Part shown: positions 1 through 64,000 of the stretch, piece after piece
Layout: the number at the start of each line of letters is the position of its first letter
Position numbering within the stretch: position 1 is the stretch's first letter
Sequence record: OK272470.1
Reading direction: 5' to 3' (one strand)
Length of the DNA: 64,000 bases
From: Escherichia phage JLBYU50
Position numbers and translations under genes: made by a program
The notes under the pieces: generated by a model
Database searches by the model: none
Told to the model about the DNA's origin: nothing
The model's input: the letters and a program-made list of their open reading frames with translations, nothing else

Positions 1-1
1 T

Positions 2-505
2 GTTAAAGACTTAGTTAAAGATTTAGGTACTACAGAAGGTAATATTCACGTAGACACAGAGAAAACTTTATCATCTGCAACAGCTATGTGTGGTAACACA
101 TCACATTACTTAGAAAGTATCTGTAAAGGTATTGATCATAATGTGTCAATACAAGATGGATCTGTTTACGTAACACCAAGATCACAAATGTCTAGTGCAA
201 GATGCGCATATATTAGTGCAGAAACAGGTTTAATTGGTAGTCCAGAACCTTTCCACAACGATATTAAACCGACACAAAAAGTAACTAAATCTTCCAAGAA
301 AGCTAAAAAGCCTACAGATGGTGTTAAGTTCAGATGTGAAATGAACGGTGCTATCTTACCAGAAAAAACTGTTTGGCTCAAGAGTCATAACTATGATGGT
401 GGTTTTAAGGTGGTGTCTGTTGTTCATACAGGAGATAGGGAAGGTAAAGACTGGACAACTGAAGTAGAGTCTGTATCTGTATCTGCAATTATTAAGAAGG
501 GATAG
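2..505 (+). CDS. 5'-truncated virion/baseplate-associated protein (ORF open to window start)
   Basis: Reading frame of ORF 86..505 has no stop back to position 2; first gene of co-oriented structural module. Confidence 0.45.
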   Translation, partial: VKDLVKDLGTTEGNIHVDTEKTLSSATAMCGNTSHYLESICKGIDHNVSIQDGSVYVTPRSQMSSARCAYISAETGLIGSPEPFHNDIKPTQKVTKSSKKAKKPTDGVKFRCEMNGAILPEKTVWLKSHNYDGGFKVVSVVHTGDREGKDWTTEVESVSVSAIIKKG

Positions 506-507
506 AA

Positions 508-1245
508 ATGGATGCTTTAAATTTTGTAACAGCAATCCGTGGATTAATCAACGAGCAAGTTGCGGAAGTACATACATCTTTACCTGTAAGGGTAATTGGT
601 GTAGATTATGGATCTAAGACAGTAACTTTAGAATCTATCGTAAAAAATACCAGATCTACTGAAGATGAAATAGATTACCCAACATTCCACGATGTTCCTT
701 TTATGGTAAATGGTGGTGGTACAGGTAGAATTTCATTTCCAATTAAAGCAGGAGATATTGGTGTTGTTGTCTTTTCAGAAAGAGATCCGTCGAATGCTTT
801 CCAGACAGATGGAGATACAGCCAGCAGCGGAACATTAATTCAACCTTGCGGTTTGTATCCAGCCTGTTTTATTCCTAAGATAGCAACAGCTACAGATTCT
901 TCAGAAGAAGTAGATTCTGAAAAAGTTGTTATCTCAAATAATAAGCAAACTTACGCTTCGTTTGATCCTAACGGTAATATATCTGTGTACAACACACAAG
1001 GTATGAAAATAGATATGACACCAAACAGTATCGTTCTTACTGATGCAGGAGGAGGAAAACTTACACTGCAAGGCGGGACTATGACATATAAAGGTGGCAC
1101 TGTAAATTTAAACGGTTTAACAATCACACCTGACGGTCGTATGAAAGATAGTGGTGGCATTGGTTTACACACACATACACACCCTGTACGCGGTGTTGAA
1201 ACTGGTGGTAGCACTGTTACTTCCGACAAACCAAATGGAGGTTAA
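508..1245 (+). CDS. baseplate central spike / puncturing-device candidate
   Basis: Gly-rich beta-rich C-terminal half ending in HTHTHP His cluster, as in iron-loaded spike tips; RBS aaggga upstream; structural neighbourhood. Confidence 0.5.
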   Translation: MDALNFVTAIRGLINEQVAEVHTSLPVRVIGVDYGSKTVTLESIVKNTRSTEDEIDYPTFHDVPFMVNGGGTGRISFPIKAGDIGVVVFSERDPSNAFQTDGDTASSGTLIQPCGLYPACFIPKIATATDSSEEVDSEKVVISNNKQTYASFDPNGNISVYNTQGMKIDMTPNSIVLTDAGGGKLTLQGGTMTYKGGTVNLNGLTITPDGRMKDSGGIGLHTHTHPVRGVETGGSTVTSDKPNGG

Positions 1246-1248
1246 CAG

Positions 1249-1884
1249 ATGGGAATACCATTTGATTTAAAACTTGATGGTTCTAACGATTTAGTAATGG
1301 TAGATGGTGATTTAACACTAACCACAACTAAAAGTGAAATTGCAGCACAGACGCTTGGAATAACACTTAGAACTTTCCGTGGAGAATGGTTCCTCAATTC
1401 TAATTTTGGGGTTCCATATCTGCAAGAGATTATTGGTGTTGCCAAGAAGAAAGAGATTGTTGATCGCATTTTCTTATCAACTATCGCAAGTAATGTTTAT
1501 ATAGATAATATTAATTCCTACACATCCTCTTATGATAGAGATGATAGGTATTACTCAATGAACGTTACTGTTACAGTTGGTGAACAAGTTGTTAGTGCTC
1601 TATTCAGTACACAGCCGTCTGAAGAATATATCTATCCAGAAGCTGGTGACGATAATGCAGCAATCACTTGTGAAGCATTTGAAATTGTTGAATCTGCAAA
1701 TAGACTCTATCGCTTTATTAACATTGTTGGTCTTCCTAAAGATACTTATTCTACTTGGTGGAATGAGTGGTCTAACGAGGCATTGCTTGAAAAATACCTT
1801 GTTAACGAAGCCAATAAAGGTCTTGCAACCAATTACAACTATGCTATAACAGCAACAATGGGAGCTACAAATAATAATGGCTGA
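1249..1884 (+). CDS. baseplate protein (gp25/W-like family candidate)
   Basis: N-terminal pattern DLKLDGSNDLVMVDGDLTL...RGEWFLNSNFGVPY typical of small baseplate wedge proteins; start abuts previous stop. Confidence 0.45.
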   Translation: MGIPFDLKLDGSNDLVMVDGDLTLTTTKSEIAAQTLGITLRTFRGEWFLNSNFGVPYLQEIIGVAKKKEIVDRIFLSTIASNVYIDNINSYTSSYDRDDRYYSMNVTVTVGEQVVSALFSTQPSEEYIYPEAGDDNAAITCEAFEIVESANRLYRFINIVGLPKDTYSTWWNEWSNEALLEKYLVNEANKGLATNYNYAITATMGATNNNG

Positions 1885-2350
1885 TTTAACTACAATCAAG
1901 GTGTCTGATCTACCTGTAACAACATCTGTTTCAGACACAGATTATTTTGTAACAGATCAATCAGGCATCACTAAGAAAACATCATTACGTGTTCTTCTTG
2001 CGGGTGCTGGTGTTACACGAAATCGTCTTTCTGCAAGGGGTACTGTTACAAATACCCTAGCTTTAGATATTAGCACGGCAGAGTATTTCTCTGCCACTTT
2101 ATCTAGTCCAACTTGCAGTATTTCATTTAGTAATGTTCCAGTTACAACTAACATTGTTCAAAACTTTACACTATCCCTACGTCAAGGCAGTGGAGCAAAT
2201 AAAGTAACGTGGCCTCAATCTGTTAAATGGAGTTTTGGTCGCGCTCCTGTTTTGAGTTATAAACAGGGAGCTACAGATATTTTTGAATTTGTTAGTTATG
2301 ATAATGGAGCTACCTGGATAGGTAGTTTAGTGATGGCAGGAGTGATTTAA
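1877..2350 (+). CDS. structural protein, unknown
   Basis: ATGA-type overlap with flanking genes, co-oriented in structural module. Confidence 0.5.
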   Translation: MADLTTIKVSDLPVTTSVSDTDYFVTDQSGITKKTSLRVLLAGAGVTRNRLSARGTVTNTLALDISTAEYFSATLSSPTCSISFSNVPVTTNIVQNFTLSLRQGSGANKVTWPQSVKWSFGRAPVLSYKQGATDIFEFVSYDNGATWIGSLVMAGVI

Positions 2351-5226
2351 TGTCAAGAATTAAGCACAGAATTGACAATGTTTTTCAACTGATCGATGGA
2401 CATATTCAGTTCTTAGATCGTAATACAGGTTTAACTGTAGATCCTACAGTGCAACACTATGTATTAAACCCACAAAACGTTCTAGCTAATAACAGACACT
2501 TTATAAACTGGACTGCTCAAGAAGGGCAACCAAACGGGGATGCTACAACAGAAGGTCAATCCGTGCTTATTCTTGGTTGCGCTTATGCATACCTGGCTTC
2601 CGGCGATACAAAGTATTTAGACTCTGCTAAAAAATATTGGCAAGCCTATATAGATTACTTCTTTGGTGGTCAACCTATCCCAGATCCGCCAGCAAAGTAT
2701 CGCCCTAACTGGATTATTAACGGTAAAGAACCACGTCTTGCACATTATCCTCTTACAGATGATGGCTACCCTACACACGGAGGTTTTAAGGGTAGCTTAA
2801 TGACGTGGACTAACGGTAGAACAGTTATTCCTCATGGTGCTCCACATTGGGGAGAATACCTTGACAAAGCATGGTTTGCTTTTAATGGTAATCTAGGATG
2901 GAACTCTGTAAACGCTACAGTATATGCTGTTAATGCAGATGGTACAACAGATTGGTCTAAGAAGGGAGATCAATGGGATGTTGATTGGATCATTGATCGT
3001 CTAGGACGTAAAGTTGATTGGGATGGAAATATCTTAGAAGAAGGTTTTCCAACATCTCAATACGGAACAGTTCAACTAAAAAATACTTCTGTAAATGGTA
3101 CATATAAATTTAACTACGCGACTTGTAACCCTGTTGAACACGGTGGTTATTTAATGGAGCGTAACACTATGTGGCATAACAGACCAGTTAACGTTCCGGT
3201 AGAAATGGGCTTTCAGGATAATGCGTCAGATGCCGAAACTTGGTGGTGTGATGCTAATTACCTGATGTACCAAATTACAGGGGAAAGAAAATATTGGCTA
3301 TGCTGGCAGTCTTCACTGTTAGTGTGTCAAGATTATTCAAACATTGATATGTTTGATAAATTCTTCCGTAAGTCTACATATGCAACTATTCCGTTTACAG
3401 ATGGCATCTCTTACGATTATTCGTATCCATCTACAGCAATACCTAAATATTCAAGAGATACTTTAGGTTATATTGTTATTAGACAAGATGTTGCTGCTCA
3501 AACAACATTAGAACAGCAAGCCATTTGGTTTAAAGTTGATCAGAACTCTAAGTTACGAGTCCAGTTTCAAGGTGTAGATGACGCAGGACAGGGTATTCTT
3601 TTCCGTCCAGAGTTGGAATTAAGTAAGACCAAAGATGAAAATAACACAGTAACTTACCGCTGTGGCTTACCACTAGGTACAGCTAATATGACAAGCATGG
3701 ATATTCCACTATCCAGCTTTATGAGAAGTACCCCTCCTAGTGGTGGAACATATATTATCGCAGATCCGCGAATTATTGTTGACTGGGGTGACAATACTGT
3801 GGTACAATATAAGTATGTAACAGGTATTGCTGGAACTAATAATGACCAGATTGTTACTGCATCAATGGATACGGATGGTGGTATCACTGTTGGTTTTTGG
3901 TTAACTCCTACATCAAAAGCTAATGTTAAGTCTATTACATATAGAACATATGAAGATGACTTTAACATGACTATCACGGATGCTCAAGGTTGGAGATGGT
4001 GGGTTATGCTTCCTAAAACACAAGGAGCATGGAGTACGAAGACTTTATCAGCTTCTGATTTTAAGTTAAGTGCTTACCAGCCTAATCATCCAGATACAGA
4101 TCCTAAACCTTCAGCAATAAATCTTACTGCGGTAGATCAGGTAAATTTAGTTCTTGATACGGCTCCTGTAAATGGTTTAACAGGAACAATAGATTTCTAT
4201 TGTATTAACGATGTACCTGAAAGATATTCGTCATCTTCTGGTGATGATTATACCATGTACTTCCGTATTACTGTACAGGCTTCAAGTCCTCATACTGCTA
4301 AATTAGGTGATTGTACTATTATTGACTATAAATTAAATAGTCTTAATTACACACCAGGAATAATTCCATTCTCTAATATCAGTGACCCAAACACTGCATT
4401 ATACGATGGATGGCGTGGTATTCCATACCCAGGATACCAGTATCCTTCCTTATACTGTTTCGCAGGTAGGGATATTGATTGGACACGTTTAAACAACAGT
4501 ATTGATTTCTTGTATGATGCTCAAATGTGGTTTTATAACACGTTTGATCCTGTGATGCCTGGGCCTATGGCACAAGCATATGTGTGGGATCGTTGGGATG
4601 CAAGAAAATACGGTGAACCTAATACGTTTACAATGAAACACTGGAATGAAAAAGCGTGGGATGGTTATGAAGCTCGTGCATTCTACTGTGCTTGTCATGC
4701 TGTATACGAACTTGTACAAAGAGGAGAAACACCTCCTGAAAAACTAGTAACTGTTTGTAAAAATTGGATCAACTACCTTAAATGGTTCCAAGACAATAAT
4801 GATGGAAGAACACCAACTATCTTTAACCCAGATGGTACAGTTCTTGCTCCTATAGATGACTTTACTAGTCATATGTCTGCACTGTTTATGGCGGGTTGTT
4901 CAATCATGGGCTTGGCAGGTTATGATTCACAAATTCCAAACATTGGTATTGTAGCAGACAGATGTTTTGATCTGATTCAGCAAAACTATATTGTGCTTTC
5001 CCCTAACCATCCGATGAATGGTTCCTGGAGTGTTGCACCACGCCCAGATTCAGATAACGGAATGTTCTTTGGTTTCCATGCTGGAGAACTATTACGTGGT
5101 TTTGGTTTATATGCCTTGTATCGTAAACTAAACCCTCAAAACGCTTTACCAATTTTGGATAATAGTAACATACCAACACTAACTGTTCTAACTATGAATG
5201 ATATTAGTGTTGATGTAACCAAATAA
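2350..5226 (+). CDS. large virion protein, putative tail fibre/baseplate-associated carbohydrate-active protein
   Basis: 958-aa ORF, Trp/Tyr/Asp-rich, translationally coupled to neighbours. Confidence 0.55.
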   Translation: MSRIKHRIDNVFQLIDGHIQFLDRNTGLTVDPTVQHYVLNPQNVLANNRHFINWTAQEGQPNGDATTEGQSVLILGCAYAYLASGDTKYLDSAKKYWQAYIDYFFGGQPIPDPPAKYRPNWIINGKEPRLAHYPLTDDGYPTHGGFKGSLMTWTNGRTVIPHGAPHWGEYLDKAWFAFNGNLGWNSVNATVYAVNADGTTDWSKKGDQWDVDWIIDRLGRKVDWDGNILEEGFPTSQYGTVQLKNTSVNGTYKFNYATCNPVEHGGYLMERNTMWHNRPVNVPVEMGFQDNASDAETWWCDANYLMYQITGERKYWLCWQSSLLVCQDYSNIDMFDKFFRKSTYATIPFTDGISYDYSYPSTAIPKYSRDTLGYIVIRQDVAAQTTLEQQAIWFKVDQNSKLRVQFQGVDDAGQGILFRPELELSKTKDENNTVTYRCGLPLGTANMTSMDIPLSSFMRSTPPSGGTYIIADPRIIVDWGDNTVVQYKYVTGIAGTNNDQIVTASMDTDGGITVGFWLTPTSKANVKSITYRTYEDDFNMTITDAQGWRWWVMLPKTQGAWSTKTLSASDFKLSAYQPNHPDTDPKPSAINLTAVDQVNLVLDTAPVNGLTGTIDFYCINDVPERYSSSSGDDYTMYFRITVQASSPHTAKLGDCTIIDYKLNSLNYTPGIIPFSNISDPNTALYDGWRGIPYPGYQYPSLYCFAGRDIDWTRLNNSIDFLYDAQMWFYNTFDPVMPGPMAQAYVWDRWDARKYGEPNTFTMKHWNEKAWDGYEARAFYCACHAVYELVQRGETPPEKLVTVCKNWINYLKWFQDNNDGRTPTIFNPDGTVLAPIDDFTSHMSALFMAGCSIMGLAGYDSQIPNIGIVADRCFDLIQQNYIVLSPNHPMNGSWSVAPRPDSDNGMFFGFHAGELLRGFGLYALYRKLNPQNALPILDNSNIPTLTVLTMNDISVDVTK

Positions 5227-5234
5227 GGAAAATA

Positions 5235-7394
5235 ATGAAACAGGCTATTTTTACTGTAACTCGAAATACGAGAGTAAATGCCAGTTCATTCAGCTATAAG
5301 ACCGTCGATGGAACGGCGGTCGCTGGTAGAGATTATGTAGCTAAACAGGGAACAGTAACGTTCCCTTCTGATGCAGATTCTGCTACTGTAGTGGTTGATG
5401 TATATGAACGTCCGGCAAACTCTTTAGATCTTTATTTTACTCTTGAGATTACTAGCATAAGTCAAAATAACATGATGATCAACGAAGAAATTCGTTGTGT
5501 TATTACGACTGATCAATCGAATACAACCCCACTAACTTGGCCTGTTGTGAAGTCTAGAATGTTTGATCCTAAGTTTTGGACAATAGATTCTCAAGCAACA
5601 GAGAGCTGTTCTATTATCTCTAATGGTGATTCTTTCACAGCAAGAATGGTTAATAGGACAGTGGCTGGTCTTGCTGGGATTATTTGGTCAACTTACGATA
5701 AATATGATCACAAAGGATTAGGCTACCAAGAACATTCTGACTTAAGTAAAGAGAAACTTTGGTTTAAAATGGAACTTAGTCAAGGTGTTCCTGGATTAAA
5801 AGAAGAAAAATTATTGCCATCCTTAACAGTGACACTGAAGGATGAAACAGTTCATTATGTATCTCTAAACTTTTATGCAGAAGAAGTTTCAGAGGACGGT
5901 AAAACAGCAACAATAAAATTAGATTTCTCAAATTTAAAATCTGGGCCAGAAAATGATATTGTTGTTGACACTACACAGATAGATAATATGTTCTTCTCCT
6001 TGATCTCCACAAGGTATCAAGAAATTGAAGATGTTATACCTGTAGACAATATGGATCTTTCCTTTAAGTTTACCATACTAGAGCCTGATACTGGTTACAG
6101 TATGATGAATATGGGTAATTTAAATGTTCCGGCGCACACCATAAGAATGTGTACATCTTATGATGATATGTATAACCTAACCCCAGAGCGAGTTATTTCT
6201 AACACCTATAGATTAGGTTATAGAGATATGATTAACCATTATAATGGTATGTCACACTATTATCAATTTAGTTGGGATGCTGGATCTAATAAATGGGCTT
6301 TGAACAGAACAGAATATTTAAACCCAGCAACAGAAGCCTGGTTTGACAATTTCCACGCTAATGCAAAAGCTATGGGCTACACAGTAATGAACTCCTTAAG
6401 TTTTGAACTTATGAGTACAGTGTGTCCTGTAGAATGGGTACAACATGCTTGGAATGATGATCTTGCTGCTACAGGTTATGAGCCACCAAGTTATGTTTTA
6501 TCTCCTTCAATTGATGAAGGGATGAATTATTTACAAGGTGTAATAAATAAGATAGCTTCTATATCCGCTGCCAATGATCTTCCTGTTATTATTCAGGTTG
6601 GTGAACCGTGGTGGTGGTATAACACAGCTACCAATCTACCGTGTATTTATGATTATACAACCAAAGTTGCATTTAATAATGAAACTGGATTATATGCACA
6701 AGATGTTGGTACAGTTAAGAATTATAAAACTGGTACACCATATGATGAATATTATGCATTCCTATCTAAAACATTAGGACTACGTGTTGCTAAGTTTGCA
6801 ACGGATACTAGATTAGCATATCCTGGAGCGAAAGTTACATTGTTACCATTTGTGCCATCCATTTTGGGTAATGGTATGATGGAGTTTGTTAACTTCCCTA
6901 AAGATTATTATATCCCAGAAAACTTTGACTTTTATTGTTCAGAATGTTATGACTGGTTGTTGGAAGGCAAGATGGAAAGATCTTTCGACGCTATCACAAT
7001 ACCTAATGAGCAACTAGGTTTTAGTTACGATAAGATACATTATCTTGCAGGGTTTGTTCCAGATGCAACTCTAGCACCATTATATGGCTTTGATCCTGAA
7101 TCAAACTATAGAACATATTTGTGGAAAATGATTATAGGCAATATTGTATTGAATGACCAGAAGTTTGTTGGTTTATATCAATACATATGGGCTTACCCAC
7201 AAATAATGCATGATTCAATAACTGTTCTTAATTCAAAATCCCAAGTGTTTTATATGGGTAATGTGCCTTTGAATTGCTACTTGCAAGATATCACTCTTAA
7301 ACAGGTAAATGTTGAGATTGCCACTATAAGTGGAATTACATTAGCCACTAAATCTGGAGAAGATTTAGTAACAACACAAAAATTTTATATATAG
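5235..7394 (+). CDS. virion protein with N-terminal Calx-beta-like domain
   Basis: Motif TVDGTAVAGRDYVAKQGTVTFPSDADSATV resembles Calx-beta; 719 aa. Confidence 0.5.
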   Translation: MKQAIFTVTRNTRVNASSFSYKTVDGTAVAGRDYVAKQGTVTFPSDADSATVVVDVYERPANSLDLYFTLEITSISQNNMMINEEIRCVITTDQSNTTPLTWPVVKSRMFDPKFWTIDSQATESCSIISNGDSFTARMVNRTVAGLAGIIWSTYDKYDHKGLGYQEHSDLSKEKLWFKMELSQGVPGLKEEKLLPSLTVTLKDETVHYVSLNFYAEEVSEDGKTATIKLDFSNLKSGPENDIVVDTTQIDNMFFSLISTRYQEIEDVIPVDNMDLSFKFTILEPDTGYSMMNMGNLNVPAHTIRMCTSYDDMYNLTPERVISNTYRLGYRDMINHYNGMSHYYQFSWDAGSNKWALNRTEYLNPATEAWFDNFHANAKAMGYTVMNSLSFELMSTVCPVEWVQHAWNDDLAATGYEPPSYVLSPSIDEGMNYLQGVINKIASISAANDLPVIIQVGEPWWWYNTATNLPCIYDYTTKVAFNNETGLYAQDVGTVKNYKTGTPYDEYYAFLSKTLGLRVAKFATDTRLAYPGAKVTLLPFVPSILGNGMMEFVNFPKDYYIPENFDFYCSECYDWLLEGKMERSFDAITIPNEQLGFSYDKIHYLAGFVPDATLAPLYGFDPESNYRTYLWKMIIGNIVLNDQKFVGLYQYIWAYPQIMHDSITVLNSKSQVFYMGNVPLNCYLQDITLKQVNVEIATISGITLATKSGEDLVTTQKFYI

Positions 7395-7402
7395 GAGTAA
7401 AA

Positions 7403-9976
7403 ATGTCAACTACAATTACTAATTTACCCGAAACATCAAAAGTTAATGGTTCTGATTACCTGGTTTTAGACCAACCTGATAAGACTGTTAAAAGCACAGT
7501 TTCCAACTTTCTTGCTGACACTGGGGTGGTTTTAGCCACCCAGTTGAAAGATACAGATGGAGCAGATTTAATACAATCCTCAAATGGTAATACTGTTCAG
7601 GAAGAGTTGAATAACAATCTTCTTAATGATCGTGAACAGTGGCATCGTAGTCTTGCTGAGGCAGGGTTAACCCTTGTCAACGGTAGCTTTGAAGAAGGGG
7701 CTACAGTAAACAATAAGACGGATGCTGTTTGGCATATTGCTGGTGGGCAGTGCTATACGTGGGGTGGTGAATTTCCTAAAACAGTAGCTGCTGGTTCAAC
7801 TCCAGAAACATCTGGTGGCATTGGTCTTGGTGCATGGGTTAGTGTTGTGGATATGTCATTAAGGGATAATCTTTCAAACTCCAGTAATGATAATTACGGT
7901 GATGCGCTGGTAGCAGTTAAGCAGCCGTATACTACCGCAATAAGTAGAACGCAGCATGATAAAAATGCTGATGTACTTGATATTTCGGATTTTGGTGTAG
8001 ACATAACTGGTGCTTCTGATGAGGGTAGTAAGTTACAACAGATATTTAATGAGTTGGCCGCAGCAGGCAAGACTATTCGTATGCGCGGTTCTGTAAAGAC
8101 TACTATTAACCTAGATATAAGGTGTAACGTGCTGTTTGAGCAGGGTTTCAAACTAACTGGCGTGAAACTAGAAACTGGACCTCAGACTTACATTAATATT
8201 TTTAATCGTAATGTAGATGTAAGCCATATTATCCTAGATGGTATTGTTATGTGTTTCTACCCCGTAAGTTCCACTACTACTGTTAGAAACAAAAGATGTA
8301 TTACGTTTACATCCAACACGTTAGAAGATTCATGTGTTCAGGTGGGCGGTAATAACCTATCTGTACGTAACGTGTTAATTTCTAACAATACTTTTAAGAA
8401 CTCTGGGTCACGTATTCCAACAGCAATTCGCCTAACTAATGTCTCAAATATTGAGGTGAGTTTTAACCTTATCCATGAGTATGGTAGACCTATTTACCAA
8501 ACAGCAACCCGCTCTTTCTCCAACTACAATGTCAATATACACCACAATAATATGGTTTGTGAGTATGGTATAACTCTTGCGGGTACTACTGCTTTTAGGG
8601 TTAGTAAGTTCACAATTGCTGACAATGACATTGTTTGCGAGGTAAGAAATACAGCAACAGGTGGTCGGGATGGTATTGATGTAGTTTATGGTACTAGTGG
8701 TTTGATTACTAACAATAACATAAGGACAAACGGAAGAAGCCTTAGACTGTCTAATACTAAGGTAGATGTACTGTTTAACGATATGATATCCAGCGCAACC
8801 AGTGCATTCTCAGTATTAATGGCGAGTTGTTATGAGTCATCATTTGTTGGTAACACTGTTTTCAATAACTCAACTGCTGAAATTATTGTTGTACATGTGC
8901 AGGATGAAGCTGGTGGGCTTTACCGGAGTAATAACATTCGTGTGGAATCTAATACAATCAAGGGATTTGGTAGGCTGATTCGGGTATTAGATACAAAGGA
9001 TTATGTTGTCATCAATAACAGATTAATCAGAACATCAAACAATGGTAATGCAGTTATTATTGCGGATGGGACTAGTGACAGAGGCCAGGTGCATAGCAAT
9101 GTGGTAGTTGGTCCTGCTGGAGTGGTAGTATCTGATATAGGCGGAACCAACAATGCAACAACCCCTGCTGATACACTGCTGAGTGTTGCAGCTAACAGCA
9201 AGACCATAACAGCCGTGGCGAATGGATTAGTTGATCCAGACTTGAATAATTCGAAGGCATTCATCTTCAATGTTCAGGTGTCTGATGTTCAACTATTACG
9301 TGCGGTATCTTCTACAGGCTCAGGAAATGCTAAAACCGTATCTCAGTTCATGTCGGGTATAACTGGGGCAACTCTGGCATGGAATGGTACTGCCTTCCTA
9401 TCAGAGATGTCTGGACCACCAGATATATTTGTGAATGGTGTACTTCAAGATTCCTATGGTGCAGAAGACTATGTGTTCTACAGATCAGGGATGCTTATTG
9501 ATTCCCAGAATAAACTCAGTGTTAGAGACTTCCAGTGTATTGGGGATGGGGATACCATAAACGATGGGACTGGTAATATGACCCTTCGTAATATGGCAGC
9601 AGCACAATCGGCTGAGGGCGCTATTCACAGTGCTTTCTTCCGTGCTCCTCTTGTTATGAATGGCTCAGTGTATGACCCTACAGTAACAGGTATTGCATCT
9701 TCAGATTTGTTTAGCACAGCTCTAGATCCAAGAATGGCTATAGGACAAAAAGCTGATGGAACCTACGTTATTATTTGTGTTAATGGCAGAAACGCAGATG
9801 GGGTAAGTCCAGGCTGCACTATGCAGCAGCTAGCTTCTAAGTTTGTAGCCCTTGGTTGTATCAACGCAATGAATTTGGATGGCGGCGGTTCAGCTACTCT
9901 TTGGTATAACGGTGCTATCATTAATGACCCGGCGGATGGAAGTGAACGCCCTGTTTACCATTGTATGTATGTGTAA
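7403..9976 (+). CDS. tailspike: N-terminal anchor, right-handed beta-helix, C-terminal phosphodiester glycosidase (NAGPA)-like domain
   Basis: N-terminus MSTTITNLPETSKVNGSDYLVLDQ typical of tail fibre anchors; Asn/Gly/Thr-rich beta-helix repeats; C-terminal NAMNLDGGGSATLWYNG motif. Confidence 0.6.
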   Translation: MSTTITNLPETSKVNGSDYLVLDQPDKTVKSTVSNFLADTGVVLATQLKDTDGADLIQSSNGNTVQEELNNNLLNDREQWHRSLAEAGLTLVNGSFEEGATVNNKTDAVWHIAGGQCYTWGGEFPKTVAAGSTPETSGGIGLGAWVSVVDMSLRDNLSNSSNDNYGDALVAVKQPYTTAISRTQHDKNADVLDISDFGVDITGASDEGSKLQQIFNELAAAGKTIRMRGSVKTTINLDIRCNVLFEQGFKLTGVKLETGPQTYINIFNRNVDVSHIILDGIVMCFYPVSSTTTVRNKRCITFTSNTLEDSCVQVGGNNLSVRNVLISNNTFKNSGSRIPTAIRLTNVSNIEVSFNLIHEYGRPIYQTATRSFSNYNVNIHHNNMVCEYGITLAGTTAFRVSKFTIADNDIVCEVRNTATGGRDGIDVVYGTSGLITNNNIRTNGRSLRLSNTKVDVLFNDMISSATSAFSVLMASCYESSFVGNTVFNNSTAEIIVVHVQDEAGGLYRSNNIRVESNTIKGFGRLIRVLDTKDYVVINNRLIRTSNNGNAVIIADGTSDRGQVHSNVVVGPAGVVVSDIGGTNNATTPADTLLSVAANSKTITAVANGLVDPDLNNSKAFIFNVQVSDVQLLRAVSSTGSGNAKTVSQFMSGITGATLAWNGTAFLSEMSGPPDIFVNGVLQDSYGAEDYVFYRSGMLIDSQNKLSVRDFQCIGDGDTINDGTGNMTLRNMAAAQSAEGAIHSAFFRAPLVMNGSVYDPTVTGIASSDLFSTALDPRMAIGQKADGTYVIICVNGRNADGVSPGCTMQQLASKFVALGCINAMNLDGGGSATLWYNGAIINDPADGSERPVYHCMYV

Positions 9977-10016
9977 TTATCTGGTGGGACTATGCTAATG
10001 GCGTAGATTTCATAGC

Positions 10017-10048
10017 AAAAAAAAACCCCGCTTCGGCGGGGTAATCAT
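10017..10048. terminator. stem-loop ccccgc-ttcg-gcgggg flanked by A9 run
   Basis: Perfect GC hairpin after tailspike gene; T-tract would be on the opposite strand, so orientation is ambiguous. Confidence 0.45.
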
Positions 10049-10166
10049 TGAGAATAACAATAGGAGTACATATGGAATCTCAACTCAGTCAACCTAAGCA
10101 GGTTATCAACGTCAAAGTGAACAAGCAGAGTATCGCTCATGATTTAAAAAGTAATGAGAACGCACT

Positions 10167-10412
10167 ATGAGAAAATTTTTAATAGGTATGTTCTGTACAT
10201 ATCCTGATAATAAAGTCAGTTCTACTAAAGTTTGGAATGCTATTGGTATGATTGTTATGTCCAGTATGTTTATTTATTTGGGAATTGATAAAGAAATTCC
10301 TGAATGGATGGGCTGGGCTTTTGTTTTTATGATCACACCATCCAGACTAATGAAGAATTTAATAGATTTACGTTGGGGCAGATCACCTGCTCCTGATAAG
10401 GAGGATAACTAA
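10167..10412 (+). CDS. small membrane protein
   Basis: 81 aa with hydrophobic segments; stop overlaps start of baseplate J-like gene. Confidence 0.45.
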   Translation: MRKFLIGMFCTYPDNKVSSTKVWNAIGMIVMSSMFIYLGIDKEIPEWMGWAFVFMITPSRLMKNLIDLRWGRSPAPDKEDN

Positions 10413-11899
10413 TGGCAGATTATGGTTTAACAGATGCTGGTTTTGTAATTCCAACGTTTGATGATATTTTAAATAATTATATGACAGCATTGAAAAACAC
10501 TTTCGGTGCAGATACAGCTACATCTGAAGATACTGTCTTTGGTCAACTGTTTCGTATTATTGCATATACAGATTACACCCTTTGGGAAGGTATGCAAGGT
10601 GTTTACAATACCCAAACCTTAGATGGTGCAGAAGGTATTTACCTTGATGAAATCTTCTCTAAAAGAGGTTTTTATCGTAAAGCTGCTTCTGCTGGTAGTG
10701 GTTATGCTTATGTTAAATCTAACAATAAGGCAGCTTGGACTTATGAACTAAGCACAGATGTTTATTTTAATGCTGATAACGATTTAACATATTATGTCAG
10801 TGCACCGACAATGTTGAATGCTAAGATTGGAGCATATACCATTTCTAAAGCAAACGCAACAGCTTCTGGTGAAACTTCCATTACTTTCTACATTCAAAGT
10901 GCCATTGATGGTGGGCTTAACAGTAAAACACTAAGTCCTAGCAATACAAACTTTATTGTAGACCTCACGAATTTCATTAAAGCTAACGTATCAACAACAG
11001 ATCGTGCTTTAGTATGGAATGATGCTAGTAATGTTTACATGGGTTATAATCCAGAAGATAATGTTAACCCAGTAGGTCTAGTAACACCAGTGAAATTTTA
11101 CGCATCTATTGCAATAGGTACAAAATGGAGTGAAATTCCAGTTACGTGTTCAGACGTTGGTTATAATCCAGTAGGTACAGAAAGTATTACAGGTATTTCT
11201 TCAACGTTTACAGGCTTTTTAGATACAGGTAACTTCTATCCGTTCTCTCCAGGTACAGATGTTGAAACAGATGCAGAATTCCGTTCTCGTTTCAATGATA
11301 ATATGGATGAAGCTAATGCTGCTACTCGTGCTGCTATTGTTAAAGCTCTATTACTGACAGATGGTGTGACAAAGGTTAAGATTTATGATAACCCTACACT
11401 ACACGATCAGGAACATGCTCCAGCTATGACATTCCAGACTATTGTGTATGGTGGTACAGCAGAAGAAGTTGCACAGGTTATTTATAATACTAAGCCTATT
11501 AACACCTTAACTTATGGTACGACAGCAATTACTATCATAACAGAAGATGGTGGTCAAGAAGTAATTCGTTTTTCTCCTGGGGATAATGCGGAATACTCGC
11601 TTAAACTGGTGTATCAAACTGGCAATGGTAGTGTGTTAAGTACAACAGAAAGGGAAAATATTGTTTCTGCTCTTGCAAACTTACAGGCTTATTTTGAATT
11701 AGGGTCAACAGTAACTAACGACCAGATAAAAGGTGTAATTTATTCTGCACTTGCGTTCGGACGCTTGACTTCTCTCCGTGTTTATGTTAAACTTAATACT
11801 GAGGATGACAGTAAATATAATGAGGGAGATATCACTCCAGCGTACAATGTTGTACCATCCTTTGACCTTGATAATATTTCCTACGAGTACGGAGTCTAA
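10412..11899 (+). CDS. baseplate J-like protein
   Basis: 495 aa; N-terminal MADYGLTDAGFVIPTFDDIL pattern characteristic of baseplate J family. Confidence 0.6.
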   Translation: MADYGLTDAGFVIPTFDDILNNYMTALKNTFGADTATSEDTVFGQLFRIIAYTDYTLWEGMQGVYNTQTLDGAEGIYLDEIFSKRGFYRKAASAGSGYAYVKSNNKAAWTYELSTDVYFNADNDLTYYVSAPTMLNAKIGAYTISKANATASGETSITFYIQSAIDGGLNSKTLSPSNTNFIVDLTNFIKANVSTTDRALVWNDASNVYMGYNPEDNVNPVGLVTPVKFYASIAIGTKWSEIPVTCSDVGYNPVGTESITGISSTFTGFLDTGNFYPFSPGTDVETDAEFRSRFNDNMDEANAATRAAIVKALLLTDGVTKVKIYDNPTLHDQEHAPAMTFQTIVYGGTAEEVAQVIYNTKPINTLTYGTTAITIITEDGGQEVIRFSPGDNAEYSLKLVYQTGNGSVLSTTERENIVSALANLQAYFELGSTVTNDQIKGVIYSALAFGRLTSLRVYVKLNTEDDSKYNEGDITPAYNVVPSFDLDNISYEYGV

Positions 11900-11901
11900 A
11901 A

Positions 11902-12531
11902 ATGGCAGTGAGTGTTGACCATGTGACAACGTGGGATAGTATCAATGAAGATGTTAAAGACCTACTGATTGAAGATTTTAAATCTTCTCCGAACATTGTC
12001 AAACTACTCTATATCATTTCTAGCGAAAAACAAAAGATAGATCAGGCAATGATCTATCTTGCCAAACACCGCTTAATCTCTACTGCAACTGGTAAGTATT
12101 TAGATCTTATTGGTGAAGAAATGGGGATGGAAAGAAATGGTGCTACAGATGAAGAGTATCGTACAATATTAAAAATCAGGGCTTATCGTGTTGCGTCTTC
12201 TGGTACGCGAGATGATATCATTGATATGTTCGCTCGTTTTACAGGAACAGAAAAAGAAACGATTAATACATACGTTGGATTAAATAAAACATTCGACGTA
12301 TTCTTTTATAATTTGTGTCTACAATCCGATCAGGCAGTAGCACAGTTACTTAACGTTTTCCCGATCCTAAGTAGTTATCGCTTAGGTGCGAAAGCGGGTT
12401 CAGCCTTTGGTTTCACTTCCTATTATGCCACAAAGCCACCTCATGGTATAGGTGGTTTAGGTTCTCTTTACACAGAGGCTGAAGGAGATGATACAGGGCG
12501 AATGACTATGCTGATAGCTCAAATAGAATAA
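11902..12531 (+). CDS. baseplate/tail protein (gpI-like position)
   Basis: Follows baseplate J gene with 2-nt gap; 209 aa. Confidence 0.45.
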   Translation: MAVSVDHVTTWDSINEDVKDLLIEDFKSSPNIVKLLYIISSEKQKIDQAMIYLAKHRLISTATGKYLDLIGEEMGMERNGATDEEYRTILKIRAYRVASSGTRDDIIDMFARFTGTEKETINTYVGLNKTFDVFFYNLCLQSDQAVAQLLNVFPILSSYRLGAKAGSAFGFTSYYATKPPHGIGGLGSLYTEAEGDDTGRMTMLIAQIE

Positions 12532-12544
12532 GGAGTTACCCTTA

Positions 12545-13528
12545 ATGGCAAAGCCACAATACTACCCTGACTGGGCGACACAAACAGTAACCCTCCCAGG
12601 AACGGGAAACACAAACAAGATTAGACCAAAAGAAACCATCCGTAATGTTGGTATGGACTTTGGTCAGATTATGACTTGTGAAGAAATGAACTGGATCTTA
12701 AACAATATTGGGTCTTGGATTCGCTATATGCAAGATGAATTCTTCCCAACATTGCCTACGACATATCTTCCTATAGTCGGTACTAAAATTACAATGGCAG
12801 GTGATGCTACAGGTGAAGTTACATGGAATGGTAATGCTGCTGTAACATTGTCTATTCAAGTAGTAGATAACAGCCATAATCACTTATCAGCTAACATTAC
12901 AGACGCAACATCAAACCAAGTTGTAGGGAATGTCCTTGTTAAGCGTGATAATGGTGGTGCTATCTATGCAGGTGATATTTACACTTGTGGTACAGGTGCT
13001 ACAGATCCTGCAACATTATTTTTTAGAAACTACAACGGACAAACAGTAGGTAATATGTCCTCTGAACCAGGTGCAGGTGGTCAACTCTATATTTATAGAA
13101 TAAATCCATCTACTGGAGGAACATCTTGTGGAGTCCGTTTGTATGATGCAGGTTATGTTTTAATAGACAATCCTCGTTCTAATTCTGGTCAAGATACTGG
13201 TAATGGTAATGCTCTTGTAAGATTAGATTATCTTAACTCAAGACTAAACTCATTGCAAAGCACACTGCAAAATAATATTAACAACGTTAATAGCAACTTG
13301 CAAGGCCAAATTAATAACATTAACAATAGAGTTTCTTCTGTTGTGTCTGGTATTCGTCTAGGAGCACGTATCCAAGCTGGTGTGTCTGAGTCTCGTTTCT
13401 ATGCTGGTCACGTGATCACAGGTTGGGGCTTTGGTGATAAGAAAGAACTTCGTGGTGCTTGGTATTGGTCAGCCCCGCTACAATATTATATTAATGGTAG
13501 CTGGATAACAGTAACCAACGTTTCATAA
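12545..13528 (+). CDS. tail fibre protein (short)
   Basis: Asn/Gln-rich heptad region NNINNVNSNLQGQINNINNR; RBS aaggag. Confidence 0.5.
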   Translation: MAKPQYYPDWATQTVTLPGTGNTNKIRPKETIRNVGMDFGQIMTCEEMNWILNNIGSWIRYMQDEFFPTLPTTYLPIVGTKITMAGDATGEVTWNGNAAVTLSIQVVDNSHNHLSANITDATSNQVVGNVLVKRDNGGAIYAGDIYTCGTGATDPATLFFRNYNGQTVGNMSSEPGAGGQLYIYRINPSTGGTSCGVRLYDAGYVLIDNPRSNSGQDTGNGNALVRLDYLNSRLNSLQSTLQNNINNVNSNLQGQINNINNRVSSVVSGIRLGARIQAGVSESRFYAGHVITGWGFGDKKELRGAWYWSAPLQYYINGSWITVTNVS

Positions 13529-13537
13529 GGAGAGTCT

Positions 13538-14089
13538 ATGAAAAAAGATGTTATTTTTACAGGTTTTGAATTGTACGAACCGGAATTAACAGAGGAAAAC
13601 ATTCTTTATCTTTCTGTTGGCGGTGGTTTTTTGCAAGACAAGGATGGTAATGATTGGTATCAACTTCAAAAAACCTTGATGGCTGAATATCCCGACGCTT
13701 ATTTTATTACCTTAGATGATAATAATATTGTACGTGGTGCTACTAAAGATGTTACTACCTATTTCCCTGCCGGACAATCTATTTTAGTTACATATAATGC
13801 ACCAGATAAAATAGAAGATGAAAGTAATATTGGCTCTTGGCAATATGTTAAAGGTAAATTTGTTCCTCACAATAGTCTTGCTATTGAAGATGCTACTCTT
13901 AAGTTAGAAAAGGAGTTAACTTGGGCTACGAATCAAGTGTCTGCGATTCAAGATTTAGAGGAATTACAAGGTTTATCTGAAGAACAAAAAGATTGGTTAG
14001 GAAAAGTTAAACTCTATCGTGCAACATTAATTCAAATTAACGTTGAAGATGCACCTAATATAACTTGGCCTACAAGACCTAAGAAATAG
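13538..14089 (+). CDS. hypothetical protein (possible tail fibre assembly factor)
   Basis: RBS aaggagag; position downstream of fibre gene. Confidence 0.4.
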   Translation: MKKDVIFTGFELYEPELTEENILYLSVGGGFLQDKDGNDWYQLQKTLMAEYPDAYFITLDDNNIVRGATKDVTTYFPAGQSILVTYNAPDKIEDESNIGSWQYVKGKFVPHNSLAIEDATLKLEKELTWATNQVSAIQDLEELQGLSEEQKDWLGKVKLYRATLIQINVEDAPNITWPTRPKK

Positions 14090-14098
14090 GGGCAATGT

Positions 14099-14440
14099 AT
14101 GGAGCTAACAGAAGTATGGGATATCGCTAAAGAGGCGATTATCCCTCTTATTGGCGTAATCTGGGTGGTCTTCAAACAGAAGATAGATGATATGGCAAGT
14201 GATTTGGATAAAATGGAAGACAAATACCGCGAACTAGAAAAGAAGTTGGTGTTTGTTGAATCCACTTATGCTACCAAAGCGGAACTTGCTCAAATGCTTA
14301 ACCAGATCAACTCTACATTAATGGCAAATAACACTGCCTTAGAACAGAAGATTGAAAAAATAATGGATTTAAAAAATGCTCCTGTTCAATTAATGTTAGA
14401 GGAGATTACGAAGCGCACACAAAGTAAGGACAAAAATTAA
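14099..14440 (+). CDS. membrane-anchored coiled-coil protein
   Basis: N-terminal hydrophobic helix IIPLIGVIWVVF followed by charged coiled-coil. Confidence 0.45.
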   Translation: MELTEVWDIAKEAIIPLIGVIWVVFKQKIDDMASDLDKMEDKYRELEKKLVFVESTYATKAELAQMLNQINSTLMANNTALEQKIEKIMDLKNAPVQLMLEEITKRTQSKDKN

Positions 14441-16854
14441 TGGCGAATTTTCCAACATATCCTGCTACGACACTAGAACAAGGTGTTGATCTGGTTATAT
14501 TCTCGTCTAACCAGATGCATGATGTTATTAATGGGGATGCTACAGCAACTGTAGAAACCGAAACAGGTTTAATACCTACACTGCGTAAAGCACTTGTTGA
14601 TAACTTCTTCTTTAAGAGTCCTGTTGCTTGGTCAGCAGGATCAACTGAAACTGTATTTAACCAGTTACGTTATTTTGAAAACGGTATCTTGAGTGGGTAC
14701 TATTATGCCCCATCTGCCACTACTGCGAACCCTGTACCTATGCAGGGAACACCTGTAGGAGACAGTAACTGGACTCTGTACGCTCTTAAAACTGAACAGT
14801 TAGCTTCAGATGTGTATCCTTGGTATTTTAAAGGTGCTACAGGATATGAAACAGAAATCAGTCCTCCTTATATCTTTGATAATGCTATTGTCACCATTAA
14901 CGGTGTAATTCAGATTCAAGGTGAAGCATTTACTATCAAAGATAGTAAAATTATTCTGGCAGAACCATTAGGTTTAGATCCGTCTACTGGTCTACCTAAC
15001 AAATTGTTTGCTTTTATTGGTAAAACAACAGCCTCTACTTCTTACGTAGAGAAAAACCTTTTGTCATCCACCACTGGTGCAGCAATGGTTGGTCTTCCAT
15101 CTGGAGGCAACCTGTTACAAGCTCAATACTTTGTAACGCCTGAGCAGTTTGGTGCAATTGGTGATGGAGTTACCGATGATACTCAAGCAATTTTAAAAAC
15201 CATTACTTTCGCTAACACGAATAACATTCAAGTACGTGCAGATAAGAATTATAGATTCACAAGCTCAATTGCTATGTCTGGTATTCGTTGGTATGGTGGT
15301 ACATTCACTGGTAACGGTGGAACAATGATTTCTACTGTGTCCTGTTGGATGGAAAACGTTCGCTTTGAAAAATGTTATGTTAAGATGTTAGGTGGTGATT
15401 GCCGATTCTATCGTAATATCTTCTCCAATGCAACATCTACAGCAGCATTCTTAATGCAAGCAATGACAAGTGAAGGTACGTTGGACTTCAGTTACAACGA
15501 AATGTATGGTTGTAAATATGCGATCCTGCAACAAGGTACTGGAGAAGTAATGACCTACGGGCGTTACTCTAACAACTATATTCACGATATTAAAGGTGAT
15601 GCTATTGAACTTAACGTAGTTCAAAAACACTACACTGAAGGTTTGATTATCGAGAATAACCACATTGCTAACGTAGATGCTTCTGGACAAGGGGCAAACT
15701 GGGGTATTGGTATTGGTGTAGCAGGTAGTGGCCCATATGGTGTTGATGTTCCTGATTCACAATATGTACGTAATTTCAGTATCGTTGGGAATAGGGTTTA
15801 CAATTGCCGTCAATGTTTACACGTTGAAATGGGTAAAAACTTCACAATACGTGATAATGAAGTTTATCCTAACACAGCAGTTTCAACAGGTACAGGTTTA
15901 ACTACTTGTGGTGTTGCATTATACGGATGCCAAGATTTTGAAGTTGATGGTTTAACTGGTTATCTGCTTAATGATCCATCTGTTTCAACACGCATGGTCT
16001 TTATTGACTGGGGTGTTAACAGTGGAAGATATGCGGGGCCACCAATTAACTTTACAATTAAGAATTTGGATATTCCAGAATCTTCAATTGAGATTGCAAC
16101 ATCTGGATCAGATGACTGGGAAAACTCTACAATTGTTAGTAATATCAATTGTAATGTTTTTAAATGGCGTGGGCTACCATCTAGCTCTACCTTTAATAAT
16201 ATTCGTTGCCGTAGTATTGACTTTATTGGTCAACACGGAAGCGGAGAAGGAAGTGGTGGCGGTTTCTATACTCGCAGCCAATTCACGTATATGAAGTGGG
16301 TAGGATGTACAGCACTTAGCGGAGATGAAACAACAGTTTCTTTTGCTAAAATCTACACTGATCGTTGCGATCAGGTTGGAAATAACTTTGGTGTTCCAAC
16401 TGCTGTTGATGGTACAGGTCATCGTGGGCCAGTTTTAACTACTATTTCTGAACAATATTTTACAGCTTATGATGAATTCCCAGGTGGGCGTGAATTCCCT
16501 ACTGGAACAGTTATTCATTGTGCAAGCGGTAAAAAACATGTTGTTACAGTAGGTGGTGCTTTCTTTAGTGCCAACGAGAAAATAAAAGCAACTGTTACAG
16601 GTCAAACCTATCTACAGTCTAATGCTTTAAACTGGGCTAGTAATGGCTACGCTAAAGCAGCAGGTACTAAGATTGTTATTCCAGGTGCAGGTGCAAATGG
16701 CGGCGATCTTGTGACAACTATAGCACGTGCTACATATGTGACAAATAGTTTGTACACAATAGATATTGCAGATCCAATTGTAACACCTACAGCAGAGAAT
16801 ACACAAATTAAAGCTCTGAACCCTGTTACTTTTGTTACTGTCAATAATGCTTAA
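14440..16854 (+). CDS. tailspike with pectate-lyase-like right-handed beta-helix
   Basis: 804 aa; repeated N/G/T-rich beta-helix rungs; terminator downstream. Confidence 0.6.
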   Translation: MANFPTYPATTLEQGVDLVIFSSNQMHDVINGDATATVETETGLIPTLRKALVDNFFFKSPVAWSAGSTETVFNQLRYFENGILSGYYYAPSATTANPVPMQGTPVGDSNWTLYALKTEQLASDVYPWYFKGATGYETEISPPYIFDNAIVTINGVIQIQGEAFTIKDSKIILAEPLGLDPSTGLPNKLFAFIGKTTASTSYVEKNLLSSTTGAAMVGLPSGGNLLQAQYFVTPEQFGAIGDGVTDDTQAILKTITFANTNNIQVRADKNYRFTSSIAMSGIRWYGGTFTGNGGTMISTVSCWMENVRFEKCYVKMLGGDCRFYRNIFSNATSTAAFLMQAMTSEGTLDFSYNEMYGCKYAILQQGTGEVMTYGRYSNNYIHDIKGDAIELNVVQKHYTEGLIIENNHIANVDASGQGANWGIGIGVAGSGPYGVDVPDSQYVRNFSIVGNRVYNCRQCLHVEMGKNFTIRDNEVYPNTAVSTGTGLTTCGVALYGCQDFEVDGLTGYLLNDPSVSTRMVFIDWGVNSGRYAGPPINFTIKNLDIPESSIEIATSGSDDWENSTIVSNINCNVFKWRGLPSSSTFNNIRCRSIDFIGQHGSGEGSGGGFYTRSQFTYMKWVGCTALSGDETTVSFAKIYTDRCDQVGNNFGVPTAVDGTGHRGPVLTTISEQYFTAYDEFPGGREFPTGTVIHCASGKKHVVTVGGAFFSANEKIKATVTGQTYLQSNALNWASNGYAKAAGTKIVIPGAGANGGDLVTTIARATYVTNSLYTIDIADPIVTPTAENTQIKALNPVTFVTVNNA

Positions 16855-16856
16855 TT

Positions 16857-16880
16857 AAAAAGGGGCGAAAGCCCCTTTAT
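16857..16880 (+). terminator. rho-independent terminator
   Basis: aggggc-gaaa-gcccct hairpin followed by TTTAT. Confidence 0.65.
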
Positions 16881-16895
16881 AAAAGGAGTAGTAAA

Positions 16896-18857
16896 GTGAT
16901 TTTAACACGTCCAAATAGTGCCATTGCAGACATGGTAGAGTCTCGCTATAGAAAGCGTAGAAGTTTTGCAAGTGGTTTTACCTTAAGAGATGCTCGTGAA
17001 GCATTGCTCTTTGAAGCTGACGGTAACTACTATCAGTGGAAAGGTTCTCTACCTAAAGTTGTACCTGCTAACTCTACTCCTACATCTACTGGAGGGATTT
17101 CAGATACAGCTTGGAAAAATGTGGGTAATGCAGATGACATTGCTCAAATAGAATCAGAATTAGATGCTATTGAAGCTGAAATTGAAGATCTTAGAGAATC
17201 CATTCCAGAAGCTGGTAAATCAGCTTACCAGATTGCCGTAGACAATGGTTTCCAAGGTACTGAGACAGACTGGTTGGCTTCTTTAAAAGGTGATCCAGGT
17301 GCTCCATTAAAGCTGCTAGGGACGCTATCTAATACCAACCAATTACCTACAACTGGAAACAATGCAGGAGATGCATGGATTGTAGGCGAGAATATGTATG
17401 CTTGGGATGGTACTGCTTGGAGAAAAGTAAACTCACAGGGGCCAGAAGGTAAATCAGCTTATCAAGTTTGGCTTGCAGCAGGAAACCAAGGTACAGAACT
17501 AGATTATCTTGCTTCAATTAAAGGTGATAAAGGGGAACCTGGCCCAGAGGGGCCACAAGGTGTGCCAGGTAACAATGCTAATGGTTTTGATTACCAAGGT
17601 GCAGCTAATTCCGTTTCAGATCTTCCTTCTGCATCTCCTGGAAACACATCTCAAGCATGGAGTATTGGTACATATCTATACGTGTCAAACGGTGTAGAAT
17701 GGATCAATATGGGCGCTATAGTGGGGCCAAAAGGAGATAAAGGCGACAAAGGAGATAAGGGTAACACTGGTGATTCTGCTTATCAAGTCTGGTTAAATGC
17801 TGGTAACGTTGGTACTATTGACGAATATATTGCCTCTCTGAAAGGAGAAAAAGGTGATAAGGGAGACAAGGGTGATCAAGGTGAGCAGGGTATACAAGGC
17901 TTGACGGGGCCAACTGGTGCAGGGTTGACAATTATTGATATTCTGACTGACACTTCTGAACTACCACAAACTGGAGAAGATGGTGATGGTTATCTGATCA
18001 ATAATGAACTTTGGGTTTGGTTGCAAGGAGCCACACAGTGGACAAATGTTGGTCGTTTAGCTGGTACTCCAATCACTGCAAAAGGACACGTTGCGTCTGC
18101 AAGTGCACTTCCTCCTACAGCCAATTACGGTGATGCTTATCTGACGGAAGATACAGGTCATCTTTACATTTACACCTATGATGAACAAACTCAAACTGCT
18201 GAATATGTAGATATGGGTAGTTTGAAAGGTGATAAGGGTGAAAAAGGTGACGCTGGTACTAACGGTACAGACGGTGCAACTTGGATTGTTAAAACAACAG
18301 ATCCAATCTCTAGTGATGGTAAACAAGGTGATTATGCCTTTAATATCTCCACTGGCGAGGTGTTCTTAAAAACATCTGCAACTGCCTGGACTTCTCAAGG
18401 TACACTGCCTAGCATCACAGATGCACCTAGTGACGGTAAAATTTATGCTCGTAAAGATGGAGCATGGGAAGAACTCACTAGTTCTGTAGATGGTCAAGAT
18501 ATAGTTCCAACAAAAGTAACAGCTAATTTTATAGAGGTTACAGCATACACCAACAACTCTGTTACAGGTGACTGGACACCTCCAGGAACACATAACATGA
18601 ATGTGTTGAATCTTACTGGTAACGCTACTATAAAAGCATGGCCTGGTGTCGAAGATAGCACAAAACCTAAACCATTCTCTGCAATAGTTTATCTTATCCA
18701 AGATGCCACTGGGGGTCATACTGTTACTTTAGATCCATCTTACAAAGTAATTGGTTCTAGTGATATTAATACAGATCCTAACGGAGTAACAATACTACAA
18801 CTAACATATTGTGGTATTGGCGATTACGTGGATGCTATTGTTGCTAAACGCACATAA
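16896..18857 (+). CDS. collagen-like repeat tail fibre (GTG start)
   Basis: Gly-X-Y tracts GDKGEPGPEGPQGVPG and GPKGDKGDKGDKGNTG; RBS aaggag 7 nt before GTG. Confidence 0.65.
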   Translation: MILTRPNSAIADMVESRYRKRRSFASGFTLRDAREALLFEADGNYYQWKGSLPKVVPANSTPTSTGGISDTAWKNVGNADDIAQIESELDAIEAEIEDLRESIPEAGKSAYQIAVDNGFQGTETDWLASLKGDPGAPLKLLGTLSNTNQLPTTGNNAGDAWIVGENMYAWDGTAWRKVNSQGPEGKSAYQVWLAAGNQGTELDYLASIKGDKGEPGPEGPQGVPGNNANGFDYQGAANSVSDLPSASPGNTSQAWSIGTYLYVSNGVEWINMGAIVGPKGDKGDKGDKGNTGDSAYQVWLNAGNVGTIDEYIASLKGEKGDKGDKGDQGEQGIQGLTGPTGAGLTIIDILTDTSELPQTGEDGDGYLINNELWVWLQGATQWTNVGRLAGTPITAKGHVASASALPPTANYGDAYLTEDTGHLYIYTYDEQTQTAEYVDMGSLKGDKGEKGDAGTNGTDGATWIVKTTDPISSDGKQGDYAFNISTGEVFLKTSATAWTSQGTLPSITDAPSDGKIYARKDGAWEELTSSVDGQDIVPTKVTANFIEVTAYTNNSVTGDWTPPGTHNMNVLNLTGNATIKAWPGVEDSTKPKPFSAIVYLIQDATGGHTVTLDPSYKVIGSSDINTDPNGVTILQLTYCGIGDYVDAIVAKRT

Positions 18858-18858
18858 T

Positions 18859-18885
18859 CAAAGCCCCTTCGGGGGCTTATTGTTT
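18859..18885 (+). terminator. rho-independent terminator
   Basis: aagcccc-ttcg-ggggctt hairpin then ATTGTTT. Confidence 0.65.
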
Positions 18886-18896
18886 AAGGAGATTAA

Positions 18897-21716
18897 ATGT
18901 ATCCTATTCCTTTATTTATGTCAACAACATCAGCTTCAGTAGTAACAGCTACATCTATAACCACTTCCTCTATTGGTATTGCAATAGTTGGTAGTAAAAA
19001 GCAACTGACATACACAGTTTCACCGGAAGATGGTGCGTTATTTGATATAGCTTTTTCATCTTCAGATAATACCAAAATGGTTATAGATAATAGTGGTATG
19101 ATGGAGTTTGTTGCCGAAGGTGGTTTTGATGCAATAATGACAGCTAAAAATAATTTAGGTGCTGTCTTAACTGATCAATCTGGTGGTTATGCTTCAGAAT
19201 TAAGCGTGTACACTGAAAGTCTATCAGCTATGGATGTAGGCACTACTCAACAGTTGGTTGCTACAATCAGTCCAGAAGGTGCTAAAGATCTTCCAGACAT
19301 GGTAATTACGTACACCACAACAGATCCAGAAGTAGCTACTGTAAGCCCTACAGGATTAATAACTGCTCTTAAAGATGGTAATTGCCGTATAGGTTGTACT
19401 GCAACTTATCAAGGAACAGTGGTGGCCTCTGATAGTTCTTATTTAGGTGTTAATGCTATTCCTGTTATTTCTAATGTAACAGCCGTGGCAAACAGCTATG
19501 GAGACGTTCGTGTTGCTTGGGATGTAGCTGATCCGCTAGATGGTGATACTTATACTGTAGAAGTATTAGATTTAAGTAATAATAGTGTTCAGTGGACTAC
19601 AACAACCACGAATACTTACGCTTACTTTGATATCTCTGACTCTATTCCTCTTTATGGGTTTGCTCCAACATACCTTAAAATTAGCGTTAAGAGCACCAAA
19701 GCAGCAGCCGTTATCTTTAATAACTCAATAGCTACAGATGATTCGTTCATTAAAGAAGTTATTGTTTTTGCTGGACAAGATAACGTAAATGCACACTTTA
19801 CAGAACTATCTGGTGCAAATAAAGCAGCAATGAGTAGCACAACAGCCCGTAATGCATATGCTACGCAACGTGGTTTAGCAAATGCTGAAGTTCTTCCGTT
19901 AAATACAGCTTCTGGATCATCAGCAGCAGATAAATATGCTGACGATAAAGCTGGAACAGGTACACCAGACAACTACTGGTATGATCTGGATAACACAGCA
20001 GATGGGCCATGCTTAACTAACTTTATCACTAAAGTCACACCTTATGCAAGTAAGGTTAAAGCCATTATTTGGGGACAAGGTGAAAATGATGCTGTATCAT
20101 CATCTTCAACTGTTGCAGGTAGATACAGTAACACTACACGTTACCATGATGCTACGATAGCTATCTTTGATAAGATGCGTACAATAGTTCCTGCTTCTCA
20201 AGCAAAAATTGTTTGGCAGATCCTGGGACGTTCTTATTTATATGGTGTAGAAGTTAATGGTGTGGATTGGCAGAAGTACAGAAATGTACAAAGAACCATC
20301 TCTACAGCACGTGATGATGTTATCATTGGTTCTTGGGTAGATGGTGCTGAACGTTACAGTGGTTATGTTTATGAAGAAGGTATTGATGGTCGTATCCATT
20401 ATATTTCTTCTGTATACCAAACAGCAGCTACAAAACTTGCTAAATCAGCAGCAGACGGTACAGACCTAACATCAACGTCACCTGTTTGGGTTGATATGGC
20501 TGTTCCAACTGGAGCAACAGCTACTTCCCAATCTAATCAAGATACAATTTTAGTATGGGATGCTCAAGGCTATAGTAAACACTACTTCCGTAATATTAAC
20601 GTCTTAACAGCATCTGTATTAACTGAACAAACGCTTAATACGAACAGCTATACGTTTACCTATGCAGATCAAGTAGAACAATATGGTTTTGCAGCAGGAA
20701 CTACTATATTTGATGTTGCATATTATGATGAAGCAAATGATGTGTTATCTCCTTTAGTACGTTTTAATGTTAACGTTACAGCAGGAACCGTAGAAGATAA
20801 ACCTGTAGTGATGGATTATGATTTAACACAAGAAACTCTTCCATCAGATGTTAAGGTTAATGGTGGGAACTCTTTTGCTCGTGCTTCTGGAGATACACTT
20901 GTAGCCACTAACACCTTGGTTGCTCCGTTGGAGTATGTTGGCACTACCCCTGTAGGTAGACGTGTAACAGCTAACACAGCTACACAAATTTTTGTCAACA
21001 ACGCCTTAACAAGCGCAAGCCCGTGGGTAAAGACCAACTTAACTGTTTCAACTTCATCTGATAAATCTCCGGCTGGAACTACTGCCAATGTATTCAAATT
21101 AACTCCGACTACAACATCTGGTAGTCATATCTTAACTGCAACATATACTAACGCGTACAACATATATGCCGGACGTAACTGGTCTGCCTCTGTTTTCTTG
21201 AAAGCGAACGGGATTACTAAGGCCAAACTAAGATTAAAAGCAGGAACTGAAGTTAATGAGGGTACTTTTGATTTAGCAGCAGGTACATTTACAGGAAGTG
21301 AAGCTAATATTATATCTATGGGTAACGGTTGGTATCGTGCTATTCTGCATAAAACAGGGATAGCCAAACAGTCCTCCATAAGTTTTGAAATAATTGCCTT
21401 GGATGCAACTGGTGCGGAGATTTTCGCTGGGGATGGTACTAGTAACCTTGCAGTTTGGTTGCCACAGCTTGAAGGTGCTCCTACAGGAGAAACATCAAAA
21501 GCTGGAGCGCCTTATGTCTGCACATATCCTGGAAGTTTAGGAGGAGTATCCTTCACTATACCAAGGAACGGACATACTGGTGTGGATGTTTACTATTCCA
21601 ACGGGGACGTTGTTCGTGACGTATTCTCTGGTACGGCATCTACTTGGACAATAAACTACTCCAGCTTGTACGATTGGGGATCAGTCTTTATTACAGGTTT
21701 GAAATATTACGACTAA
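18897..21716 (+). CDS. tailspike with Ig-like domain and SGNH/SASA-type carbohydrate esterase-like domain
   Basis: Ig-like segment (ATVSPTGLITALKDGNCRIGCTATYQG); FAGQDN and WGQGEND motifs resembling sialate-O-acetylesterase GQSN / WxQGESD. Confidence 0.55.
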   Translation: MYPIPLFMSTTSASVVTATSITTSSIGIAIVGSKKQLTYTVSPEDGALFDIAFSSSDNTKMVIDNSGMMEFVAEGGFDAIMTAKNNLGAVLTDQSGGYASELSVYTESLSAMDVGTTQQLVATISPEGAKDLPDMVITYTTTDPEVATVSPTGLITALKDGNCRIGCTATYQGTVVASDSSYLGVNAIPVISNVTAVANSYGDVRVAWDVADPLDGDTYTVEVLDLSNNSVQWTTTTTNTYAYFDISDSIPLYGFAPTYLKISVKSTKAAAVIFNNSIATDDSFIKEVIVFAGQDNVNAHFTELSGANKAAMSSTTARNAYATQRGLANAEVLPLNTASGSSAADKYADDKAGTGTPDNYWYDLDNTADGPCLTNFITKVTPYASKVKAIIWGQGENDAVSSSSTVAGRYSNTTRYHDATIAIFDKMRTIVPASQAKIVWQILGRSYLYGVEVNGVDWQKYRNVQRTISTARDDVIIGSWVDGAERYSGYVYEEGIDGRIHYISSVYQTAATKLAKSAADGTDLTSTSPVWVDMAVPTGATATSQSNQDTILVWDAQGYSKHYFRNINVLTASVLTEQTLNTNSYTFTYADQVEQYGFAAGTTIFDVAYYDEANDVLSPLVRFNVNVTAGTVEDKPVVMDYDLTQETLPSDVKVNGGNSFARASGDTLVATNTLVAPLEYVGTTPVGRRVTANTATQIFVNNALTSASPWVKTNLTVSTSSDKSPAGTTANVFKLTPTTTSGSHILTATYTNAYNIYAGRNWSASVFLKANGITKAKLRLKAGTEVNEGTFDLAAGTFTGSEANIISMGNGWYRAILHKTGIAKQSSISFEIIALDATGAEIFAGDGTSNLAVWLPQLEGAPTGETSKAGAPYVCTYPGSLGGVSFTIPRNGHTGVDVYYSNGDVVRDVFSGTASTWTINYSSLYDWGSVFITGLKYYD

Positions 21717-21748
21717 TAAAAAAGGAGCCTAATGGCTCCTTTTCTTTT
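21715..21748. terminator. bidirectional terminator between convergent structural (+) and replication (-) blocks
   Basis: ggagcc-taat-ggctcc hairpin flanked by A6 upstream and TTTTCTTTT downstream. Confidence 0.7.
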
Positions 21749-21751
21749 ATC

Positions 21752-22183
21752 TTAATCAGTGAAAATTACGCTTACATCTTCTTTAGAAAAGAGTTTATGA
21801 TCTTCACCTTTTGTCTCAAGAGTTTCATACAGGTTAAGAAGTTCTGAAACATCTTTCTCTACCAGTTTCTTCAATGTTGCAATTTTCTGTTTGCGATTCT
21901 TAATACGTTCAGCTACAACCTTACGTTGGTATCCAGCAGTACGATAACCTGAGAAAGTTACACCAGTGAGACTTGCAGTTACAGGATCGTAATGACGTTC
22001 AATCTGAAATTTATTAAAAGGTACAGCGTCATCACGAATAATCTTCCCGCCATTACTTACTTGACGAAGACCAGTAACTTGTTCTAGTCGTGCCATAGAA
22101 ATCTTTGGAGACAGACCAGAGTCTAGGTTCATACCATTGTTAATCAGTGCTTTCAGGGTGATTTTGCTGTTCAGTGTACTCAT
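21752..22183 (-). CDS. hypothetical protein
   Basis: RBS ggagga before ATG at 22183; 5' end overlaps 3' end of methyltransferase gene by 44 nt. Confidence 0.5.
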   Translation of the reverse strand: MSTLNSKITLKALINNGMNLDSGLSPKISMARLEQVTGLRQVSNGGKIIRDDAVPFNKFQIERHYDPVTASLTGVTFSGYRTAGYQRKVVAERIKNRKQKIATLKKLVEKDVSELLNLYETLETKGEDHKLFSKEDVSVIFTD

Positions 22184-22871
22184 TTAGTCGTTCCTCCGCT
22201 TGCTTAAAAATATTTACATCGGCTTCACAGCCTAAGTATTCTCTACCTGTTAAAAGTGCCGCAACTTGTGTTGTTGCACTTCCAGAGAAGAAGTCTAAGA
22301 CTACATCTCCTTCGTTGGTGTGTATATTAATAAGGTCACAAAACAAAGTCAAGTGTTTTTGTGTTGGATGAAAACGATCTGCTCCTTGATAGATAGGATA
22401 CTCAAACACACCCTTATGGTAGGAAGCATTGAAGGTTGGCTTAGAACCTTTAACACAAACAATAGCCATTTCTTTAGCGTTACTAAGGTAGTTAACACCA
22501 CTGTTGATGGGTACAGGGTTTGTTTTAATCCATTCAATAGTACGGAACATACGAAAACCAAGCGGTTCAAGGATTTCACGTAGCTCCTGGATCTTCCAGA
22601 TATCATACCAAACTATGCAAGTACCACCTTTTCTAAGCACCCTGTAGGCTTCTTTGAATACTTCTTTAAAGTAAGGAATATCTACAACATCCCAATCACC
22701 AAAGTTGTAAGATACACGGAATCTATCCGTATCTTTTCCAGTAGGCTCTCCAGATTGAAAATTTGTGTCACGAGAAATAGCATATGGTGGGTCAGTAAGA
22801 ATCAAATCTACACTATTGCTTTCGAGGGTTTGCAGGTAGTTTAATGCGGTGTTGTTTACAAATTCGCTCAT
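22140..22871 (-). CDS. DNA N6-adenine methyltransferase (beta-class, orphan)
   Basis: N-terminal DPPY catalytic motif and later VLDFFSGSATT SAM-binding motif; no adjacent restriction endonuclease. Confidence 0.75.
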   Translation of the reverse strand: MSEFVNNTALNYLQTLESNSVDLILTDPPYAISRDTNFQSGEPTGKDTDRFRVSYNFGDWDVVDIPYFKEVFKEAYRVLRKGGTCIVWYDIWKIQELREILEPLGFRMFRTIEWIKTNPVPINSGVNYLSNAKEMAIVCVKGSKPTFNASYHKGVFEYPIYQGADRFHPTQKHLTLFCDLINIHTNEGDVVLDFFSGSATTQVAALLTGREYLGCEADVNIFKQAEERLNEYTEQQNHPESTD

Positions 22872-22884
22872 TATATCTCCTTCA

Positions 22885-22910
22885 AAGAAAAGGAGCCGTT
22901 AGGCTCCTTA
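22885..22910 (-). terminator. rho-independent terminator downstream of SSB-like gene
   Basis: ggagcc-taac-ggctcc hairpin followed on - strand by TTTTCTTTG. Confidence 0.6.
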
Positions 22911-22931
22911 TATTCACACAATATTTAACTA

Positions 22932-23879
22932 TTAGAAACAGTGCAGGAAGTTTCGACCATACTGCAAACCAATAGGAGCAAATGGGATATCATCATCGAA
23001 ATCTTGAACAACAGGTTCTGGTTCTTTCGGTGCTGGCTCTTTCTTCTCTACTTTTTTAGTTTCTTTCTTAACTTCTTGTACTGGGGTAGACATTCCACGG
23101 ATAGCAGCAGCTACTTTATCAGACAAAGCAAGAACTTCACGAGCAGCTTCAATAATCTCTTCTGCCGTTACAGTTTTACCTGTATGATCACGACAAGCGT
23201 TAAGAATTGCGTGTCCAACTGAAGCACCAAGATCATAATCAGTCACATCAACGCCACGATCTTTAGCAATTTCTGCTTTCAGAGTAACAGTTGCAGATTG
23301 TACCACACCAGCCAAGTCGAAAGCATCACCTTTCACACCAGCACGTAGAAGCTCCAGAGCGCCGTTTACAGCGTGTCCTGTTTCAATCCCTACGGTATCA
23401 CGTTTTTTGTAGTTAGGCTTGCTACCTTCGTTATTAGATGGCTTATTTCCACCTTTTGAAGAAGATTGTGCTTGCTGAACACCTTCTGTTGAAAGAATAG
23501 TGATTTTACCTTTAGAGGAATTGTAGTATGTTTTGCCATTCCATTCAGAAGGTTTAACATCCATAGTTAGTTCTACACCTTTTTCGATAGTAACCCACTT
23601 GTCACCATCTTTAACTTGCAGGTTTTCATGTTCTGGATGCAGTTTAACTTCACCTAGGCTAACCCAAACACCTTTATCATCAGCACTAGCACCTTTCTCT
23701 TTAATAAGCAGAGATGCTTTGTGAGTTGATTCAATTTTCTTATCTGGCTGACCTGCAACCTTAATATAAGAGACTTTCATTTCATCAAACTTATCCAGTT
23801 TGACATATTCAACGATACCTTCAGCCCAGAATGCTTCTTTTTTAGTACGACGGTCGATTTCAGAATTAATTACTGGCAT
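22932..23879 (-). CDS. ssb: single-stranded DNA-binding protein-like
   Basis: Gly/Ser/Asn-rich linker then acidic DFDDDIPF motif (bacterial SSB C-terminal tip), here followed by 15 more residues. Confidence 0.6.
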   Translation of the reverse strand: MPVINSEIDRRTKKEAFWAEGIVEYVKLDKFDEMKVSYIKVAGQPDKKIESTHKASLLIKEKGASADDKGVWVSLGEVKLHPEHENLQVKDGDKWVTIEKGVELTMDVKPSEWNGKTYYNSSKGKITILSTEGVQQAQSSSKGGNKPSNNEGSKPNYKKRDTVGIETGHAVNGALELLRAGVKGDAFDLAGVVQSATVTLKAEIAKDRGVDVTDYDLGASVGHAILNACRDHTGKTVTAEEIIEAAREVLALSDKVAAAIRGMSTPVQEVKKETKKVEKKEPAPKEPEPVVQDFDDDIPFAPIGLQYGRNFLHCF

Positions 23880-23895
23880 AAATTCTCCTCTATAA

Positions 23896-24294
23896 TTACA
23901 TTACTTTAACACAAAACTCTCGTAAAAGAGTAGCGTCAGTTTCTTCCAACAGGTATTTACCAAGACCAATACCAAATCCTATTTCACCACTTTCAAAATG
24001 GAGGATTTGTATCTTTTCTCCACCAAGATTAATTACTTTTGCTTTTCCAGGATTATCCAAAACATCTCGTATTGTATCCTGTAGTAGCATAAGCTCACGT
24101 TTTGTGATAGTGGTTTCAGATATCTCTTTGTTTTCTACTCTCACTGTTAAACGATTGTATCCACCAAAGAGACATAGTATTTGAATAAAAAAGGTATTAT
24201 CTTGAGGTTCAACATCTTTTTTGGTTAGCTCAAGACGATTAGTTTCTCTACTGTAGAACGTCTCGACTAAGATTTTAGAACGATTATCTGTCAT
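23896..24294 (-). CDS. hypothetical protein
   Basis: 132-aa ORF, co-oriented, tightly packed. Confidence 0.45.
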   Translation of the reverse strand: MTDNRSKILVETFYSRETNRLELTKKDVEPQDNTFFIQILCLFGGYNRLTVRVENKEISETTITKRELMLLQDTIRDVLDNPGKAKVINLGGEKIQILHFESGEIGFGIGLGKYLLEETDATLLREFCVKVM

Positions 24295-24337
24295 TCAAGT
24301 CCTCATAATAACACATAATTATAATGTTTGTCAACAC

Positions 24338-24931
24338 TTAAATCTTAAATTCTTCGTTGTTAAATGAATCTAGTGTACGTACTTCTGGCTCTTTGGGAAT
24401 GAAAACGTCTTTTACAAAGCGGAACATAGGGAAACGTTCTGCCATTTTACGGACGTGTGCTTCTTTACCTGTGTATCGGTGATTAATAGTACAAATATTA
24501 GTTTTCAGTGCAAATTCAAAATCTGGATGATATACATAATTTTGACCATCCCAGTAACACAAGCAAATAGCTACATCAAAGTTCCATACGATTTCACTGC
24601 GTACACCTTCTTCCATGATCATAAAGTTAAACTTAAGATCTTTATAGTATGCTTCAAATACCCATTTCAAATGTGGTAGTTCGGCATAAGTGTGTTCTGT
24701 TTGCTTAGTAAGTTGTTTAACATTACGTGCACCAACACCCAACATCAAAAATTTCTCTACTAGTACGATTGTATTGTGGTTAGGCATACGCAAGTAAATA
24801 TCAATATCTTGCGCAGGTTTCTCTAATCGCCAATCACGTACAGCGCCGCCAGCTACAATTGCAAACGGATCTACCAGTTGGCACATACGTAACACTTCTA
24901 AAGCTCGTACTTTTTGATCTTCAATATTCAT
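24338..24931 (-). CDS. minimal nucleotidyltransferase (CCA-adding/poly(A) polymerase head-domain-like)
   Basis: AGGAVRD ... DIDIY motifs matching the GGxVRD / DxD catalytic core of class II tRNA nucleotidyltransferases; only 197 aa. Confidence 0.55.
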   Translation of the reverse strand: MNIEDQKVRALEVLRMCQLVDPFAIVAGGAVRDWRLEKPAQDIDIYLRMPNHNTIVLVEKFLMLGVGARNVKQLTKQTEHTYAELPHLKWVFEAYYKDLKFNFMIMEEGVRSEIVWNFDVAICLCYWDGQNYVYHPDFEFALKTNICTINHRYTGKEAHVRKMAERFPMFRFVKDVFIPKEPEVRTLDSFNNEEFKI

Positions 24932-24965
24932 ATTTTCTCCTATCTCTTATGGTCTTTGCGTTATT

Positions 24966-24985
24966 CTAGATGTTCAAACATCTAA
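24966..24985. promoter_or_regulatory. perfect palindrome tagatgtt-caa-aacatcta upstream of nucleotidyltransferase gene
   Basis: 8-bp inverted repeat with 3-nt spacer in the 5' region of the gene starting at 24931. Confidence 0.3.
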
Positions 24986-25003
24986 TTATGAAATGGTTTA
25001 AAA

Positions 25004-25048
25004 GTGTGGAACAACCTTGGCAATAATAGGTTGTCCCACATAAAAACT
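25004..25048 (-). terminator. rho-independent terminator downstream of DNA polymerase gene
   Basis: 11-bp stem (one mismatch) gtggaacaacc/ggttgtcccac followed on - strand by TTTTAAA. Confidence 0.55.
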
Positions 25049-25068
25049 CCTTTAAAATCAAAGAGATG

Positions 25069-27648
25069 TCAGTGACAACTAGCCCATGAGTTACCAACAT
25101 CGTAACCAGCAGTGAGAGGTACATTAAGATTGTAATACTCACCAGCTTTATTAACAGCAATAGATGCTAATTCTCCAGCACGACTGTAGGCTGTAAACCA
25201 ACCACCTTTCGGAGATTCATGTACGTTAGCCCAAATCTTGCCAGTACGTTTCTCTTCCTCTTCTTTCCAGGTATTAACTTTATCCAAACATTCTTTATCA
25301 ATTTTCTTTTGTTCTTCTGGATCATCAACTTGAGTCCAACCTAAAGATTCTTTAGAGAACCATTTAAAATGCACCAGATCACGAGTTACTTCAAGCTGTG
25401 CTTCATCGTGGTATGCAATCATTTGTTGAACGAATGACTTATTTTTCCAGTCATCAACAAAAAAGTCAACAGCTAATCCTTCTTCTTCGATAAGATCATC
25501 GTAGATAACCATTGCTCTTTTTGCACAAATAACACCACCACTCTGGAACAGAGAGTTAAGTATTGCGTGTGCAGATCGTGTAGGTACTTTCCTTCCATCA
25601 ATACCAAGAATGTATTTCTTACCTGTTTTAACCCAAAAATCATGCAGACGTTCTTTAAGAAGAGCAAGAGGTTTTGCAGCTTCCCAGAAAGCATCGTATA
25701 CAAGCTGTCCTGTATACATATCACTACCAATGGTTTTTGCTACTTTTGCAGCTTGAGCACCATAAGTAATACCATACTTAACAGATTTAGCAGGGCTTCG
25801 TTCAAACTTACGACCAATAGTATCAGAAATACGTCGAGCCATCATTGTATGAACATCATTAGGTTTTTCCAACAATAGAGCATTACAATATTCGTGTGGT
25901 TCCTGCTCGTACCGCCAACAGTAGTGTGATTCTATTTTTGCCTCAAGAGAATCAAAGTCATAACCAATTTGGAAGTATTTTGGAACTTCTACACCAAATA
26001 AGTTACGCATTTCATATCCGTACAGAGATGTTACACGTGGGATATTTGCTACTAACCTATGTTTCATACGAGATGTAGCTGCATCACACGTTGCAGCAGG
26101 AGTTGGTATACGACCATCAGCCCTTACTGCTGCCAGATAACCTTTATCGTAATCCTCTTCATCTTCTTCCCAATCAGCACCACCCCCTAAAATAGAGTTC
26201 CTACGGTGTTTATACGTAAGATACTGCACAATCTGCGTAGCATAAGGAAACTTTTCACCTAGTGCTTCCAAGTTAGGACAAATATCTTTCTCTTGCCCTT
26301 TTGTAAAGGAAGGGTTAGTAAGCACTTTAACACCACGACCTTTAGCTTTAGCAATACGATCTCTTAGTTTCCATTCCAAAGTTTCTGGTGTGCACTCCAG
26401 ATGATCACATCTGTCCTGGCAGAAGTTAGATGCTAATGTTTGATCAACGTAGTCACGAATAGCTTTCTCCATTTGTGCTTCATCTTTCTTAATCTTAGTG
26501 CCAGATTTAAGAGTGATATCTTTATCTTTATATTCAGATGGACTCCAACCTAAACCAACTAACCAGTTTTTAATATGTGTAGTGTCATCTAAAGTAGCAG
26601 GTACTGTAGGATCACAAATAGGTTCTTCTGCTGGAATAGGGAGTTTAAACTCTTTACCTAATGCAAATAACCACCAACCATCTTCTTTTTGTACAAGTTC
26701 ACCAGAATGTTTCTCTGCAAACTTTATCATGTTACTTGAAGGTTCACCATTCTTTTTAAACTGTAGTTTAGGTGGAATGAATGATTTCAAATAACCTTTA
26801 GTAGCAGGTTTGGGAGGTAGTACAGGTTCTGCCTCTAAACGACATGCTTCCATTCGAGCATCCAGATCACGAATATTATCTTCTGCTTGTTTCATATTGA
26901 AAGCAAAGCCACGGTGCTCTTGACGTGTAATAATATCAGCTACACGTTGTTCTAAGTTAAATGGTTCAGACCACTTATTATAATCACCCCACTCTTCCAT
27001 CAAATAACGGAACACTGCGGTGTTAGCTTTGTTATCGTAAATACAGTAATACAGCATATCTGCTGCAAATGTTTTAAATCTTTCAGTTTCAGGAATGTTT
27101 TTTCTAAAATCAATTTTAACATCCCCTCCAGCTTTCTTAGATAACTCTGCCAGACTATGACCACCGAAGCGATCAGGGTTTAGTGTCTTACTTAAGATCA
27201 TAGTATCACAAATTTCAATGTTACTATTACCCCAAGTATTGTACTTAATACTATAGTTGAGTTTAAAAAATAATTTAATTGCCAGTAAGTCGAAGTTAAT
27301 GATGTTGTGTCCAACTACTTTGGTAATTTTATAGTTTGAATTACCTTTAAATTTACCTGTTCCATTTACAAAATCAGGAAAATCTTTAAGAGGGAAATGG
27401 GTATATTCTAAATGCTCATATTCCTCCAGTCGGTATTCATACTTTCCGTCAGTCTCAATATACGGACGACCATCGAAAAGATATTTATCACCATCATGGA
27501 AAGCAATAATCTCTCCAGTATCATGACTTTCGCACACAATACAGTGCATTGCAAAACTATCTTTTAAACGATATGGACTTGCCAAGTAATCTACACTTTC
27601 GTCATTAAGCAAGTTGTTACTTTCAATGTCGAAAGTAAAAGCTCCCAT
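25069..27648 (-). CDS. DNA polymerase, family A, with 3'-5' exonuclease domain
   Basis: Exo I FDIESNN; motif A-like GYDFDSLEAKIE; motif B-like KSVKYGITYGAQ; motif C MIAYHDEAQLEV. Confidence 0.8.
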   Translation of the reverse strand: MGAFTFDIESNNLLNDESVDYLASPYRLKDSFAMHCIVCESHDTGEIIAFHDGDKYLFDGRPYIETDGKYEYRLEEYEHLEYTHFPLKDFPDFVNGTGKFKGNSNYKITKVVGHNIINFDLLAIKLFFKLNYSIKYNTWGNSNIEICDTMILSKTLNPDRFGGHSLAELSKKAGGDVKIDFRKNIPETERFKTFAADMLYYCIYDNKANTAVFRYLMEEWGDYNKWSEPFNLEQRVADIITRQEHRGFAFNMKQAEDNIRDLDARMEACRLEAEPVLPPKPATKGYLKSFIPPKLQFKKNGEPSSNMIKFAEKHSGELVQKEDGWWLFALGKEFKLPIPAEEPICDPTVPATLDDTTHIKNWLVGLGWSPSEYKDKDITLKSGTKIKKDEAQMEKAIRDYVDQTLASNFCQDRCDHLECTPETLEWKLRDRIAKAKGRGVKVLTNPSFTKGQEKDICPNLEALGEKFPYATQIVQYLTYKHRRNSILGGGADWEEDEEDYDKGYLAAVRADGRIPTPAATCDAATSRMKHRLVANIPRVTSLYGYEMRNLFGVEVPKYFQIGYDFDSLEAKIESHYCWRYEQEPHEYCNALLLEKPNDVHTMMARRISDTIGRKFERSPAKSVKYGITYGAQAAKVAKTIGSDMYTGQLVYDAFWEAAKPLALLKERLHDFWVKTGKKYILGIDGRKVPTRSAHAILNSLFQSGGVICAKRAMVIYDDLIEEEGLAVDFFVDDWKNKSFVQQMIAYHDEAQLEVTRDLVHFKWFSKESLGWTQVDDPEEQKKIDKECLDKVNTWKEEEEKRTGKIWANVHESPKGGWFTAYSRAGELASIAVNKAGEYYNLNVPLTAGYDVGNSWASCH

Positions 27649-27713
27649 TCTCCCTCCTTAAAATATTTCTAAAGTCTTAATTTGTTAATACTGTACCATA
27701 AATTAATTGTTTT

Positions 27714-27736
27714 GTAAAGGGGCTTTCGCCCCTTCT
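27714..27736 (-). terminator. stem-loop downstream of ORF 27739..28134
   Basis: aagggg-ctttc-gcccctt hairpin; weak U-tract. Confidence 0.45.
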
Positions 27737-27738
27737 TG

Positions 27739-28134
27739 TTATTTATTGTCAGCACTTAATTGTACTTTAATAAGGCAATTAGGGACACCATTGGTATTTC
27801 TCAAGCCTACACGTTCAATTTTAACTGTCCCTGTTAAGCCACTAAAAGTGGAAACAATGTTATTAATGTTTTCATCCTTACTAGCGATATCAAGAACAAC
27901 TTTATCACTAACATTTTTCAACATACGATCTACAAGCTCTCCCACAAAACCACTGGTAGTTTGAATGAGAAGGTATAGACAACCATCCTCAAACCACAAA
28001 TGTTCACCATAAGCATAACCGTATGGTTCTAACTCCGATCCATCTTGAAATTTAAACTTAGCAATAGTTTTCGTATAATCATACCCTAACGCAGAAGGGG
28101 ATACCCCATAGAGGATATTTTCGTTGTCTTTCAT
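27739..28134 (-). CDS. hypothetical protein between polymerase and primase-helicase
   Basis: Start reassigned to ATG at 28134 (RBS aaggagag); longer track ORF would overlap helicase gene. Confidence 0.5.
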   Translation of the reverse strand: MKDNENILYGVSPSALGYDYTKTIAKFKFQDGSELEPYGYAYGEHLWFEDGCLYLLIQTTSGFVGELVDRMLKNVSDKVVLDIASKDENINNIVSTFSGLTGTVKIERVGLRNTNGVPNCLIKVQLSADNK

Positions 28135-28144
28135 ATTTCTCTCC

Positions 28145-29917
28145 TTAATAAGAACCATCAGGAATATTCTCTGGGTTACTTGTGTATTGATCGTAATCGT
28201 GAAGTGTAGCTGTTTTAATCTCATAGAAGAAACTACCTGCTGCACCAGTCTCTGAGAACTCACGGTTCTTTAGAATGTAGCAATATGTGCGGTTACGTTC
28301 CATAGGATCTTCAGCTTGTTTATCACGCTCCAGCGCAATTGTGATACCAGCACCTTTAGCAAGGAAGCTACTACCCATTGCATCATCTTCTACAATATGT
28401 TCATTACTATTGTTAGAAGACTTTTTAACGTGTGAAATTACAACAATGGTAATTGCGTACTCTTTCATAATGCGTTTGAGCCACGTCGCAAGTTCCTCTT
28501 GTTGTGACACGTCCATACCAGAAAGCAAGTCAGAATAAGGGTCGATAACAAGAATGGTTACTCCGAAATAAATAATCATTTCCAGAACCTTCTCTTTAAT
28601 CACATCTACGTTAGCTCCACGATCATCACAAACATAGAAACGTGGTGTTCCATCTTCTCGTTCGTAAAAATCACGAATCTTTTCTTCATTATCTTTTAAA
28701 ATCTTTTCCTTCTCTTCTTTCGTTTTACGGTGAAGAGGGATATGCAAGAATGAAGACAGTAAGTTACGAGAATACTTCTTATACGTTGCCTCCAAAGATA
28801 AAATACCAAGAGTATGTTCTGGGTGTGCAAGAATAATGTGCTTCGTAATCTCGTTAACCAACAGTGTTTTACCGATACTTGTTTTTGCAAGTATAACAGT
28901 AATTTCTTCTTCTACCAAGCCTCCACCTAACATATTAGAAGCAACACGCATGAATGGAGGAAGGGTGATCATTTTAGCTTCCAGGCATTCCAAGGCTGCT
29001 TCATACAGTACGTTAGAAGCGTAAACACCAGCAGGTGTGTACAGTTTAGCTTTGAAAAAGCGATCAATAAAATGATCAATTTTTCCTTCTACTAGTGCCT
29101 GGTTAGGATCTTTAACATCAGTTAGTTCCATCACGTAAACTTTATTACGTGGTAAGATTTTAACACATTTCTCAACTGCTGCACGTCCAGCGTCATCATT
29201 GTCCATACATAGAACAATCTTTTTAAATTGGTCTAAGAATTTATAACGATGTTGAAGCTGCTTATGCAGAGATGTTTCGCCACAAGTACCAGATACTACA
29301 GCAGGAACAGGATATTTACCACCCTTGTTATAATCTTTTAGCATCTGTGTTGCAGCCAGCATATCGTGTTCACCACCAACGATTAGAATAGTACCGCTGT
29401 GGTTACGATATTTAAACTCCCCAAAAAGATCACAATCCTTTCCTGTTTCACCGATAGGATGTGAGAAATCTTTTGGATCGATACGTTGTTTATACCCCGC
29501 AATATTGTAATCTTTAGTTGTAGGGTATAGTGTTGAAATTACTTCGCCAGTAGCTTCATCGTACATATAACGTACACCGAAAGGCTTAGAGATATCTTCA
29601 CGAATACCGCGATAACCTTTTGGATTAGTTCCAGTGCTGGCTTTTAGTTTATCATGTACTTCTGGATTAAACTCACTACCCAAGATATCCTCCTCTTCAA
29701 TTTCTTCGCCGTGTGCATTTAACCATTTTTGATCAGGGATAGTAAAGCCACAAGAAAAACAATGTGCGCCTCGATGGTCTTCATCGGCATCTAAGCCATA
29801 TACCATCAAATTGTTTTGTGATCGATCACGCCCTCCTTTCATACAACGAGGACACCCAGTATGTCCTTCTTGACTTAGATCAATGTTATACCCATATTTA
29901 TTTACAACATAAGACAC
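28145..29917 (-). CDS. bifunctional DNA primase-helicase (T7 gp4-like)
   Basis: N-terminal zinc ribbon CPRCx17CFSCG; TOPRIM-like IVGGEHDML and LCMDNDDAG; P-loop ILAKTSIGKT in C-terminal helicase half. Confidence 0.8.
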   Translation of the reverse strand: MSYVVNKYGYNIDLSQEGHTGCPRCMKGGRDRSQNNLMVYGLDADEDHRGAHCFSCGFTIPDQKWLNAHGEEIEEEDILGSEFNPEVHDKLKASTGTNPKGYRGIREDISKPFGVRYMYDEATGEVISTLYPTTKDYNIAGYKQRIDPKDFSHPIGETGKDCDLFGEFKYRNHSGTILIVGGEHDMLAATQMLKDYNKGGKYPVPAVVSGTCGETSLHKQLQHRYKFLDQFKKIVLCMDNDDAGRAAVEKCVKILPRNKVYVMELTDVKDPNQALVEGKIDHFIDRFFKAKLYTPAGVYASNVLYEAALECLEAKMITLPPFMRVASNMLGGGLVEEEITVILAKTSIGKTLLVNEITKHIILAHPEHTLGILSLEATYKKYSRNLLSSFLHIPLHRKTKEEKEKILKDNEEKIRDFYEREDGTPRFYVCDDRGANVDVIKEKVLEMIIYFGVTILVIDPYSDLLSGMDVSQQEELATWLKRIMKEYAITIVVISHVKKSSNNSNEHIVEDDAMGSSFLAKGAGITIALERDKQAEDPMERNRTYCYILKNREFSETGAAGSFFYEIKTATLHDYDQYTSNPENIPDGSY

Positions 29918-29929
29918 ATGATTCTCCTA

Positions 29930-30199
29930 CTAAAATGATTCGTTTGTCTCCATAATATATTGCATTTCCAAATCTTCCATATGTTTCTTAAATTGGTAAA
30001 CAATTTCCGATGGGGAAATATCTATATCAAAAAGTTCTTTTGTACCAGAATAAAATCTAATACCATCAACAATAAGACCACCATAATAATCCCAATCACT
30101 TTCTCGTGAGAAAGGGTTAGGTTCTTCATAATAGTAATCTACTTCAACAATAATAGGTTCTTTATTATCTTGTTTATACTCAAAATCAAAAGTGTTCAT
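29930..30199 (-). CDS. hypothetical protein
   Basis: 89-aa ORF; start overlaps stop of upstream gene. Confidence 0.45.
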   Translation of the reverse strand: MNTFDFEYKQDNKEPIIVEVDYYYEEPNPFSRESDWDYYGGLIVDGIRFYSGTKELFDIDISPSEIVYQFKKHMEDLEMQYIMETNESF

Positions 30200-31143
30200 T
30201 ATAAATCCTCGATAAGCAGTCTGCGGGTTTCATTTAAATCATCAATATTGTAGTTATCTCTTACATACTTAGCAAGAGCCAATCCTTTCTCAATACAAAC
30301 ATCAGGGGATTCGATTAAGTATTCTACAATATCTTTCCACTCTTTAACTGAATCAGCAAAGAAGATTAGATCTTTAAATTCTTCAGTATAGTAGTTCTCT
30401 CGTGGTGAACAAACGAGTGGCAAACCTTTAGCACCAGCTTCAAGAATTTTTAAATTACTTTTGGCATTATTAAAATGATTATTTACTAACGGAGCTATGG
30501 AGATTTGATGACCATCGTATGCTTCCATATAGCACTCATAAGGACGAATACCTTCATAAACACAATTTGGTTGAATATCTTCTTTAATTTGCAACCATTG
30601 AGCACTACTTAACTCTTCGTGATCTCTACGAAATCCACATAAAGTTAAATCTTTACCAAAACTAGGAAGAATAGCTAAATCATGTTTATGTGTTTCACTT
30701 CCCGCCCAAACCAGTGGACTTTTAGAATAACGATCTTTAGTAAGAACAAACTGTCCTTCATCAAAAGGTAGTCCGTTAGGCACAATATGTACATTATCAT
30801 TGTATTGGCTTAATTCAACCTTTAATGCTGGAGTTGTTGTAGTTACAAGATCGCTTCTTTCAAGGAACCATTTTAGGTCATCTCGGATTTGATTTTCAAA
30901 TAATCCTTCCAGCATATGCCCTTCAGGAATAATTAAAGAATCATCCAGATCCATTACCAATTTAAACCCAAGTTGTTTAAGAGCCAGGAAACCTGGCTTT
31001 CCACGGGTTGGTACTCCATTGAACACAAAAATATTATGCTTAGGATTAATGGTCAGTTTGCGTTTATATGGCAAAATGATTCTGTGAAAATCACATACAC
31101 TATACTTTTCATTTCCGCGTGTGTCAAGAATAATATTAGGCAT
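30199..31143 (-). CDS. glycosyltransferase (GT-B fold candidate), paralog 1
   Basis: C-terminal SNLKILEAGAKGLPLV (GT-B type EAxAxGxP motif); paralogous to next gene (VWAGSETHKHDL vs VWAGGASHEPDL). Confidence 0.55.
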   Translation of the reverse strand: MPNIILDTRGNEKYSVCDFHRIILPYKRKLTINPKHNIFVFNGVPTRGKPGFLALKQLGFKLVMDLDDSLIIPEGHMLEGLFENQIRDDLKWFLERSDLVTTTTPALKVELSQYNDNVHIVPNGLPFDEGQFVLTKDRYSKSPLVWAGSETHKHDLAILPSFGKDLTLCGFRRDHEELSSAQWLQIKEDIQPNCVYEGIRPYECYMEAYDGHQISIAPLVNNHFNNAKSNLKILEAGAKGLPLVCSPRENYYTEEFKDLIFFADSVKEWKDIVEYLIESPDVCIEKGLALAKYVRDNYNIDDLNETRRLLIEDL

Positions 31144-31154
31144 ATCGCTCCTTA

Positions 31155-32168
31155 TTAAAGACTTTCAATAACTTGACGACGCAGTTCATTGGCATCTGCA
31201 AGATTATAATTAAGACGAACGTGTTCTGCAAGCATCATACCACGATCTTCTGTGTATCTAGGGTTCCTCATTAGCTTGACAACTTCATAATGCCAAGATG
31301 CTTTAGAGTCTGCATAGATAACAGCCTTTGCATCTACCGGATTGAAGTACGGCAGCACAGGAGAACAGATAATAGGAAGACCCTTTGCACCTGCTTCCAA
31401 AATCTTCAAATTGCTTTTACAGTTGTTGAAGTCATTATCTACCAGAGGAGCAATTGCAATACTGTGACCGTCATACACAGACATATACTCACCTAAATTT
31501 TTAATAGCTGGTTTATACTGTGCATTTGGAATTTTACGTTTTACTTTAACCCACTCCGCAGTAGTTAGATACTGACTATTATTTCCAACAGGTGCAGAAG
31601 GATACACTTCATACCCTGCAATTGTCAATAGTGTATCATCAAATGTATTAGCTACAAGAGATAAATCAGGCTCATGGCTTGCTCCTCCAGCCCAAACAAT
31701 AGGCGTGTCAGAATAACGGTCTTTTGTTAAAGTAAATTGACCTTCGTCGTAAGGCAGTGCGTTTCTAATAACGACAACATTACGATTTAAATGACGAATT
31801 TTGTAAGCTAGGTATTCTGTTGTTACTGTAACAACATCTGCTAACTTAACCATCTCTACAATAGTCTTTGAGTGATTAGTAAATACGCCAGCCATATAAT
31901 GTTCAGGATTAAGCGAATAAAAATCATCTAAATCAACAATAATCTTAACACCTTGTGCCTTCAGGCGTTTAACTTCGTCTGATCCACGAGAATACACTCT
32001 ATTAAAAACTAAAACGTCTTTCTTAGGCTTAAACGTATTTCCCGCAAATGGCATTACAATACGATGGTAATCACAACCACTGCCTAACTTATTATCACAC
32101 TTAAGTACAGGAGTATTAGGATTTACCATATTTTTGAGCCTCCTCATAAGAGATAAAAGTTTTACCAT
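31155..32168 (-). CDS. glycosyltransferase (GT-B fold candidate), paralog 2
   Basis: SNLKILEAGAKGLPIICSP; alternative start ATG at 32129 with RBS gaggagg would reduce overlap with upstream gene. Confidence 0.55.
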   Translation of the reverse strand: MVKLLSLMRRLKNMVNPNTPVLKCDNKLGSGCDYHRIVMPFAGNTFKPKKDVLVFNRVYSRGSDEVKRLKAQGVKIIVDLDDFYSLNPEHYMAGVFTNHSKTIVEMVKLADVVTVTTEYLAYKIRHLNRNVVVIRNALPYDEGQFTLTKDRYSDTPIVWAGGASHEPDLSLVANTFDDTLLTIAGYEVYPSAPVGNNSQYLTTAEWVKVKRKIPNAQYKPAIKNLGEYMSVYDGHSIAIAPLVDNDFNNCKSNLKILEAGAKGLPIICSPVLPYFNPVDAKAVIYADSKASWHYEVVKLMRNPRYTEDRGMMLAEHVRLNYNLADANELRRQVIESL

Positions 32169-32802
32169 TGCGAAGATCCTCCAGTGATTGTTTATATTGT
32201 TCCCAGTTTACACCAATCCCCTGTTCTTTCTCTTCTTTTGACAGATTCGCAAAAGGTAAAGGATTATCTCCAAACACATCGTCAGGATGGATAAACGCCA
32301 TAATTCGAATAGGACATGGTACGCCGTGAATACCTCGATTCAAACCTGCCAGTGGAACACGCTGAATCCACTCTGCATCCTCATATCCATAACCGTGAGT
32401 GTATGAGCGGAAATAGCCAGCTTTCTCAATAACTGCACGGGAATACATACCAAACTGGCACATGCCTAGCTCCCAAATAACCACTTCTCCTTCAATACCT
32501 TTTACTTTATCTTTAAAATATTCAGGCATACCAAAGAAATCCCAACCGTTTTCCTTCGCCTGTTTTACAAAGTATGTTTCCCAACCTGGTACAACCGGAT
32601 AGCAATCATCATCAAAAATAAACCAGTAGTCATACCCTTCATCATAAAACTTTTTCATCAGTTCATTACGGGCATATGCAACACCTTTTCGTTCACGATC
32701 ATACTGTACAACAAAAGTAGCATTAGGATCAGTTACAAGATAATCTTTAAGAGGACGCTTACCTACAGTAATAACACCAACACCAATTTTTGTATTTTCC
32801 AA
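32116..32802 (-). CDS. glycosyltransferase (GT-A fold candidate)
   Basis: DxD-like FIFDDDCYP and GYGYEDAEW motifs. Confidence 0.45.
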   Translation of the reverse strand: MENTKIGVGVITVGKRPLKDYLVTDPNATFVVQYDRERKGVAYARNELMKKFYDEGYDYWFIFDDDCYPVVPGWETYFVKQAKENGWDFFGMPEYFKDKVKGIEGEVVIWELGMCQFGMYSRAVIEKAGYFRSYTHGYGYEDAEWIQRVPLAGLNRGIHGVPCPIRIMAFIHPDDVFGDNPLPFANLSKEEKEQGIGVNWEQYKQSLEDLRNGKTFISYEEAQKYGKS

Positions 32803-32811
32803 AATAACTCC

Positions 32812-33375
32812 TTAAATAATTTTATTCATGTCTTGACAATGTAAAAGGTGTGAAACAGCTTTTCTAGGATCATCATTACCTAAACGGTATGTGTGAAATA
32901 AATATAACCCACGTAGTAAACCTAGCCTTTTATTGTTAGCGTGCAATGCTTTAGAGAAAATTATATCAAACTGTATTGATCTTTCCTCAAAAGGAATTTC
33001 ATTCCACAGACTCTTACGAAAGAGAAGAAAGAATCCTGCTAAGATAGCATCTGTAGGTACTTCCTCTATTGAGTTTCCCCATTCTAGATGTGCTCTTTTT
33101 GCAATCTCAATGTGGTGTAATATATTCGGATCTTCACTTCTTTCATTATTAAATAATTGATATGTTGATCCCAATCTGTTACAAGATGCACCAAGAACAT
33201 CAAAATCAGGATTTGAACGGACTATTGATTCCAGCCAAGCAGGTTGTTCTGGAAGAAGAAACATTGTATCAATGTCTCTTAGGCAAATCCAACTATCTTC
33301 TGGTAAGACACTTATTGTGTCATTGATACCTTTTCCAATATCTCCAGAAAGATAGGGAGTTATGTGAAATATCAT
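32812..33375 (-). CDS. hypothetical protein (possible glycosyltransferase-like)
   Basis: 187 aa, co-transcribed with the three glycosyltransferase candidates; DID acidic motif. Confidence 0.4.
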   Translation of the reverse strand: MIFHITPYLSGDIGKGINDTISVLPEDSWICLRDIDTMFLLPEQPAWLESIVRSNPDFDVLGASCNRLGSTYQLFNNERSEDPNILHHIEIAKRAHLEWGNSIEEVPTDAILAGFFLLFRKSLWNEIPFEERSIQFDIIFSKALHANNKRLGLLRGLYLFHTYRLGNDDPRKAVSHLLHCQDMNKII

Positions 33376-33432
33376 ACTCCCTCCGTATTATTACTTTAGC
33401 ATTTTTAGACTAAAAAGTCCAAATGGTTTTAC

Positions 33433-33627
33433 CTATTGATTACGTTTTGCGAGTTCCATTTGGATAGCTAAACTGTGATCTCGTGCTTCCATATACTCTT
33501 TATATGTTTCATTAAGATGATCACGACAAACATCACGCAGTTTAATCAGTTTATCTGTAGGGATACCACTAAGATCATCCCAAGATTTTACAACTTCACC
33601 AGTATCATTGATCCCAATGGTTTTCAT
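33433..33627 (-). CDS. hypothetical small protein
   Basis: 64-aa ORF. Confidence 0.4.
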   Translation of the reverse strand: MKTIGINDTGEVVKSWDDLSGIPTDKLIKLRDVCRDHLNETYKEYMEARDHSLAIQMELAKRNQ

Positions 33628-33883
33628 CTACAACCTCCTTAATTGCTACAGCACAGTTTTTGCAGATACACTGCCCTTTACCTTTAGAAATCTGGATGTA
33701 AGGTTCATTTTCATTTTCGCCCTTACGTGAGTCATATATTACAGAATTGAAGCACACAACGCAAATATTTTTTAATATTGTATACTTATCAACTTTCTTT
33801 TTTGTTTTAAAGTTAACTTCAATAACATCAGCCATCAGTGTAACACTCCCAGTATGTTGCTTTGTGACATAACCATAGAACAT
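33605..33883 (-). CDS. hypothetical Cys-rich small protein
   Basis: CVVCFN ... CICKNC pairs suggest a zinc ribbon. Confidence 0.4.
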   Translation of the reverse strand: MFYGYVTKQHTGSVTLMADVIEVNFKTKKKVDKYTILKNICVVCFNSVIYDSRKGENENEPYIQISKGKGQCICKNCAVAIKEVVDENHWDQ

Positions 33884-34113
33884 TCAACATTATCGTGACT
33901 ACGTGAAAAACGTTCCCAAACATCTTCATCGACTCGTAAAGCTATACAAGGATAGACGTTATCATTGATCATTTCAATTGAATAAACATCTACATTGTCT
34001 TCGTCTTCGATGAACATCATTGCAAACTGTTCTAAATGTTTCCTAATGTAATGTACATCCTCTTCTGTAAGACCAATAACAAGATAACTTGCAACGATAA
34101 CGCCCTCTTTCAT
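33835..34113 (-). CDS. hypothetical protein
   Basis: 92-aa ORF. Confidence 0.4.
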   Translation of the reverse strand: MKEGVIVASYLVIGLTEEDVHYIRKHLEQFAMMFIEDEDNVDVYSIEMINDNVYPCIALRVDEDVWERFSRSHDNVECSMVMSQSNILGVLH

Positions 34114-34123
34114 CTATATCTCC

Positions 34124-34633
34124 TTAGCGATAGAATTGATGTTCTTTGTAGCGGTACACTAGAACCATATCTTTTTCCCAGTGTGCTCTTATTGTAGATT
34201 TTTTAAAGTATAATGCTCCTTTTGTAATATCTAATGCAATTCGTAATTCTGGAAAATGCGTATCGAGATAAAGTAGACGTTCTGCTATAGCCTTAGCTTC
34301 CTTCCACTTATCACGTTCCATAACGTTGAATGTCTTTGTGTAAGAGAATTGTCCTTTTTGAAACAAAACTTCTTTTATAGTATCAGGGAAATATGAATCT
34401 CTAGCCCTATTCAATACTACATTACCAACAGCAGACATACCGCGCTTTCCTTGATTACGACTTTCTGCATAGATTGCACAAGCTAATAGATTTTCTTTAC
34501 TATCACGCTTTGTACACTTGTGAACTACTTTAGCAGTTTTTACGTTTGCAGCTTCGGCTTGCGCCACAACAGGTGTAAATGTAAAAGCAGTTAAGGATAG
34601 TAACGCAATTGCGACAAAGGTTTTTATTGACAA
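34124..34633 (-). CDS. secreted SleB-like cell wall hydrolase (candidate endolysin)
   Basis: Signal peptide MSIKTFVAIALLSLTAFTFTPVVAQA; core AIYAESRNQGKRGMSAVGNVVLNRARDSYFPDTIKEVLFQKGQFSY matches SleB-type hydrolase signature. Confidence 0.7.
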   Translation of the reverse strand: MSIKTFVAIALLSLTAFTFTPVVAQAEAANVKTAKVVHKCTKRDSKENLLACAIYAESRNQGKRGMSAVGNVVLNRARDSYFPDTIKEVLFQKGQFSYTKTFNVMERDKWKEAKAIAERLLYLDTHFPELRIALDITKGALYFKKSTIRAHWEKDMVLVYRYKEHQFYR

Positions 34634-34695
34634 ACTTGCCTCCTATTTTGTTAAACGAACTTTTATTGTAACACAGAAGAGGCTGTTTTGCAAGT

Positions 34696-34718
34696 GGAGG
34701 GGGATTATCCCCCTCTTA
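34696..34718 (-). terminator. stem-loop (gaggggga-tta-tccccctc) downstream of ORF 34726..35328
   Basis: 8-bp GC-rich perfect stem; U-tract weak. Confidence 0.4.
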
Positions 34719-34725
34719 GACTCTG

Positions 34726-35328
34726 TTAGATATTGTAAACCTTTGTATGAGTTACTACACCATCTTCTACAAAATCAACACGTTCTTGATCCGTAACTAG
34801 TGCAGACAATACTTTAAATTTAATTTTTACACGTTCAAAAGCTGGTTGACCATCTTTAAGATAATTATGTTCAGTTGTCACTGTCTTGTTTACAAAATCA
34901 ACTTTTGCTTTACCGTTTTCGCGTAAATGGAATGTTTTTCCTGCTTTATACACAATTTCAACATTGCCTTCGAGAGTAATTCCTTCAAAAAGTTCACCCT
35001 CTTCTTCATTTTCTTCACTTTTGAACAGACGACGAAACTCTTCCATATCAAGATAAACAACATCTTCAGAATAACTATCAGTAAGGTATGTCTTACCATC
35101 CATTAACCCGAAATATTGCCAGATCGCAGAATAAACATCACTGGTTGATCCAAGGGTTTCTCTGAGTTTAGTTCCACGGATTACTTCATAAACTTCAAAA
35201 TTGAAACCAGACTGCAAAGCATTAAACAGTACATCACTAACTTCTAAAGCATAATCTTCATTGTTGTCAATATCCACAAGAAAATTACCGCTACGAATAA
35301 GTTTTTGACCTTCTAAAGTAATACCCAT
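34726..35328 (-). CDS. hypothetical protein
   Basis: 200-aa ORF between TerD-like gene and lysin. Confidence 0.5.
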   Translation of the reverse strand: MGITLEGQKLIRSGNFLVDIDNNEDYALEVSDVLFNALQSGFNFEVYEVIRGTKLRETLGSTSDVYSAIWQYFGLMDGKTYLTDSYSEDVVYLDMEEFRRLFKSEENEEEGELFEGITLEGNVEIVYKAGKTFHLRENGKAKVDFVNKTVTTEHNYLKDGQPAFERVKIKFKVLSALVTDQERVDFVEDGVVTHTKVYNI

Positions 35329-35349
35329 TGTTTTCTCCTCTTTTATTTA

Positions 35350-35375
35350 AAATATGCGCCCCGAAGGGCGCTATG
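35350..35375 (-). terminator. rho-independent terminator downstream of TerD-like gene
   Basis: gcgccc-cgaa-gggcgc hairpin followed on - strand by ATATTTTAAAT. Confidence 0.6.
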
Positions 35376-35380
35376 ATTTA

Positions 35381-35977
35381 TTACTCGAACCAATCGTCGC
35401 CAGCGCCAAACGCTTTAACTACATCGTAAATGTCAAGCCCAGCTTTACCTACACCATATGCTTTCAGTTTCCATTCGTTATCTTCTCGCACCAGGGAGGC
35501 AACGTGGCAAATGGTATTACCTGCAAGTTCTGGAGCCAAGAAGTCAAAATCCAGCAGTTCAACGTTACGTTCATCATCGAAGATTTTAAGGAAACCTTCG
35601 GTAGCGTGACCAAGGCGTTTCTTACCCGTTTCGTCATCAATAGTAATTACGAATGCAATTTCCTGTGCTTCAGCAGAGATATTATCCAGTGTAACATCAA
35701 TCTGCTCCATTTGTCCTACACCATCACGAACATCTTCACCTGCAAAAGTAGAACGTTCAGGATCAAATTTCTGCGCGTAGCACACCAGGTGACGAGGAGA
35801 CAACAGTTCCGGCAGACCAGATGCATTGTGTCGGCAAATCAGAGCACTAACATCCAGATCCAGTTTTTCGTTAGATTTCCAAGAGAATTCCAGACGAATG
35901 CGTTTCAGTGCTGGTGCAATCTTTTTCAGAGAAACTTTTTCGCTAGAACCTTTTTTCAGGGAAATTTTCTGAGTCAT
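35381..35977 (-). CDS. TerD-domain stress protein
   Basis: N-terminal repeated ISLKK...VSLKK; central FAGEDVRDGVGQMEQIDVTL resembling TerD Ca-binding GDN..G.GDDE..I motif. Confidence 0.65.
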   Translation of the reverse strand: MTQKISLKKGSSEKVSLKKIAPALKRIRLEFSWKSNEKLDLDVSALICRHNASGLPELLSPRHLVCYAQKFDPERSTFAGEDVRDGVGQMEQIDVTLDNISAEAQEIAFVITIDDETGKKRLGHATEGFLKIFDDERNVELLDFDFLAPELAGNTICHVASLVREDNEWKLKAYGVGKAGLDIYDVVKAFGAGDDWFE

Positions 35978-36049
35978 AATTTATTATCTCCTTTGTTGTT
36001 AATTTACGTTGTCTATTTTACTAATCTTTTCTACAAAGTCAAGCGTTTT

Positions 36050-36844
36050 TTACGCTTTTGCTCCAAATTTTTTAACCCACTCACCAAACTCTTCGGATAA
36101 CAGTTTATCGTAAAGTTCTTCATCAGACAAGGACAAATCTGCAATACCGATAAAATCAACATTATCGTATTCTTTTGCCAAGTCTTTCAGGAATTTAAAG
36201 TTTGCATTACCTACACCAACCATAAACCAGTAAACAGGTGTATTGCGGTGTTTGTTCAGTAAGCTACGTACTGCTGAAGTATCCATGTTCTCCCCGTCAG
36301 TTTGGAAGAAAATCATTGCAGGAGTACGATCAACTTGTGCATCAGTATCTACAACCTGTTCTACAACAGTACGTGTTACTTCTACAAGTTCTTTTTTACC
36401 AGTTAGTTTAGCAAGGAAACCTTTAGCTGGAACTTCTTCATACTCAACGACTTCGCGTGTAATATTTTTCATAGGTACACTACCGAAGTATGTATCATAA
36501 ATGTCTTGCATTACTGGAGCATAAGCTGTACCACCATTGATGCAAACATTAGACATACAAGAGCCGACATAATCATCATATACATCAGCCGTTGCAGGAG
36601 GCAGTTCAAAAGAAGAACTATTGAAAGCCCACATGTCAATCTGCGCATTATCATCAAACTTCATACCAAACGGCAGCAGCTTACCTACAAAATCACTAAC
36701 AGTGCCATCACGATATAGCTCACACATACTACCCGAAATATCTAAGGCGCTACCGACACGAAGAACAACATCGTTAATCTTTTTCTTACGCAGAGATACA
36801 GTAAGAGTTTCTTGACGTTTTTTAAGACTGATTTTATTGGACAT
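36050..36844 (-). CDS. von Willebrand factor A domain protein (TerY-like)
   Basis: MIDAS motif DISGSM near N-terminus; N-terminal ISLKK...SLRKKK resembling TerD leader. Confidence 0.6.
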   Translation of the reverse strand: MSNKISLKKRQETLTVSLRKKKINDVVLRVGSALDISGSMCELYRDGTVSDFVGKLLPFGMKFDDNAQIDMWAFNSSSFELPPATADVYDDYVGSCMSNVCINGGTAYAPVMQDIYDTYFGSVPMKNITREVVEYEEVPAKGFLAKLTGKKELVEVTRTVVEQVVDTDAQVDRTPAMIFFQTDGENMDTSAVRSLLNKHRNTPVYWFMVGVGNANFKFLKDLAKEYDNVDFIGIADLSLSDEELYDKLLSEEFGEWVKKFGAKA

Positions 36845-36845
36845 A

Positions 36846-37115
36846 TTATTTCTCCTTTCTGACTGTAATGTTAGTAACTTCTAAATCCACTTCTACCACT
36901 TCTGTATCATATAAAATACAGTTAAGTTGACCTCTTTGTGAACCGTTCAGACACATTGCTTGGTTTGTATTAACCTTAATAAACACTAAGTTTATGAACG
37001 TATCTAAACCAGAATCTTGATAGGCAACATAATATACAAATGTATCACCTGTGTCAAGTTCTCCAAAACATTTAGGTTCATCTGATTTGTCGTCTTTGAT
37101 ATTAAATTTAAGCAC
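36846..37115 (-). CDS. hypothetical protein
   Basis: 89-aa ORF, overlapping stop/start with neighbours. Confidence 0.4.
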   Translation of the reverse strand: MLKFNIKDDKSDEPKCFGELDTGDTFVYYVAYQDSGLDTFINLVFIKVNTNQAMCLNGSQRGQLNCILYDTEVVEVDLEVTNITVRKEK

Positions 37116-37671
37116 TGTCTTCTCCTTTACCTGCTCTCAAGCCTAAATAGAAAGCCTCTCTGGTGATTTTTTGCAACTCGTTTAAAGAGATAGTTACAAC
37201 TAAATCATCTTCAATTTCTAGCTTTGAGTCTTCTTCTGTCTCAATGCAAGTATTATGCACTTTGTGGTAAGGATTGTCAACACGTTTAAATTTATTATTT
37301 TCAGTGCTGAAGAAGCAATCTGGATCTTCTTCTCCATCACCCCAACCCTGGTTAGGGTCTTCTTCAGATCTTTCTGTTGGGATCTCACCTGTAAAGTGCT
37401 CTTCTAATACCAGAGCAATCCCATCTCCAAGATCGGAAGAGAACATCAAATTACAAACTTCTTCCCAAGGCATAGACCACTTAAATCTTTTACGATTGCC
37501 ATGTTTATCTTCTTCGTTAGAGAAAACACTACCATAGCTATCATAATTGCCATACATCTCTTCAACAACTTTACCACCTTTCAAAAGAAATAGGTAGCAA
37601 GGAGAGCCATCGAAAGAGGTAGAAAGAGCAGCATTACCAGACTCTTTGCACAAGAAACTAAAACACCCCAT
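37108..37671 (-). CDS. hypothetical acidic protein
   Basis: 187-aa ORF. Confidence 0.45.
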   Translation of the reverse strand: MGCFSFLCKESGNAALSTSFDGSPCYLFLLKGGKVVEEMYGNYDSYGSVFSNEEDKHGNRKRFKWSMPWEEVCNLMFSSDLGDGIALVLEEHFTGEIPTERSEEDPNQGWGDGEEDPDCFFSTENNKFKRVDNPYHKVHNTCIETEEDSKLEIEDDLVVTISLNELQKITREAFYLGLRAGKGEDSA

Positions 37672-37871
37672 TATACACCAACCTTAAGATCAATTATAGC
37701 CAAAGTGGTTTCAGAGTGTGTTTGCTCGTCTACAGGTGCAGTCATGTGATAATACAAAAAATCTTCGGCATCATACCAATCTGACTCTTGACCTTGTTTC
37801 CAACCATCAATGAAAGCATCTTCCATAATTGTTTGTAACTCTTCACGAGTTAAGTGAATATCTTTACTCAT
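37671..37871 (-). CDS. hypothetical small protein
   Basis: 66 aa, start/stop overlaps. Confidence 0.4.
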   Translation of the reverse strand: MSKDIHLTREELQTIMEDAFIDGWKQGQESDWYDAEDFLYYHMTAPVDEQTHSETTLAIIDLKVGV

Positions 37872-38104
37872 TACACATTCTCCTCTTTTACCAATTCCAT
37901 CGTTGAACTATCAAAACCATCTTTAGAAGAATAGGTATAGACAGAACGTAGTTCTCGCAGGACAGTGAATACATTGGGATCATCTAACCAAGCATCCTGG
38001 AGGAGAACATAACGATCTTCATTGTCGTACTGGACAGCAATCATAGAACCAGACAGTTTGTAAATTTTAATATTCATAATATATTTCTCCTTAAAGTAGA
38101 CCAC
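37871..38104 (-). CDS. hypothetical small protein
   Basis: 77 aa. Confidence 0.4.
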   Translation of the reverse strand: MVYFKEKYIMNIKIYKLSGSMIAVQYDNEDRYVLLQDAWLDDPNVFTVLRELRSVYTYSSKDGFDSSTMELVKEENV

Positions 38105-39194
38105 GTTTAACAGTTTGAATCATACCATCTTCAAGAGATTGCACTTCTTGAATGTAATCAATACGCGCAGCACGGGCTTCAGTGTTGATTCGGTTAGTTT
38201 CTTCCAACATTTTAACTAAGTTTTCTTGATCGCGACGTAATGTCTCAATATCCAATACTTGACGATTAGCAAGTTGTGTAGCTTCAATTTGGTTTTGTGC
38301 CGCCAGATCACTACCCATTGCAATAGCAGCATTAAATTCATTCAGCACATTGTTCTGTGTATCGGCTGCTTTCTTCTGGCGTAGACTTTCAATATACATA
38401 GAAAAGTTTGCAGAGTAAGCAGGGATAACATTATTCACAATATTACGGGCTGATCGCATCAAACTTGCAGATACTTTCTGCATACTTTGTACACGTGGCC
38501 CCATCTGAACACACAGTAAGCGTAGGGCTTTCAGGTCTGCAATACGAATTTCAAGCAGATCCATAGTATCACGAGTACGTTGACGCTCTTCTACCTCATT
38601 TTCAGGCAGTGTATTAAGGCGAACTTCTTCTTTTTCATACGTAGCTGTTAGAAGCTCTATATCTCTGTTTAAGCTAAGAGCATATTTGGCAATAGCCTCT
38701 TCTAAACGTTGCAGATATCGTAAAGAATCTTCTTCTTTTTTCAAGTCTGTTTGGAGTGTCTTTACCAAACCTTCAATACGATTATTGATGGTGTCAAATT
38801 CTCCAAACAAATCTTCTTTCATACCTAATACTTTCTTAACTAGTTTACCTAAGCCTTTAGATTGCTTAATAGAGTTAGGATCAAGTTGCTTTGCTTGCTT
38901 AATAAGTGCAGTTAAACGTTCACTCATTTCATCCCCCTGAGATGAACGCTGGTGTTTAAGCACTTCAGCATTAAGGTTACGAAGAGTAAGTCCTGCATCA
39001 GCACCAACTTGTTCAATCTCTTCACGAGACATTGGAGGCAGCATTTGTACAGGTCGTGCAACAGCAGGGGCATATACAGGGCTTGCATCCATAGCACTTG
39101 GAGCAAATAAAGACTTACTTTTTTCTGTTGTTGCCGTGAATACACTCATTTCAGACGGTTTGCTTTTTACGGCACTGATAAAAGGACTGGACAT
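38091..39194 (-). CDS. TelA-like (toxic anion resistance family) coiled-coil protein
   Basis: 367-aa all-helical protein; assignment rests on overall pattern and genomic linkage with TerD/TerC/vWA genes. Confidence 0.45.
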   Translation of the reverse strand: MSSPFISAVKSKPSEMSVFTATTEKSKSLFAPSAMDASPVYAPAVARPVQMLPPMSREEIEQVGADAGLTLRNLNAEVLKHQRSSQGDEMSERLTALIKQAKQLDPNSIKQSKGLGKLVKKVLGMKEDLFGEFDTINNRIEGLVKTLQTDLKKEEDSLRYLQRLEEAIAKYALSLNRDIELLTATYEKEEVRLNTLPENEVEERQRTRDTMDLLEIRIADLKALRLLCVQMGPRVQSMQKVSASLMRSARNIVNNVIPAYSANFSMYIESLRQKKAADTQNNVLNEFNAAIAMGSDLAAQNQIEATQLANRQVLDIETLRRDQENLVKMLEETNRINTEARAARIDYIQEVQSLEDGMIQTVKRGLL

Positions 39195-39262
39195 TCAATT
39201 TCCTCCATATTCTTTAGTAGATGGTGATACCTCTGTACCACCATCATAACACAAATTAAGTA

Positions 39263-40114
39263 TTAAACAAACATATCTAAATAATTTGTAGTAATAAACG
39301 CCCCATCTGCTTCCAGATTAACATAACCAGTAGCATTAGTGGTTAAGAAATCCAGATCGAAGGACTCTTTAACACCCCGTACCTCAACACGAGAGATATC
39401 GAATACAGGTAGTGTAACAGCCTCTTCGTGCAATACCGTACCTTTGTAGGTTGCCTTAATGATAAACTTGATATTACCCGTTCCAGCATCATACAAAACA
39501 CTTTCAAACCCTTTGAGAGTATATTTATCACCAGAAGTGAAGTGCAAAGTTGCTTTGTTTACAGTACGTTTTTTACGAGGAGTTCCTTTCACACGTTTAT
39601 GATCACTACGTTTTTTGTACTTAGGAATGAATACAAACGATACATTCTGAAGAAAGGTATCAACATCAAGGATTTTAATATCCTCTGTTGCAGCAAATTT
39701 TGAAGTCGTTGCATCAAAATGCTTTTCCCTGCGATCATACATAAAGATATCAAACCGATCTTCTAAATCAAACAAATTATGTATTTTAATTTCAGAATGC
39801 TTGCGCATTGCAGCAACCTTGAACTCTTCAAAACGTGGGTGTTCTACAAGTTCTTCAAGTTTTACACCAAAGACAGTATATTGCTTCGGAGTTTTTTCTG
39901 GTGTTGGCATTACAGAAGCATAATCCCCGATTGCGCTCTTAAAGCAAAATTGTTCTTGACCTGTATTTTTACCAACGAATTTACAGTATTCATCATTGTG
40001 CATACTTTCCTTAGTAGTACCAACAAACTCAAAACCATCTTTATTCTTCTCAAGAATTTCTTGATTAAAGATCCAACCTTCCAGGCGATACACTTTACCA
40101 ACTTCTAGTTTCAT
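39263..40114 (-). CDS. hypothetical protein
   Basis: 283-aa ORF. Confidence 0.5.
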   Translation of the reverse strand: MKLEVGKVYRLEGWIFNQEILEKNKDGFEFVGTTKESMHNDEYCKFVGKNTGQEQFCFKSAIGDYASVMPTPEKTPKQYTVFGVKLEELVEHPRFEEFKVAAMRKHSEIKIHNLFDLEDRFDIFMYDRREKHFDATTSKFAATEDIKILDVDTFLQNVSFVFIPKYKKRSDHKRVKGTPRKKRTVNKATLHFTSGDKYTLKGFESVLYDAGTGNIKFIIKATYKGTVLHEEAVTLPVFDISRVEVRGVKESFDLDFLTTNATGYVNLEADGAFITTNYLDMFV

Positions 40115-40149
40115 CTGTTTCTCCTTCTTATTTAATCTGTATTAAATTA

Positions 40150-40740
40150 TTAACGACGACGTGAGCTACTAAAACTACGTTTCGACGAAGAATAACTTTT
40201 CGAAGACTTACTATAAGAGCTAATAGGACTTGAGTAAGACTTACGAGCAGAGTAATCACTATTCACTTTTGTTGTTGATGGGCGTGAATACGTTTGTACA
40301 CTTTGCTGCTTAATTGTGTTTTGTTTAGTGGTTGTATATGTATTTCCTTGTTTATCATAAAAACTATGCTTTTGTGTTGTATATGCTTTGCTATTAGTTG
40401 TAGGAGCAGCGTTGTTATTGATAATTGTTGTATTGCTACCGCCATCTCTATAACCACCACCGCCACTATTACCACTCAACATATGACCAAGAAGCATACC
40501 TGTAGCAAACTCACCTACACCAGAAGAACCACTGCCGCCTCCTTGCACAACAACTGTTGAAGGTTGTGCAGGTGCTGCTTGAACAACTTGAGGTGCAGGT
40601 TGATTTACATATTGTTCATCTACCATCTGATTTGGTGTTTGTTGGTAACGTTGATTTTGTACATTTTCAGAATCATCACAACCTACCAGCAATACACTAC
40701 CTAAAACAACTGCAACAATAAAAGATTTAATGTTTTTCAT
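40150..40740 (-). CDS. outer-membrane lipoprotein with Gly-zipper-like and Ser/Tyr-rich regions
   Basis: Start reassigned to ATG at 40740; signal peptide with lipobox LLVGC; GGGSGSSGVGEFATGMLLGHMLSGNSGGGG. Confidence 0.5.
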   Translation of the reverse strand: MKNIKSFIVAVVLGSVLLVGCDDSENVQNQRYQQTPNQMVDEQYVNQPAPQVVQAAPAQPSTVVVQGGGSGSSGVGEFATGMLLGHMLSGNSGGGGYRDGGSNTTIINNNAAPTTNSKAYTTQKHSFYDKQGNTYTTTKQNTIKQQSVQTYSRPSTTKVNSDYSARKSYSSPISSYSKSSKSYSSSKRSFSSSRRR

Positions 40741-40933
40741 TTGTAACCCTCTCATTTAAAGTCTCAACACAATTTTTAAAATCCCTAGAGAAACAATACA
40801 TCTGTTCTCCGTTCCTGTTGATAGTAATTGTATGGTTATCAATATATGTTGTCAAGATAAAAATCAAACAAAACAACCCTAGAGCAAAACAAATATTTTC
40901 AAACAGAATCCAAAGAACACGTAAAACCACCAT
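40727..40933 (-). CDS. small membrane protein
   Basis: 68 aa with hydrophobic LGLFCLIFILTTYI segment. Confidence 0.35.
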   Translation of the reverse strand: MVVLRVLWILFENICFALGLFCLIFILTTYIDNHTITINRNGEQMYCFSRDFKNCVETLNERVTNEKH

Positions 40934-40946
40934 CAGATCACCTCAA

Positions 40947-40968
40947 TAAAGCCCCCGAAGGGGCTTAA
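40947..40968 (-). terminator. stem-loop downstream of TerC-family gene
   Basis: aagcccc-cgaa-ggggctt hairpin. Confidence 0.55.
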
Positions 40969-40972
40969 TGAA

Positions 40973-41950
40973 TTAAGCAACAGCCTGGTCTTCTTTTTCA
41001 GGGAAGATTAAACTTGCAATAACACCCAACCCAAGAGTACCTAACACAATATACATACTGATCGTCGGATCAATGTGTGCTGGTAGGAAACTCACTTTTG
41101 CGTGCAGAGTTTCTGCAAACGGGTGATACATCAGTTTTACACCCACAAATACCAGGACTACGATAACTGCTTTCTCCAGATGAACCAAATACTTCAGTGC
41201 AACACTAAGAACAAAGAACAGAGCGCGTAAACCTAAGATTGCACAGAGCATCGAAGAGAACACCAGCAGAGGTTCTTGTGTCACTGCAATTACTGCTGGA
41301 ACAGAGTCTACTGCAAAGATTACGTCAACCATTTCCATTACAAACACACAAACCAGAGCCGGAGTTGCTACACGAACACCATTTTTGATTGTGAAGAACT
41401 TCTCACCATCCATCTGATCAGATACAGGGAACAGCTTACGAACAATGCGAGTAGCCCAGTGTTTAGAGTAATCAACTTCTGCATCATTATCTCCAGCGAA
41501 TACCATTTTAGCCGCACAGAAAAGGATGACAGCACCGAAGAAGATATTAACATACCAGCCCAAACTCAACAAGTAAGTACCTACTGCTACAAACACACCT
41601 CGGAAGACAATCGCACCTGCAATACCCCAAAGTAGAATCTTGTGTTGCAAGTGTGTGCTTTTAATACCAAAACTTGCGAATACTGCCACAAATACTACTA
41701 AGTTATCTACAGAAAGAGATTTCTCCAACACATACCCACTCAAGAACAAACTCGCAAAATCAGCACCGTGTTGGAAGTATACAAAACCATAGTAGGCTAA
41801 TGATACCCCAATCCAGAAAATTGACCAACCAACTGCCGATTTAAATGAAATCTCTTTGTTTTCTCTGTGTCCAAAGAAATCAATACAAATCGACAACACT
41901 AAAATACCCACTAAAACAACCACATCAATAATTGGGAAACCCAGTTGCAT
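40973..41950 (-). CDS. TerC-family integral membrane protein
   Basis: Multi-TM 325-aa protein with duplicated signature LEKSLSVDNLVVFVAVF and FAVDSVPAVIAVT. Confidence 0.75.
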   Translation of the reverse strand: MQLGFPIIDVVVLVGILVLSICIDFFGHRENKEISFKSAVGWSIFWIGVSLAYYGFVYFQHGADFASLFLSGYVLEKSLSVDNLVVFVAVFASFGIKSTHLQHKILLWGIAGAIVFRGVFVAVGTYLLSLGWYVNIFFGAVILFCAAKMVFAGDNDAEVDYSKHWATRIVRKLFPVSDQMDGEKFFTIKNGVRVATPALVCVFVMEMVDVIFAVDSVPAVIAVTQEPLLVFSSMLCAILGLRALFFVLSVALKYLVHLEKAVIVVLVFVGVKLMYHPFAETLHAKVSFLPAHIDPTISMYIVLGTLGLGVIASLIFPEKEDQAVA

Positions 41951-41968
41951 TCTTTTCTCCTCTTTAAT

Positions 41969-41987
41969 GCGGAGGACAATCCTCCGC
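41969..41987 (-). promoter_or_regulatory. hairpin in 5' leader of TerC-family gene
   Basis: gcggagg-acaat-cctccgc stem-loop immediately upstream of the RBS gaggag. Confidence 0.35.
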
Positions 41988-42027
41988 TCTATGTCTTATA
42001 CTATAAACTGTTTTTAAAGAAAGTCAA

Positions 42028-42327
42028 CTAGTTCAGTTCTGTAATTTTAAGTTTATCTTCTTTGTTAATGATAGGGAAAGCTACAGCATCACCTACGTCA
42101 TCAATAAAGCAAATAGCAAGGCCACCTTCCACTTTGCTAATCTGACCATTAAAGGCGTGATACGGGGCAGGAACTTGATCTCCATCTTCAAGGAGAATAG
42201 CCTCGTAAACCTTGCCGATAGTACAATCACGAGTGTTTCTAAATTTTTCAAGCACTTCAACATTTACTTTACGCATATAAAATCCTCTCTTATTTGTTAG
42301 ATTGAAAGATACCACGGAGTACCGCAA
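42028..42327 (-). CDS. hypothetical protein
   Basis: 99-aa ORF. Confidence 0.45.
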   Translation of the reverse strand: MRYSVVSFNLTNKRGFYMRKVNVEVLEKFRNTRDCTIGKVYEAILLEDGDQVPAPYHAFNGQISKVEGGLAICFIDDVGDAVAFPIINKEDKLKITELN

Positions 42328-42496
42328 GAATGAACGTCACACAGACTACACTCCAAAACGTTACAGGAACATGATGCCAGTCTAAGCCGATAATGTCAAT
42401 CATATAATTGTATGCTAAAAGCAGTAGCCAACTAGGGATTAACACAATCAAGAACACAACAATAAAACAACCTAATACTGCTAAAACACCTGCCAT
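42290..42496 (-). CDS. small two-helix membrane protein
   Basis: 68 aa, two hydrophobic helices. Confidence 0.4.
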   Translation of the reverse strand: MAGVLAVLGCFIVVFLIVLIPSWLLLLAYNYMIDIIGLDWHHVPVTFWSVVCVTFILAVLRGIFQSNK

Positions 42497-42505
42497 ACTT
42501 TCTCC

Positions 42506-42883
42506 TTATTTCAGTTTGTAAACAATTACATTTAAACCTTTGTTTACTAGAGTTTCTTCGATCATAAGTTTTACAATATTCCAAGAACCTCCAGCCAAAC
42601 CACAACCAAGCATTGGTAAACCTACAATTTTACCGCCTGAAGATACAACATCGTCTCCCATACTATCTAGCGCATTGTAGATAGCTTCATAATTCAGGTC
42701 ACGCTTACCTTCCTCACGACGACTATAACCATATTGTCCATATAAATTATAAATTGTCAAATTGTTTTCTGTATATTTGGTAAACGTACCTAATTTTTTA
42801 TAATCACCACGTTTAGTGGCACAATCTGCTTTAAACGCACCAGGCCACTTGCTTTTAATTTTTGGTGCAATACCACTACCCAT
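42506..42883 (-). CDS. macro-domain-like protein (N-terminally truncated relative to canonical macro)
   Basis: MGSGIAPKIKSKWPG resembles macro Gly-rich phosphate loop; C-terminal KIVGLPMLGCGLAGGSWNIV resembles second macro signature; start overlaps stop of AAA+ gene. Confidence 0.4.
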   Translation of the reverse strand: MGSGIAPKIKSKWPGAFKADCATKRGDYKKLGTFTKYTENNLTIYNLYGQYGYSRREEGKRDLNYEAIYNALDSMGDDVVSSGGKIVGLPMLGCGLAGGSWNIVKLMIEETLVNKGLNVIVYKLK

Positions 42884-43829
42884 AGTGCAAAAACAGTTGA
42901 AGATGCTCTTCTCCTGACTTATGGTCTACAGCTACAACATAACGATTACCGCTAAACAAACCTTGTGCTGTCATACCGTCAATATCGGTATCTGCCGAAA
43001 CATCTCCTGTACGATCTACACCGTTAACTTTCAGGAGTTTAACTTCTTTTGCAGCATAGCGGTGTTCAGTAATACTGATACCCATTAATGCAAGTGCATC
43101 AGAGAATTTGTCATTAGGGTAACGGTTAAGTTCTTCTACTAGTGACTGAACAATATCAAAGTTCAAGTCCACGGAAAGATTATAAAGCGTTTCAAAATCT
43201 GGTAAAAAGGCTTTGTTCTCCAGATTTTTAGCCAGATAGTCATCCATAGTAGCTTTAGGTAGTTTCTTATAGCTAAAGCTGTAGAAAATACGGCTAGGAC
43301 GATTACGCAAAAATTCTGATACATAACCATCATTTTTAGTCAATACAAACAGCTTGTCATAGCCACCAACACCATCCAGCAGGGTAAGCAAACCATCCTG
43401 TGCATCTTTTTCAGCATACAGTTTATCAAATTCATCGATCATAATCATCACAGGTTGTGTGATTTTAGACATAAAATTGATAAAGCCTTCACCATTAAAA
43501 GCACTACCGATAGAAATAGTAGGAATACCCATTTCACGAAGAGCAGAAGATAGCATTTTAGCTTGCAAAGTTTTACCGCTACCCTTCGTACCCTCAAGGA
43601 GAACACCTGTGTTTTTACCTTTGCGGCTAAGGAACGTCTTGATAATACGTTCTGATTTATCATCAGTATCACCGTATGTTACTGAAGGGACTTCCATATC
43701 GTTTTTAGGATACAGGAAGAACTCACCACTTTGAGTAACACCTACACCAAAAGTTCCTGCTGGAATTTCTTCAATATCTGTACCAGACTTCTGACGCAGG
43801 AAGATTTGATTGCCGAATACTGTAAACAT
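42876..43829 (-). CDS. AAA+ ATPase (paralog A)
   Basis: Walker A GTKGSGKT; Walker B IMIDEFDK; sensor-1 FVLTKN; Arg-finger NRPSRIFY. Confidence 0.65.
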   Translation of the reverse strand: MFTVFGNQIFLRQKSGTDIEEIPAGTFGVGVTQSGEFFLYPKNDMEVPSVTYGDTDDKSERIIKTFLSRKGKNTGVLLEGTKGSGKTLQAKMLSSALREMGIPTISIGSAFNGEGFINFMSKITQPVMIMIDEFDKLYAEKDAQDGLLTLLDGVGGYDKLFVLTKNDGYVSEFLRNRPSRIFYSFSYKKLPKATMDDYLAKNLENKAFLPDFETLYNLSVDLNFDIVQSLVEELNRYPNDKFSDALALMGISITEHRYAAKEVKLLKVNGVDRTGDVSADTDIDGMTAQGLFSGNRYVVAVDHKSGEEHLQLFLHYG

Positions 43830-43849
43830 AGTTTTCTCCTCTATTTAAT

Positions 43850-44320
43850 TTAGTCAGATTCCCAAATGTTGTCTTTCTTAACCCACATTCGTTGATTATC
43901 TGAACCTCTATAACGTTTCGTTGTTGGTTGATTCATATCATACTTACCATCTATCACTATGTCAACCAGTTTTTTAATTTTTTCTGGAATTTCTTCAAAA
44001 AGATATCCTGTATATAAGACAATATCTTTTTTGTTTCCAAAACAATCTCTTACCTTTTCAAGAACATACTCTACAGTATCAATGTTCTCTTTGTCAAGAG
44101 GTTCACCACCTAAAACTGTTAATCCTTTAATGAAAGGTCGAGATAAATCTTTCAAGATAAGATCTAATGTTTCAGTAGTGAACTCTTGTCCGTAGTTATA
44201 CGACCAGGCTTTCTGGTTAAAGCAGCCACGGCAACCGTGGCTACAACCGCTCACCCACAAAGAGCATCTTACACCGTCACCGTTGAGCATGTCAACAGGT
44301 TCATATCCGGCGTAATTCAA
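43850..44320 (-). CDS. nrdG: anaerobic ribonucleotide reductase activating protein (radical SAM)
   Basis: CSHGCRGCFN radical-SAM cysteine cluster; 156 aa; start overlaps nrdD stop. Confidence 0.8.
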   Translation of the reverse strand: MNYAGYEPVDMLNGDGVRCSLWVSGCSHGCRGCFNQKAWSYNYGQEFTTETLDLILKDLSRPFIKGLTVLGGEPLDKENIDTVEYVLEKVRDCFGNKKDIVLYTGYLFEEIPEKIKKLVDIVIDGKYDMNQPTTKRYRGSDNQRMWVKKDNIWESD

Positions 44321-46116
44321 AAATGTTTCTCCCTTTCTAATACTTCTTGCATTTTACCTTTATTATAAGGGCGAGAGTTAGGGGCAGAAAGGTATCCTGA
44401 CACTCTTCTGATCACAGATATGGATTCTTCTTCATGATTACCGCAACTTGGACACTCGAAGCCTTTAGCCGTTGCTTTAAATTCACCATGAAAACCACAT
44501 TTGAAACACTGATCTACAGGTTGGTTCACGCCAAAATAAGGAATTTTATTGTAGGCATAATCTACAAGAGTTTCCAGTGCTTGCAAGTTATTTTTAAGGT
44601 TTGGTGTTTCTACATAACCTATGTTCCCACCATTACTAATTTGTGCAAAACCTTCCTCATAATCCCACTTTTGGAACGGGGTAGTGTGCATCCACACAGG
44701 TTGATGGAAAGAGTTTGTCAAGTAGTCACGATCAATAGAACCAGGATAGCGATCATTTAATGCTTTGGCAAATTTATAGCACAAGGATTCTGCTGGTGTT
44801 CCATACAAACTAAAAGCTAAACCAGAACGTTCTTTAAATGTGCCACAGATATCCTTCATATATTGAAGGATGTTTTTACCCATTGCTTTTGGATTGGTGT
44901 TACCTGGGTATAAAATCTCCATAGCTTCTGCTAAACCTACGTAACCGATACTAATAGAGGCATAACCACCTTCGAATAGTTTACCAATCTCTTCATTAGC
45001 TTCTAGTCGAGCTAAAGCCCCTTCCATAAACAATGTAGGGTTTTGAGATGCTTTGGTATGTCTAATACGGTTAACACGTAGCATATGTGCCTTATACGCC
45101 ATCTCCATATGTTGTTCCAACAGTTCAGTAAATAAGATGCCCTTTTCACGGGACTCTGCTGCAATGATAGGTAAGTTTAAAGAAACTACGCCTAAGTTGA
45201 AACGACCATCATATTTTTCACCTTGCTCTGTTGCATAGTATGACAAGAAGCTACGGCAACCCATGCTTGTGACGCGACCATCTGAAGATCCTGTAACCTC
45301 TTTGTTTAAAGGTACAGAGATAAAATCAGGATAAATGCGTTCAGCACAACACTCCATTGCCAGTTGCTTCAAATCATAGTTTGGATCGCCAGCTTTCATG
45401 TTAACACCATCTTCCAAGAAGAAGATAACTTTAGGAAACACAGGAGTTACTCTATCTTTTCCCAACCCTTGTTTGTGCACCATTAGGTAGTTTTTAGTGA
45501 TCATTCTACCAAAAGCAGAGGTATCCAAGCCTAAACTAATTGTTATAAAAGGTGACTGACCATTTACACTCATTAGAGTGTTCACCTGGTAGATTAAAGT
45601 TTGCATTGCATCATAGACCTGTTTATCTACCATACGCATAGCAATATCATAATCACCAACATCAGCATATATTTTATTAAAACTTGCTTTAACGTATTGA
45701 CTAAGCCCAGTATCAACATGTGCACAAGTTTGTCCACCATATTGGCTAGAAGCTACTGCTTGAATAATTTGAGTTAGGACAGTAGTCGCTACACCGATAG
45801 ATTTTGGTTTTTCAATATGTGCATTACCAATACGGAAACCGTTCTCAAGCATATCTTGGTAATTTACCAGGCAACAATTAGTTAAAGGTGAGAGTAAATA
45901 ATCTAAATCGTGGATGTGACCATACCCACTTTTATGCCATTCTGCTAAATCTTCAGGTAAAATATGGGTCATTGCCATGTGCTTGCTTAGGATACCTGCT
46001 AGTAAATCTCGGTGAGTATTAACAATCATTGCAGGTTTGTTTGCATTTTCACGAGTAAATTCTTCGGATGTTTGTTCGAGGAATCCGATTACATCCTCAT
46101 ATAGTTTTTGGGTCAT
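44317..46116 (-). CDS. nrdD: anaerobic ribonucleoside-triphosphate reductase
   Basis: 599 aa; C-terminal Zn ribbon CFKCG...CPSCGNHEE and glycyl-radical motif RRVSGYL. Confidence 0.85.
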   Translation of the reverse strand: MTQKLYEDVIGFLEQTSEEFTRENANKPAMIVNTHRDLLAGILSKHMAMTHILPEDLAEWHKSGYGHIHDLDYLLSPLTNCCLVNYQDMLENGFRIGNAHIEKPKSIGVATTVLTQIIQAVASSQYGGQTCAHVDTGLSQYVKASFNKIYADVGDYDIAMRMVDKQVYDAMQTLIYQVNTLMSVNGQSPFITISLGLDTSAFGRMITKNYLMVHKQGLGKDRVTPVFPKVIFFLEDGVNMKAGDPNYDLKQLAMECCAERIYPDFISVPLNKEVTGSSDGRVTSMGCRSFLSYYATEQGEKYDGRFNLGVVSLNLPIIAAESREKGILFTELLEQHMEMAYKAHMLRVNRIRHTKASQNPTLFMEGALARLEANEEIGKLFEGGYASISIGYVGLAEAMEILYPGNTNPKAMGKNILQYMKDICGTFKERSGLAFSLYGTPAESLCYKFAKALNDRYPGSIDRDYLTNSFHQPVWMHTTPFQKWDYEEGFAQISNGGNIGYVETPNLKNNLQALETLVDYAYNKIPYFGVNQPVDQCFKCGFHGEFKATAKGFECPSCGNHEEESISVIRRVSGYLSAPNSRPYNKGKMQEVLEREKHF

Positions 46117-46135
46117 TAATCCTCCGTGGAAAATA

Positions 46136-46160
46136 AAAGCCAGCTTAATGCTGGCTTTAG
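46136..46160 (-). terminator. rho-independent terminator
   Basis: aagccagc-ttaat-gctggctt hairpin followed on - strand by TTATTTTCC. Confidence 0.65.
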
Positions 46161-46205
46161 GGTGGATCTTTATTTTAAATCTTTTTCGTAAGATTGTCCT
46201 TGATC

Positions 46206-47156
46206 TTAGTCAAGGTTTTTGGTAATACGTGTACAACCGTCAGAAGTCAAACCGTCAACTTGAGTTTCCCAAGTACCATGAATATTTCGGAACAATGTTG
46301 TTACACCTTTTGGTTCATTAATAATGATTGCCATAACAAGTTTAGGATCGATAACAGACATAATCTTTTCCTCAATACCCTCTGTAATAACATTATTGCG
46401 CACAATATTAATTGCATCTTCTTGTACAGTAAGAGCACTTACGTTCTTAAGAGTATATACCTGCTGCGTAGTGTAAATGATACGAACATAGCTTACAGAA
46501 CGAGTAGGCACAGGTTTACGCGGTCGGCGAAAACGTGGTTTTGGTGAAGATTCAGTCTTACTTTCATTTTTTGAATAATACTCCTCAAACAGTTTAGTAA
46601 ATGTTTTTACATCAACTACAAATCGATCTTTCCTATATGGAGAATTCTTATGTGCACCATTAATACCACTGTTTTCATCGAAGAAAGTAATGTTTTCTTC
46701 AGTTGAATACATTAGATAATGATCTGCATTTTTCCAATGTGGTTGTGGACAATGAGGATTACAAACGGAAAGCAAGTAATTAATATTTTCTTCCGTGGCC
46801 TCAGTATCCAGGAAACACGTATTATGCACAGTCAGTTGTACTTTTTCAGCCATATCTTTTTCTTTATCCTCTTTAGCAAGATATTCAGTACGAATAATCT
46901 CCAGAAAACCTTCAGGTGTTACTTCCATAAATTTATATTCAGGATGAAGCTCCATATATTCAAATCCACAACCATCTAATTGCTGTAGAAAGTTAGGGTA
47001 GAAGAACAAGTCATTAACACTATGAATCAGATCATTGATTTCTGCTTCAGATGTGTAACCAAAACTTTTGTGAATTGCTTCGTTAAGAATATGCAGGATA
47101 CCCATCTCTTCTGCTGCTTTTTTAACTTCCAGTTTATTAGCGTAAAATGCAATCAT
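46206..47156 (-). CDS. hypothetical protein
   Basis: 316-aa ORF. Confidence 0.5.
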   Translation of the reverse strand: MIAFYANKLEVKKAAEEMGILHILNEAIHKSFGYTSEAEINDLIHSVNDLFFYPNFLQQLDGCGFEYMELHPEYKFMEVTPEGFLEIIRTEYLAKEDKEKDMAEKVQLTVHNTCFLDTEATEENINYLLSVCNPHCPQPHWKNADHYLMYSTEENITFFDENSGINGAHKNSPYRKDRFVVDVKTFTKLFEEYYSKNESKTESSPKPRFRRPRKPVPTRSVSYVRIIYTTQQVYTLKNVSALTVQEDAINIVRNNVITEGIEEKIMSVIDPKLVMAIIINEPKGVTTLFRNIHGTWETQVDGLTSDGCTRITKNLD

Positions 47157-47173
47157 TATGTTCTCCTTCTAAA

Positions 47174-47608
47174 TTAGTTTAAAATTTCTTTTGCAATGGT
47201 AGAAGCAAGTTTTCCATCATATTGATTCGGATACTCTGCTTTAAGGTGTTTCATCATATCTGGCATTTTCTTGCCTGTCAAGGCAAATTCTTCAGCAATA
47301 GCTCGAAGATCATCTTCAGATAGCATTTCTGGCAAATATTTTTCCAGAGTGGTGATATCACGCATAGCTCGCTCACATTTGCTAATGGAGGCATTAACTT
47401 TCTTAAGCGAGTCTAGTTCCTCTTTAGCGTGTGCAATACCAATCTTAACAATGTTAATCATAATATCGTCTTCTGATTTATTCAGATTTACCTTTTGAGT
47501 ACGAGCAAGGTCAAACTCACCAATAATATTAGTTAACAAAGCAAAAGCACCCTTATCGGTTGTACGTGCTAAGATACGATCTGCTTTCATTTGTGTCACA
47601 ATAGACAT
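47174..47608 (-). CDS. YqeY/GatB C-terminal-like domain protein
   Basis: KYLPEMLSEDDLRAIAEEFALTGKKMPDMMKHLKAEYPNQYDGKLASTIAKEIL matches YqeY signature (YLPxQLSEEE..., GRADGKLVS). Confidence 0.6.
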   Translation of the reverse strand: MSIVTQMKADRILARTTDKGAFALLTNIIGEFDLARTQKVNLNKSEDDIMINIVKIGIAHAKEELDSLKKVNASISKCERAMRDITTLEKYLPEMLSEDDLRAIAEEFALTGKKMPDMMKHLKAEYPNQYDGKLASTIAKEILN

Positions 47609-47620
47609 TCTATTCTCCTC

Positions 47621-48193
47621 TTATTCGCTAATGCTTTGAATCTTATTTACAACACGGTTTATTGCCAGTGAAGCCCTAGGCTCCGCAATACCTGTTGCAT
47701 AGATATAAGGATGACCTTTTGGAGACTCCCTCATACCGAATGAACCTAATTCTAAACCATATTCATCCTCTACGTCAACCCCCATATTAGTGGGTACTAA
47801 ATATGTTTTAACTCCATAATAAGTAGAGAAGAAACAGCGCATAGCGTTAGCATACTCTTCAATTGTAGCATCAGGGTAGAACTCAATCAACTCCAATTTC
47901 AAGAAAATATTAAAATGAGTATCATCTAAATTTTCTTCTGTGCGGTAACATGGTGTTAGTGCCATATACGGATTACCTACTGCAAATTCAAAACCATCCT
48001 TCTCCATTTGCAGGAAAGATTGTTCTGCACTAGCTACATAGTATTTACCGTTAGGATGCCCTAATGGGCGATCCTCTTTATTTTCTGGTAGTGTATACGC
48101 CAGTATATCAGCATCCACGAGATATGGAACTTCTAACATTTGTGCAAATCGACCATAGTAATCAATAGCTTGAGCTATTACTGCAACATTCAT
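47621..48193 (-). CDS. hypothetical protein (possible class II aminoacyl-tRNA synthetase-like core)
   Basis: CYRTEENLDDTHFNIFLKLELIEF resembles class II motif 2 (fRxE...H..EF..E); weak motif-3-like GIAEPRASLAI. Confidence 0.3.
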   Translation of the reverse strand: MNVAVIAQAIDYYGRFAQMLEVPYLVDADILAYTLPENKEDRPLGHPNGKYYVASAEQSFLQMEKDGFEFAVGNPYMALTPCYRTEENLDDTHFNIFLKLELIEFYPDATIEEYANAMRCFFSTYYGVKTYLVPTNMGVDVEDEYGLELGSFGMRESPKGHPYIYATGIAEPRASLAINRVVNKIQSISE

Positions 48194-48441
48194 GATCGAC
48201 CTCCATTGCGGAATGCACGTTTAGTAATGTTTGACATAGTGATCAAATCTTGAAGCGTCATACCAGGAAAATGCTGTTCAAGAACACCTTCAACAGCGCC
48301 TACAATATCTGACAACTCAATAAGTTGCATCAGCTTGCAATCTTGATCAATAGCATCTTGAAGTTCATAAAGCTCTTCTTGAATCTTAGCAACAGAACCA
48401 TACTCCTCTTTGCTAATCTCCTTCAAATGATACCCTGCCAC
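48190..48441 (-). CDS. hypothetical protein (possible MazG-like all-alpha NTP pyrophosphatase)
   Basis: EELYELQDAI ... ELSDIVGAVEGVLEQ acidic helix pattern; weak. Confidence 0.3.
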   Translation of the reverse strand: MAGYHLKEISKEEYGSVAKIQEELYELQDAIDQDCKLMQLIELSDIVGAVEGVLEQHFPGMTLQDLITMSNITKRAFRNGGRS

Positions 48442-48451
48442 TTTAACCCCC

Positions 48452-50188
48452 TTAGTTTACCAGTTTATTTATGTCTGGTAAAAGATTTATTTCACCTAAG
48501 AAATCACCTTCACCTTCCTCTAGCCAACTCTCATATGCTTGTGCATGATTATAGTTACCATCAAAAGAATCTGCAACAAATTTTTCTACAGTTTTTCGAG
48601 ATGTGCCAGCGCCAAATACACCAAGTTTAATACCATTGATCGGTAAAGTGGTGCTTGTTGGTACTTTCTCTGTTGCAACACGGTTGATATCTATAATCTC
48701 CTGTACGGTTGTGTTCCATTGTAAGCATTTAACACAACGGGTATGCGCTACATACAGTAGGTTTCGCTCTGCCTCTTCCAGTCCTACCCATTCACCAGTC
48801 TTTTTATCATAGTTGGAAGGAAAATCATTAGCAACAATAACCTGATCCCACTCCAAACCTTTAGACTTGTGTGCTGTAGTCAGTGTGACTTTTGCTGTAG
48901 GAGAATTTCTATGCGTTCTAAGTGTATGTGCTATGGTGTTCGCCTTACCAGAAACTACGATGTTTAACAAGCGTTTAGCATCTGGATCAGCCTCTGCACA
49001 CTCAACAAATTCATCCCAGTCTGCGTAAGGTAATACAGTTTCATGTTTTACTTTCTCAATATCTCCTCTACGAAGAGCATTAACACTATCTACCATAGAG
49101 ATAAAATCCCTGGTATCTACGTTAATAATAATTTCTTCCCCATCTGCAATACGATCCATTGCCTCCATAAGCAAGGTTAAATTCTTGCGAAAGATGATAG
49201 TGTAAGGTTTTGTATAGTCTACAACATCTGATTTGTAGCTACCTACTACAGTATCAAAGCCTTTACCAACCAAAGGATGACGCAAAGGTTCTTTATCGCT
49301 TAAAATCATATTGGCAATGTTTGCCACTTTGGGGCCAAAACGGAAGCAAGCAGTTAATGGAAGCTCTGCCCCATATGTAGATGTTTCCTTCATCATATTT
49401 TGGCTTCCACGGAACTGGTAGATGCTCTGATATTCGTCACCCACCACTACTACTTGTTTTGCAGATTTAGCATTTCGCAGAATAGACAAGAATGCAGGGT
49501 TAACATCCTGGAATTCATCACCAAAAATAATATCATAACCAAGATCAGCACCAGACAATTCAAACAATTTTACATAGGTGTCATGCGTCATCAAAGTATC
49601 TGTGTTAGGATCGATGCGCTCTCGCCACAATTGTTTTGCATACTTAACTACTTCTGTAATTAGTTTGTGTTCGTTAATACCTTTTCTTTTAATATCTGCA
49701 AGATGTACACCAGGAAAATGTTTACGGCTAATAAAAGGATCATCCGAAAATTCAAACTTACCTACGGTTTGCTTGATCATTAAACCAATCATAGCACGAG
49801 TTAAAAGTGTTTTCCCTCGTTTATCAATAAGATTATTAATCTTAAATTTCTTTGCTATCTCGCTACCTGTACCTGCAACGTTAACATACTGTCCTTCTGG
49901 TCGTGACAGTTTTGCACGTAAACGATGATCCAGGAATTGATAGCAAATAGAATGCAATGTACGGCATTCTACATTTAGTGGCATCTTACGTCGTGCTTCT
50001 TCTGCCATGCTTTTATTGAAAGCTAAGTAAAGAATGCGATCTTCTGTACTGTTAGCCAGCAAATAAAGTGTTGACGTTTTGCCTGATCCAGATTTAGCTT
50101 GGATAGTTAAAAAACGATGGTCTGGAAAAGCCTCCTTAATAGCTGTTTGCTCTTCTGTTGGAGTAAAACTCAACTCTTTCTTAGCCAT
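48452..50188 (-). CDS. superfamily 1 DNA helicase (UvrD/Dda-like)
   Basis: Walker A AKSGSGKTST; motif II FGDEFQD; start reassigned to ATG at 50188 (RBS agagagg). Confidence 0.7.
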   Translation of the reverse strand: MAKKELSFTPTEEQTAIKEAFPDHRFLTIQAKSGSGKTSTLYLLANSTEDRILYLAFNKSMAEEARRKMPLNVECRTLHSICYQFLDHRLRAKLSRPEGQYVNVAGTGSEIAKKFKINNLIDKRGKTLLTRAMIGLMIKQTVGKFEFSDDPFISRKHFPGVHLADIKRKGINEHKLITEVVKYAKQLWRERIDPNTDTLMTHDTYVKLFELSGADLGYDIIFGDEFQDVNPAFLSILRNAKSAKQVVVVGDEYQSIYQFRGSQNMMKETSTYGAELPLTACFRFGPKVANIANMILSDKEPLRHPLVGKGFDTVVGSYKSDVVDYTKPYTIIFRKNLTLLMEAMDRIADGEEIIINVDTRDFISMVDSVNALRRGDIEKVKHETVLPYADWDEFVECAEADPDAKRLLNIVVSGKANTIAHTLRTHRNSPTAKVTLTTAHKSKGLEWDQVIVANDFPSNYDKKTGEWVGLEEAERNLLYVAHTRCVKCLQWNTTVQEIIDINRVATEKVPTSTTLPINGIKLGVFGAGTSRKTVEKFVADSFDGNYNHAQAYESWLEEGEGDFLGEINLLPDINKLVN

Positions 50189-50189
50189 T

Positions 50190-50666
50190 TCAACCTCTCT
50201 TAATTTGTTTAACAAGCATAGGAACAAAATCTCGTTTTAAAATTTGTTCAATAATATGATCAGGTAGCTGTTGGAAATTATAATTAAAAGCTACTGTCTC
50301 ACCTTTAGGTGTTTCTACCCGCACATATAACATGTTACGAAGTTTATCCACTTGTGCTGTGTATTCTAAACCATGTAATTGATGTAATGCAAACATCAAA
50401 TCATCAGTTTCAGTTTGGAATCTATCCCTTCCCTGCATCAAGGACAAGGAAAAAGGTAGATTTTCCCTAAGAGCCACCTTCTTAGGCACTAGTGAAGGGA
50501 AATACTCCCCAATAACTTCCTGTGTAAGCTGAATACACTCTTTTTCAAGCTGGTTTTGTTCCTTGAGTTCACAAACACTCTTTTGTAAAGTATTAACCTC
50601 TTTTTGCAAAGCTGCTAGTTGAGCACTTAACTTTCTTTTTTGATTACGACCAAAACGTTTAGACAT
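50190..50666 (-). CDS. hypothetical coiled-coil protein
   Basis: 158 aa, N-terminal heptad region. Confidence 0.45.
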   Translation of the reverse strand: MSKRFGRNQKRKLSAQLAALQKEVNTLQKSVCELKEQNQLEKECIQLTQEVIGEYFPSLVPKKVALRENLPFSLSLMQGRDRFQTETDDLMFALHQLHGLEYTAQVDKLRNMLYVRVETPKGETVAFNYNFQQLPDHIIEQILKRDFVPMLVKQIKRG

Positions 50667-50780
50667 ATTTCCCCCTAGTAAAACCCCTTAACAATTTGTA
50701 TTAACTCGGCACAACGGTTGACCAACTTTTCCTCACACAGTACACGTTGTGGCATATGTTGTATAATATACTCCATTTGC

Positions 50781-51191
50781 TCATGCCATGTCCACTTTTC
50801 TTTTTTTGTCCGGGATAACATCACTAGCACGAGAATTATCTTTTAATGTTTGTATAATCCAATTGCTTGGAAAGTGCTCTCCACCTTTCTTAAATGGTTT
50901 ATAGTGGCCTAGAGTGAATTGAGAATCCCCTGTTAGAGCACCCAATTTATTTAGATGGATAATCAAACTACGAAACACATAGTATTCATAGATGTTATCC
51001 ACCGTATAGCAAGCATAATATTTCAAGATGCCCTTATCTCGCGGATACTTACCAACATCCAGATTGCACCAGTTGACATTTTCTGGATCATAGTGGTGTT
51101 CCTTAAGCCATATTTCTCTTTCATCAAAGTCTGGATATATTACCGCTCTGCTTACAGAGTCAACAAGTGGAGATTGAGCATCAAAAAACAT
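50781..51191 (-). CDS. hypothetical protein
   Basis: 136-aa ORF. Confidence 0.45.
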   Translation of the reverse strand: MFFDAQSPLVDSVSRAVIYPDFDEREIWLKEHHYDPENVNWCNLDVGKYPRDKGILKYYACYTVDNIYEYYVFRSLIIHLNKLGALTGDSQFTLGHYKPFKKGGEHFPSNWIIQTLKDNSRASDVIPDKKRKVDMA

Positions 51192-51212
51192 TATATTTTC
51201 CTTATTGGTTTG

Positions 51213-51578
51213 TTAAACGTTTTCTAAATCTTTTAAGGCATTACCCAACGTTAGAACAATAACATCGTTTGCTGCCTCTTCCCCATTGATATTGGTGAAA
51301 TTTGGTGTTACAAAAGTAACCATATAAAACTCGTCCACCTGGAAGATAGCAATAACACCATCCATCTTAACATCTTGACGAAAGGAAAAACCAATCATCT
51401 TCTCTTGCAAAGGCATATCCCCTTCCTTCATTACCGCTAGGGAGTTTTCAGGAATGTTATATTTATCTGCTCCAATGTAGATGTACGTAATGTTATCTTT
51501 ATCGTGATGATACAGGGTTGCTTTTTCCATATCTAAACCTGACAGATCAAATACGTTAATTTCTTGTGTAGTCTTCAT
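51213..51578 (-). CDS. hypothetical protein
   Basis: Start reassigned to ATG at 51578 with RBS gggagga. Confidence 0.45.
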   Translation of the reverse strand: MKTTQEINVFDLSGLDMEKATLYHHDKDNITYIYIGADKYNIPENSLAVMKEGDMPLQEKMIGFSFRQDVKMDGVIAIFQVDEFYMVTFVTPNFTNINGEEAANDVIVLTLGNALKDLENV

Positions 51579-51966
51579 AAATATCCTCCCAAATCCAATA
51601 ATCATCTGTGTAAGTAGGATGCCTTTTATCCCACTCTGTTCTAGCCCAAGCAACCGCTGCTACCAACACATCACCATGACAAGGTTGAGGTGAGCAGAAG
51701 CAAACTAAGTCTTTCCCTTCTAATTCTAACAAATCCTCAAGAGTGATTTTACCACAACGAATTTGTTCCCACAACCACTCTTTATATCTTTGTATAGTTG
51801 ACCCTCGTGGTTCATCATCCTTTAACTTAAAAGGATTTGCAAACTTTGAGGCTTTTAACCCCATATGAGGCATAGCTCTGCCAATGTAAACTGCACCTTC
51901 AGGTATTACTTTACCTAAGTGGTAGAAATTCAATACTCTCATATTAACCCAAACACATTTGTGCAA
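51556..51966 (-). CDS. DUF4326-like protein
   Basis: VYIGRAMPHMGLKASKFANPF ... YKEWLWEQI ... GKDLVCFCSPQPCHGDVL matches DUF4326 pattern. Confidence 0.55.
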   Translation of the reverse strand: MHKCVWVNMRVLNFYHLGKVIPEGAVYIGRAMPHMGLKASKFANPFKLKDDEPRGSTIQRYKEWLWEQIRCGKITLEDLLELEGKDLVCFCSPQPCHGDVLVAAVAWARTEWDKRHPTYTDDYWIWEDIYEDYTRN

Positions 51967-52294
51967 TCAAGCCCTGTATAAATTTATTAGCTTCTTTACT
52001 GTCGTAGTCAGTTTCTTCTGGATATCCATCTTCATCGTACACAACTGTACCTTCAATATACCCTGCCTCAATTAAGGCGCGGATCATATCAAATTGCCAG
52101 CATGAGTTACCAAATGGACGTTTACCATTAAAACACTCTTCTTCTTTCCATAACGTAGAGAGTAGTTGTCGGAAATATTCCCGTACAGTGACAGTACCAA
52201 GATCTGAATCCTCAAACATAACATCCAGGGCATCAGGATTGCTTTTCTCTACATAAGGGATATATTTAACACCATTAATAGTTACATCAAGCAC
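51944..52294 (-). CDS. hypothetical protein
   Basis: 116-aa ORF. Confidence 0.45.
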   Translation of the reverse strand: MLDVTINGVKYIPYVEKSNPDALDVMFEDSDLGTVTVREYFRQLLSTLWKEEECFNGKRPFGNSCWQFDMIRALIEAGYIEGTVVYDEDGYPEETDYDSKEANKFIQGLIAQMCLG

Positions 52295-52657
52295 TTATTT
52301 CTCCTTATCATCATATTCTAGGAACATATCTGCACGATATGCTTTACGCTCTTCAAACTTAGCAGGATCTACAACAATAAGCAATACAAGGTTAACATCT
52401 AAATACTTCTTAACAAATAGAAATAAATCTTTTCCACAGTTAAAACCTATACCAGTATAGGCATCCCCATATTGATCTACTGATTTGATCTTCTTACTAA
52501 CCGTACACTCTATGCTATTCTTTTCTTCTTGGTATAAGGCTTTCCCACCCCAATATGTAAAGAATTTAGTACCGTCAGCACCAAGTTTAAAACCCTCTGT
52601 TGCATGTCCCGCAAATGAAAGTAAGCATAACCAAGTGATCATCAGGTACTTTAGCAT
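52295..52657 (-). CDS. secreted periplasmic protein
   Basis: Start reassigned to ATG at 52657; signal peptide MLKYLMITWLCLLSFAGHA. Confidence 0.45.
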   Translation of the reverse strand: MLKYLMITWLCLLSFAGHATEGFKLGADGTKFFTYWGGKALYQEEKNSIECTVSKKIKSVDQYGDAYTGIGFNCGKDLFLFVKKYLDVNLVLLIVVDPAKFEERKAYRADMFLEYDDKEK

Positions 52658-52658
52658 T

Positions 52659-53141
52659 TTAACCACCCAATTGCAAATGTTTAGAAAGAACAATATCCCA
52701 CTGATCACCACAACCGTTATCTATGCGGAACATAATGTACGTATCATCTTCTTCTACGACATATAATACTTCATAGGAATTACAACAGCCTTCCCAATTT
52801 TTAACAGCCTCTGGTGTATCATGTGTAAAAATTTCATTACCATCATATGACCAAAACAAAGGGGTAAGGTTTTCGAAGGTCAGTGAAGTAGGGTTTACTT
52901 CATCTTTAACTGCTTCCTCATATTCTTTATGCGTTTGTACTGCTTTAGTTAGTGTACTCATGTCTATCTCCTTTTCTCCTTCTTGACTATGGAGGATAGC
53001 AAACTCTCTAAACTCCACTTCACGCCACGTTTTTAGGTAGTGCTTTATAATTTTATCAACATCTGCCTGTTCAACATTACTTTTCAAGCAATAGTAATCA
53101 TGGTCTTCGCCCATTCTACCCCATATGCTATACATTGTCAT
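52659..53141 (-). CDS. hypothetical protein
   Basis: 160-aa ORF. Confidence 0.45.
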   Translation of the reverse strand: MTMYSIWGRMGEDHDYYCLKSNVEQADVDKIIKHYLKTWREVEFREFAILHSQEGEKEIDMSTLTKAVQTHKEYEEAVKDEVNPTSLTFENLTPLFWSYDGNEIFTHDTPEAVKNWEGCCNSYEVLYVVEEDDTYIMFRIDNGCGDQWDIVLSKHLQLGG

Positions 53142-53409
53142 CTGATTGATCCTTTACATTGTTCTTGGCATACACAGGAATAACATCATTATGATCTTTA
53201 TTACTTTCATCTGTTAAAGCCCAAAACAACTTACCTGCTGGATGTTTAAAGATGTAAGCAATAGGTTCCTCTTCCTGGGCTTCTTTGCTACGGATACCAT
53301 CCCGCCAGGCAAGCCAAGTGTAGATCATCACTTCTTGACGTTCTTCTTCGTTAGGCCACATATGTGATGGAAAGTTTTTATCAAACCATTGCTTAAATTC
53401 TTCAGTCAT
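53128..53409 (-). CDS. hypothetical protein
   Basis: RBS aaggag 6 nt before ATG at 53409. Confidence 0.5.
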   Translation of the reverse strand: MTEEFKQWFDKNFPSHMWPNEEERQEVMIYTWLAWRDGIRSKEAQEEEPIAYIFKHPAGKLFWALTDESNKDHNDVIPVYAKNNVKDQSDDNV

Positions 53410-53419
53410 AGTCTACTCC

Positions 53420-53584
53420 TTAGCGTACAAAGTTAACTTCTGCTTCTTTCAGCTTTGACACTTCTACATAACCACCATGATCATCTTTAATCCATTCTTT
53501 TCCTTTACGGATGATAACAGGATATGTAGAGTGAGTAAGTTTAGGTACAGATCTTTTTGTTTTAGTGATAGAAATGTTTTGCAT
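53420..53584 (-). CDS. hypothetical small protein (54 aa, not in ORF track)
   Basis: ATG at 53584 preceded by RBS aaggag; stop TAA directly precedes RBS of next gene. Confidence 0.4.
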   Translation of the reverse strand: MQNISITKTKRSVPKLTHSTYPVIIRKGKEWIKDDHGGYVEVSKLKEAEVNFVR

Positions 53585-53644
53585 AGTAGTCTCCTTAGTA
53601 AATTTTACATAGAGTCTAGATTATTTAGTAGATAGAGTCAATAA

Positions 53645-53911
53645 CTAATTACTGTTAGATCTGTATTCTGTCTTCCATTCACAATGGTAAACTTCAACAG
53701 GTTCTAACTTCCAATGTTCAGGAACTAATTCAGGGCAATATCTACAAAAGAGAAATAGATAGATAACTAAGACAGGTATTAAATAGTAAAATGGTATACG
53801 ATCATAACCATACTTACGAGATAACATGTAGACATATAGATAGGGTATAACAATTAATCCTATAACTATAAGTAAGAAGAGAAGTATAAACCTTAGTGTA
53901 GTAACATCCAT
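53645..53911 (-). CDS. small membrane protein
   Basis: Two hydrophobic helices (LRFILLFLLIVIGLIVIPYLYV; LIPVLVIYLFLF). Confidence 0.45.
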   Translation of the reverse strand: MDVTTLRFILLFLLIVIGLIVIPYLYVYMLSRKYGYDRIPFYYLIPVLVIYLFLFCRYCPELVPEHWKLEPVEVYHCEWKTEYRSNSN

Positions 53912-54074
53912 AGTATTCTCCTATACAGTAATATACTCTGTTCCTGCCCCTCCATGAGTGACAGGAACAATATCTATAGAGAATACTAACTCGCTTCGCT
54001 CGTCACCTTTCAGGTTTAGGGTAGCATGTTTTTCTGAAAAAGTCAATACTCTCCACAAAACTTTACAAAATACT

Positions 54075-54347
54075 TTACATAGGTACAACAGAGTCTGTTT
54101 TGAAGTCGTACATATGATTTACACCTGTGATTTTTGACATAGAGATTGCACGTTTAGCACCTGCAATTACCTGGTCTGTCTTCTTAATCTCTTCACGGAA
54201 CTTACGTACAGTTAAAGAGAAGAAACGATGATCCATCCATTGACGATTCACACGATCACGCTTGAAGTGACGGAAATCTTCAATCTGTTTATTGCGCAAT
54301 CGGCGCAGTACATGCAATAGTTGATAGTAAGGGTGTTTATTTTTCAT
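54075..54347 (-). CDS. hypothetical basic protein
   Basis: 90-aa Arg/Lys-rich ORF. Confidence 0.45.
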   Translation of the reverse strand: MKNKHPYYQLLHVLRRLRNKQIEDFRHFKRDRVNRQWMDHRFFSLTVRKFREEIKKTDQVIAGAKRAISMSKITGVNHMYDFKTDSVVPM

Positions 54348-54350
54348 AAA

Positions 54351-54779
54351 TTATTCTCCAAATCGAAAATCGTCAATATCATCAAACCATACACAATGGC
54401 GAGTCCTTTCTTTTTCTGTTGCAGACATTGTTTCAACAGCTTTAGGACTAAGCACAACAGGAATGTAACGAACAGGTCGTTCATAATAGTAGCCATACTT
54501 TTCTGTATTAGCTGCCTCAAAGACTTTACGGCGTTCTTCAAGATCTTCTATGGTGAATCCTACCATATAACCATCATGTTTGCTACCCCATCCTTCCTCA
54601 CTTTCAACAATCGGGATATAAAAGCCGTTACGCGTCCCTGACACTGGTTTTTCTTGAGCCTGAAGGCAAGCCTCCCATCCTGCTTTAAAGACGTTATAGA
54701 GCGATTTACGCACGTTATGAGTGCCGCTTTCGCTTGCTGGATAGAGTTCATTAAATTTGTCTTGAATTTGTTGTGTCAT
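54351..54779 (-). CDS. hypothetical protein
   Basis: 142-aa ORF. Confidence 0.45.
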   Translation of the reverse strand: MTQQIQDKFNELYPASESGTHNVRKSLYNVFKAGWEACLQAQEKPVSGTRNGFYIPIVESEEGWGSKHDGYMVGFTIEDLEERRKVFEAANTEKYGYYYERPVRYIPVVLSPKAVETMSATEKERTRHCVWFDDIDDFRFGE

Positions 54780-54993
54780 ACTCGCCCCTTAGTGATTATT
54801 TGACCAGCTAAACAAATAGCTTGTAGTACAATAAAGAAGTAGCCTAATTTTACACTACCCGATACCCAGAATGCAATGTTTGCAAACAAACAAAAAGCAA
54901 TATTAAGTCTAAAGAATAACATTTAATCCCCTTCATATTTAGGTAAAGGCATATATGCCACAATAGGAGGGTAATCAAAGTGAAAATGATGGT

Positions 54994-55122
54994 TCACCAC
55001 GATAATCTTACCCGACATACTTTTATGCACTTCACAATACCCTTTTCACCATCTTCCATTACCACCACATACTCACCTAGTGGAATATCGTATGGATCTT
55101 CTACTTTTACCCATTCTGTCAT
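54994..55122 (-). CDS. hypothetical small protein (42 aa), possibly 5' part of a frameshifted gene
   Basis: ATGA overlap with upstream small ORF; a second frame continues for 31 more codons from 55018 to 54923. Confidence 0.3.
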   Translation of the reverse strand: MTEWVKVEDPYDIPLGEYVVVMEDGEKGIVKCIKVCRVRLSW

Positions 55123-55274
55123 TTTGTAAACTCCTCATAGTAAGGTAAAGCCTTGATCAGTTGTTCTGAAGTGCCATTTTGTACCCACGTAACACCATTG
55201 TCAACAGAAACATACCCTTTTTTGTCAATAAATTTACGCAGACAGCCCGTGAACTTATTTTTGTAGATAACCAT
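55119..55274 (-). CDS. hypothetical small protein (51 aa, not in ORF track)
   Basis: RBS aaggag 5 nt before ATG at 55274; stop overlaps next start. Confidence 0.4.
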   Translation of the reverse strand: MVIYKNKFTGCLRKFIDKKGYVSVDNGVTWVQNGTSEQLIKALPYYEEFTK

Positions 55275-55286
55275 GTTTACTCCTTG

Positions 55287-55643
55287 TTACATCCACAGGT
55301 TATGAAAATACTTAGCAAACAAAATGCGACCTTCTAAACGATCTTGCCGCTGTTTTTCATTAACTTCTTCTGGTGGAGTTGAGTCCTTAAAAGAAGACTC
55401 CATTTTTTCAAGAATTTCTAACCAGTGTTCTGCTGCTCGTTCTTCCATATAAGGTAGATAGTCACCTTTAGCGTGTGGGTACATCCGACGAAGTAACCCG
55501 CTAGGAATTTTAACATTGTTTGTGGCTATCACTTTTGCACGATATGCAGAAAGTGCATTGTAGATCAGTTTACTTAGTGTCACATCTAGATCAAGAAGAT
55601 CACTCTCTTCAAATTGAATTTCATCGTGTACAATTTTCATCAT
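55287..55643 (-). CDS. hypothetical protein
   Basis: 118-aa ORF. Confidence 0.45.
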   Translation of the reverse strand: MMKIVHDEIQFEESDLLDLDVTLSKLIYNALSAYRAKVIATNNVKIPSGLLRRMYPHAKGDYLPYMEERAAEHWLEILEKMESSFKDSTPPEEVNEKQRQDRLEGRILFAKYFHNLWM

Positions 55644-55924
55644 GCTTTCTCCCGATCTGCCTCTAATTTCAATAAGAAAGCTGTATACTCTTCCGAGCCT
55701 TGGTGTAAAAACATGCGATAAGAGCTTACTAGTTTCTTCGTTGTCGTATAACGTTCCATTTCCCCAACAACACCTCCACCCAAGGTGTAGAGCACAACAC
55801 CCTCAAACCCAACATGAGTTACTACTTCAATCAAATCTGTGTTATCCCAATGGTAGTTAGGTGACACAATAAGATCGCCAACTGCCAATTTAATGTTTGC
55901 TGCTTCGTTTTGTGAATAATACAT
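55640..55924 (-). CDS. hypothetical protein
   Basis: 94-aa ORF, ATGA overlap. Confidence 0.45.
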   Translation of the reverse strand: MYYSQNEAANIKLAVGDLIVSPNYHWDNTDLIEVVTHVGFEGVVLYTLGGGVVGEMERYTTTKKLVSSYRMFLHQGSEEYTAFLLKLEADREKA

Positions 55925-55936
55925 TTGGTTCTCCTC

Positions 55937-56227
55937 TCACATTAAAACACGTTTTGCATTGCTTGGTGCATTGTCGAACATGTTTATCACTTTGTCAAGT
56001 TTGTGTATTAACTCGTTCGTAATGTTCCACTCTTTGTATGATCTCCATTGTTTCTTATTCTCACCTACCTGGTGTAAAACTTTGATGGGTGCATTCAAAC
56101 GTACATTGCGTTCTTTGTCCTCTTCAAAAGAGGCTAACCATTTTTCGTTATGTCCATGAACAGCAATAATAATGCCAAAACCATCAAAAGTTTCTGTAAT
56201 ATTCTTAGTTGCTAGTGTGATGTTCAT
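55937..56227 (-). CDS. hypothetical protein (first gene of - strand block)
   Basis: 96-aa ORF adjacent to divergent promoter region. Confidence 0.45.
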   Translation of the reverse strand: MNITLATKNITETFDGFGIIIAVHGHNEKWLASFEEDKERNVRLNAPIKVLHQVGENKKQWRSYKEWNITNELIHKLDKVINMFDNAPSNAKRVLM

Positions 56228-56286
56228 ATCTAACCTCTTTTGTTACGATACACACAGAGTACCAGAAATTAATTTCAGATCAAGTA

Positions 56287-56315
56287 TTGACATACTGTTT
56301 TATTGTGCTAATCTT
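56287..56315 (+). promoter_or_regulatory. sigma70-like promoter in divergent intergenic region
   Basis: TTGACA at 56287-56292, about 16-17 nt spacer, TAATCT -10-like element. Confidence 0.45.
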
Positions 56316-56346
56316 AATGCATACACAAATGAGAGGAGATAAACGA

Positions 56347-56898
56347 ATGCAAAACATCGATCTTACTTGGATAGAAGCCAAAGAAGCAATGTTAAAAGGC
56401 AAACGCGTTAAACATAAATACTTTTGCGAAGGAGAATGGTTTGAAATGCGTAACCGATCCATTGTAGATGAAAAAGGGAATGACATGCAACAATGGTTCA
56501 AAAATGAAATTTGGCAGGGAACAGGTTGGTCTGTAGTTGAAGAGCAGCCTAGCTCAATCGCACTGTTTAGCCCTATTATGTATCGCGTTATCGGTGCTTT
56601 AGTTGTTGATCACGGGATTGCAGTGGAAAAAGAATACTGGGAAGAGGTATCTTTTTTCAACCTGGCTTCTTATGCAAAAAGCCATATGCACTTGTTTGAA
56701 GAAGGGGATGAATTTGTTCTTCGTATGCGATATGGCAAAGAATTCAGATTACCACTTGATAACGATGTAGACACTGTTGTAAAATGGTTAGCAGAGCATT
56801 ATGCTTACGATGCAATTTGTGGTCGCAGCTTCGGCAACGAACGCTGGGACATGATTTGTGAAAAATATGATTTTGAGCCGGAATACGGAGTTTTATAA
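56347..56898 (+). CDS. protein with DUF2829-like N-terminal domain (Tad2-like candidate)
   Basis: Start reassigned to ATG at 56347 (RBS gagaggag); N-terminus LTWIEAKEAMLKGKRVKHKYF resembles DUF2829 opening FGEALEALKxGKKVxRxGW. Confidence 0.4.
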   Translation: MQNIDLTWIEAKEAMLKGKRVKHKYFCEGEWFEMRNRSIVDEKGNDMQQWFKNEIWQGTGWSVVEEQPSSIALFSPIMYRVIGALVVDHGIAVEKEYWEEVSFFNLASYAKSHMHLFEEGDEFVLRMRYGKEFRLPLDNDVDTVVKWLAEHYAYDAICGRSFGNERWDMICEKYDFEPEYGVL

Positions 56899-57149
56899 TG
56901 TTAAGTATCAAACCTAAAATGATAACAGCAGATGAAGCAGACTTTATTTTCAAATGTGGACATGTATGGAGAGAATTCACAAAAGGGAATGAAGTGGTGG
57001 TTGTTGTCGAACACAAGATATCTATCCAGGATCTGTTTGGACAATATGTTGATGTTATTAAATTAGGTATTGACAAGGGTTTAGTTGAGGTGTTAACATT
57101 AGATCAAGTTGAAGCAGAGCACCTCGATAAAGTAGTGGTTGAATTTTAA
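56898..57149 (+). CDS. hypothetical protein
   Basis: 83-aa ORF, TAATG overlap with upstream gene. Confidence 0.45.
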   Translation: MLSIKPKMITADEADFIFKCGHVWREFTKGNEVVVVVEHKISIQDLFGQYVDVIKLGIDKGLVEVLTLDQVEAEHLDKVVVEF

Positions 57150-57169
57150 AATACAGACGGGAGAAAGGT

Positions 57170-57343
57170 ATGAGTTTCTTTGTTACAGTATTTATGGCTA
57201 TCTGGATTGTAGTCTCACTCGTTCTTTTCCTGGTGGGTTGTCTGGAAGAGATTAAGAAAGCGGTTATTTGCGGTTTCTTTGGCTTTATTATCTCTCCTGC
57301 CTGGATGTGGTTCTTCATTATGATTGGTTTCCTTAAAAGGTAA
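57170..57343 (+). CDS. small hydrophobic membrane protein (57 aa, not in ORF track)
   Basis: RBS gggagaaagg before ATG at 57170; two predicted TM helices. Confidence 0.4.
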   Translation: MSFFVTVFMAIWIVVSLVLFLVGCLEEIKKAVICGFFGFIISPAWMWFFIMIGFLKR

Positions 57344-57357
57344 GTGAGGAATAAAGA

Positions 57358-57795
57358 ATGAGTAAAACAAACGCAATCGCAGATAAAGCAACTGATGTAC
57401 TTCTGAACATGGTTAACGTCACTATTCAAACAATGAGTGATGTTGTGGAGTTTGGAAAACAACAAATTCCAGAAGTAATCCATCAATTATTAGTGTGGAA
57501 AGCAGTATCCGCAGGTTTATGGCAACTTTTTGGTATTTGCTTTATGTTTATTACTTTTATTGCTGTGCGGAACCTCGTAAAAGCAATTAAAGATAAAGAA
57601 TGCCTGTGGTCACGAGATCGCTATGGTGAAGTATCTGCTTTACCTATTGTTGGTCTTGTTGTCTGTGCTTTCTTTTTCTTTTTAGGATTTGTTATTTTCT
57701 TTTCGAATTTTGATTGGCTAAAAATCATTATTGCACCAAAAGTGTATCTGATTGAATTTGCTGCTGATTTAATTCGTTCATCTCAACAAAAATAA
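57358..57795 (+). CDS. membrane protein
   Basis: 145 aa with two long hydrophobic helices. Confidence 0.5.
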   Translation: MSKTNAIADKATDVLLNMVNVTIQTMSDVVEFGKQQIPEVIHQLLVWKAVSAGLWQLFGICFMFITFIAVRNLVKAIKDKECLWSRDRYGEVSALPIVGLVVCAFFFFLGFVIFFSNFDWLKIIIAPKVYLIEFAADLIRSSQQK

Positions 57796-57806
57796 AAGGG
57801 GTTAAA

Positions 57807-58934
57807 ATGAAATACACGATTTATGGTGATATTGTAAGTGTAAATAAAGATATGGGCGTGGAATCTAACTATCTTCCACCTGGATTCTATACTGTTAGTC
57901 GTGATCCCCTTGGCAATTATTTTTTAAGCCGTGGTAATCTGACAGGTGTACCGGATGTTTTGTATGGTGAAACAGAAAAACGAGCAAATCACGTTATCCG
58001 TACATTCCATCGCCGGAGTGCACAAGGTAAAAACACAGGCTTGCTTCTGACAGGAACTAAGGGCAGTGGTAAAACTATGTTAGCCAAACTCATTAGTCGT
58101 GACCTTGTAGAAGAAGGTATTCCAACTATTATGGTTACTCAAGCCTACAGTGATGCTAATTTCATTGAACTTATTAGCAAGATCACCGACAAAGCAGTGA
58201 TTATTTTTGACGAGTTTGATAAAGTGTATGAGAAGAAACAAGATCAAGAAGCACTTCTCACTTTGTTAGATGGTACTGGCAGTGGTAATAAACTGTTTAT
58301 TCTGACTAAAAACAGTGGTTTTATTTCTGAATTCTTTTTAAATCGTCCTAGTCGTGTGTTTTATAATTTTAATTATGATAAAATCTCACTAGAAACTATG
58401 ATTGACTATTTAGATAAAAACCTAGATAACAAAGCACACTTTGATAATTTCCAAAGACTTTGGGATGTAAGTTTAGAGTTGTCCTTTGATGTGATCCAAG
58501 GTATAGTAGAAGAACTTAATTTCTACCCTGATTTATCCTTTAAAGAATGCATCTCTATGATGGGCGTTTCTTTAGGTGGTGGTAATAAATGGGATATCAG
58601 CAGTGTTGTTATTAATGGGAAACTTCAGAAAGTTAGCTGGGTATCTAGTTGGCATAACTTTACACCTGCAATCTTTTTAGGTGGCTCGTGCACACTAGAC
58701 GTGTACTTGTCATCTCCAAGTGATGCAGACTCTAAAGAAGCCCTTGCTAATAGCTCTTACGTGGTTTTTGATGATGAAGGAGATGCTCGAATTCCATTGA
58801 ATGCGACAAAAATGAAAGCAGATCTTATTACAGGCGGTAAAATCGTTGTGTTTAGTGATGATCCAGAAGATTCTTTCCGTATTGTTCTGGAGCCAACTAT
58901 CACCAATGGTGCAACTTTGGCAAGTGTGTTTTAA
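57807..58934 (+). CDS. AAA+ ATPase (paralog B)
   Basis: Walker A GTKGSGKT; Walker B IIFDEFDK; sensor-1 FILTKN; Arg-finger NRPSRVFY; collinear with paralog A across about 300 aa. Confidence 0.65.
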   Translation: MKYTIYGDIVSVNKDMGVESNYLPPGFYTVSRDPLGNYFLSRGNLTGVPDVLYGETEKRANHVIRTFHRRSAQGKNTGLLLTGTKGSGKTMLAKLISRDLVEEGIPTIMVTQAYSDANFIELISKITDKAVIIFDEFDKVYEKKQDQEALLTLLDGTGSGNKLFILTKNSGFISEFFLNRPSRVFYNFNYDKISLETMIDYLDKNLDNKAHFDNFQRLWDVSLELSFDVIQGIVEELNFYPDLSFKECISMMGVSLGGGNKWDISSVVINGKLQKVSWVSSWHNFTPAIFLGGSCTLDVYLSSPSDADSKEALANSSYVVFDDEGDARIPLNATKMKADLITGGKIVVFSDDPEDSFRIVLEPTITNGATLASVF

Positions 58935-58949
58935 GTAAGCCAGCAAATA

Positions 58950-58975
58950 AAAACCCGCTTCGGCGGGTTTTCTTG
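58950..58975 (+). terminator. rho-independent terminator
   Basis: acccgc-ttcg-gcgggt hairpin followed by TTTTCTTG. Confidence 0.75.
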
Positions 58976-59008
58976 TATTAATACCAGATTTAATAAAAGG
59001 AGTAGTAG

Positions 59009-60001
59009 ATGGGAACACCAAAATCATGGGAACAATATAAAGAAGAATTAACACCTCTTGCTAAAAATCGCAATATTCAAATCCTGGGTTATGTTGGTGA
59101 ATGGAAAGGGAATAAAACAAAACTTGATTTGTTGTGTCATTGTGGGTATAGATGGCAAAGTACAGCTATTACGGACTTTAAACGTGGTGGTGGTTGCCCC
59201 AGTTGTAATTTAGATAGCTTACGCAAACGTATAATCATCCCTGACGATCAACACATACAAGATTTCATGAATACTGGCGCTTTCCAACCAGGAACCATCT
59301 TCATCAATACAGGGGAACGTACTGGAAATAGTGACAGTATTTGGTGTATAAAATGTCCTATTTGCTCATACGACGAATATGTACAAGCTGGAGTATGTGA
59401 TGGTAAGTTTTATTCTACAAAGAGTAGTCTTAAAAACGGGAGTCTCGCTTGTCGTTGTTCTACACGTTATGTGTTTAGCGATCAGCAGTTAACATACCGC
59501 ATGAGAAAGGAGTTGCAGAAAAAAGATTTGATTTTTATTGAATGGGTAGGCAAACCTTCTGTAAGATTAGGTAAGTTTAAATATCTTTGTCTTGTACATG
59601 GGGAGCAGATAGGGAGTGCTAGTAACTTATTAAGCCACGGTCGAGGTTGTCCTATGTGTGCTGGTCATAGTCAGCAGCAGTTATATATTAATATTGTTAA
59701 GGATGATAATATTATAGTTGCTCTTAAGTTTGGTATAGCTAAAGATAGTGATAGGCGATTAAACATTCAAAATAGCCGTAATCTGTTTTTTATGGAACGT
59801 ATTTGTTTATATGATTTTAGCACAGTGAAACAGTGTAAGGCTGCTGAAAGAGCTATAAAGAAAAAATTAAAAACTGGTATTTTAACAGCAAGAGAGTTGA
59901 AAGACGGTCATACAGAAACAGTAAGTGTTTCTGATTTGGAAAATCTTCAAAAAATTATTACACAATATGGTGGCAAATTAGTATATAGTAAGGAGGTGTA
60001 A
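59009..60001 (+). CDS. zinc-ribbon repeat protein with C-terminal T5orf172 (GIY-YIG-like) domain
   Basis: Three Cys modules (CHCGYRWQ...GCPSCN; CPICSYDEY...CRCSTRY; CLVHGEQ...GCPMCAG); C-terminal VALKFGIAKDSDRRLNIQNSRNLFF resembles T5orf172. Confidence 0.5.
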   Translation: MGTPKSWEQYKEELTPLAKNRNIQILGYVGEWKGNKTKLDLLCHCGYRWQSTAITDFKRGGGCPSCNLDSLRKRIIIPDDQHIQDFMNTGAFQPGTIFINTGERTGNSDSIWCIKCPICSYDEYVQAGVCDGKFYSTKSSLKNGSLACRCSTRYVFSDQQLTYRMRKELQKKDLIFIEWVGKPSVRLGKFKYLCLVHGEQIGSASNLLSHGRGCPMCAGHSQQQLYINIVKDDNIIVALKFGIAKDSDRRLNIQNSRNLFFMERICLYDFSTVKQCKAAERAIKKKLKTGILTARELKDGHTETVSVSDLENLQKIITQYGGKLVYSKEV

Positions 60002-60553
60002 ATGCGGATTACTGATAAGTATGTGTTCTTCTTTTCAGCAAAAGATGAATTTAGCAACTGGTATCTATCATCTTTTATTGAACCTTTAGCTCCCAAGTAT
60101 AATAATTCTATTACAAGTTCTGTTGAATTTACTTGTGTGGAACAATATATGATGTGGAGAAAAGCATGTTTATTTTATGATTACAACATTGCATCTTCTA
60201 TTTTAACCGGAGATCTAAGATATACAGGAGAAAAAGAACAAGCATATTATAAGCGACTAGGCAGATTAGTTAAAGATTATGATGAAGATACCTGGACTTC
60301 TTTACGGGAGAAGATTGTCAAACGTGGTTTGTATCTTAAATACACACAAAATGAAGATCTCAAAAATAAACTTATAGCCTACGCAGATAAGGAGTTCGTA
60401 GAGGCAAGCCCTTATGATTCTATTTATGGTATCAAAATGGGGATGTGGGATCGGGACGTGGAAAATAAGGATTGTTGGAAAGGACAAAATCTTTTAGGAA
60501 AATGGCATACAGACCTTGCTGTTTATCTAAAAGCACAATCTGATATTTCCTGA
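60002..60553 (+). CDS. NADAR (YbiA-like) domain protein
   Basis: Collinear with E. coli YbiA: FSNWY, VEQYMMWRKA, RGLYLKYTQNEDLKNKLIAY, FVEASPYDSIYG, GQNLLGKWH; ATG overlaps upstream stop. Confidence 0.75.
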   Translation: MRITDKYVFFFSAKDEFSNWYLSSFIEPLAPKYNNSITSSVEFTCVEQYMMWRKACLFYDYNIASSILTGDLRYTGEKEQAYYKRLGRLVKDYDEDTWTSLREKIVKRGLYLKYTQNEDLKNKLIAYADKEFVEASPYDSIYGIKMGMWDRDVENKDCWKGQNLLGKWHTDLAVYLKAQSDIS

Positions 60554-60772
60554 TATTTTGAAAATTTTTATTTTTATAAAAAGGGGTGTGGGTTTCATGT
60601 ACGGAAATTCACCCTCTGCACAGTATATCCAGAGTAAGTAGTATTCTATACCCTGTTAATAAAGTATTTAATTTGTTTGTTGGACTATGGTATCTGATCT
60701 TTAAAAGGCATACTATCTCTTAACTACTACTTATAACAGAACAGTAAAATCATTTTTATAAAAAGTACAAAA

Positions 60773-60969
60773 TTATTTAAAGTTTTTACAGATTTTTGGG
60801 TACAAATTTTGAAAATGAAAAGTTCAAGTTTGGTCAAAATTATTTAAAGTTTTTGTACGTATTTCTATTCAGATTTTGAAAATGAAAACTTCAATTTTTT
60901 AAAAATTCCCCAGTTTATTTAAAGTTTTTTTGCCTTTTTCCGTAGAAAAATCAAAAATGAAAAGTTCAA
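60773..60969. repeat. three tandem copies of a composite element (ttatttaaagttttt - 21 nt - TTGAAaatgaaaagTTCAA)
   Basis: Unit A at 60773, 60840, 60915; palindromic unit B at 60809, 60876, 60951; A-to-B spacing 36 nt in each copy. Confidence 0.7.
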
Positions 60970-60992
60970 TTTCGTGTTTTTATAGGTGTGTT

Positions 60993-61050
60993 AATGAGAA
61001 TCATTTTCGTTTGTAAATGAGAATCATTAGCAAATGAGAATTTTCTCATT
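60993..61050. repeat. three copies of palindromic site AATGA-gaa-TCATT
   Basis: aatgagaatcatt at 60993-61005 and 61016-61028; extended palindrome aatgagaattttctcatt at 61033-61050. Confidence 0.65.
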
Positions 61051-61286
61051 TAGAGAATAACGCGCAGGGGTGGTGTTTGTCTCGCGCTCCCGTGTCCCCT
61101 CGCCATACAATAAGAATAGCATAACCAACAACAAAAGCAAGCGATTATTTTTATCTTTACATTTCTTTACAAATTTATTTTGGACGAGCTACCGGCGATC
61201 AACCTTCCAACCAGTGCCCCCTGGTATGTTAGCCCCGCCTTTACGCCGTGGGGGTGGCGTTTCCTCTTCTGTATGTAAAACAGTAT

Positions 61287-61320
61287 AAGCCCGATCCCTG
61301 GGCTTGTCAATATTATTTTT
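61287..61320. terminator. stem-loop aagccc-gatccct-gggctt with T-run on + strand
   Basis: Hairpin followed by gtcaatattattttttgtttt on + strand; overlaps 3' end of - strand ORF 61313..61579. Confidence 0.35.
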
Positions 61321-61579
61321 TGTTTTCTTGCCAGGATAGGACACCTAACCAAAAATACATGTCGCCCCGCGCCCCTGGCGGGATCTTGCTTTCCCCGCCG
61401 CCACTGCAAGCCCATAGATAACCATTTACGAACGTATCAAAGTGATCTATCTCTTCCACCTTATGATCGCCCAGGTTGAGAACGGTTTCAACCTTTAAGC
61501 CCGTTGCGCTTGCTACCTGGTGCACCGTGCCGCCTTGCCAGCCCAATGAGTGCATGAGATGTAAAGGAGTATTTGTCAT
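61313..61579 (-). CDS. hypothetical protein encoded in GC-rich islet
   Basis: 88-aa ORF, RBS aaaggg; own sigma70-like promoter; GC content visibly higher than phage average. Confidence 0.45.
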   Translation of the reverse strand: MTNTPLHLMHSLGWQGGTVHQVASATGLKVETVLNLGDHKVEEIDHFDTFVNGYLWACSGGGESKIPPGARGDMYFWLGVLSWQENKK

Positions 61580-61626
61580 GGTATCGCCCTTTCTTTGATG
61601 TGCGCCCTGGTTGGCGCGGTAGAAAG

Positions 61627-61655
61627 ATAATAGCCGTTTCCTTTATAGATAGCAA
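61627..61655 (-). promoter_or_regulatory. sigma70-like promoter for ORF 61313..61579
   Basis: On - strand TTGCTA, 17-nt spacer, TATTAT. Confidence 0.45.
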
Positions 61656-61691
61656 GCAAAAAAGAAATGAAAAAAAGATTAAAAAAAATGG

Positions 61692-61720
61692 TTGACGTTC
61701 CTCACCTGGTAGCGTAGTAT
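61692..61720 (+). promoter_or_regulatory. sigma70-like early promoter
   Basis: TTGACG, 17-nt spacer, TAGTAT, upstream A-tract. Confidence 0.55.
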
Positions 61721-61773
61721 TCATCTTGTCGAGGGGGCAATAGTGCCGCTCATAACAGAAGAGAGAAATAATC

Positions 61774-62046
61774 ATGGCATCATATAGCGCATCAATGATC
61801 GTAACGGGTATCACTGGTAAACCTATGCGCGGTGGCGGATCTTTCGCTAACATCAACATTGACGGGCGTTTATCCCTGGACGCAGCGATCACAGTGGCAC
61901 GGGAAACATTTAAAAAAGAATGTAATTTCAATAAACAAGATTATCTCGGTTTCGCTATTGAAAAAACCGCGCGCTTTGTGGATTATAAAAGCCCGAAAAT
62001 GATCGACACTACACTAAAAGCGCAAGATGTAGCGTTTTTGCTTTAA
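61774..62046 (+). CDS. early protein, unknown
   Basis: 90-aa ORF with RBS gagaga; downstream of promoter. Confidence 0.45.
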   Translation: MASYSASMIVTGITGKPMRGGGSFANINIDGRLSLDAAITVARETFKKECNFNKQDYLGFAIEKTARFVDYKSPKMIDTTLKAQDVAFLL

Positions 62047-62049
62047 GGT

Positions 62050-62077
62050 TTGACACTGAAAAATAATTGGGTAATAT
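62050..62077 (+). promoter_or_regulatory. sigma70-like early promoter
   Basis: TTGACA, 16-nt spacer, TAATAT. Confidence 0.55.
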
Positions 62078-62132
62078 ATACGACATAAGGCGGGGAAATG
62101 GTTTCCCGCCAAATCAAAGAAAGGGTAATGCA

Positions 62133-62495
62133 ATGAGCAAGCAAATCAATACTATCATGTTTAATCTGGTATCTTTCCGCGATGACGTGAAAAACCTTTC
62201 GCGTGATGCAGTGGATGCACGGATCGAAAGCTATCGCACACAGATCGCAACGTTACCGCTGAAACGTGATCAACATGCCGCTAATATGATGCTGGATGCT
62301 ATGATTAAAAAGATGATTCAGTGTGATATTACCCTGGCTTATGAATATGCTGGCGATCTCTTTGTAACATATAGCAAGCCCGTTCCAGGTATGAGCACCA
62401 CGGAAGAATTGCATGCCTTAAATCTGCGACAAGATGCATGGGATAACATGCGCCGTGTTATGGTATGGGTAGAAAGCGGTAAAATTTACGAATAA
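62133..62495 (+). CDS. early protein, unknown
   Basis: Start reassigned to ATG at 62133 (RBS aaaggg); upstream track extension lies inside promoter. Confidence 0.45.
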   Translation: MSKQINTIMFNLVSFRDDVKNLSRDAVDARIESYRTQIATLPLKRDQHAANMMLDAMIKKMIQCDITLAYEYAGDLFVTYSKPVPGMSTTEELHALNLRQDAWDNMRRVMVWVESGKIYE

Positions 62496-62501
62496 AAACG
62501 G

Positions 62502-62530
62502 TTGACATTGCACTAAAACCTGATAAGCTA
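62502..62530 (+). promoter_or_regulatory. sigma70-like early promoter
   Basis: TTGACA at 62502-62507, TGaTAAGCT extended -10-like element. Confidence 0.5.
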
Positions 62531-62573
62531 TCTTAAAGCGGGAACTATTCCCGCTTACATAGGATAAAACTTT

Positions 62574-62720
62574 ATGAAACAATATGTAATGAGTATTCAT
62601 ACCAAAAACGGCGCTACTGTTACGACTCCGGCACGGTTTGCACTTGTAAACCGTTGCAAGAGACTAAAACGAGAGCTAAAAAATAACCGTGCAACGGGCT
62701 TTAAACGCTGGGGAGGATAA
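62574..62720 (+). CDS. small basic protein (48 aa, not in ORF track)
   Basis: ATG at 62574 after aggat RBS; Arg/Lys-rich. Confidence 0.35.
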   Translation: MKQYVMSIHTKNGATVTTPARFALVNRCKRLKRELKNNRATGFKRWGG

Positions 62721-62722
62721 TC

Positions 62723-62983
62723 TTGTTTTTTCTAAAAGTTTTTGATAATGTGATCGCTTTTGAACATGCTACAACGTTCGACCTGGCGAGATACGCTATC
62801 AGGTTTAAAGATAATGTTTATCCCCGTGCTGGCGGCGGTTACACTATTTTTAATCATCGCAACGCGCAACTGACTGATGTAACTAATCCAGATCCTGGAG
62901 TGTATCGCATAGGCTGGCTACCGTCAAAAGACGCTGCAAGCATGTTTAAGGTGTGTAAACTACTAACAGAAGAGGCGAACTAG
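62723..62983 (+). CDS. early protein, unknown (TTG start)
   Basis: RBS ggagga before TTG at 62723. Confidence 0.4.
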   Translation: MFFLKVFDNVIAFEHATTFDLARYAIRFKDNVYPRAGGGYTIFNHRNAQLTDVTNPDPGVYRIGWLPSKDAASMFKVCKLLTEEAN

Positions 62984-62984
62984 C

Positions 62985-63539
62985 ATGGGGCGTGAATATG
63001 TGATCCAGTCCTGGGTAAAGCATGATGCTAATGATCCGCGCATAATACCAGATGACATGATCGATCACATGGTAGGGTATAGCGGGGAGCAGATAGGAAA
63101 TCGAGCGGCAAAGAGCAACGGCAACACCAGGACGCGATCCGTTCGTCCTGGATGGCTGGCGAATGGTAACGCTGACATTGCAAGCGCCGCAGATCCAAGC
63201 GATGACGCTAAAAATAATCCCTTGTACAGCATTGATCCGGCTTTTAAGGTGTTGGAAGAGTATCCCGCTAAATTAGCCGCACTAGATAAGGCATACGAAG
63301 AAAAGCGCATGGCCTGGACTGTATACAACACCGCTAAAATGGTGCTAGATGCAAAACTAATTAAAGCCCAGGAGAAGATCAATAAACTTGTTACCATAGC
63401 GCAAGAGGAAGACCAGGGCGACCAGGAGGAAGAGGAAGAAATCATGCCTACCCTGGAAGAGGAAGAGATCCAGCCATACATGCCGACGGAAGAGGAAAAA
63501 AGACAAGCCTTAAAAAATTATGAAAATTGCATTGTGTAA
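62985..63539 (+). CDS. early protein with acidic C-terminal tail
   Basis: 184 aa; C-terminus QEEDQGDQEEEEEIMPTLEEEEIQ. Confidence 0.5.
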   Translation: MGREYVIQSWVKHDANDPRIIPDDMIDHMVGYSGEQIGNRAAKSNGNTRTRSVRPGWLANGNADIASAADPSDDAKNNPLYSIDPAFKVLEEYPAKLAALDKAYEEKRMAWTVYNTAKMVLDAKLIKAQEKINKLVTIAQEEDQGDQEEEEEIMPTLEEEEIQPYMPTEEEKRQALKNYENCIV

Positions 63540-63542
63540 GGG

Positions 63543-63571
63543 TTGACATATGCAAACAAGCCCCGTAATAT
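63543..63571 (+). promoter_or_regulatory. sigma70-like early promoter
   Basis: TTGACA, 17-nt spacer, TAATAT. Confidence 0.55.
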
Positions 63572-63619
63572 GTACCACATAGAGCGGGGCAACTTCTCAA
63601 AGGTGAAATAAAAAATCAG

Positions 63620-63647
63620 TTGACACCTGAAATCAGTAAGCTATAAT
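63620..63647 (+). promoter_or_regulatory. sigma70 consensus-like early promoter
   Basis: TTGACA, 16-nt spacer, TATAAT. Confidence 0.6.
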
Positions 63648-63684
63648 GCTTATATAGATTGAAACATTACTAAGGAATAAAAGC

Positions 63685-63864
63685 ATGGCTATTATTGCGA
63701 AGACTGAGATCGTAGGTTTAAATTCTATCCTCCTGGCATATGAGGAAGCTATAGAAATGTATGTGGTTTCCTATGGTGATTATATCCGTGAATATAATTC
63801 TATTGATCTAGCTTTTGAATGCTATATTCGCCAGGTAAATAAAGCATACGATGATTATCGTTAA
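63685..63864 (+). CDS. small early protein (59 aa, not in ORF track)
   Basis: RBS aaggaa before ATG at 63685; downstream of tandem promoters. Confidence 0.4.
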   Translation: MAIIAKTEIVGLNSILLAYEEAIEMYVVSYGDYIREYNSIDLAFECYIRQVNKAYDDYR

Positions 63865-63884
63865 AAGTTTTAGTCTTGTGCTAT

Positions 63885-63912
63885 TGACAACGAACGATAG
63901 TACAAGCATAAT
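63885..63912 (+). promoter_or_regulatory. sigma70-like early promoter
   Basis: TTGACA, 16-nt spacer, CATAAT. Confidence 0.5.
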
Positions 63913-63959
63913 AACTTTTATCGGGAACACTCCTAACTAATCAAAAGAGATTAAAGATT

Positions 63960-64000
63960 ATGGCTAAAAATATTAATGTTTCTGCTTATGCTACCCTGGC
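63960..64000 (+). CDS. 3'-truncated early ORF (runs off window)
   Basis: ATG at 63960 downstream of promoter. Confidence 0.3.
   Translation, partial: MAKNINVSAYATL

Follow-up and report, generated by a model that had tools for sequence, protein, structure and literature searches.

The protein gp65 of phage N4 is an established receptor-binding protein (PMC13434306). This non-contractile tail sheath/receptor-binding protein (PDB 9LC0, 9YF4, 9YF5) is the closest solved relative of the protein described here. N4 gp65 has 10 domains, among them two copies of an SGNH domain (aa 433-602 and 717-1023). The nucleophile Ser is still present in copy 1, which is truncated and has no His block. Copy 2, the full copy, is fully degenerate, with Ser, block III and His all gone. 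SGNH-fold domains also occur on the receptor-binding proteins G7C gp63.1, Moo19/B2 and those of Klebsiella prophages, and proteins of the G7C gp63.1 type have a catalytic Ser, measured esterase activity and a trimeric, tailspike-type build (PMC13123978, PMC8594841).

We analyzed a window of 64,000 nucleotides from Escherichia phage JLBYU50 (OK272470.1), a Justusliebigvirus (phi92-like) E. coli myophage. The final gene of its tail-fibre block, 18897..21716 (+), was confirmed as a real ORF of 939 aa starting with ATG, and its product is probably a modular virion fibre/adhesin. Direct reading of the sequence revealed a ribosome-binding site (AAGGAG, 18886..18891, +) 5 nt ahead of the start codon. 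Upstream, a terminator-like hairpin with a 7 bp stem and a weak T tract (18861..18878, +) stands between the gene and a collagen-like fibre gene, and on the other side a strong hairpin terminator with a 10 bp stem (21720..21743) separates it from the convergent gene 21752..22183 (-). A promoter scan around the gene resulted in sites no more numerous than in shuffled sequence. The GenBank names of the protein are 'lateral tail fiber protein' and 'tail carbohydrate esterase'. The latter label is already present in two records, and an esterase-like annotation of the gene is therefore not new. The phi92 ortholog is gp152/153, which the 2026 cryo-EM study of phi92 neither mentions nor places on the virion.

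An identification with the BASEL 'glycan deacetylase lateral tail fibre' that is aligned with N4 'Gp64' was rejected, since the N4 gp64-like TIM-barrel protein of the window is ORF 5235..7394. An N4 gp65-type sheath protein was also ruled out. The N-terminal NCTSP_N part of gp65 is encoded separately in the window phage, together with TIM-barrel_NCTSP, in 5235..7394, and only the SGNH-like and beta-sandwich modules are common to both proteins. The flanking beta-sandwich modules are homologous and both proteins belong to the virion surface of coliphages that depend on NGR, but identity to gp65 is only 20-23%, and the window protein has extra Big_2 domains and a CBM-like C-terminus. In contrast to the two gp65 copies, its SGNH domain is a full domain in which only the Ser is changed.

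Module architecture of the protein

The established module order is two Big_2 Ig domains, a beta-sandwich, the SGNH/SASA-fold domain, a further beta-sandwich and a CBM-like jelly-roll. The N-terminal Ig-like domains cover about aa 10-190 (18924..19466, +). Pfam Big_2 matched in two stretches (E 1.2e-13, aa 112-170), and PHROG Ig-domain tail/structural families (aa 10-205) and the Ig region of 6n1a matched as well. This confirmed the Ig-like segment that the first-pass annotation had placed ahead of two esterase-like motifs. The beta-sandwich module at aa 191-275 (19467..19721, +) is homologous to N4 gp65 aa 619-716, which stands just before SGNH copy 2 of gp65. In phi92 this module is deleted. 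The SGNH/SASA-fold esterase-like domain follows at aa 276-532 (19722..20492, +), as assigned by AF2, Foldseek, profile comparison with the PDB, Pfam and dN/dS. The next beta-sandwich module (aa 533-628, 20493..20780, +) has homologues in the modules that are repeated in the C-terminal part of N4 gp65, and a recombination break relative to phage muut was found at its start.

The optional C-terminal extension (aa 629-939) contains a CBM-like beta jelly-roll at about aa 693-871 (20973..21509, +). The AF2 model of aa 620-939 displayed beta-sandwiches, in blocks with pLDDT 75-98. Foldseek matched the jelly-roll to the baseplate proteins Pa193 gp46 and E217 gp45 and to CBM22/27/61/4. Among its homologues, Laminin_G_3 domains and matches to the RcGTA head-spike fibre were found. 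The short alleles of muut and phi92 lack the jelly-roll. The window protein thus shares a phage surface beta-sandwich family with RcGTA Rcc01080 (6TB9), Pseudomonas phage Pa193 gp46 and E217 gp45, but has nothing in common with them beyond this C-terminal module.

The protein had been called a tailspike before. Pfam tailspike, pectate-lyase and Tail_spike_N domains were not detected in it, in contrast to two upstream ORFs that do match. No beta-helix was observed in its modelled or profiled parts, and no trimerisation module was found. With Ig and beta-sandwich modules, an SGNH-like domain and a CBM-like jelly-roll instead of a beta-helix, and with the N4 sheath/receptor-binding protein as closest solved relative, the tailspike reading was rejected. 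The real tailspike of the window is the colanidase-like ORF 14440..16854, a neighbour of 18897..21716. Proteins of the G7C gp63.1 type are remote relatives of the domain at the level of the fold only; unlike these, the window protein lacks the catalytic Ser, and neither a trimerisation nor a beta-helix module was found in it.

The SGNH/SASA-fold domain and its active site

The motifs FAGQDNVNAHF (aa 291-301, nt 19767-19799) and IIWGQGENDA (aa 390-399, nt 20064-20093) had been noted for their resemblance to SASA/SGNH blocks. An exhaustive phmmer search with aa 271-570 as query resulted in 78 cluster representatives; an earlier word-indexed homologue search with aa 271-630 had returned 2 fragments only. 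In the alignment of the 78 representatives, block I GQSN, block III WxQGExD and block V (I/V)H(Y/L) are in register with both motifs. A contig search with the window protein alone found two near-identical IMG/VR contigs only and added no diversity. The SASA/SGNH match that the first-pass annotation led one to expect was obtained for the homologues: Pfam SASA (PF03629) matches 20 of 30 aligned homologues (best E 3.1e-13), and distant homologues exceed the gathering score with 40-48 bits. The window protein itself reached 14.4 bits at full length and 16.7 bits for the domain, under the gathering threshold of 24.8 bits. Judged from these sequence scores, its SASA membership holds only transitively, via the homologues.

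When compared with the PDB, the family profile identified the SASA-type esterases 2apj (6e-5) and 1zmb (2e-4) as well as N4 gp65 (1.7e-91). The AlphaFold model of aa 266-575 (pLDDT 91, pTM 0.86) revealed a three-layer alpha/beta/alpha SGNH fold. In Foldseek, the best match of this model was N4 gp65 (TMq 0.78), followed by the acetylesterases 7kmm, 1zmb, CE2 and SIAE; N4 gp65 and many SGNH esterases were matched at a probability of 1.0. Based on the phmmer register, the SASA matches of the homologues, the profile hits in the PDB and the AlphaFold/Foldseek results, the resemblance of the motifs to SASA blocks is homology and not chance. Both the fold and the homology are established. The SASA/CE6-type acetylesterases (PF03629; 1ZMB, 2APJ, SIAE 8F9O, XAC1771 7KMM) share with the window domain the SGNH fold and the blocks GQxN, G, QGExD and H. 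The window domain differs from them by an Asp in place of the nucleophile Ser, the sub-threshold score, a large insertion between blocks I and III and its position inside a virion fibre.

Block I, G293-Q294-D295-N296 (19773..19784, +), was located by the alignments, the profile and the AF2 model. It is homologous in position to the GQSN block, as first proposed, but reads GQDN and differs at the decisive nucleophile residue. Asp295 (codon GAT, nt 19779-19781) stands where the nucleophile Ser is expected. Nucleophiles of SGNH enzymes are placed at the beta1/helix junction, and in the model Asp295 lies at the junction of beta1 (aa 287-293) and a helix (aa 295-301). At the same position the alignment has Ser in all canonical relatives (47/47), and 2apj and 1zmb place GQSNMAG on the same profile positions as GQDN of the window protein. 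No Ser is present elsewhere in FAGQDNVNAHF. A sequencing error was rejected as the source of Asp295, because at least two substitutions separate GAT from any Ser codon and because the same residue is found in independently sequenced genomes.

Most of the remaining site is kept. The family alignment identified Gly340 of block II, the conserved oxyanion-loop glycine (19914..19916, +), W392-G-Q394-G395-E396-N-D398 of block III (20070..20090, +) and His501 of block V (IDGRIHY; 20397..20399, +). Gly340, Trp392, Gln394, Gly395, Glu396 and Asp398 all agree with the family consensus, and 23 of the 25 family-conserved positions are retained, the exceptions being Ser295 to Asp and Pro437 to Lys. The nearest Asp to His501 is Asp497 at His-4; the canonical position is His-3, where Gly498 is found. 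Bacterial relatives have DxxH in block V and many phage relatives lack that Asp. Some SASA enzymes operate with a Ser-His dyad. Of the catalytic triad expected for an esterase, His501 and its surroundings are thus kept and the Ser is absent.

These retained residues bear on the possibility of an active carbohydrate O-acetylesterase that would modify the receptor by deacetylating O-antigen, capsule or another glycan. Asp295 and His501 would then be used non-canonically, with Asp295 as nucleophile or as general base activating water. The SGNH/SASA fold, the kept block II Gly, QGE-D and His501 within 23 of 25 conserved positions and the strict conservation of Asp295 are in line with such an enzyme. 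Furthermore, SGNH esterase receptor-binding proteins are proven elsewhere, with G7C gp63.1 and the Klebsiella prophage proteins (PMC13123978). GenBank annotators, too, chose the name 'tail carbohydrate esterase'. However, we consider this activity unlikely: the defining nucleophile Ser is missing, the block I motif holds no other Ser, the Asp of the triad is shifted to His-4, and the Av-05 relative, which shares the Asp at the nucleophile position, lacks three further residues of the site. An Asp nucleophile is, to our knowledge, without a described precedent among SGNH hydrolases, which also counts against an active esterase. The deacetylating, receptor-destroying activity suggested by the first-pass annotation hence appears doubtful, given Asp295 at the nucleophile position. 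That Asp295-His501 is a working catalytic pair seems very improbable; if it were, the protein would be the first enzyme of the SGNH fold to have its serine nucleophile replaced by a carboxylate. Such a pair could possibly act as an esterase that activates water by general-base catalysis, as an amidase/N-deacetylase or as a covalent trap for glycans, possibly with a surface glycan such as NGR as substrate.

Conservation and likely role of the domain

GQDN was found in 6/6 further Justusliebigvirus sequences (ALITA, PaulScherrer, JohannJBalmer, muut, phi92, KKE7M), and the Ser to Asp substitution is established together with this conservation. In KKE7M, 4 of 60 nt differ, and all of these changes are synonymous. 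Since Asp295 is conserved and not variable, a chemical role is possible. The Av-05 homologue (41% identical) has Asp too (GGDN); Gln294, Gly340 and Gln394 are gone. Seen in the alignment, these losses indicate that the lineage with Asp is probably less constrained for catalysis; the deep comparison comprises two lineages only, Justusliebigvirus and Av-05-like. Phi92-like and Av-05-like phages are broad-host-range coliphages. Block I of other representatives reads GQAN, GQMN, GHEN or GDAN, with the His mostly lost as well, and catalytic residues have disappeared repeatedly among phage relatives.

The phi92 ortholog is frameshifted, the ALITA ortholog has a stop at codon 720, and alleles are either short (628 aa) or long (939/942 aa). 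Therefore, the protein appears to be accessory. In the SGNH domain dN/dS is about 0.1, among the lowest values within the gene, and the domain is thus still functional as a protein.

The most likely reading, which we hold with moderate confidence from the sequence comparisons, is a modular accessory adhesin with a pseudo-esterase glycan-binding module. Because the catalytic serine is replaced by aspartate, binding of a surface sugar is more likely for this domain than removal of its acetyl groups. The product would be a non-essential virion fibre/adhesin of Justusliebigvirus, and its SGNH domain, a module present in two copies in N4 gp65, descends from carbohydrate O-acetylesterases. With the nucleophile Ser changed to Asp295 and the pocket of Gly293, Gln294, Gly340, Gln394-Gly395-Glu396, Asp398 and His501 retained under purifying selection, turnover of acetyl esters would be lost. 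The domain would act as a lectin-like pseudo-esterase whose kept substrate cleft binds surface polysaccharide reversibly. The ligand would probably be acetylated, with NGR as a candidate, and cleft binding, Ig-like domains and C-terminal jelly-roll may jointly raise adsorption. All other active-site residues, His501 included, are kept as in an active enzyme, which counts against a pseudo-esterase.

The cleft of CE2 esterases is itself a documented carbohydrate-binding site. A CE2 structure (2w9x), with the PDB title 'divergent catalytic and non-catalytic binding functions', was among the Foldseek matches, and by this precedent an SGNH esterase active site can act as a binding site. The CE2 esterases (CtCE2, PDB 2W9X/2WAO) share the SGNH fold with the window domain, but are bacterial cellulosomal proteins, still catalytically competent and without close sequence kinship.

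The C-terminal jelly-roll is exchangeable and the most variable part of the gene. Being CBM-like as well, it could be the sole receptor contact (replaced by other fibres in short alleles), with a degenerate SGNH domain providing only fibre length or rigidity. The wholly degenerate copy 2 of N4 gp65, which is still retained in the sheath, would be a parallel. A mere spacer is very unlikely in our view, since the pocket residues are far better conserved than a spacer would need, the dN/dS of the domain is among the lowest of the gene, and the short 628-aa alleles, which lack the jelly-roll, still have an intact SGNH domain.

Homology to N4 gp65 aa 428-1023 also raises the possibility of a specific binder of NGR (N4 glycan receptor) or NfrA, functionally equivalent to the matching part of gp65. 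Dependence on wecB/nfrB (NGR) is common to Justusliebigvirus and N4 (PMC8669472, PMC11990801). However, rV5-like Vequintavirus phages are NGR-dependent without having the SGNH domain: of the 106 phage records that carry it, not one is rV5-like. The N4 gp64-like protein of 5235..7394 is found in 327 records, rV5-like phages included, and the shared NGR phenotype therefore tracks that gene. With 18897..21716 disrupted in phi92 in addition, we regard a dedicated NGR or NfrA binder as quite unlikely.

Implications for phage SGNH domains

It has become routine to annotate the SGNH esterase domains of phage receptor-binding proteins as deacetylases, and 18897..21716 shows that the esterase label can fail at the decisive residue. 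A modest practical point is to inspect the block I serine before esterases are called in host-range prediction or enzyme mining. If the glycan-binding reading is true, the SGNH domain would be a compact natural lectin for an E. coli surface glycan and would provide a clue to the role of the homologous region of N4 gp65. The missing or degenerate catalytic apparatus in the phi92-like and Av-05-like lineage and in N4 gp65 suggests that esterases have repeatedly been turned into glycan-binding modules.

Gene, domain architecture and alleles

The reading frame at 18897..21716 (+ strand, 939 aa) coincides exactly with the interval proposed in the first-pass annotation. It has an ATG start with the ribosome-binding site AAGGAG 5 nt upstream, and both quoted peptides were found in its product (FAGQDNVNAHF, aa 291-301; IIWGQGENDA, aa 390-399). 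The ORF is the last gene of a + strand tail-fibre block and lies downstream of a colanidase-type tailspike similar to phi92 gp150 (14440..16854) and a gp151-like collagen-repeat fibre of 653 aa (16896..18857, + strand). This fibre has a Tail_spike_N domain (3.3e-21) and a weak Fibritin_C-like match, and recurring modules of ~50 aa are scattered between its collagen-like G-x-y repeats. Its phi92 ortholog gp151 could not be fitted into the fibre II density in the 2026 phi92 cryo-EM paper; the same study does not mention gp152/153, the ortholog of the protein analyzed here. Directly upstream of the ribosome-binding site, a GC-rich hairpin whose T tract is weak (18861..18878) may dampen read-through out of the fibre operon. 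On the 3' side, a strong hairpin terminator with a 10-bp stem (21720-21743) is common to this gene and the convergent gene downstream, and convergent replication genes lie beyond it.

The gene was found in more than 50 sequenced phages. The copy in Escherichia phage Antha is 98.7% identical in DNA, and for many further genomes of Justusliebigvirus (phi92-like, Stephanstirmvirinae) the value is 97-98%. Orthologs are named 'hypothetical protein', 'tail protein', 'lateral tail fiber protein' or 'non-contractile tail sheath' in GenBank. MG065639, MG065645, MG065656, MG065689 and similar records are entered as 'Campylobacter phage' and give C. jejuni as host; they share ~93% protein identity with E. 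coli Justusliebigvirus and Vequintavirinae genomes, and mislabelling of the host or contamination of the samples is probable.

The Ig-like segment annotated before the motifs consists of two Big_2 domains (about aa 10-190). It is followed by a beta-sandwich homologous to N4 gp65 aa 619-716 (aa 191-275), the SGNH-like domain recognized by AlphaFold2 and Foldseek (aa 276-532), a second beta-sandwich (aa 533-628) homologous to the modules repeated at the C-terminus of gp65 and an optional extension (aa 629-939). The extension contains a beta jelly-roll (aa 693-871) resembling Pseudomonas phage Pa193 gp46, E217 gp45 and many carbohydrate-binding modules (CBM); Laminin_G_3 proteins and the RcGTA head-spike fibre belong to the same sequence family as this module. 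Unlike the neighbouring ORFs, the protein showed no beta-helix, no Tail_spike_N and no trimerisation module, and the designation as a tailspike was not upheld.

Short alleles of 628 aa without the extension occur in muut (L007, 1691..3577) and phi92. Long alleles have 939 aa, as here, or 942 aa with a diverged C-terminus in JohannJBalmer (L006, 1501..4329); the part of the present gene concerned is 20493..21716. Compared with the muut gene, dS rises sharply to ~1.1 in aa 533-628, pointing to a recombination junction directly behind the SGNH domain. In the metagenomic proteins P0081-P0083, Big_2 occurs together with the C-terminal module, and the SGNH domain is absent. Two frameshifts interrupt the phi92 ortholog gp152/gp153 (L004, NC_023693, 2411..4073), from which aa 199-272 and the extension are missing, and codon 720 of the ALITA ortholog (L001, 9001..11820) is an in-frame stop. 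From these allele differences and disruptions, the protein appears dispensable, at least on laboratory hosts and in laboratory-propagated phages.

The SGNH-like fold and the nucleophile position

The esterase resemblance noted earlier proved genuine for fold and family by profile, structure model and Foldseek. The protein alone stayed below threshold against Pfam SASA (14.4 bits, E 0.029; gathering score 24.8), but 20 of 30 aligned homologues matched this family (best E-value 3.1e-13). Searched exhaustively with phmmer, aa 271-570 yielded 78 cluster representatives. In most aligned members GQSN, WxQGExD and (I/V)H(Y/L) were in register with the two motifs of our protein, and distant bacterial members that also carry RTX or cadherin domains exceeded the SASA gathering score (40-48 bits). 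The family profile matched N4 gp65 (9LC0/9YF4; 1.7e-91) and the SASA-type structures 2APJ (6e-5) and 1ZMB (2e-4). A confident AlphaFold2 model of aa 266-575 was obtained from the family alignment (pLDDT 91, pTM 0.86). Its top Foldseek match in the PDB was N4 gp65 (TMq 0.78), followed by many SGNH carbohydrate esterases and acyltransferases (XAC1771, 1ZMB, CE2 enzymes, PatB, SIAE), all with probability 1.0. The viral predicted-structure library BFVD showed the same fold across many phage tail proteins.

In SGNH/SASA enzymes the nucleophile is the block I Ser, located where strand beta1 passes into the next helix. Here this position is occupied by Asp295 (GQDN): beta1 spans aa 287-293 of the model, the helix begins at aa 295, and the GQSNMAG motifs of 2APJ and 1ZMB fall on the same profile positions. 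In this column, Ser is found in all 47 canonical family domains (GQS...H). Reaching any Ser codon from the Asp295 codon, GAT, would take two or more substitutions. GQDN is also present in ALITA, PaulScherrer, JohannJBalmer, muut, phi92 and KKE7M; around it, the KKE7M gene differs at 4 of 60 nucleotides, all four changes being synonymous. Among the 25 positions conserved in at least 80% of the canonical set, 23 are retained, including Gly293, Gln294, block II Gly340, Trp392, Gln394-Gly395-Glu396, Asp398 and His501; the only exceptions are Ser295 to Asp and Pro437 to Lys. Mapping of the catalytic residues thus recovered His501 and most of the site, but not the nucleophile. The candidate triad Asp is out of register (Asp497, at His-4; DxxH in bacterial members).

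The published glycan deacetylase fibre

According to the BASEL papers and Sellner et al. (PMC8594841, PMC8669472, PMC11990801), the N4 glycan receptor (NGR) is required by Vequintavirinae, phi92-like phages and N4, which have a 'glycan deacetylase' fibre in common. We rejected our protein as this fibre, since the N4 gp64-like TIM barrel and NCTSP_N sit in ORF 5235..7394 (+ strand, 719 aa), the 'glycan deacetylase lateral tail fibre' of these papers. This ORF encodes Calx-beta, NCTSP_N (PF23844) and TIM-barrel_NCTSP (PF23845, 7.7e-82) and is homologous to N4 gp64 (tblastn E 5e-31) and the gp65 N-terminus. Judged by homology, this myophage carries the modules of the N4 sheath heterodimer (gp64/gp65) on two genes, the SGNH-like domain being encoded by ORF 18897..21716. 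The gp64-like protein occurs in 327 phage records, rV5-like phages included, and the SGNH-like domain in only 106 (Justusliebigvirus, three Av-05-like phages and N4-like podophages). The NGR phenotype common to the phage groups tracks ORF 5235..7394, not our gene. NGR is a possible ligand of our protein that the data do not indicate, and a dedicated NGR/NfrA binder is a minor alternative.

The adjacent ORF 7403..9976 (+ strand, 857 aa) combines Tail_spike_N (4.3e-19) with a C-terminal NAGPA phosphodiester-glycosidase domain (PF09992, 4.6e-25) and may be a spike cleaving phosphodiester-linked glycans. By gene order, it presumably fills the slot of the phi92 endosialidase gp143.

Catalytic decay and a putative binding role

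Asp at the nucleophile position together with a retained His was found in just one other full domain across all representatives, that of the Av-05-type protein (647 aa, overall identity 41%), which reads GGDN and additionally lacks Gln294, Gly340 and Gln394. Other phage-type members have lost the Ser variously (GQAN, GQMN, GHEN, GDAN, GQVN), usually together with the His. In N4 gp65, copy 1 is truncated and keeps the Ser without the His block; copy 2 is complete and lacks Ser, block III and His. In virion-borne members the catalytic apparatus thus decays repeatedly while the fold persists. Within Justusliebigvirus the SGNH domain is under purifying selection (dN/dS ~0.08-0.11, from small counts). 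A purely structural spacer is a minor alternative reading of the domain.

We lean slightly towards the protein being an accessory adhesin or fibre, its SGNH domain a pseudo-esterase that binds surface polysaccharide. The Ser-to-Asp change would have abolished catalysis, and the cleft would be preserved for binding a probably acetylated polysaccharide. In reversible adsorption, the domain may cooperate with the CBM-like tip and the Ig-like domains. A precedent for an SGNH esterase cleft serving as a binding site comes from CE2 enzymes, of which 2W9X was a Foldseek match. The main rival, an active esterase using a non-canonical Asp-His pair, would fit the otherwise intact site and the strict conservation of Asp; we know of no SGNH enzyme with a carboxylate nucleophile, however, and consider it rather unlikely.

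SGNH esterase receptor-binding proteins are already known (G7C gp63.1, Moo19/B2, Klebsiella prophage proteins), as is the annotation of orthologs of our gene as esterase in some phages ('tail carbohydrate esterase' in two GenBank records). In the literature searched, we found no description of the nucleophile replacement or of repeated catalytic decay in N4 gp65-type SGNH modules.

Follow-up and report, generated by a model that had tools for sequence, protein, structure and literature searches.

Restriction endonucleases of the ICEA/NlaIII type, together with their methylases, are the described systems closest to the locus analysed here. CATG is the recognition site of both iceA1 and NlaIII (cited in PMC13340068 and PMC2816704), and the NlaIII and IceA1-HpyI type II systems each combine a PF05315 endonuclease with a CATG methyltransferase. 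A virus-encoded CATG pair is known from PBCV-1, where CviAII consists of M.CviAII (A251R) and R.CviAII (A252R) and m6A protects the virus DNA (PMC7248222). Solitary phage methyltransferases, such as the Dam enzymes of T4 and T1, act against host restriction. The minimal beta-class N6-adenine methyltransferase M1.HpyAVI (“DpnA”; 5hek/5hfj) has a different reported target, of the GAGG type, and CATG may not be the exact site of every ICEA-family enzyme.

The window, by which we mean the whole 64,000-nucleotide stretch of Escherichia phage JLBYU50 (OK272470.1), belongs to a phi92-like E. coli phage (Justusliebigvirus) and carries a methyltransferase gene, gp155, directly upstream of and overlapping a smaller partner gene, gp154. 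All phi92-like coliphages, several of them under development for therapy, have the pair, which currently goes by the label “methyltransferase + hypothetical protein”; we re-read it as a module derived from a restriction-modification system. It resembles the NlaIII and IceA1-HpyI systems in the homology of the partner’s N-terminal ~85 residues to the N-terminal half of ICEA, in the adjacent and co-oriented methylase gene, whose close relatives are paired with full-length ICEA proteins, and in a CATG-specific signature in the genomes of gp154 carriers. It differs from them in that gp154 lacks the whole Cys/His HNH half (DHK...N...CxxC...CxGCYWY), having a 43-residue helix instead, and in that the module is carried by virulent phages. 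Of the features that define a type II restriction-modification system, we show that the M and R genes are adjacent and that they derive from an M-R pair; the partner lacks the nuclease domain. CviAII, likened here by function, is the closest functional analogy, as a virus turning restriction-modification logic on non-self DNA, but its endonuclease is active whereas gp154 has no nuclease domain.

The methyltransferase gp155

The methyltransferase gene (22140..22871; minus strand, as are all features below unless stated otherwise) encodes a protein of 243 aa, equivalent to Phi92_gp155, preceded by a Shine-Dalgarno sequence AAGGAG (22877..22882), in line with the phi92 annotation. The DPPY and FxGSxxT motifs that the earlier note had described in beta-class order are indeed present on the minus strand: motif IV, DPPY (aa 27-30, 22782..22793), is invariant in our alignment of relatives and lies N-terminal to the SAM-binding motif I, FFSGSATT (aa 194-201, 22269..22292), which is the order that defines the class. 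HMM classification agrees, with a match to PF01555 (N6_N4_Mtase) covering aa 21-227 (E = 1.9e-30, 106.9 bits, cut-off 26.7). The best solved relative is M1.HpyAVI (PDB 5hek, E = 1.1e-28), which aligns over aa 19-238 with the same motif order and shares both the small size and the absence of a large target-recognition domain; its sequence similarity to gp155 is, however, only moderate (E 1e-28).

Because the DPPY motif and the best matches are those of adenine enzymes, m6A is favoured, and the target base is probably the N6 of adenine; N4-cytosine enzymes, e.g. 8s9m, are also found among the weaker matches. The earlier designation of gp155 as an N6-adenine methyltransferase thus stands for the beta-class DNA methyltransferase, with the N6-adenine part kept as probable. 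From its gene context, gp155 is predicted most likely to modify the adenine of CATG on phage DNA. M.NlaIII may belong to another methyltransferase class, and for this reason we base the link to CATG on gene context rather than on orthology to M.NlaIII.

Two annotations in database records were considered and rejected. A Dam-like enzyme, as annotated in BASEL phage records, is incompatible with the beta-class motif order, the absence of a PF02086 match and an observed/expected ratio for GATC of 0.98 in the window, i.e. no GATC signal. Although gp155 shares with the T4 and T1 Dam enzymes the character of a phage-borne SAM-dependent methyltransferase without an adjoining complete endonuclease gene, the latter are alpha-class (PF02086) enzymes targeting GATC, whereas gp155 is locked to a restriction-enzyme-derived partner. 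A type III Mod subunit, as annotated in several records, was set aside on account of the length of 243 aa, the lack of a target-recognition-domain insert and the lack of a Res gene within +/-20 kb.

Both in Firmicutes and in phage contigs, the nearest relatives of gp155 outside the clade with truncated partners adjoin full-length ICEA enzymes; they are 46-56% identical to the window’s methyltransferase. In L099 the gene of a full ICEA protein comes after that of a methyltransferase 46% identical to gp155 and overlaps it by 4 nt, and the methyltransferases of Oscillibacter sp. MSJ-31, a Ruminococcus metagenome-assembled genome and the IMG/VR loci L028, L029, L030 and L034 (51-56% identical) each adjoin a PF05315 protein matching at 1e-25 to 1e-35.

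Sequence, homology and fold of the partner gp154

The partner gene (21752..22183; Phi92_gp154, phrog_20244) encodes 143 aa. Its first ~90 residues share homology with ICEA/NlaIII-type CATG restriction endonucleases, over the N-terminal half of the latter. Profile comparison with hhalign places the partner family profile, A5, against the protein P0155, itself a PF05315 match at 1.6e-16, with 97.6% probability (E = 4.7e-12), and against an alignment of 7 full-length ICEA proteins with 96.6% probability (E = 5e-10, 85 columns). Direct comparison of the window’s protein with P0155 by BLASTP gives 37% identity over 76 aa (E = 1e-10), and a reciprocal tblastn search with P0155 against 50,697 phage records matches gp154 genes only. 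An independent, weak structural match to a viral IceA1 protein (probability 0.98) points the same way. The relationship lies below the PF05315 threshold, as the window’s protein has no Pfam match at E <= 0.01 and only 1 of 119 family members touches ICEA in Pfam (E = 0.054).

The ICEA-N-like domain spans aa 8-93 (21905..22162) by the hhalign aligned range and is presumed to be the CATG-recognition module; an AlphaFold2 model of the partner built from 119 sequences has a pLDDT of 89.6. Residues G23, S25, E34, R40, Q41, S43, N44, G45, R50, D52, F56, Y65, F77 and G79 are invariant in the family. The most conserved loop of the partner, RQVSNGGKIIRDD (aa 40-52, 22028..22066), aligns with the segments “KIVGNGCKIRDD” and “TNGCQWARSD” of ICEA proteins. 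In place of the Cys/His HNH half, the model has a 43-residue amphipathic helix (aa 83-125, 21809..21937), presumed to be a dimerisation coiled coil. No counterpart was found in the partner for C115, D127, H128, K129, N146, C153, C156 and CxGCYWY, which are invariant in our ICEA alignment A10, and the partner family has no invariant His or Cys at all. PD-(D/E)XK, GIY-YIG and HNH motifs sought by eye in gp154 gave nothing convincing; a Foldseek search of the model against the PDB returned nothing at E <= 0.001, and the partner profile found only coiled-coil noise among PDB sequences.

Judged by these comparisons, the partner is homologous to a restriction endonuclease but truncated, its cutting half having been lost. 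This bears on two statements of the earlier note, that the methyltransferase has no restriction endonuclease partner and that it is an orphan. The former holds insofar as no complete nuclease, annotated or recognisable, lies within +/-20 kb of the methyltransferase gene, but the overlapping ORF is itself a truncated restriction endonuclease homologue. The term “orphan” is wrong, because that ORF is homologous to ICEA/NlaIII-type enzymes and because close relatives of the methyltransferase carry a full-length ICEA protein in the same position.

Distribution of the module and CATG content of its carriers

About 15 phage lineages, with differing gene neighbourhoods, have the methyltransferase gene immediately before that of the partner, and the two overlap in all but one; in most lineages the module is set among nucleotide-metabolism genes. 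A pattern-based scan covering 185,579 bacterial and archaeal species recovered neither the module nor the partner gene from their genomes. The partner is, on the other hand, found without a homologous methyltransferase in Pseudoalteromonas phage J2-1 (whole-genome tblastn) and, with no methyltransferase of any kind within +/-10 kb of the partner, in the phi92-like contigs L101-L103. In the tree, these partner-only lineages are nested within those that carry the methyltransferase, an arrangement implying that they lost it. The gene they retain has its own promoter, and its dN/dS of 0.07 between L101 and L103 shows, at the sequence level, that it is functional and under strong purifying selection.

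The CATG content of these genomes follows a strict rule: where the partner occurs without the methylase, CATG is absent. The 142-kb genome of J2-1 contains 0 CATG sites against 348 expected, and L101-L103 contain 0 where 60 would be expected in each 20 kb, CATG being the sole absent 4-mer there. These are the only two independent partner-only lineages known. H101, a relative of J2-1 without the partner that serves as control, has 89 sites against 144 expected. All loci of at least 10 kb with both genes retain CATG (observed/expected 0.14-0.51); the window, at 0.51, is modestly depleted, compared with 0.62-0.71 in phages without the module. This pattern points to a methylase that protects the phage from its own partner protein rather than from host enzymes. 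It tells against the earlier view of gp155 as an anti-restriction methylase, as does the BASEL study, which found phi92-like phages to be exceptionally susceptible to restriction-modification systems (PMC8594841).

On balance we favour, as the probable explanation, a diverged restriction-modification operon of a virulent phage that works as a CATG self/non-self module, for which we infer methylation, binding and toxicity alike. Its methyltransferase would belong to the beta-class subfamily of cognate methylases of ICEA/NlaIII-type CATG restriction endonucleases, and of the endonuclease its partner would have kept no more than the N-terminal domain, presumably the part that reads CATG, while the long helix would probably join two copies of the protein, as needed at a palindromic site. 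The partner would act on unmethylated CATG in DNA; such an action is incompatible with unmethylated CATG in the carrier’s own genome, which must therefore either be methylated, as predicted for the window, or be purged of the site. The probable target is non-self DNA, either the host chromosome or competing phages, and because the module lies among nucleotide-metabolism genes in most lineages, host shut-off or nucleotide scavenging is suggested.

As the partner has neither a recognisable nuclease domain nor an invariant His or Cys, the favoured model needs a harmful activity without known chemistry, for which a roadblock, recruitment of a nuclease and an unrecognised chemistry are candidate routes. 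We put forward more tentatively, as a possibility that goes beyond the origin of the operon, that the gp154 family may consist of restriction factors of a new kind, which require no recognisable nuclease domain. Its members would read unmethylated CATG as dimers, would stem from the recognition half of an NlaIII-type enzyme and would oblige the carrier to have the cognate methylase or zero CATG; virulent phages would use them by one of these routes against host or rival DNA.

A model of shared pressure accounts equally well for the ICEA homology and for the association with CATG depletion. Under it, hosts with NlaIII-like CATG enzymes would select for three independent anti-restriction countermeasures in phages, these being CATG methylation, CATG avoidance and a captured, nuclease-less N-terminal copy of the enzyme. 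The partner would then be a decoy or dominant-negative inhibitor, forming dead heterodimers or masking sites and harmless to the phage’s own DNA. J2-1 and H101 both avoid CCGG, which shows that real host-driven site avoidance occurs in the J2-1 lineage, and H. pylori commonly has iceA1 alleles that are truncated and inactive (PMC13340068). H101, however, avoids CCGG like J2-1 and yet retains CATG, and the model does not predict the strict rule of no methylase, no sites. A site-masking or anti-nuclease protein would moreover be useless at zero CATG, yet the partner-only gene is kept under selection behind its own promoter, and the tight M->R operon layout is an inheritance from a restriction-modification system. 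We therefore regard shared pressure, and with it a decoy function, as unlikely; a decoy would amount to a new anti-restriction principle.

Considerably less probable still is that the partner has no activity of its own on DNA and serves the small methyltransferase as a DNA-targeting or specificity subunit, or as a C-protein-like regulator. The methyltransferase of the truncated-partner clade is never seen without the partner, its closest solved relative M1.HpyAVI is a minimal enzyme (232-240 aa), and the partner combines a putative DNA-binding domain with a long helix able to dock on a protein, all of which would suit an accessory role. Related methyltransferases nevertheless have full-length ICEA nucleases as neighbours, with which they form ordinary restriction-modification pairs, and so need no extra subunit, and the partner persists under selection without a homologous methyltransferase in J2-1 and L101-L103, whose purge of CATG this model gives no reason for. 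An exhaustive search of 1.84 billion representative proteins also found no methyltransferase-partner fusion.

If, as the restriction-modification reading has it, the partner attacks non-self DNA, it would be a compact phage weapon built on restriction-modification logic and possibly on new chemistry, and the module raises the question of what the recognition domain of a restriction enzyme does after loss of the nuclease. That a partner without a methylase goes with an absence of CATG is a rule that can be checked in any genome collection. The same reading predicts that phi92-like virion DNA should resist NlaIII, SphI and CviAII; our literature searches found no methylome or restriction digests of phi92 or Justusliebigvirus DNA. 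Justusliebigvirus phages grow on E. coli K-12, so experiments on gp154 and gp155 are straightforward.

Gene overlap and expression signals

The 143-aa ORF beginning 44 nt inside the methyltransferase gene with its own GGAGGA, to which the earlier note had drawn attention, is present as described (22183->21752). The ATG of this ORF precedes the stop codon of the methyltransferase by 44 nt, giving an overlap at 22140..22183, and the Shine-Dalgarno GGAGGA (22192..22197) lies 8 nt before the ATG, within the methyltransferase codons A-E-E-R. ATG and Shine-Dalgarno are retained in three diverged metagenomic relatives, and the AGGA/GAGG core of the latter in L005-L007. The N-terminus of the partner aligns from residue 1-3 family-wide, including in members without a methyltransferase upstream; by these alignments the ATG at 22183 is the true start. 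Met18, which would give a non-overlapping start, was rejected, having no Shine-Dalgarno and leaving conserved N-terminal sequence upstream of it.

The methyltransferase contributes to the overlap with an unconserved C-terminal tail (aa 232-243, 22143..22178) beyond the homologous fold, which runs in the -1 frame over the partner’s N-terminal codons; the alignment to 5hek/5hfj stops at about aa 231-238, and in L005 and L007 the tail extends a further 9 aa. Within the overlap, 3-7 of 14 residues of the methyltransferase tail are identical among relatives versus 8-10 of 14 in the partner frame, and on this comparison the tail is unconstrained and the partner frame conserved. The overlap would thus arise where the methylase frame extends past its fold into the partner start. 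Its length varies among lineages (4, 14, 17, 20, 23, 35, 41, 44 and 71 nt, with one 30-nt gap), and the 44 nt of the window are therefore incidental. The 141-nt sequence around the start of the partner gene folds less well than its shuffled versions (z = +1.9; 197/200 shuffles fold at least as well), and no conserved or covarying RNA structure was found there. The ribosome-binding site of the partner thus lies in unstructured RNA, which gives no indication of translational coupling of the unmasking type, and we rejected coupling by RNA structure. Of the supposed link between the methyltransferase and the overlapping gene, a functional tie survives in their persistent adjacency and overlap across lineages, while a significance of the 44 nt, given a range of -30 to 71 nt, and structural unmasking do not.

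That gp155 is an orphan anti-restriction N6-adenine methylase overlapping an unrelated small ORF, with the overlap serving translational coupling, is highly improbable: orphan methyltransferases are common in phages and the overlap and strong Shine-Dalgarno are real, but the partner shares homology with a restriction enzyme, unrelated phages have kept the module, phi92-like phages are very sensitive to restriction-modification systems, the overlap length is not conserved and no RNA structure links the two translations.

The favoured module would be expressed as a gene pair downstream of a terminator, with no promoter of its own and a strong Shine-Dalgarno for each gene. An intrinsic-terminator-like hairpin (22890..22909), annotated as a terminator in phage Paula and also present in L006, L019 and L021, lies between gp156 and the methyltransferase gene; no promoter-like site follows it. 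A bidirectional terminator hairpin (21720..21743, not assigned to a strand), common to a convergent tail-fibre gene, closes the cassette. The two hairpins have identical stems and were considered as scars of cassette insertion, which we rejected; the hairpin after gp156 is also present in relatives without the methyltransferase, and is therefore simply a local terminator.

Organisation of the methylase and its overlapping partner

Members of Justusliebigvirus, a genus of phi92-like E. coli phages in the Stephanstirmvirinae, match this region at 98-99% identity (vB_Eco_J-01, Antha, BME3, alia and PaulScherrer, for instance), and the window's methylase and partner are the counterparts of Phi92_gp155 and Phi92_gp154. 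The methylase (22871→22140, minus strand, 243 aa) matches Pfam PF01555 N6_N4_Mtase (E = 1.9e-30; 106.9 bits, cut-off 26.7), which supplies the HMM classification proposed in the earlier note, as well as PHROG 67, ‘DNA methyltransferase’. Its DPPY motif (aa 27-30) lies ahead of FFSGSATT (aa 194-201), confirming the beta-class order of DPPY and FxGSxxT that had been read from the sequence. The best solved relative is M1.HpyAVI (5hek, E = 1.1e-28), a minimal H. pylori adenine methylase that aligns with aa 19-238. ‘Dam-like’ and ‘type III Mod’, as the gene is labelled in some GenBank records, do not fit, since the protein lacks the features that define either class.

The earlier note was right about the methylase itself and about its tie to the downstream gene: a 143-aa ORF (22183→21752, minus strand) starts at an ATG 44 nt before the methylase stop, with its own GGAGGA 8 nt upstream. 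In three diverged metagenomic phi92-like phages (L005, L006 and L007), with methylases 78-86% and partners 55-66% identical to the window's, the partner ATG and an AGGA/GAGG core are kept within the methylase codons A-E-(E/D)-R-L-(N/D), and in two of the three the methylase is 9 codons longer and the overlap is 71 nt. Across the 14 shared overlapping codons, 8-10 are identical to the window in the partner frame and 3-7 in the methylase tail; substitutions are fewest at the second position of partner codons, the third in the methylase frame, and the tail lies outside the region alignable to solved structures. RNA near the partner start folds less stably than its shuffled versions do (z = +1.9), and no conserved base pairing was found around it. 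The overlap noted earlier is real, but it has the look of a side effect of a methylase frame that continues past its fold, not of a device.

A terminator-like hairpin lies on each side of the pair, one upstream of the methylase (22890-22909, minus strand) and a bidirectional one closing the pair (21720-21743); the stem pattern of the two is matched nowhere else in the 64 kb. Their identical stem, GGAGCCnnnnGGCTCC, occurs at 21724-21739 and 22892-22907 (2 copies in 64 kb, 0.03 expected by chance). An insertion scar is ruled out, because in relatives the same hairpin follows gp156, the gene upstream of the methylase; it is a local terminator. In the interval ahead of the methylase (22872-22931), no sigma-70-like promoter lies after the upstream hairpin, the closest strong one being at 24334-24305 on the minus strand, so methylase and partner rely either on read-through or on a phage promoter of a kind not recognised here. 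In phages carrying the partner without the methylase (L019 and L021, 2858-3000), a strong TTGACG-17-TAATAT promoter after the gp156 terminator drives the partner. Both genes are missing from the sister genus Phapecoctavirus (phAPEC8), where the gp156 homologue abuts the terminator and a tail gene.

The SSB-like gp156 (22932-23879, minus strand) contains the canonical SSB C-terminal tip DFDDDIPF, after which Justusliebigvirus proteins carry 15 extra residues (APIGLQYGRNFLHCF); all other relatives examined (phAPEC8, L005, L006, L007 and L019-L021) terminate at (D/E)IPF. Altered binding of partner proteins is expected from such an internalised tip. Three separate lineages have HNH-type homing-endonuclease ORFs inserted beside the module: in L006 (269-740) between gp156 and the methylase, in L020 (2368-2874) between gp156 and the partner, and in Pseudoalteromonas phage J2-1 (L002, 3153-3731) two genes upstream. 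These ORFs may reflect homing-site preference only, or a nuclease supplied in trans.

Homology of the partner to ICEA restriction endonucleases

The AlphaFold2 model of the partner is confident (pLDDT 89.6, 119-sequence alignment): aa 1-80 form an alpha/beta domain and aa 83-125 a helix of 43 residues, and there is a short terminal helix. The model has no significant match among solved structures; in BFVD a giant-virus protein named ‘IceA1’ matches weakly (probability 0.98, E = 0.046), and a single gp154-family member touches Pfam ICEA (E = 0.054). At the level of sequence comparison the link becomes solid with P0155, a 206-aa protein from the exhaustive search that is a clear member of ICEA (PF05315, E = 1.6e-16) and also matches the gp154 profile. 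Aligned by hhalign, the gp154 family and P0155 correspond over gp154 aa 15-81 and P0155 aa 21-88 (97.6% probability, E = 4.7e-12), BLASTP finds 37% identity over 76 aa between P0155 and the window's partner (E = 1e-10), and in the opposite direction a tblastn search of all phage records with P0155 matched gp154 genes alone. Compared with seven aligned full-length ICEA proteins, the family matches at 96.6% probability over 85 columns (E = 5e-10).

The likeness is confined to the N-terminal part. C-terminal to the shared region, P0155 has a Cys/His stretch typical of HNH nucleases (CINC...DHKH...CKQCN), as full ICEA enzymes have a Cys/His nuclease half, whereas gp154 has the long helix in its place; no counterparts of the invariant ICEA residues DHK, N, CxxC and CxGCYWY were found in gp154, nor any His or Cys invariant across its family.

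Relatives of the methylase also keep company with ICEA. On its phage-like contig of 47 kb, the P0155 gene immediately follows, with a 4-nt overlap, that of a PF01555 methylase (249 aa) with 46% full-length identity to the window's. By tblastn, Oscillibacter sp. MSJ-31 and a Ruminococcus metagenome-assembled genome encode methylases 54-56% identical to the window's, each with a PF05315 protein after it (E = 1.8e-35 and 3.1e-30, respectively). The same order recurs in three IMG/VR loci (L028, L030 and L034), and in a fourth (L029) the ICEA gene is upstream. The family includes the CATG endonucleases IceA1 and NlaIII (Xu et al. 2002, as cited in PMC13340068 and PMC2816704). Since the partner is ICEA-like minus the HNH half and the methylase's kin sit beside ICEA genes, the pair reads, gene for gene, as an M-R operon with an R gene stripped of its nuclease half. 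The description of the methylase as an orphan consequently does not hold.

Distribution of the pair

Within 50,697 phage records, the partner is confined to Justusliebigvirus and phage J2-1. A profile search of 5.8 billion proteins recovered 266 family members, all of them unnamed and almost all 125-143 aa long; HMMER, run exhaustively on 1.84 billion representative proteins, yielded only 46 clusters and no methyltransferase-partner fusions, and a pattern-based scan of genomes from 185,579 bacterial and archaeal species found no partner. Wherever upstream sequence is available (~15 lineages), a methylase 63-86% identical to the window's directly precedes the partner, with overlaps of 4, 14, 17, 20, 23, 35, 41, 44 or 71 nt and one 30-nt gap; neighbourhoods differ, mostly containing RNR, ThyA/ThyX, DHFR and glutaredoxin genes. 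Beside methylases of at most 59% identity, a gp154-type partner is absent in 62 IMG/VR loci.

CATG content and the proposed role of the module

We compared CATG counts with expectations from a second-order Markov model on both strands. J2-1, which has the partner and no homologous methylase (tblastn, whole genome), contains 0 CATG in 142,204 bp (348 expected). Three phi92-like IMG/VR contigs carry the partner directly after gp156 and lack a methylase in the 10 kb to either side; CATG, with 60 sites expected per contig, is missing from the 20.4 kb of each and is their sole absent 4-mer, even though the three sequences are mutually only 81-87% identical. Their partner gene has its own promoter and is under strong purifying selection (dN/dS 0.07). 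The control H101, the nearest cultured J2-1 relative and without the partner, keeps CATG (89 against 144 expected), as does every locus of at least 10 kb with both genes (observed/expected 0.14-0.51; 124 sites against 244 in the window); module-free phAPEC8 stands at 0.71. A neighbour-joining tree built from partner proteins places the partner-only lineages within the methylase-linked ones, so the methylase has been lost at least twice.

In the simplest account, with a methylase target and partner activity that we infer from sequence, the partner would read unmethylated CATG, an activity not tolerable on the phage's own DNA; the methylase would mark CATG in phage DNA as self, and after its loss a phage would survive only without CATG. 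The main rival holds that CATG-restricting hosts select independently for methylation, site avoidance and a decoy copy of the enzyme's N-terminal domain, but it does not explain a decoy kept under selection in genomes with zero CATG left. The proposed self/non-self discrimination at CATG follows restriction-modification logic, yet with an ‘R’ protein without any known nuclease domain; harm to DNA could arise by roadblock, nuclease recruitment or new chemistry. The usual position among nucleotide-metabolism genes, together with the precedent of CviAII, the virus-encoded CATG system of PBCV-1 (PMC7248222), suggests action on host DNA. The anti-restriction role proposed earlier is not supported: the BASEL study reports phi92-like phages to be exceptionally susceptible to restriction-modification systems (PMC8594841), so the methylase is not a broad shield. 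The literature searched contains no description of gp154, its methylase pairing or the CATG rule; we read the pair as a restriction-modification-derived system with a nuclease-less R protein.

Within the window, CATG observed/expected is ~0.33-0.51 over 1-48 kb and 0.75-1.02 over 48001-64000, and the longest CATG-free stretches are 37743-42370 and 20145-23627, the latter containing the cassette. CCGG is nearly fully avoided in J2-1 (0 against 95 expected) and H101 (3 against 40), a host-lineage restriction-avoidance signal in both Pseudoalteromonas phages that does not depend on the CATG effect. Of the palindromic 4-mers, GTAC shows the deepest depletion both in phAPEC8 (observed/expected 0.31) and in the P0155 contig, L099 (0.41); its depletion in the window is not strong (0.79). 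The two sister genera differ in their methylases, since phAPEC8 has an rV5-type N6-adenine methylase beside its DNA polymerase (phAPEC8_00188, L100 46222-47016) that is absent from the corresponding place in Justusliebigvirus (window ~27650-28100). The PaulScherrer DNA polymerase is annotated with an intein (3315-nt gene, L098 24558-27872); the window's (25069-27648, minus strand, 859 aa) has none. Four ‘Campylobacter phage’ GenBank records (A150, A145, C3 and A110a; MG065639, MG065645, MG065656 and MG065689) are near-identical to E. coli Justusliebigvirus genomes and are probably mislabelled or contaminants.

What the first reader, a model, noticed from the sequence alone, without database searches (positions are those of the whole stretch)
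22932..23879. SSB-like protein with an internal DDDIPF motif followed by 15 extra residues
Seen in sequence: the acidic tip DFDDDIPF, normally the extreme C-terminus of bacterial SSB and needed for partner binding, is followed by APIGLQYGRNFLHCF before the stop. Inference: either a genuine extension that masks or alters the tip, or a sequencing frameshift near 22977.
Basis: seen in the sequence. Interest (0 to 1): 0.4.

Follow-up and report, generated by a model that had tools for sequence, protein, structure and literature searches.

The report
Phage SSB with capped C-terminal tip
The 15 extra residues after the DDDIPF tip are not an error: they are a conserved, portable C-terminal module found on hundreds of phage single-stranded-DNA-binding proteins from at least five unrelated families, and it should block the way bacterial SSB normally recruits its partners.

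Summary
ORF 22932-23879 (-) encodes a 315-aa protein ending ...DFDDDIPF(300)-APIGLQYGRNFLHCF(315)-stop. A sequencing frameshift is excluded. The same end occurs in about 55 independently sequenced phi92-like phages. The extension recurs, with sequence variation and saturated synonymous change, in distant relatives (rV5, PVP-SE1, nieznany, Tr1, BIS47). It also recurs on unrelated bodies: classical PF00436 SSBs of Vibrio, Proteus and lambdoid phages, Gp2.5-like proteins, phrog_2544 and phrog_24909. The motif is AP[IV]GL-x-[YFH]-[PG]-x2-3-hydrophobic-[HYN]-[CAVSM]-[ILVMF]-stop. It is 14 or 15 residues long in 146 of 148 cases and always follows the acidic IPF tip directly. In one-genome-per-species data it is confined to prophages of Enterobacterales, Vibrionales, Alteromonadales and Aeromonadales. 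It is evolutionarily labile (at least 15 state changes among 99 family members). Published work shows that one extra Gly after the terminal Phe abolishes chi binding. So the cap most likely prevents canonical carboxylate-dependent docking and supplies a new docking peptide. The partner is unknown and probably host-encoded. I found no description in the searchable literature.

The parts
22932..23879 (-). Gene for the 315-aa SSB-like protein (PHROG 4477), stop codon included
   Evidence: 98-100% identical proteins in about 54 phage records
23490..23879 (-). N-terminal beta domain, residues 1-130: OB fold
23100..23393 (-). Four-helix bundle, residues 163-260, conserved in the family
   Evidence: AF2 model; near-invariant G164, G168, H169, T197, G218, G222, A228
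23004..23099 (-). Disordered Lys/Glu/Pro-rich linker, residues 261-292
   Evidence: pLDDT about 50-68; hypervariable among homologues
22980..23003 (-). Acidic tip DFDDDIPF, residues 293-300, identical to the E. coli SSB-Ct but internal here
   Evidence: P299 and F300 invariant in 43 homologues
22935..22979 (-). 15-residue cap APIGLQYGRNFLHCF, residues 301-315: the conserved post-tip extension
   Evidence: predicted disordered (pLDDT about 48-53)
22932..22934 (-). Stop codon TAA (in-frame TAG follows at 22929-22931)
22880..22909 (-). Intrinsic-terminator-like hairpin AAGGAGCC-TAAC-GGCTCCTT plus T tract, ending the polA-to-ssb transcription unit
   Evidence: an equivalent hairpin follows ssb in phAPEC8 and the P0006 contig
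22925..22960 (-). +1-frame mini-ORF MVETSCTVSNS* starting at the T-ATG-G of the Tyr-Gly codons. The same start is used by the downstream HNH endonuclease gene in Tr1, nieznany and rV5; no HNH gene is present here
   Evidence: It cannot be told apart from a by-product of the conserved extension sequence

Best explanation
The gene encodes the phage's OB-fold ssDNA-binding protein. It carries a genuine, selected, portable C-terminal module: the canonical acidic SSB tip (DFDDDIPF) immediately capped by a conserved 14-15-residue peptide (AP[IV]GL-x-Y-[GP]-...-hydrophobic-[HYN]-[CA]-hydrophobic-COOH). SHOWN: the cap is real, under protein-level constraint, of fixed length, always fused to the tip, carried by at least five unrelated ssDNA-binding protein families, restricted to phages and prophages of one gammaproteobacterial clade, and frequently gained, lost or swapped. 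INFERRED: the cap removes the free alpha-carboxylate of the terminal Phe, which host SSB-interacting proteins (chi, DnaG, ExoI, RecO and others) use for docking. The capped tail therefore cannot engage those pockets in the canonical way, which insulates phage ssDNA-SSB complexes from the host SSB interactome. The conserved tip-plus-cap composite instead acts as one longer linear motif with its own hydrophobic C-terminus, docking a different partner. That partner is most likely host-encoded, because the phages carrying the motif share no common replication or recombination gene. Rapid switching between capped and uncapped states suggests an accessory function, possibly linked to an arms race, and not an essential one.
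For: Not an artefact: 55 phage records at >=95% nt identity over the whole region; 54 records at >=95% protein identity, and all sampled rows align over residues 1-315. Conserved in divergent homologues: 21 of 99 PHROG 4477 relatives down to about 30% identity carry DDDIPF plus the cap, the rest end at DDDIPF. Portable: a classical PF00436 SSB of Vibrio phage BT-1011 ends DDDIPFAPIGLQYGRNLLHVI; Gp2.5-like (phrog_112), phrog_2544 and phrog_24909 bodies also carry it. Constraint: length 14 or 15 in 146/148; 71 distinct peptides; pS 0.73-0.90 against pN/pS 0.33-0.57. Obligate composite: all 139 C-terminal cap motifs in 2.95 Mb follow an acidic IPF tip, none stands alone. Host range: 28 genuine tails among 185,579 species genomes, and 27 of them are in Enterobacterales, Vibrionales, Alteromonadales or Aeromonadales. 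No universal neighbouring gene. Capping blocks docking: SSB+Gly loses measurable chi binding and is impaired in vivo (PMC3045619); DnaG R452 salt-bridges the terminal carboxylate and similar pockets exist in ExoI, RecO and chi (PMC5872125). The cap is predicted disordered and does not dock on the protein's own domains.
Against: No binding partner was identified, and no experiment or complex prediction supports any specific one. The tip stays as conserved in capped proteins as in uncapped ones. This is unexpected if the tip is simply disabled; it could mean the cap is removed post-translationally or that the tip works internally. Loss of the cap is frequent and evidently tolerated, so its contribution may be small or conditional. 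The collection scans required A-P-[IVM]-G-[LF], so invariance at cap positions 1-5 is partly by construction, and the host range could be wider for divergent caps. The SSB function of PHROG 4477 itself rests on a modest fold match plus the tail.
Confidence: 0.5

Rival explanations
1. Sequencing or assembly frameshift: the true gene ends at DDDIPF and the 15 residues are an artefact.
For: Relatives ending at DDDIPF differ from the window by a 1-nt indel at the Phe codon. PHROG 4477's profile ends at residue 300.
Against: The same sequence occurs in about 55 independent genomes. The extension peptide is homologous to caps on unrelated SSBs (90% identity to a Vibrio phage SSB tail), with codon-level divergence and amino-acid conservation. 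A random frameshift cannot produce a conserved motif.
Confidence: 0.01
2. Pro-peptide or regulated maturation: the cap is cleaved after Phe300 by a host or phage protease, exposing a canonical DDDIPF-COOH tip only at the right time or place. Closely related alternative: the hydrophobic C-terminus is a degron that tunes the level of phage SSB.
For: The tip is fully conserved beneath the cap, as expected if it is used after processing. The cap has a fixed length and a conserved hydrophobic C-terminus [HYN]-[CAVSM]-[ILVMF], reminiscent of C-terminal recognition tags. The cap is disordered and accessible.
Against: No protease gene co-occurs with it. The C-terminus does not match the ssrA-type L-A-A ClpX signal. 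No known protease cleaves F|AP. A degron alone would not need the invariant G-L-x-Y core or obligatory fusion to the tip.
Confidence: 0.17
3. Pure mask: the only role of the extra residues is to block the terminal carboxylate and stop host nucleases and helicases from being recruited to phage ssDNA. The cap has no partner of its own.
For: One extra residue is enough to abolish chi binding (PMC3045619).
Against: A mask needs no particular sequence or length, yet the cap has a conserved core, fixed length and pN/pS well below 1 across unrelated proteins. Deleting or mutating the tip would be simpler, yet the tip is retained.
Confidence: 0.12
4. Docking site for a phage-encoded partner (recombinase, annealase or replisome protein), as with HK620 SSB and Sak4 or T7 gp2.5 and its polymerase/helicase.
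For: Phage SSB tails do recruit phage partners (PMC5928155). Capped SSBs in temperate phages sit next to annealases and exonucleases (Rad52-like in mEp235; Erf-like and RdgC-like clusters).
Against: The neighbouring recombinases belong to several unrelated families and none is universal. Large virulent myoviruses with a PolA-type replisome carry the same cap as small temperate phages. Within single genera (Phapecoctavirus, Mydovirus) the state flips.
Confidence: 0.15
5. By-product of gene overlap: the extra codons exist to house the start codon and ribosome site of the downstream HNH homing endonuclease gene.
For: In rV5, nieznany, Tr1 and the P0004 contig the HNH gene starts inside the cap at T-ATG-G (Tyr-Gly) in the +1 frame.
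Against: The window, BIS47, and the Vibrio, Proteus and lambdoid phage SSBs have the cap but no HNH gene. The same HNH family also sits after uncapped ssb genes (K54_rec6, Ro1, phiWec188).
Confidence: 0.03

Closest known systems
E. coli SSB C-terminal tip (SSB-Ct, ...DFDDDIPF-COOH), the hub that recruits chi, PriA, RecQ, ExoI, RecO, DnaG, RecG, RadD and others
   Same: Identical octapeptide DFDDDIPF preceded by a disordered linker on an OB-fold ssDNA-binding protein.
   Different: In the known system the Phe is the last residue and its free carboxylate is part of the recognition (PMC5872125, PMC3045619). Here 15 conserved residues follow it, so the defining terminal position is not met.
Engineered SSB+Gly (one residue added after F177; Naue et al., PMC3045619)
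   Same: An SSB whose tip is no longer C-terminal.
   Different: That is an artificial one-residue extension that simply destroys chi binding and impairs growth. The phage cap is natural, 14-15 residues long, conserved, and present on hundreds of proteins, which implies a function of its own.
Phage SSB tails that recruit phage partners: T7 gp2.5 acidic tail with terminal Phe; HK620 SSB NDYPPF tail recruiting Sak4 (PMC5928155)
   Same: Short C-terminal linear motifs on phage ssDNA-binding proteins that mediate partner recruitment. A Gp2.5-like body is one carrier of the capped tail.
   Different: Those tails end at the aromatic residue. None has a conserved peptide after it.
PHROG 4477 (rV5 / PVP-SE1 / phAPEC8 / phi92 'hypothetical protein', sometimes annotated SSB)
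   Same: The window protein is a full-length member (E=2.5e-101).
   Different: Most members, and the family profile, end at DDDIPF. The window belongs to the minority (about 21%) that carry the cap.

Membership tests
Bacterial-type SSB (Pfam PF00436) | Sequence match to the SSB OB-domain model | tested here: not met
   No Pfam family at E<=0.1. By contrast, the Vibrio phage BT-1011 protein with the same tail matches PF00436 at 1.8e-40.
Bacterial-type SSB (Pfam PF00436) | OB fold resembling SSB | tested here: inconclusive
Bacterial-type SSB (Pfam PF00436) | Binds ssDNA; forms a homotetramer | not testable with these tools
   Needs biochemistry.
SSB-Ct interaction motif | Acidic-hydrophobic peptide D-D-D-I-P-F after a disordered linker | tested here: met
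   Residues 293-300 are DFDDDIPF; the linker is disordered.
SSB-Ct interaction motif | Phe is the extreme C-terminal residue with a free alpha-carboxylate | tested here: not met
   15 residues follow F300. A single added Gly abolishes chi binding (PMC3045619).
PHROG 4477 | Full-length profile match | tested here: met
   E=2.5e-101, 340 bits; the profile ends at residue 300.
Capped-tip SSB tail (operational class defined in this report) | Tip directly followed by AP[IV]GL-x-[YFH]... with the stop 14-15 residues after Phe and a C-terminus of hydrophobic-[HYN]-[CAVSM]-[ILVMF] | tested here: met
   APIGLQYGRNFLHCF fits every position of the 15-residue profile built from 41 distinct peptides.
Beta-clamp-binding motif | Q-L-[SD]-L-F or Q-L-x-L-x-[LF] with a conserved leading Gln | tested here: not met
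   No register fits. The only Gln (cap position 6) is replaced by Pro or Met in most variants.
ssrA-like ClpX C-terminal degron | C-terminal L-A-A-COOH or a close non-polar variant | tested here: not met
   The last three residues are [HYN]-[CAVSM]-[ILVMF] (for example HCF, YVI, NVI, HMI); never LAA.

The most novel reading that the evidence does not exclude
The tip-plus-cap composite is a previously unrecognised SSB interaction code. It would be a dedicated linear motif by which phages of the Enterobacterales-Vibrionales-Alteromonadales clade withdraw their ssDNA-SSB complexes from the host's carboxylate-dependent SSB interactome and couple them to one specific, clade-restricted host factor (or evade or decoy a defence that monitors SSB tips). 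Rapid capped/uncapped switching would reflect an arms race.
Probability: 0.35. Interest if true: 0.8.

Novelty: new variant of a known kind. Interest (0 to 1): 0.62.

Why it matters
The rule that the SSB tip must be the free C-terminus underlies two decades of work on how SSB organises replication, repair and recombination, and it is the basis of inhibitor screens. A natural, conserved cap on that tip shows that phages have a systematic way of rewriting this interface: it occurs on hundreds of phage proteins from at least five ssDNA-binding families, and it includes lambdoid and therapeutic-type E. coli phages. The question is directly testable with two synthetic peptides and a one-codon phage mutant. 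The answer could reveal a new host target, a new SSB-partner recognition mode, or a determinant of sensitivity to SSB-sensing defence systems. It also matters for recombineering and for the design of SSB-annealase pairs. For annotation, it shows that these proteins are not frameshifted.

Tried and rejected
(1) Literature string searches for PIGLQY, IPFAPIG and DIPFAP, and concept searches, found nothing on the cap. The HK620 Sak4/SSB, DARNA and Retron-Eco8 papers were read and do not deal with it. (2) Neighbourhood enrichment used 150 capped against 120 uncapped viral SSB loci. It found no universal neighbour. The two sets also differ in origin (isolate prophages versus metagenomes), so enrichments such as the RdgC-like cluster (14 vs 0) or a 203-aa downstream ORF (18 vs 0) are confounded and were not pursued. 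(3) The exhaustive representative search with the 32-aa tail gave only 4 hits at E<=1e-3; a short query is too insensitive. (4) A PDB sequence search with the composite tail matched only the canonical tip. (5) The hypothesis that the HNH gene overlap causes the extension was rejected. (6) Whole-genome comparison of within-genus pairs with opposite state (nieznany/phAPEC8, BIS47/Ro1) was started and abandoned. With only 64 kb of the phi92-like genome available, any co-varying gene would be weak evidence. (7) Beta-clamp motif and ssrA-type degron readings did not fit the profile. (8) Complex prediction (peptide plus candidate partner) is not possible with the tools, which accept single natural chains only.

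Full report
OBSERVATION. The ORF at 22932-23879 on the minus strand encodes 315 residues and ends ...PVVQDFDDDIPF-APIGLQYGRNFLHCF, then TAA TAG. The tip DFDDDIPF occupies residues 293-300 (window 22980-23003) and the extra 15 residues occupy 22935-22979.

NOT A SEQUENCING ERROR. A tblastn search finds 54 phage records with >=95% identical proteins, and every sampled row aligns through residue 315. Among 100 homologues from the 5.8-billion-protein collection, 22 carry DDDIPF followed by a recognisably homologous extension. Examples are APIGLQYGMNLLHAMP, APVGLQYARHAISALYA, APIGLPYGRNFIHCI, SPLGLQYPNHSMYALYA and ASLGLQYASHAIHAIF. The other 78 end at DDDIPF. rV5 gp209 ends DFCDDIPFAPVGLQYGKSRIHAL.

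A PORTABLE MODULE. Residues 294-314 alone hit the SSBs of small Vibrio phages. The vB_VpP_BT-1011 protein is a classical SSB (PF00436, E=1.8e-40) ending ...SFDDDIPFAPIGLQYGRNLLHVI. I scanned IMG/VR for the back-translated pattern D-x-P-F-A-P-[IVM]-G-[LF]. The bodies carrying the tail include classical SSB (phrog_44/PF00436), PHROG 4477, phrog_2544 (351 aa), Gp2.5-like SSB/annealase (phrog_112), phrog_24909 and a divergent phrog_44 form. Among cultured phages, 154 records cover at least 80% of a 28-residue prophage-type composite tail. They include lambdoid E. coli phage mEp235, where ssb lies between a Rad52-like annealase and exo/abc2, along with Proteus, Yersinia, Hafnia, Vibrio and Klebsiella phages, PVP-SE1 and phiEB49. 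P1 Ssb and many others stop at the tip.

ANATOMY AND SELECTION. Of 148 caps, 109 are 15 residues long and 37 are 14, and there are 71 distinct peptides. The 15-residue profile is A-P-[IV]-G-L-[PQM]-[YFH]-[PG]-R-H-[ALF]-[IL]-[HYN]-[VMCA]-[ILV]. Positions 1-5 were imposed by the search pattern. In the body-homology set, which has no such bias, G-L-x-Y is still nearly invariant. Synonymous sites are saturated (pS 0.73-0.90) while pN/pS is 0.33-0.57, also for positions 6 to the end alone. The constraint is therefore on the peptide and not on a DNA element. In 2.95 Mb of phage and prophage DNA (32,439 reading-frame segments), all 139 C-terminal occurrences of the cap motif directly follow an acidic IPF tip, and none occurs alone. 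Tip and cap behave as one composite.

DISTRIBUTION. In one genome per species (185,579 species) the pattern gives 28 genuine tails. Twenty-seven are in Enterobacterales (Proteus x7, Providencia, Moellerella, Trabulsiella, Tatumella, Atlantibacter, Pantoea, Apirhabdus), Vibrionales, Alteromonadales (Pseudoalteromonas, Glaciecola, Paraglaciecola, Colwellia, Idiomarina, Rheinheimera) and Aeromonadales (Oceanisphaera). The single exception is a MAG with a Pseudoalteromonas-type tail, probably mis-binned. The remaining 78 matches are internal chance hits in unrelated proteins. Capped genes lie in prophage early or recombination regions beside integrases, cI-like repressors and varied annealases. 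No neighbour is universal.

EVOLUTIONARY DYNAMICS. On a neighbour-joining tree of the bodies of 99 PHROG 4477 homologues, the 21 capped members require at least 15 state changes. Opposite states occur within genera: nieznany (+) and phAPEC8 (-) in Phapecoctavirus, and BIS47 (+) and Ro1 (-) in Mydovirus. P0032/nieznany, whose body is only about 60% identical to the window protein, has exactly the window's cap, so tails are exchanged as cassettes. In phAPEC8 and a contig encoding an 80%-identical uncapped protein, the sequence after the stop (TTC TAA TCT TAT TGA TTT A...) matches the window's cap codons (TT- TGC TCC TAT TGG TTT G...) once a 1-nt offset at the Phe codon is allowed. The scores are 11/18 (shuffle p=0.0008) and 10/18 (p=0.009), and Seunavirus relatives show nothing. 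So at least one uncapped lineage arose from a capped one by a 1-nt insertion at window position about 22980. An HNH endonuclease gene directly follows ssb in many relatives. In capped ones it starts inside the cap (T-ATG-G of Tyr-Gly, +1 frame), and in uncapped ones just after the stop. It is absent from the window, BIS47 and the temperate phages, so it does not explain the cap.

MECHANISM. Established knowledge: SSB-interacting proteins bind the SSB-Ct through a hydrophobic pocket for the terminal Phe plus basic residues that contact its alpha-carboxylate and the aspartates (DnaG R452 and analogous pockets in ExoI, RecO and chi; PMC5872125). Adding a single Gly after F177 abolishes measurable chi binding and impairs complementation (PMC3045619). 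Inference: a 15-residue cap prevents canonical docking. The cap also has a conserved sequence, a fixed length and its own hydrophobic C-terminus, and it is never separated from the tip, so I infer that the composite is a longer docking motif for a different partner. The same cap serves virulent myoviruses with their own PolA-type replisome and small temperate phages with unrelated recombinases, and it is confined to one host clade. The partner is therefore more likely host-encoded than phage-encoded. None of this is shown: no partner was identified. The main rivals are proteolytic maturation or a degron (which would explain why the tip stays perfectly conserved), a pure mask, and a phage-encoded partner. 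They are listed with tests.

COMPARISON AND NOVELTY. The protein works like an SSB with an SSB-Ct-type tail, but it fails the defining 'free C-terminal Phe' feature and is not a PF00436 member. It is a full member of PHROG 4477. Neither string searches nor concept searches of 8 million full texts turned up any description of residues following the SSB tip in phage proteins. Subscription-only literature could not be searched. I rate it a new variant of a known kind: a natural 'capped-tip' SSB tail. Confidence that the cap is a real, selected, portable module is about 0.95. Confidence in the proposed mechanism as a whole is about 0.5.

Noticed in passing
window 22925-22960 (-); L003:4100-4723, L359:2444-2938, L360:2405-2899, L352:3944-4372: An HNH (CxxC...HH) endonuclease gene directly follows ssb in many rV5/phAPEC8-type relatives. 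In capped genes it starts inside the cap in the +1 frame (MVETSC..., MAKVES...). The window keeps only an 11-codon ORF with that start (MVETSCTVSNS*). This is either a remnant of a lost homing endonuclease or a by-product of the conserved cap sequence.
   Followed up: partly
window 21752-22871 (-): A DNA N6/N4-methyltransferase (PF01555, 1.9e-30) and a 143-aa ORF (phrog_20244) lie between the ssb terminator and the convergent 939-aa tail-fibre-like gene (18897-21716). In phAPEC8 and the P0006 contig, the convergent gene follows the terminator directly. The methylase cassette therefore looks like an insertion specific to phi92-like phages.
   Followed up: partly
one search hits H21-H24 (MG065639, MG065645, MG065656, MG065689): Four records named 'Campylobacter phage' (host C. 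jejuni) are 98.8% identical to this E. coli phi92-like region. They are probably mislabelled or contaminant genomes.
   Followed up: no
P0004 / L352:3870-3957; L355 and L357 (K54_rec6, Ro1); P0062, P0067: Some family members have tandemly duplicated tip elements: NDDVPF-DDDIPF before the cap in P0004, and AMDFDE-PPMDFDDQIPF or VDFDNEPPMDFDDDIPF in Mydovirus-type proteins. This suggests slippage or recombination within the tail-coding DNA.
   Followed up: no
L146:5719-5744 and 6267-6292 (Rheinheimera MAG DMYW01000047.1): Two capped-tail coding ends lie about 550 bp apart in one contig (…DDDIPFAPMGLECRRMLHCI and …APMGLECWRMLHCV). This indicates a tandem duplication or a truncated second ssb copy.
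   Followed up: no
neighbourhood clusters: An RdgC-like 381-aa protein (14 capped groups vs 0 controls) and a 203-aa ORF immediately downstream (18 vs 0) are enriched next to capped SSB genes in prophages. The comparison is confounded because the control set comes from a different source, and neither protein was annotated further.
   Followed up: no
window 24305-24334 (-): A near-consensus sigma-70-like promoter (TTGACA-18-TATTAT with an extended TG, 11/12 matches) lies between the nucleotidyltransferase gene and the 132-aa ORF upstream of ssb. It may drive ssb expression using the host RNA polymerase.
   Followed up: no
L216 (Parasphingorhabdus sp. MAG NZ_JBLWTY010000009.1): This is the only capped tail outside Gammaproteobacteria in the species-genome scan. 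The peptide (…QYPALLMCM) is identical to the Pseudoalteromonas type, so the contig is probably mis-binned.
   Followed up: no

Follow-up and report, generated by a model that had tools for sequence, protein, structure and literature searches.

The gene next to the DNA polymerase gene of Escherichia phage JLBYU50 probably encodes an active, stand-alone, template-independent nucleotidyltransferase, as judged from its sequence and its predicted structure. It is one of a very large family of enzymes of about 190 residues, restricted to phages, which conserve the class II catalytic core without the parts that confer tRNA specificity. Among the relatives whose role has been tested, the closest is the anti-Gabija phage protein Gad2. 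As to function, we consider it about an even chance that the enzyme is an accessory nucleotidyltransferase of the replication module, probably serving counter-defence, or else the manipulation of host nucleic acids. The annotation of the gene as a nucleotidyltransferase was already known, and Pfam already records the link of the family to Gad2; the points of interest here are the abundance of the short form, the loss of the CCA-specific motifs and the association with replication genes. Below, we lay out the gene and its family, the predicted fold, the departure from the CCA-adding enzymes, the relationship to Gad2 and the genomic neighborhoods in which the relatives are found.

The gene and its surroundings

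The window analyzed here is a stretch of 64,000 nucleotides from Escherichia phage JLBYU50 (sequence record OK272470.1), in which the 6 kb surrounding the gene match phi92-like phages (genus Justusliebigvirus) at 98.3–99% identity in the best cases. The ORF product is approximately 99% identical to phi92 gp158 (YP_009012490), for which the label "nucleotidyltransferase" is already present in RefSeq and in several GenBank records. The gene is real and conserved, and its coding and upstream features are collected in Table 1. The original prediction had described an ORF of 197 aa bearing the motifs AGGAVRD and DIDIY beside a DNA polymerase gene, and this description was borne out in full: the ORF translation reads VAGGAVRD at residues 26–33 and DIDIY at residues 42–46, and the polymerase ORF precedes it on the same strand across a gap of 137 nt. 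On the 3' side of the nucleotidyltransferase, the same strand encodes the 132-aa protein, the 315-aa protein with its SSB-like tail and a DNA methyltransferase. In phages BME3 and Eryne, the gp156 homolog (315 aa) is labeled as binding single-stranded DNA, and the synteny of the gp157 homolog is confined to the rV5/phi92-like phages.

Table 1. Positions of the nucleotidyltransferase gene, its coding features and its immediate surroundings in the window
Feature	Position	Strand	Remarks
315-aa protein	22932..23879	-	phi92 gp156 homolog; acidic C-terminal tail (...DDDIPF)
132-aa protein, downstream neighbor	23896..24294	-	phi92 gp157 homolog; PHROG 16560
Nucleotidyltransferase ORF, 197 aa	24338..24931	-	ATG start; phi92 gp158 homolog; short-form Gad2 family (PF26128, PHROG 1614)
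KMAERFP, residues 162–168	24428..24448	-	Conserved helix; occupies the place of LRxxRF after class II motif D
FDVAIC, residues 118–123	24563..24580	-	Takes the place of class II motif B (RRDxTINA), with neither arginine kept
E93 codon	24653..24655	-	Strand β4 in the model, beside the DxD strand; putative third carboxylate
Motif A, residues 27–46, AGGAVRDWRLEKPAQDIDIY	24794..24853	-	GG helix cap and metal-binding D42 and D44
Ribosome-binding site, AGGAG	24937..24941	-	5 nt before the ATG; from sequence; same site annotated in phi92
Weak sigma-70-like match, TTCATA, 18 nt, TAGAAT	24963..24992	-	9/12; candidate only
Perfect palindrome, TAGATGTT-CA-AACATCTA	24967..24984	.	8-nt arms, 2-nt spacer; 36–53 nt upstream of the ATG
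Terminator-like 13-bp hairpin, then UUUU	25005..25040	-	Directly past the polymerase stop codon
Family-A (T7-like) DNA polymerase, upstream neighbor	25069..27648	-	

Size and conservation of the sequence family

A homolog search with the single sequence returned four proteins, whereas the exhaustive profile search collected 1252 cluster representatives at E ≤ 1e-3, of which 348 lay at E ≤ 1e-10. The members are nearly all stand-alone proteins of 175–220 aa. A nucleotidyltransferase profile match and the presence of the catalytic carboxylates on alignment had been named as checks in the original prediction, and both were obtained. The ORF product matched PHROG 1614 ("nucleotidyltransferase") over residues 7–193 with E=3.1e-34, and when 126 and 111 relatives (21–53% identity) were aligned, D42 and D44 were invariant together with G28 and G29. 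The same two alignments exhibited more than 90% conservation of Q6, A10, R32, D33, W34, Y82 and K162. Since the family profile reaches 348 representatives at the stricter threshold and the two glycines and two aspartates of motif A do not vary, the motif match is more than a chance resemblance.

Further conserved columns were observed downstream of motif A. The E93 column holds Glu in 84, Asp in 19 and Asn in 19 of 145 relatives, so that an acidic residue (E or D) occupies it in about 70%, and on the basis of the model E93 is probably the third catalytic carboxylate. F118 is present in 128 of the 145 relatives and is followed by conserved S121, I122 and C123, and within the helix formed by residues 162–168 F167 and P168 are conserved along with K162. 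This pattern bears on the reading in which the protein would be catalytically dead and would merely keep the fold for a structural or regulatory purpose. Part of the family lacks the third carboxylate and the nucleotide-selecting motifs of class II have been lost, as such a reading would have it, yet the GG and DxD residues are strictly invariant in more than 100 divergent relatives, which is typical of active enzymes, and we regard a dead protein as very improbable.

Predicted fold and catalytic core

The initial AlphaFold model, built on 5 close sequences, reached a pLDDT of 67.5 and produced matches to generic Pol-beta-fold proteins (pol lambda and TUTases). It was replaced by an AlphaFold2 model built on 111 relatives, with a pLDDT of 89 and a pTM of 0.85, the structured part of which stops near residue 173. 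When this model was compared with the PDB using Foldseek, ranks 1–39 were all occupied by class II CCA-, A- and CC-adding enzymes or by E. coli poly(A) polymerase I (E 7e-6 to 1e-3; 146–199 columns), with a TM score of 0.42–0.56 when normalised by the query and of 0.22–0.32 when normalised by the target, the matches spanning roughly one quarter to one third of each target. [quoted passage not shown] The accompanying statement that the 197-aa ORF would be devoid of the body and tail domains also held, both in view of its length and of the order of the model, which extends to about residue 173.

The nucleotidyltransferase core, of the two-metal class II kind, is intact. This core would consist of the class II head domain plus a short following segment, without the domains that hold the tRNA. 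Two Mg2+ ions would be held by D42, D44 and probably E93, and an NTP or dNTP would donate a nucleoside monophosphate to a 3'-OH, with a nucleic-acid end or another hydroxyl-bearing molecule as the possible acceptor.

Departure from the CCA-adding enzymes

In common with the class II enzymes, the phage protein has an N-terminal helix and, after it, GGxVRD and DxD. A relationship in sequence can be detected over this part only, about 55 residues in length. A search against the PolyA_pol family had been suggested as a check, and it came out negative by the threshold of the profile: the Pfam PolyA_pol head domain (PF01743) scored 19.2 bits against a threshold of 23 (E=0.0016), and the same profile matched at E ≤ 0.01 in only 19 of the 126 relatives. 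The NCBIfam CCA equivalog scored 15 bits against a cut-off of 290, and a phmmer search of the ORF protein against the PDB sequences produced nothing significant. The family profile gave marginal matches to CCA enzymes in the PDB, which were limited to motif A (E=8e-4), and its hhalign comparison with E. coli Cca reached a probability of 26% over 54 columns comprising the first helix and motif A only.

In the class II enzymes, motif B (RRD) contacts the ribose and the triphosphate, and motif D (EDxxR) comprises the amino-acid template that selects CTP and ATP. The counterpart of RRD in the phage protein is N117-F118-D119, and in the family column 119 holds P, D or S, with no arginine; the counterpart of EDxxR is K156-E157-A158-H159-V160, for which the family exhibits [DE]-x-[HY]-[IV], again with no arginine. 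Past motif A, this alignment follows the structure and the residue patterns; it was forced against E. coli Cca (residues 118–123 falling on RRDLTIN) and is not significant by itself. The tRNA-binding body and tail of the class II enzymes are absent from the phage protein, which attains half their size or less.

These differences bear on the suggestion, made in the original prediction, that the enzyme would repair tRNA 3' ends. Such a role in repair or maturation would consist in adding A, CA or CCA to nuclease-trimmed or CCA-less tRNAs of the host or the phage. It draws on the fact that the closest solved structures are CCA-adding enzymes and that motif A is retained. In addition, 15–16 tRNA genes lie elsewhere in the genomes of Justusliebigvirus phages (PMC12210895); no tRNA gene was detected in the window or at the right end of the phi92 genome. 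The full-length CCA-adding enzymes of phages are usually interpreted as acting in tRNA repair (PMC7824862), and in two of three metagenomic contigs RtcB, or an RNA ligase together with RlaP, is encoded within approximately 3–5 kb of the relative. Against it stand the length of 197 aa with neither body nor tail for the tRNA, the loss of the motif B arginines and of EDxxR, and the PolyA_pol score under the Pfam threshold. The protein is also slightly acidic (pI 6.3, net charge −2) in a family that is mostly acidic to neutral (median pI 6.3), and E. coli possesses its own Cca. The genomic evidence points the same way: tRNA genes were found within 8 kb at only 7 of 51 related viral loci. A family member also resides beside exonuclease, polymerase and primase-helicase genes in Vibrio phage 1.253.O, whose 47-kb record, deposited as a partial genome, revealed no tRNA gene. 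With the specificity motifs and the tRNA-binding domains missing and tRNA genes seldom nearby, the repair suggestion was not supported; we consider it unlikely and take the protein to be something other than a canonical enzyme of CCA repair.

Homology to the nucleotidyltransferase domain of Gad2

Sequence profiles support homology of the phage protein to the nucleotidyltransferase domain of Gad2. The precomputed match to PF26128 (Gad2) lies at E ≤ 1e-5 for the protein cluster (P0001) that is 99% identical to the ORF product, and most relatives are likewise annotated with PF26128. All of the homologs of about 400 aa that were collected carry PF26128; the Gad2 gene itself is located at 109563–110765 in OQ921347.1. 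Aligned by hhalign with Gad2 alone, the family profile gave a probability of 87% (E=4e-6), which rose to 94.9% (E=4.6e-8) against a profile of 41 Gad2 sequences, over 122 columns corresponding to Gad2 residues 16–140. Shared by Gad2 and the short family, both of which are phage-borne, are the GG and DxD motifs, a conserved Q/N on strand β5 and the pattern F-D-x-[ST]-[IV]-C; the corresponding stretch is TFDFTVC in Gad2 and FDVAIC in the phage protein.

The two forms also differ in several respects. Gad2 exhibits GG[AT]ITS where the short family has GGA[PV]RDW, and the C-terminal part of Gad2 (about 260 residues, 141–400), which contains many invariant positions, has no counterpart in the short form, so that only about 125 residues are common to both. 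Gad2 is found in an anti-defence locus of temperate phages of Firmicutes, whereas the gp158-type gene is found in the replication module of lytic phages. Nucleotidyltransferase domains frequently switch substrate between subfamilies.

[quoted passage not shown] Our literature search found no paper describing the mechanism of Gad2, no activity, substrate or phenotype for gp158 or its short-form relatives, and no biochemistry of a short CCA-like phage nucleotidyltransferase.

Genomic neighborhoods of the relatives

For the contextual analysis, we took 80 IMG/VR loci encoding relatives, called the ORFs, clustered the neighbors within a range of 8 kb, named the cluster representatives by Pfam and collapsed the loci to 49 groups by nucleotidyltransferase identity. 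The most prevalent neighbor was a Toprim/DnaB primase-helicase (33 of 49 groups), followed by a family-A DNA polymerase (23/49). A second polymerase type was detected in 6 groups, which brings the groups with a polymerase to about 29 in all. A 5'-3' exonuclease was found in 12 groups, an ATP-dependent DNA ligase and an SSB-like protein in 7 groups each, and ThyX in 5. Most of these neighbors share the strand of the nucleotidyltransferase gene, in an order that varies and with homing endonucleases often in between. The succession of polymerase, small ORFs, nucleotidyltransferase, 130-aa protein and 300-aa protein is kept in the rV5-like phages and in Pseudomonas phages. The tie to the replication module is therefore genuine and ancient, and it is the tie of an accessory gene, with no fixed place as a core component.

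This location is as compatible with a direct role in DNA metabolism as with counter-defence. In the former case, the enzyme would act at DNA ends during replication or recombination, tailing or capping the 3' ends of intermediates or of genome termini next to the polymerase, the SSB-like protein and the 5'-3' exonuclease. The linkage to primase-helicase, polymerase, exonuclease, ligase and SSB genes, which holds at 24–35% identity, speaks for such a role, and so does the position of the gene between the polymerase gene and the SSB-like gene in the window. On the other hand, the nearest structures all belong to enzymes acting on RNA, the protein is acidic and without a DNA-binding domain, and the gene order is unfixed, while many phages whose replication module is the same lack the gene. 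In Klebsiella phage KP34, for instance, no small nucleotidyltransferase gene is annotated in the stretch examined, from the helicase to the RNA polymerase; such absences, together with the variable order, fit an accessory rather than a core gene. We therefore deem a DNA-end role improbable.

Possible roles in counter-defence and host manipulation

Returning to the accessory enzyme of the replication module, its role would most likely be to shield phage replication from a host defence of the nuclease type, such as Gabija, or alternatively to manipulate host nucleic acids. A more specific form of the first possibility, which we put forward tentatively and hold to be somewhat unlikely as it stands, is that the short Gad2-like enzymes constitute a widespread means of counter-defence in replication modules, nucleotidylating a signal sensed by the defence, such as DNA 3' ends or a component of the nucleotide pool. 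Within the accessory reading, an action against Gabija in particular is doubtful, at a level of confidence close to that of the preceding proposal or slightly under it.

A rival reading is that of a toxic enzyme, which would extend the 3' ends of host tRNA or mRNA for host takeover, in the manner of MenT toxins or poly(A) polymerase, and thereby stop host translation or hasten RNA decay. Expressed by itself, the SPbetaL7 Gad2 is toxic (bioRxiv 10.1101/2023.05.01.538930), as is Gp22 of Klebsiella phage fHe-Kpn01, a CCA-enzyme-like nucleotidyltransferase of 182 aa, in E. coli (PMC7291057), and the extension of tRNA 3' ends by MenT blocks growth (PMC10435456). The MenT/AbiEii toxins are small Pol-beta-fold enzymes that extend tRNA 3' ends, and the toxicity of relatives may be functionally analogous to their action; they nevertheless form a separate family (DUF1814) paired with antitoxins. 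The phage protein gave no match at E ≤ 1 to the defence nucleotidyltransferase profiles of PADLOC-DB (e.g., CD-NTase and AbiE/MenT-type), and the phage itself requires translation, which makes toxic tailing quite improbable.

Small nucleotidyltransferases of similar size occur in other phages as well. Those of Pectobacterium phages PP2 and PP47, Providencia phage PS3 and Caulobacter phage Cd1 (167–215 aa) are alike in size and exhibit the same fold, with BFVD TM scores of 0.55–0.66, and Gp22 of fHe-Kpn01 possibly belongs with these proteins, labeled "poly A polymerase head domain" or "tRNA nucleotidyltransferase". In the T7-like Pectobacterium phages, according to the gene list of a figure legend, a small "tRNA nucleotidyltransferase" follows the primase/helicase and lies just before the DNA polymerase (PMC7693777). 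These proteins, many of which were recovered by the BFVD fold search from Autographiviridae and other phages, appear to comprise a different sequence family, as they were not among the matches listed by tblastn with the JLBYU50 protein.

The short form is small and confidently predicted, and it offers a testable route to the mechanism of Gad2. If the counter-defence reading is true, the smallest active part of Gad2 would be the 190-aa core, which would serve as a convenient model for how nucleotidyl transfer disarms Gabija, and the finding would bear on the choice of therapeutic phages, phi92-like phages being used for their broad host range. Should its substrates be the ends of tRNA or DNA instead, the enzyme would be the smallest working nucleotidyltransferase of the class II type.

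Intergenic elements upstream of the gene

The perfect palindrome noted earlier in the upstream region was recovered with an 8+2+8 architecture, and it is positioned inside the spacer of the weak sigma-70-like match. That match is a candidate only, since such sites are as numerous as chance predicts. By itself the palindrome is also unremarkable, because the window holds 19 perfect 8+8 palindromes, compared with 8.3 ± 3.9 expected from Markov-1 simulations. We considered whether it could be a repeated regulatory motif of the phage and rejected this, as a search of the window that allowed up to 2 mismatches found no second copy. In phi92 and two other contigs the palindrome is unchanged, and in a divergent contig (L013) its inner 5 bp alone are retained, with one compensatory pair. 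The terminator-like hairpin past the polymerase gene was missed by a simple terminator scan because its T-run is just 4 long; its pairing is preserved by all three substitutions found in phi92.

Regulatory signals and neighboring genes in the window

Inspection of the intergenic sequences revealed a hairpin followed by a U-run at the 3' end of the DNA polymerase gene (table below), in which the three substitutions that distinguish phi92 from the window all keep the pairing (3/3; G.U to A-U, U-A to U.G, and C-G to U.G). This preservation suggests that the hairpin acts as a functional terminator or processing hairpin; a simple terminator scan did not pick it up. Additionally, the nucleotidyltransferase stop codon is separated from the gp157-like gene by 43 nt that contain a strong sigma-70-like match, and the downstream genes may thus possess their own host-type promoter. 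Among these, the gp156 homologue ends in the acidic tip typical of single-stranded DNA-binding proteins, and it is labelled SSB in two GenBank records and unknown in the PHROG 4477 entry. The two palindromes built on the arm AAGGAGCC may represent a repeated terminator or regulatory hairpin. They are located downstream of a 143-aa ORF and of a methyltransferase gene.

Features in the window and in loci carrying relatives of the nucleotidyltransferase
Feature	Location	Strand	Details
Palindrome arm AAGGAGCC	window 21722 and 22890		8-nt arm, 4-nt spacer; two copies
gp156 homologue	window 22932-23879	-	315 aa; C-terminus ...DFDDDIPF
Sigma-70-like promoter match	window 24305-24334	-	TTGACA, 18 nt, TATTAT; 11/12; extended TG
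Hairpin	window 25005-25040	-	13 bp + UUUU; 3' of DNA polymerase stop codon
DNA polymerase	window 25069-27648	-	859 aa
Polymerase insertion site	window near 25918-25920	-	from comparison with phi92 polymerase
phi92 DNA polymerase	L001:9070-12384		1104 aa
ICP1 gp223	L004:4959-5378		about 140 aa
Metagenomic contigs with RNA-repair genes	L005:9339-10565; L009:1-3898

An insertion in the phi92 DNA polymerase

The phi92 polymerase owes its greater length to a 245-aa in-frame insertion, which starts directly after ...ESHYC(577) and ends in ...TGN, followed by CWRYEQE; it resembles an intein. The allele in the window is free of this insertion. The polymerases of further relatives (UAB_1, cardinal, and alia) also align in two pieces.

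Architectures and RNA-related neighbors of the family

The relative in Vibrio phage ICP1, gp223, matches only the N-terminal ~126 residues, and in several ICP1 isolates (H52-H60 among the matches) the alignment runs across two ORF annotations, so that the gene may be truncated or split. In a minority of the family, namely the profile-search relatives P0061 (400 aa), P0046, P0059, P0118, and P0021, the domain is C-terminal and preceded by N-terminal extensions of 90-210 residues, the reverse of the order in Gad2, whose domain is N-terminal.

RNA-repair genes were located ~3-5 kb or less from the family member in two of three metagenomic contigs examined, a number too small for an association; one encodes RtcB and the other an RNA ligase, RlaP, and a KTI12/AAA_33 kinase. 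Five viral contigs that are otherwise diverse (L045, L047, L072, L080, and L092) each have a lone tRNA-Arg(tct) gene <8 kb from the family member, and in another locus (L019) an array of 11 tRNA genes starts about 2.6 kb downstream.
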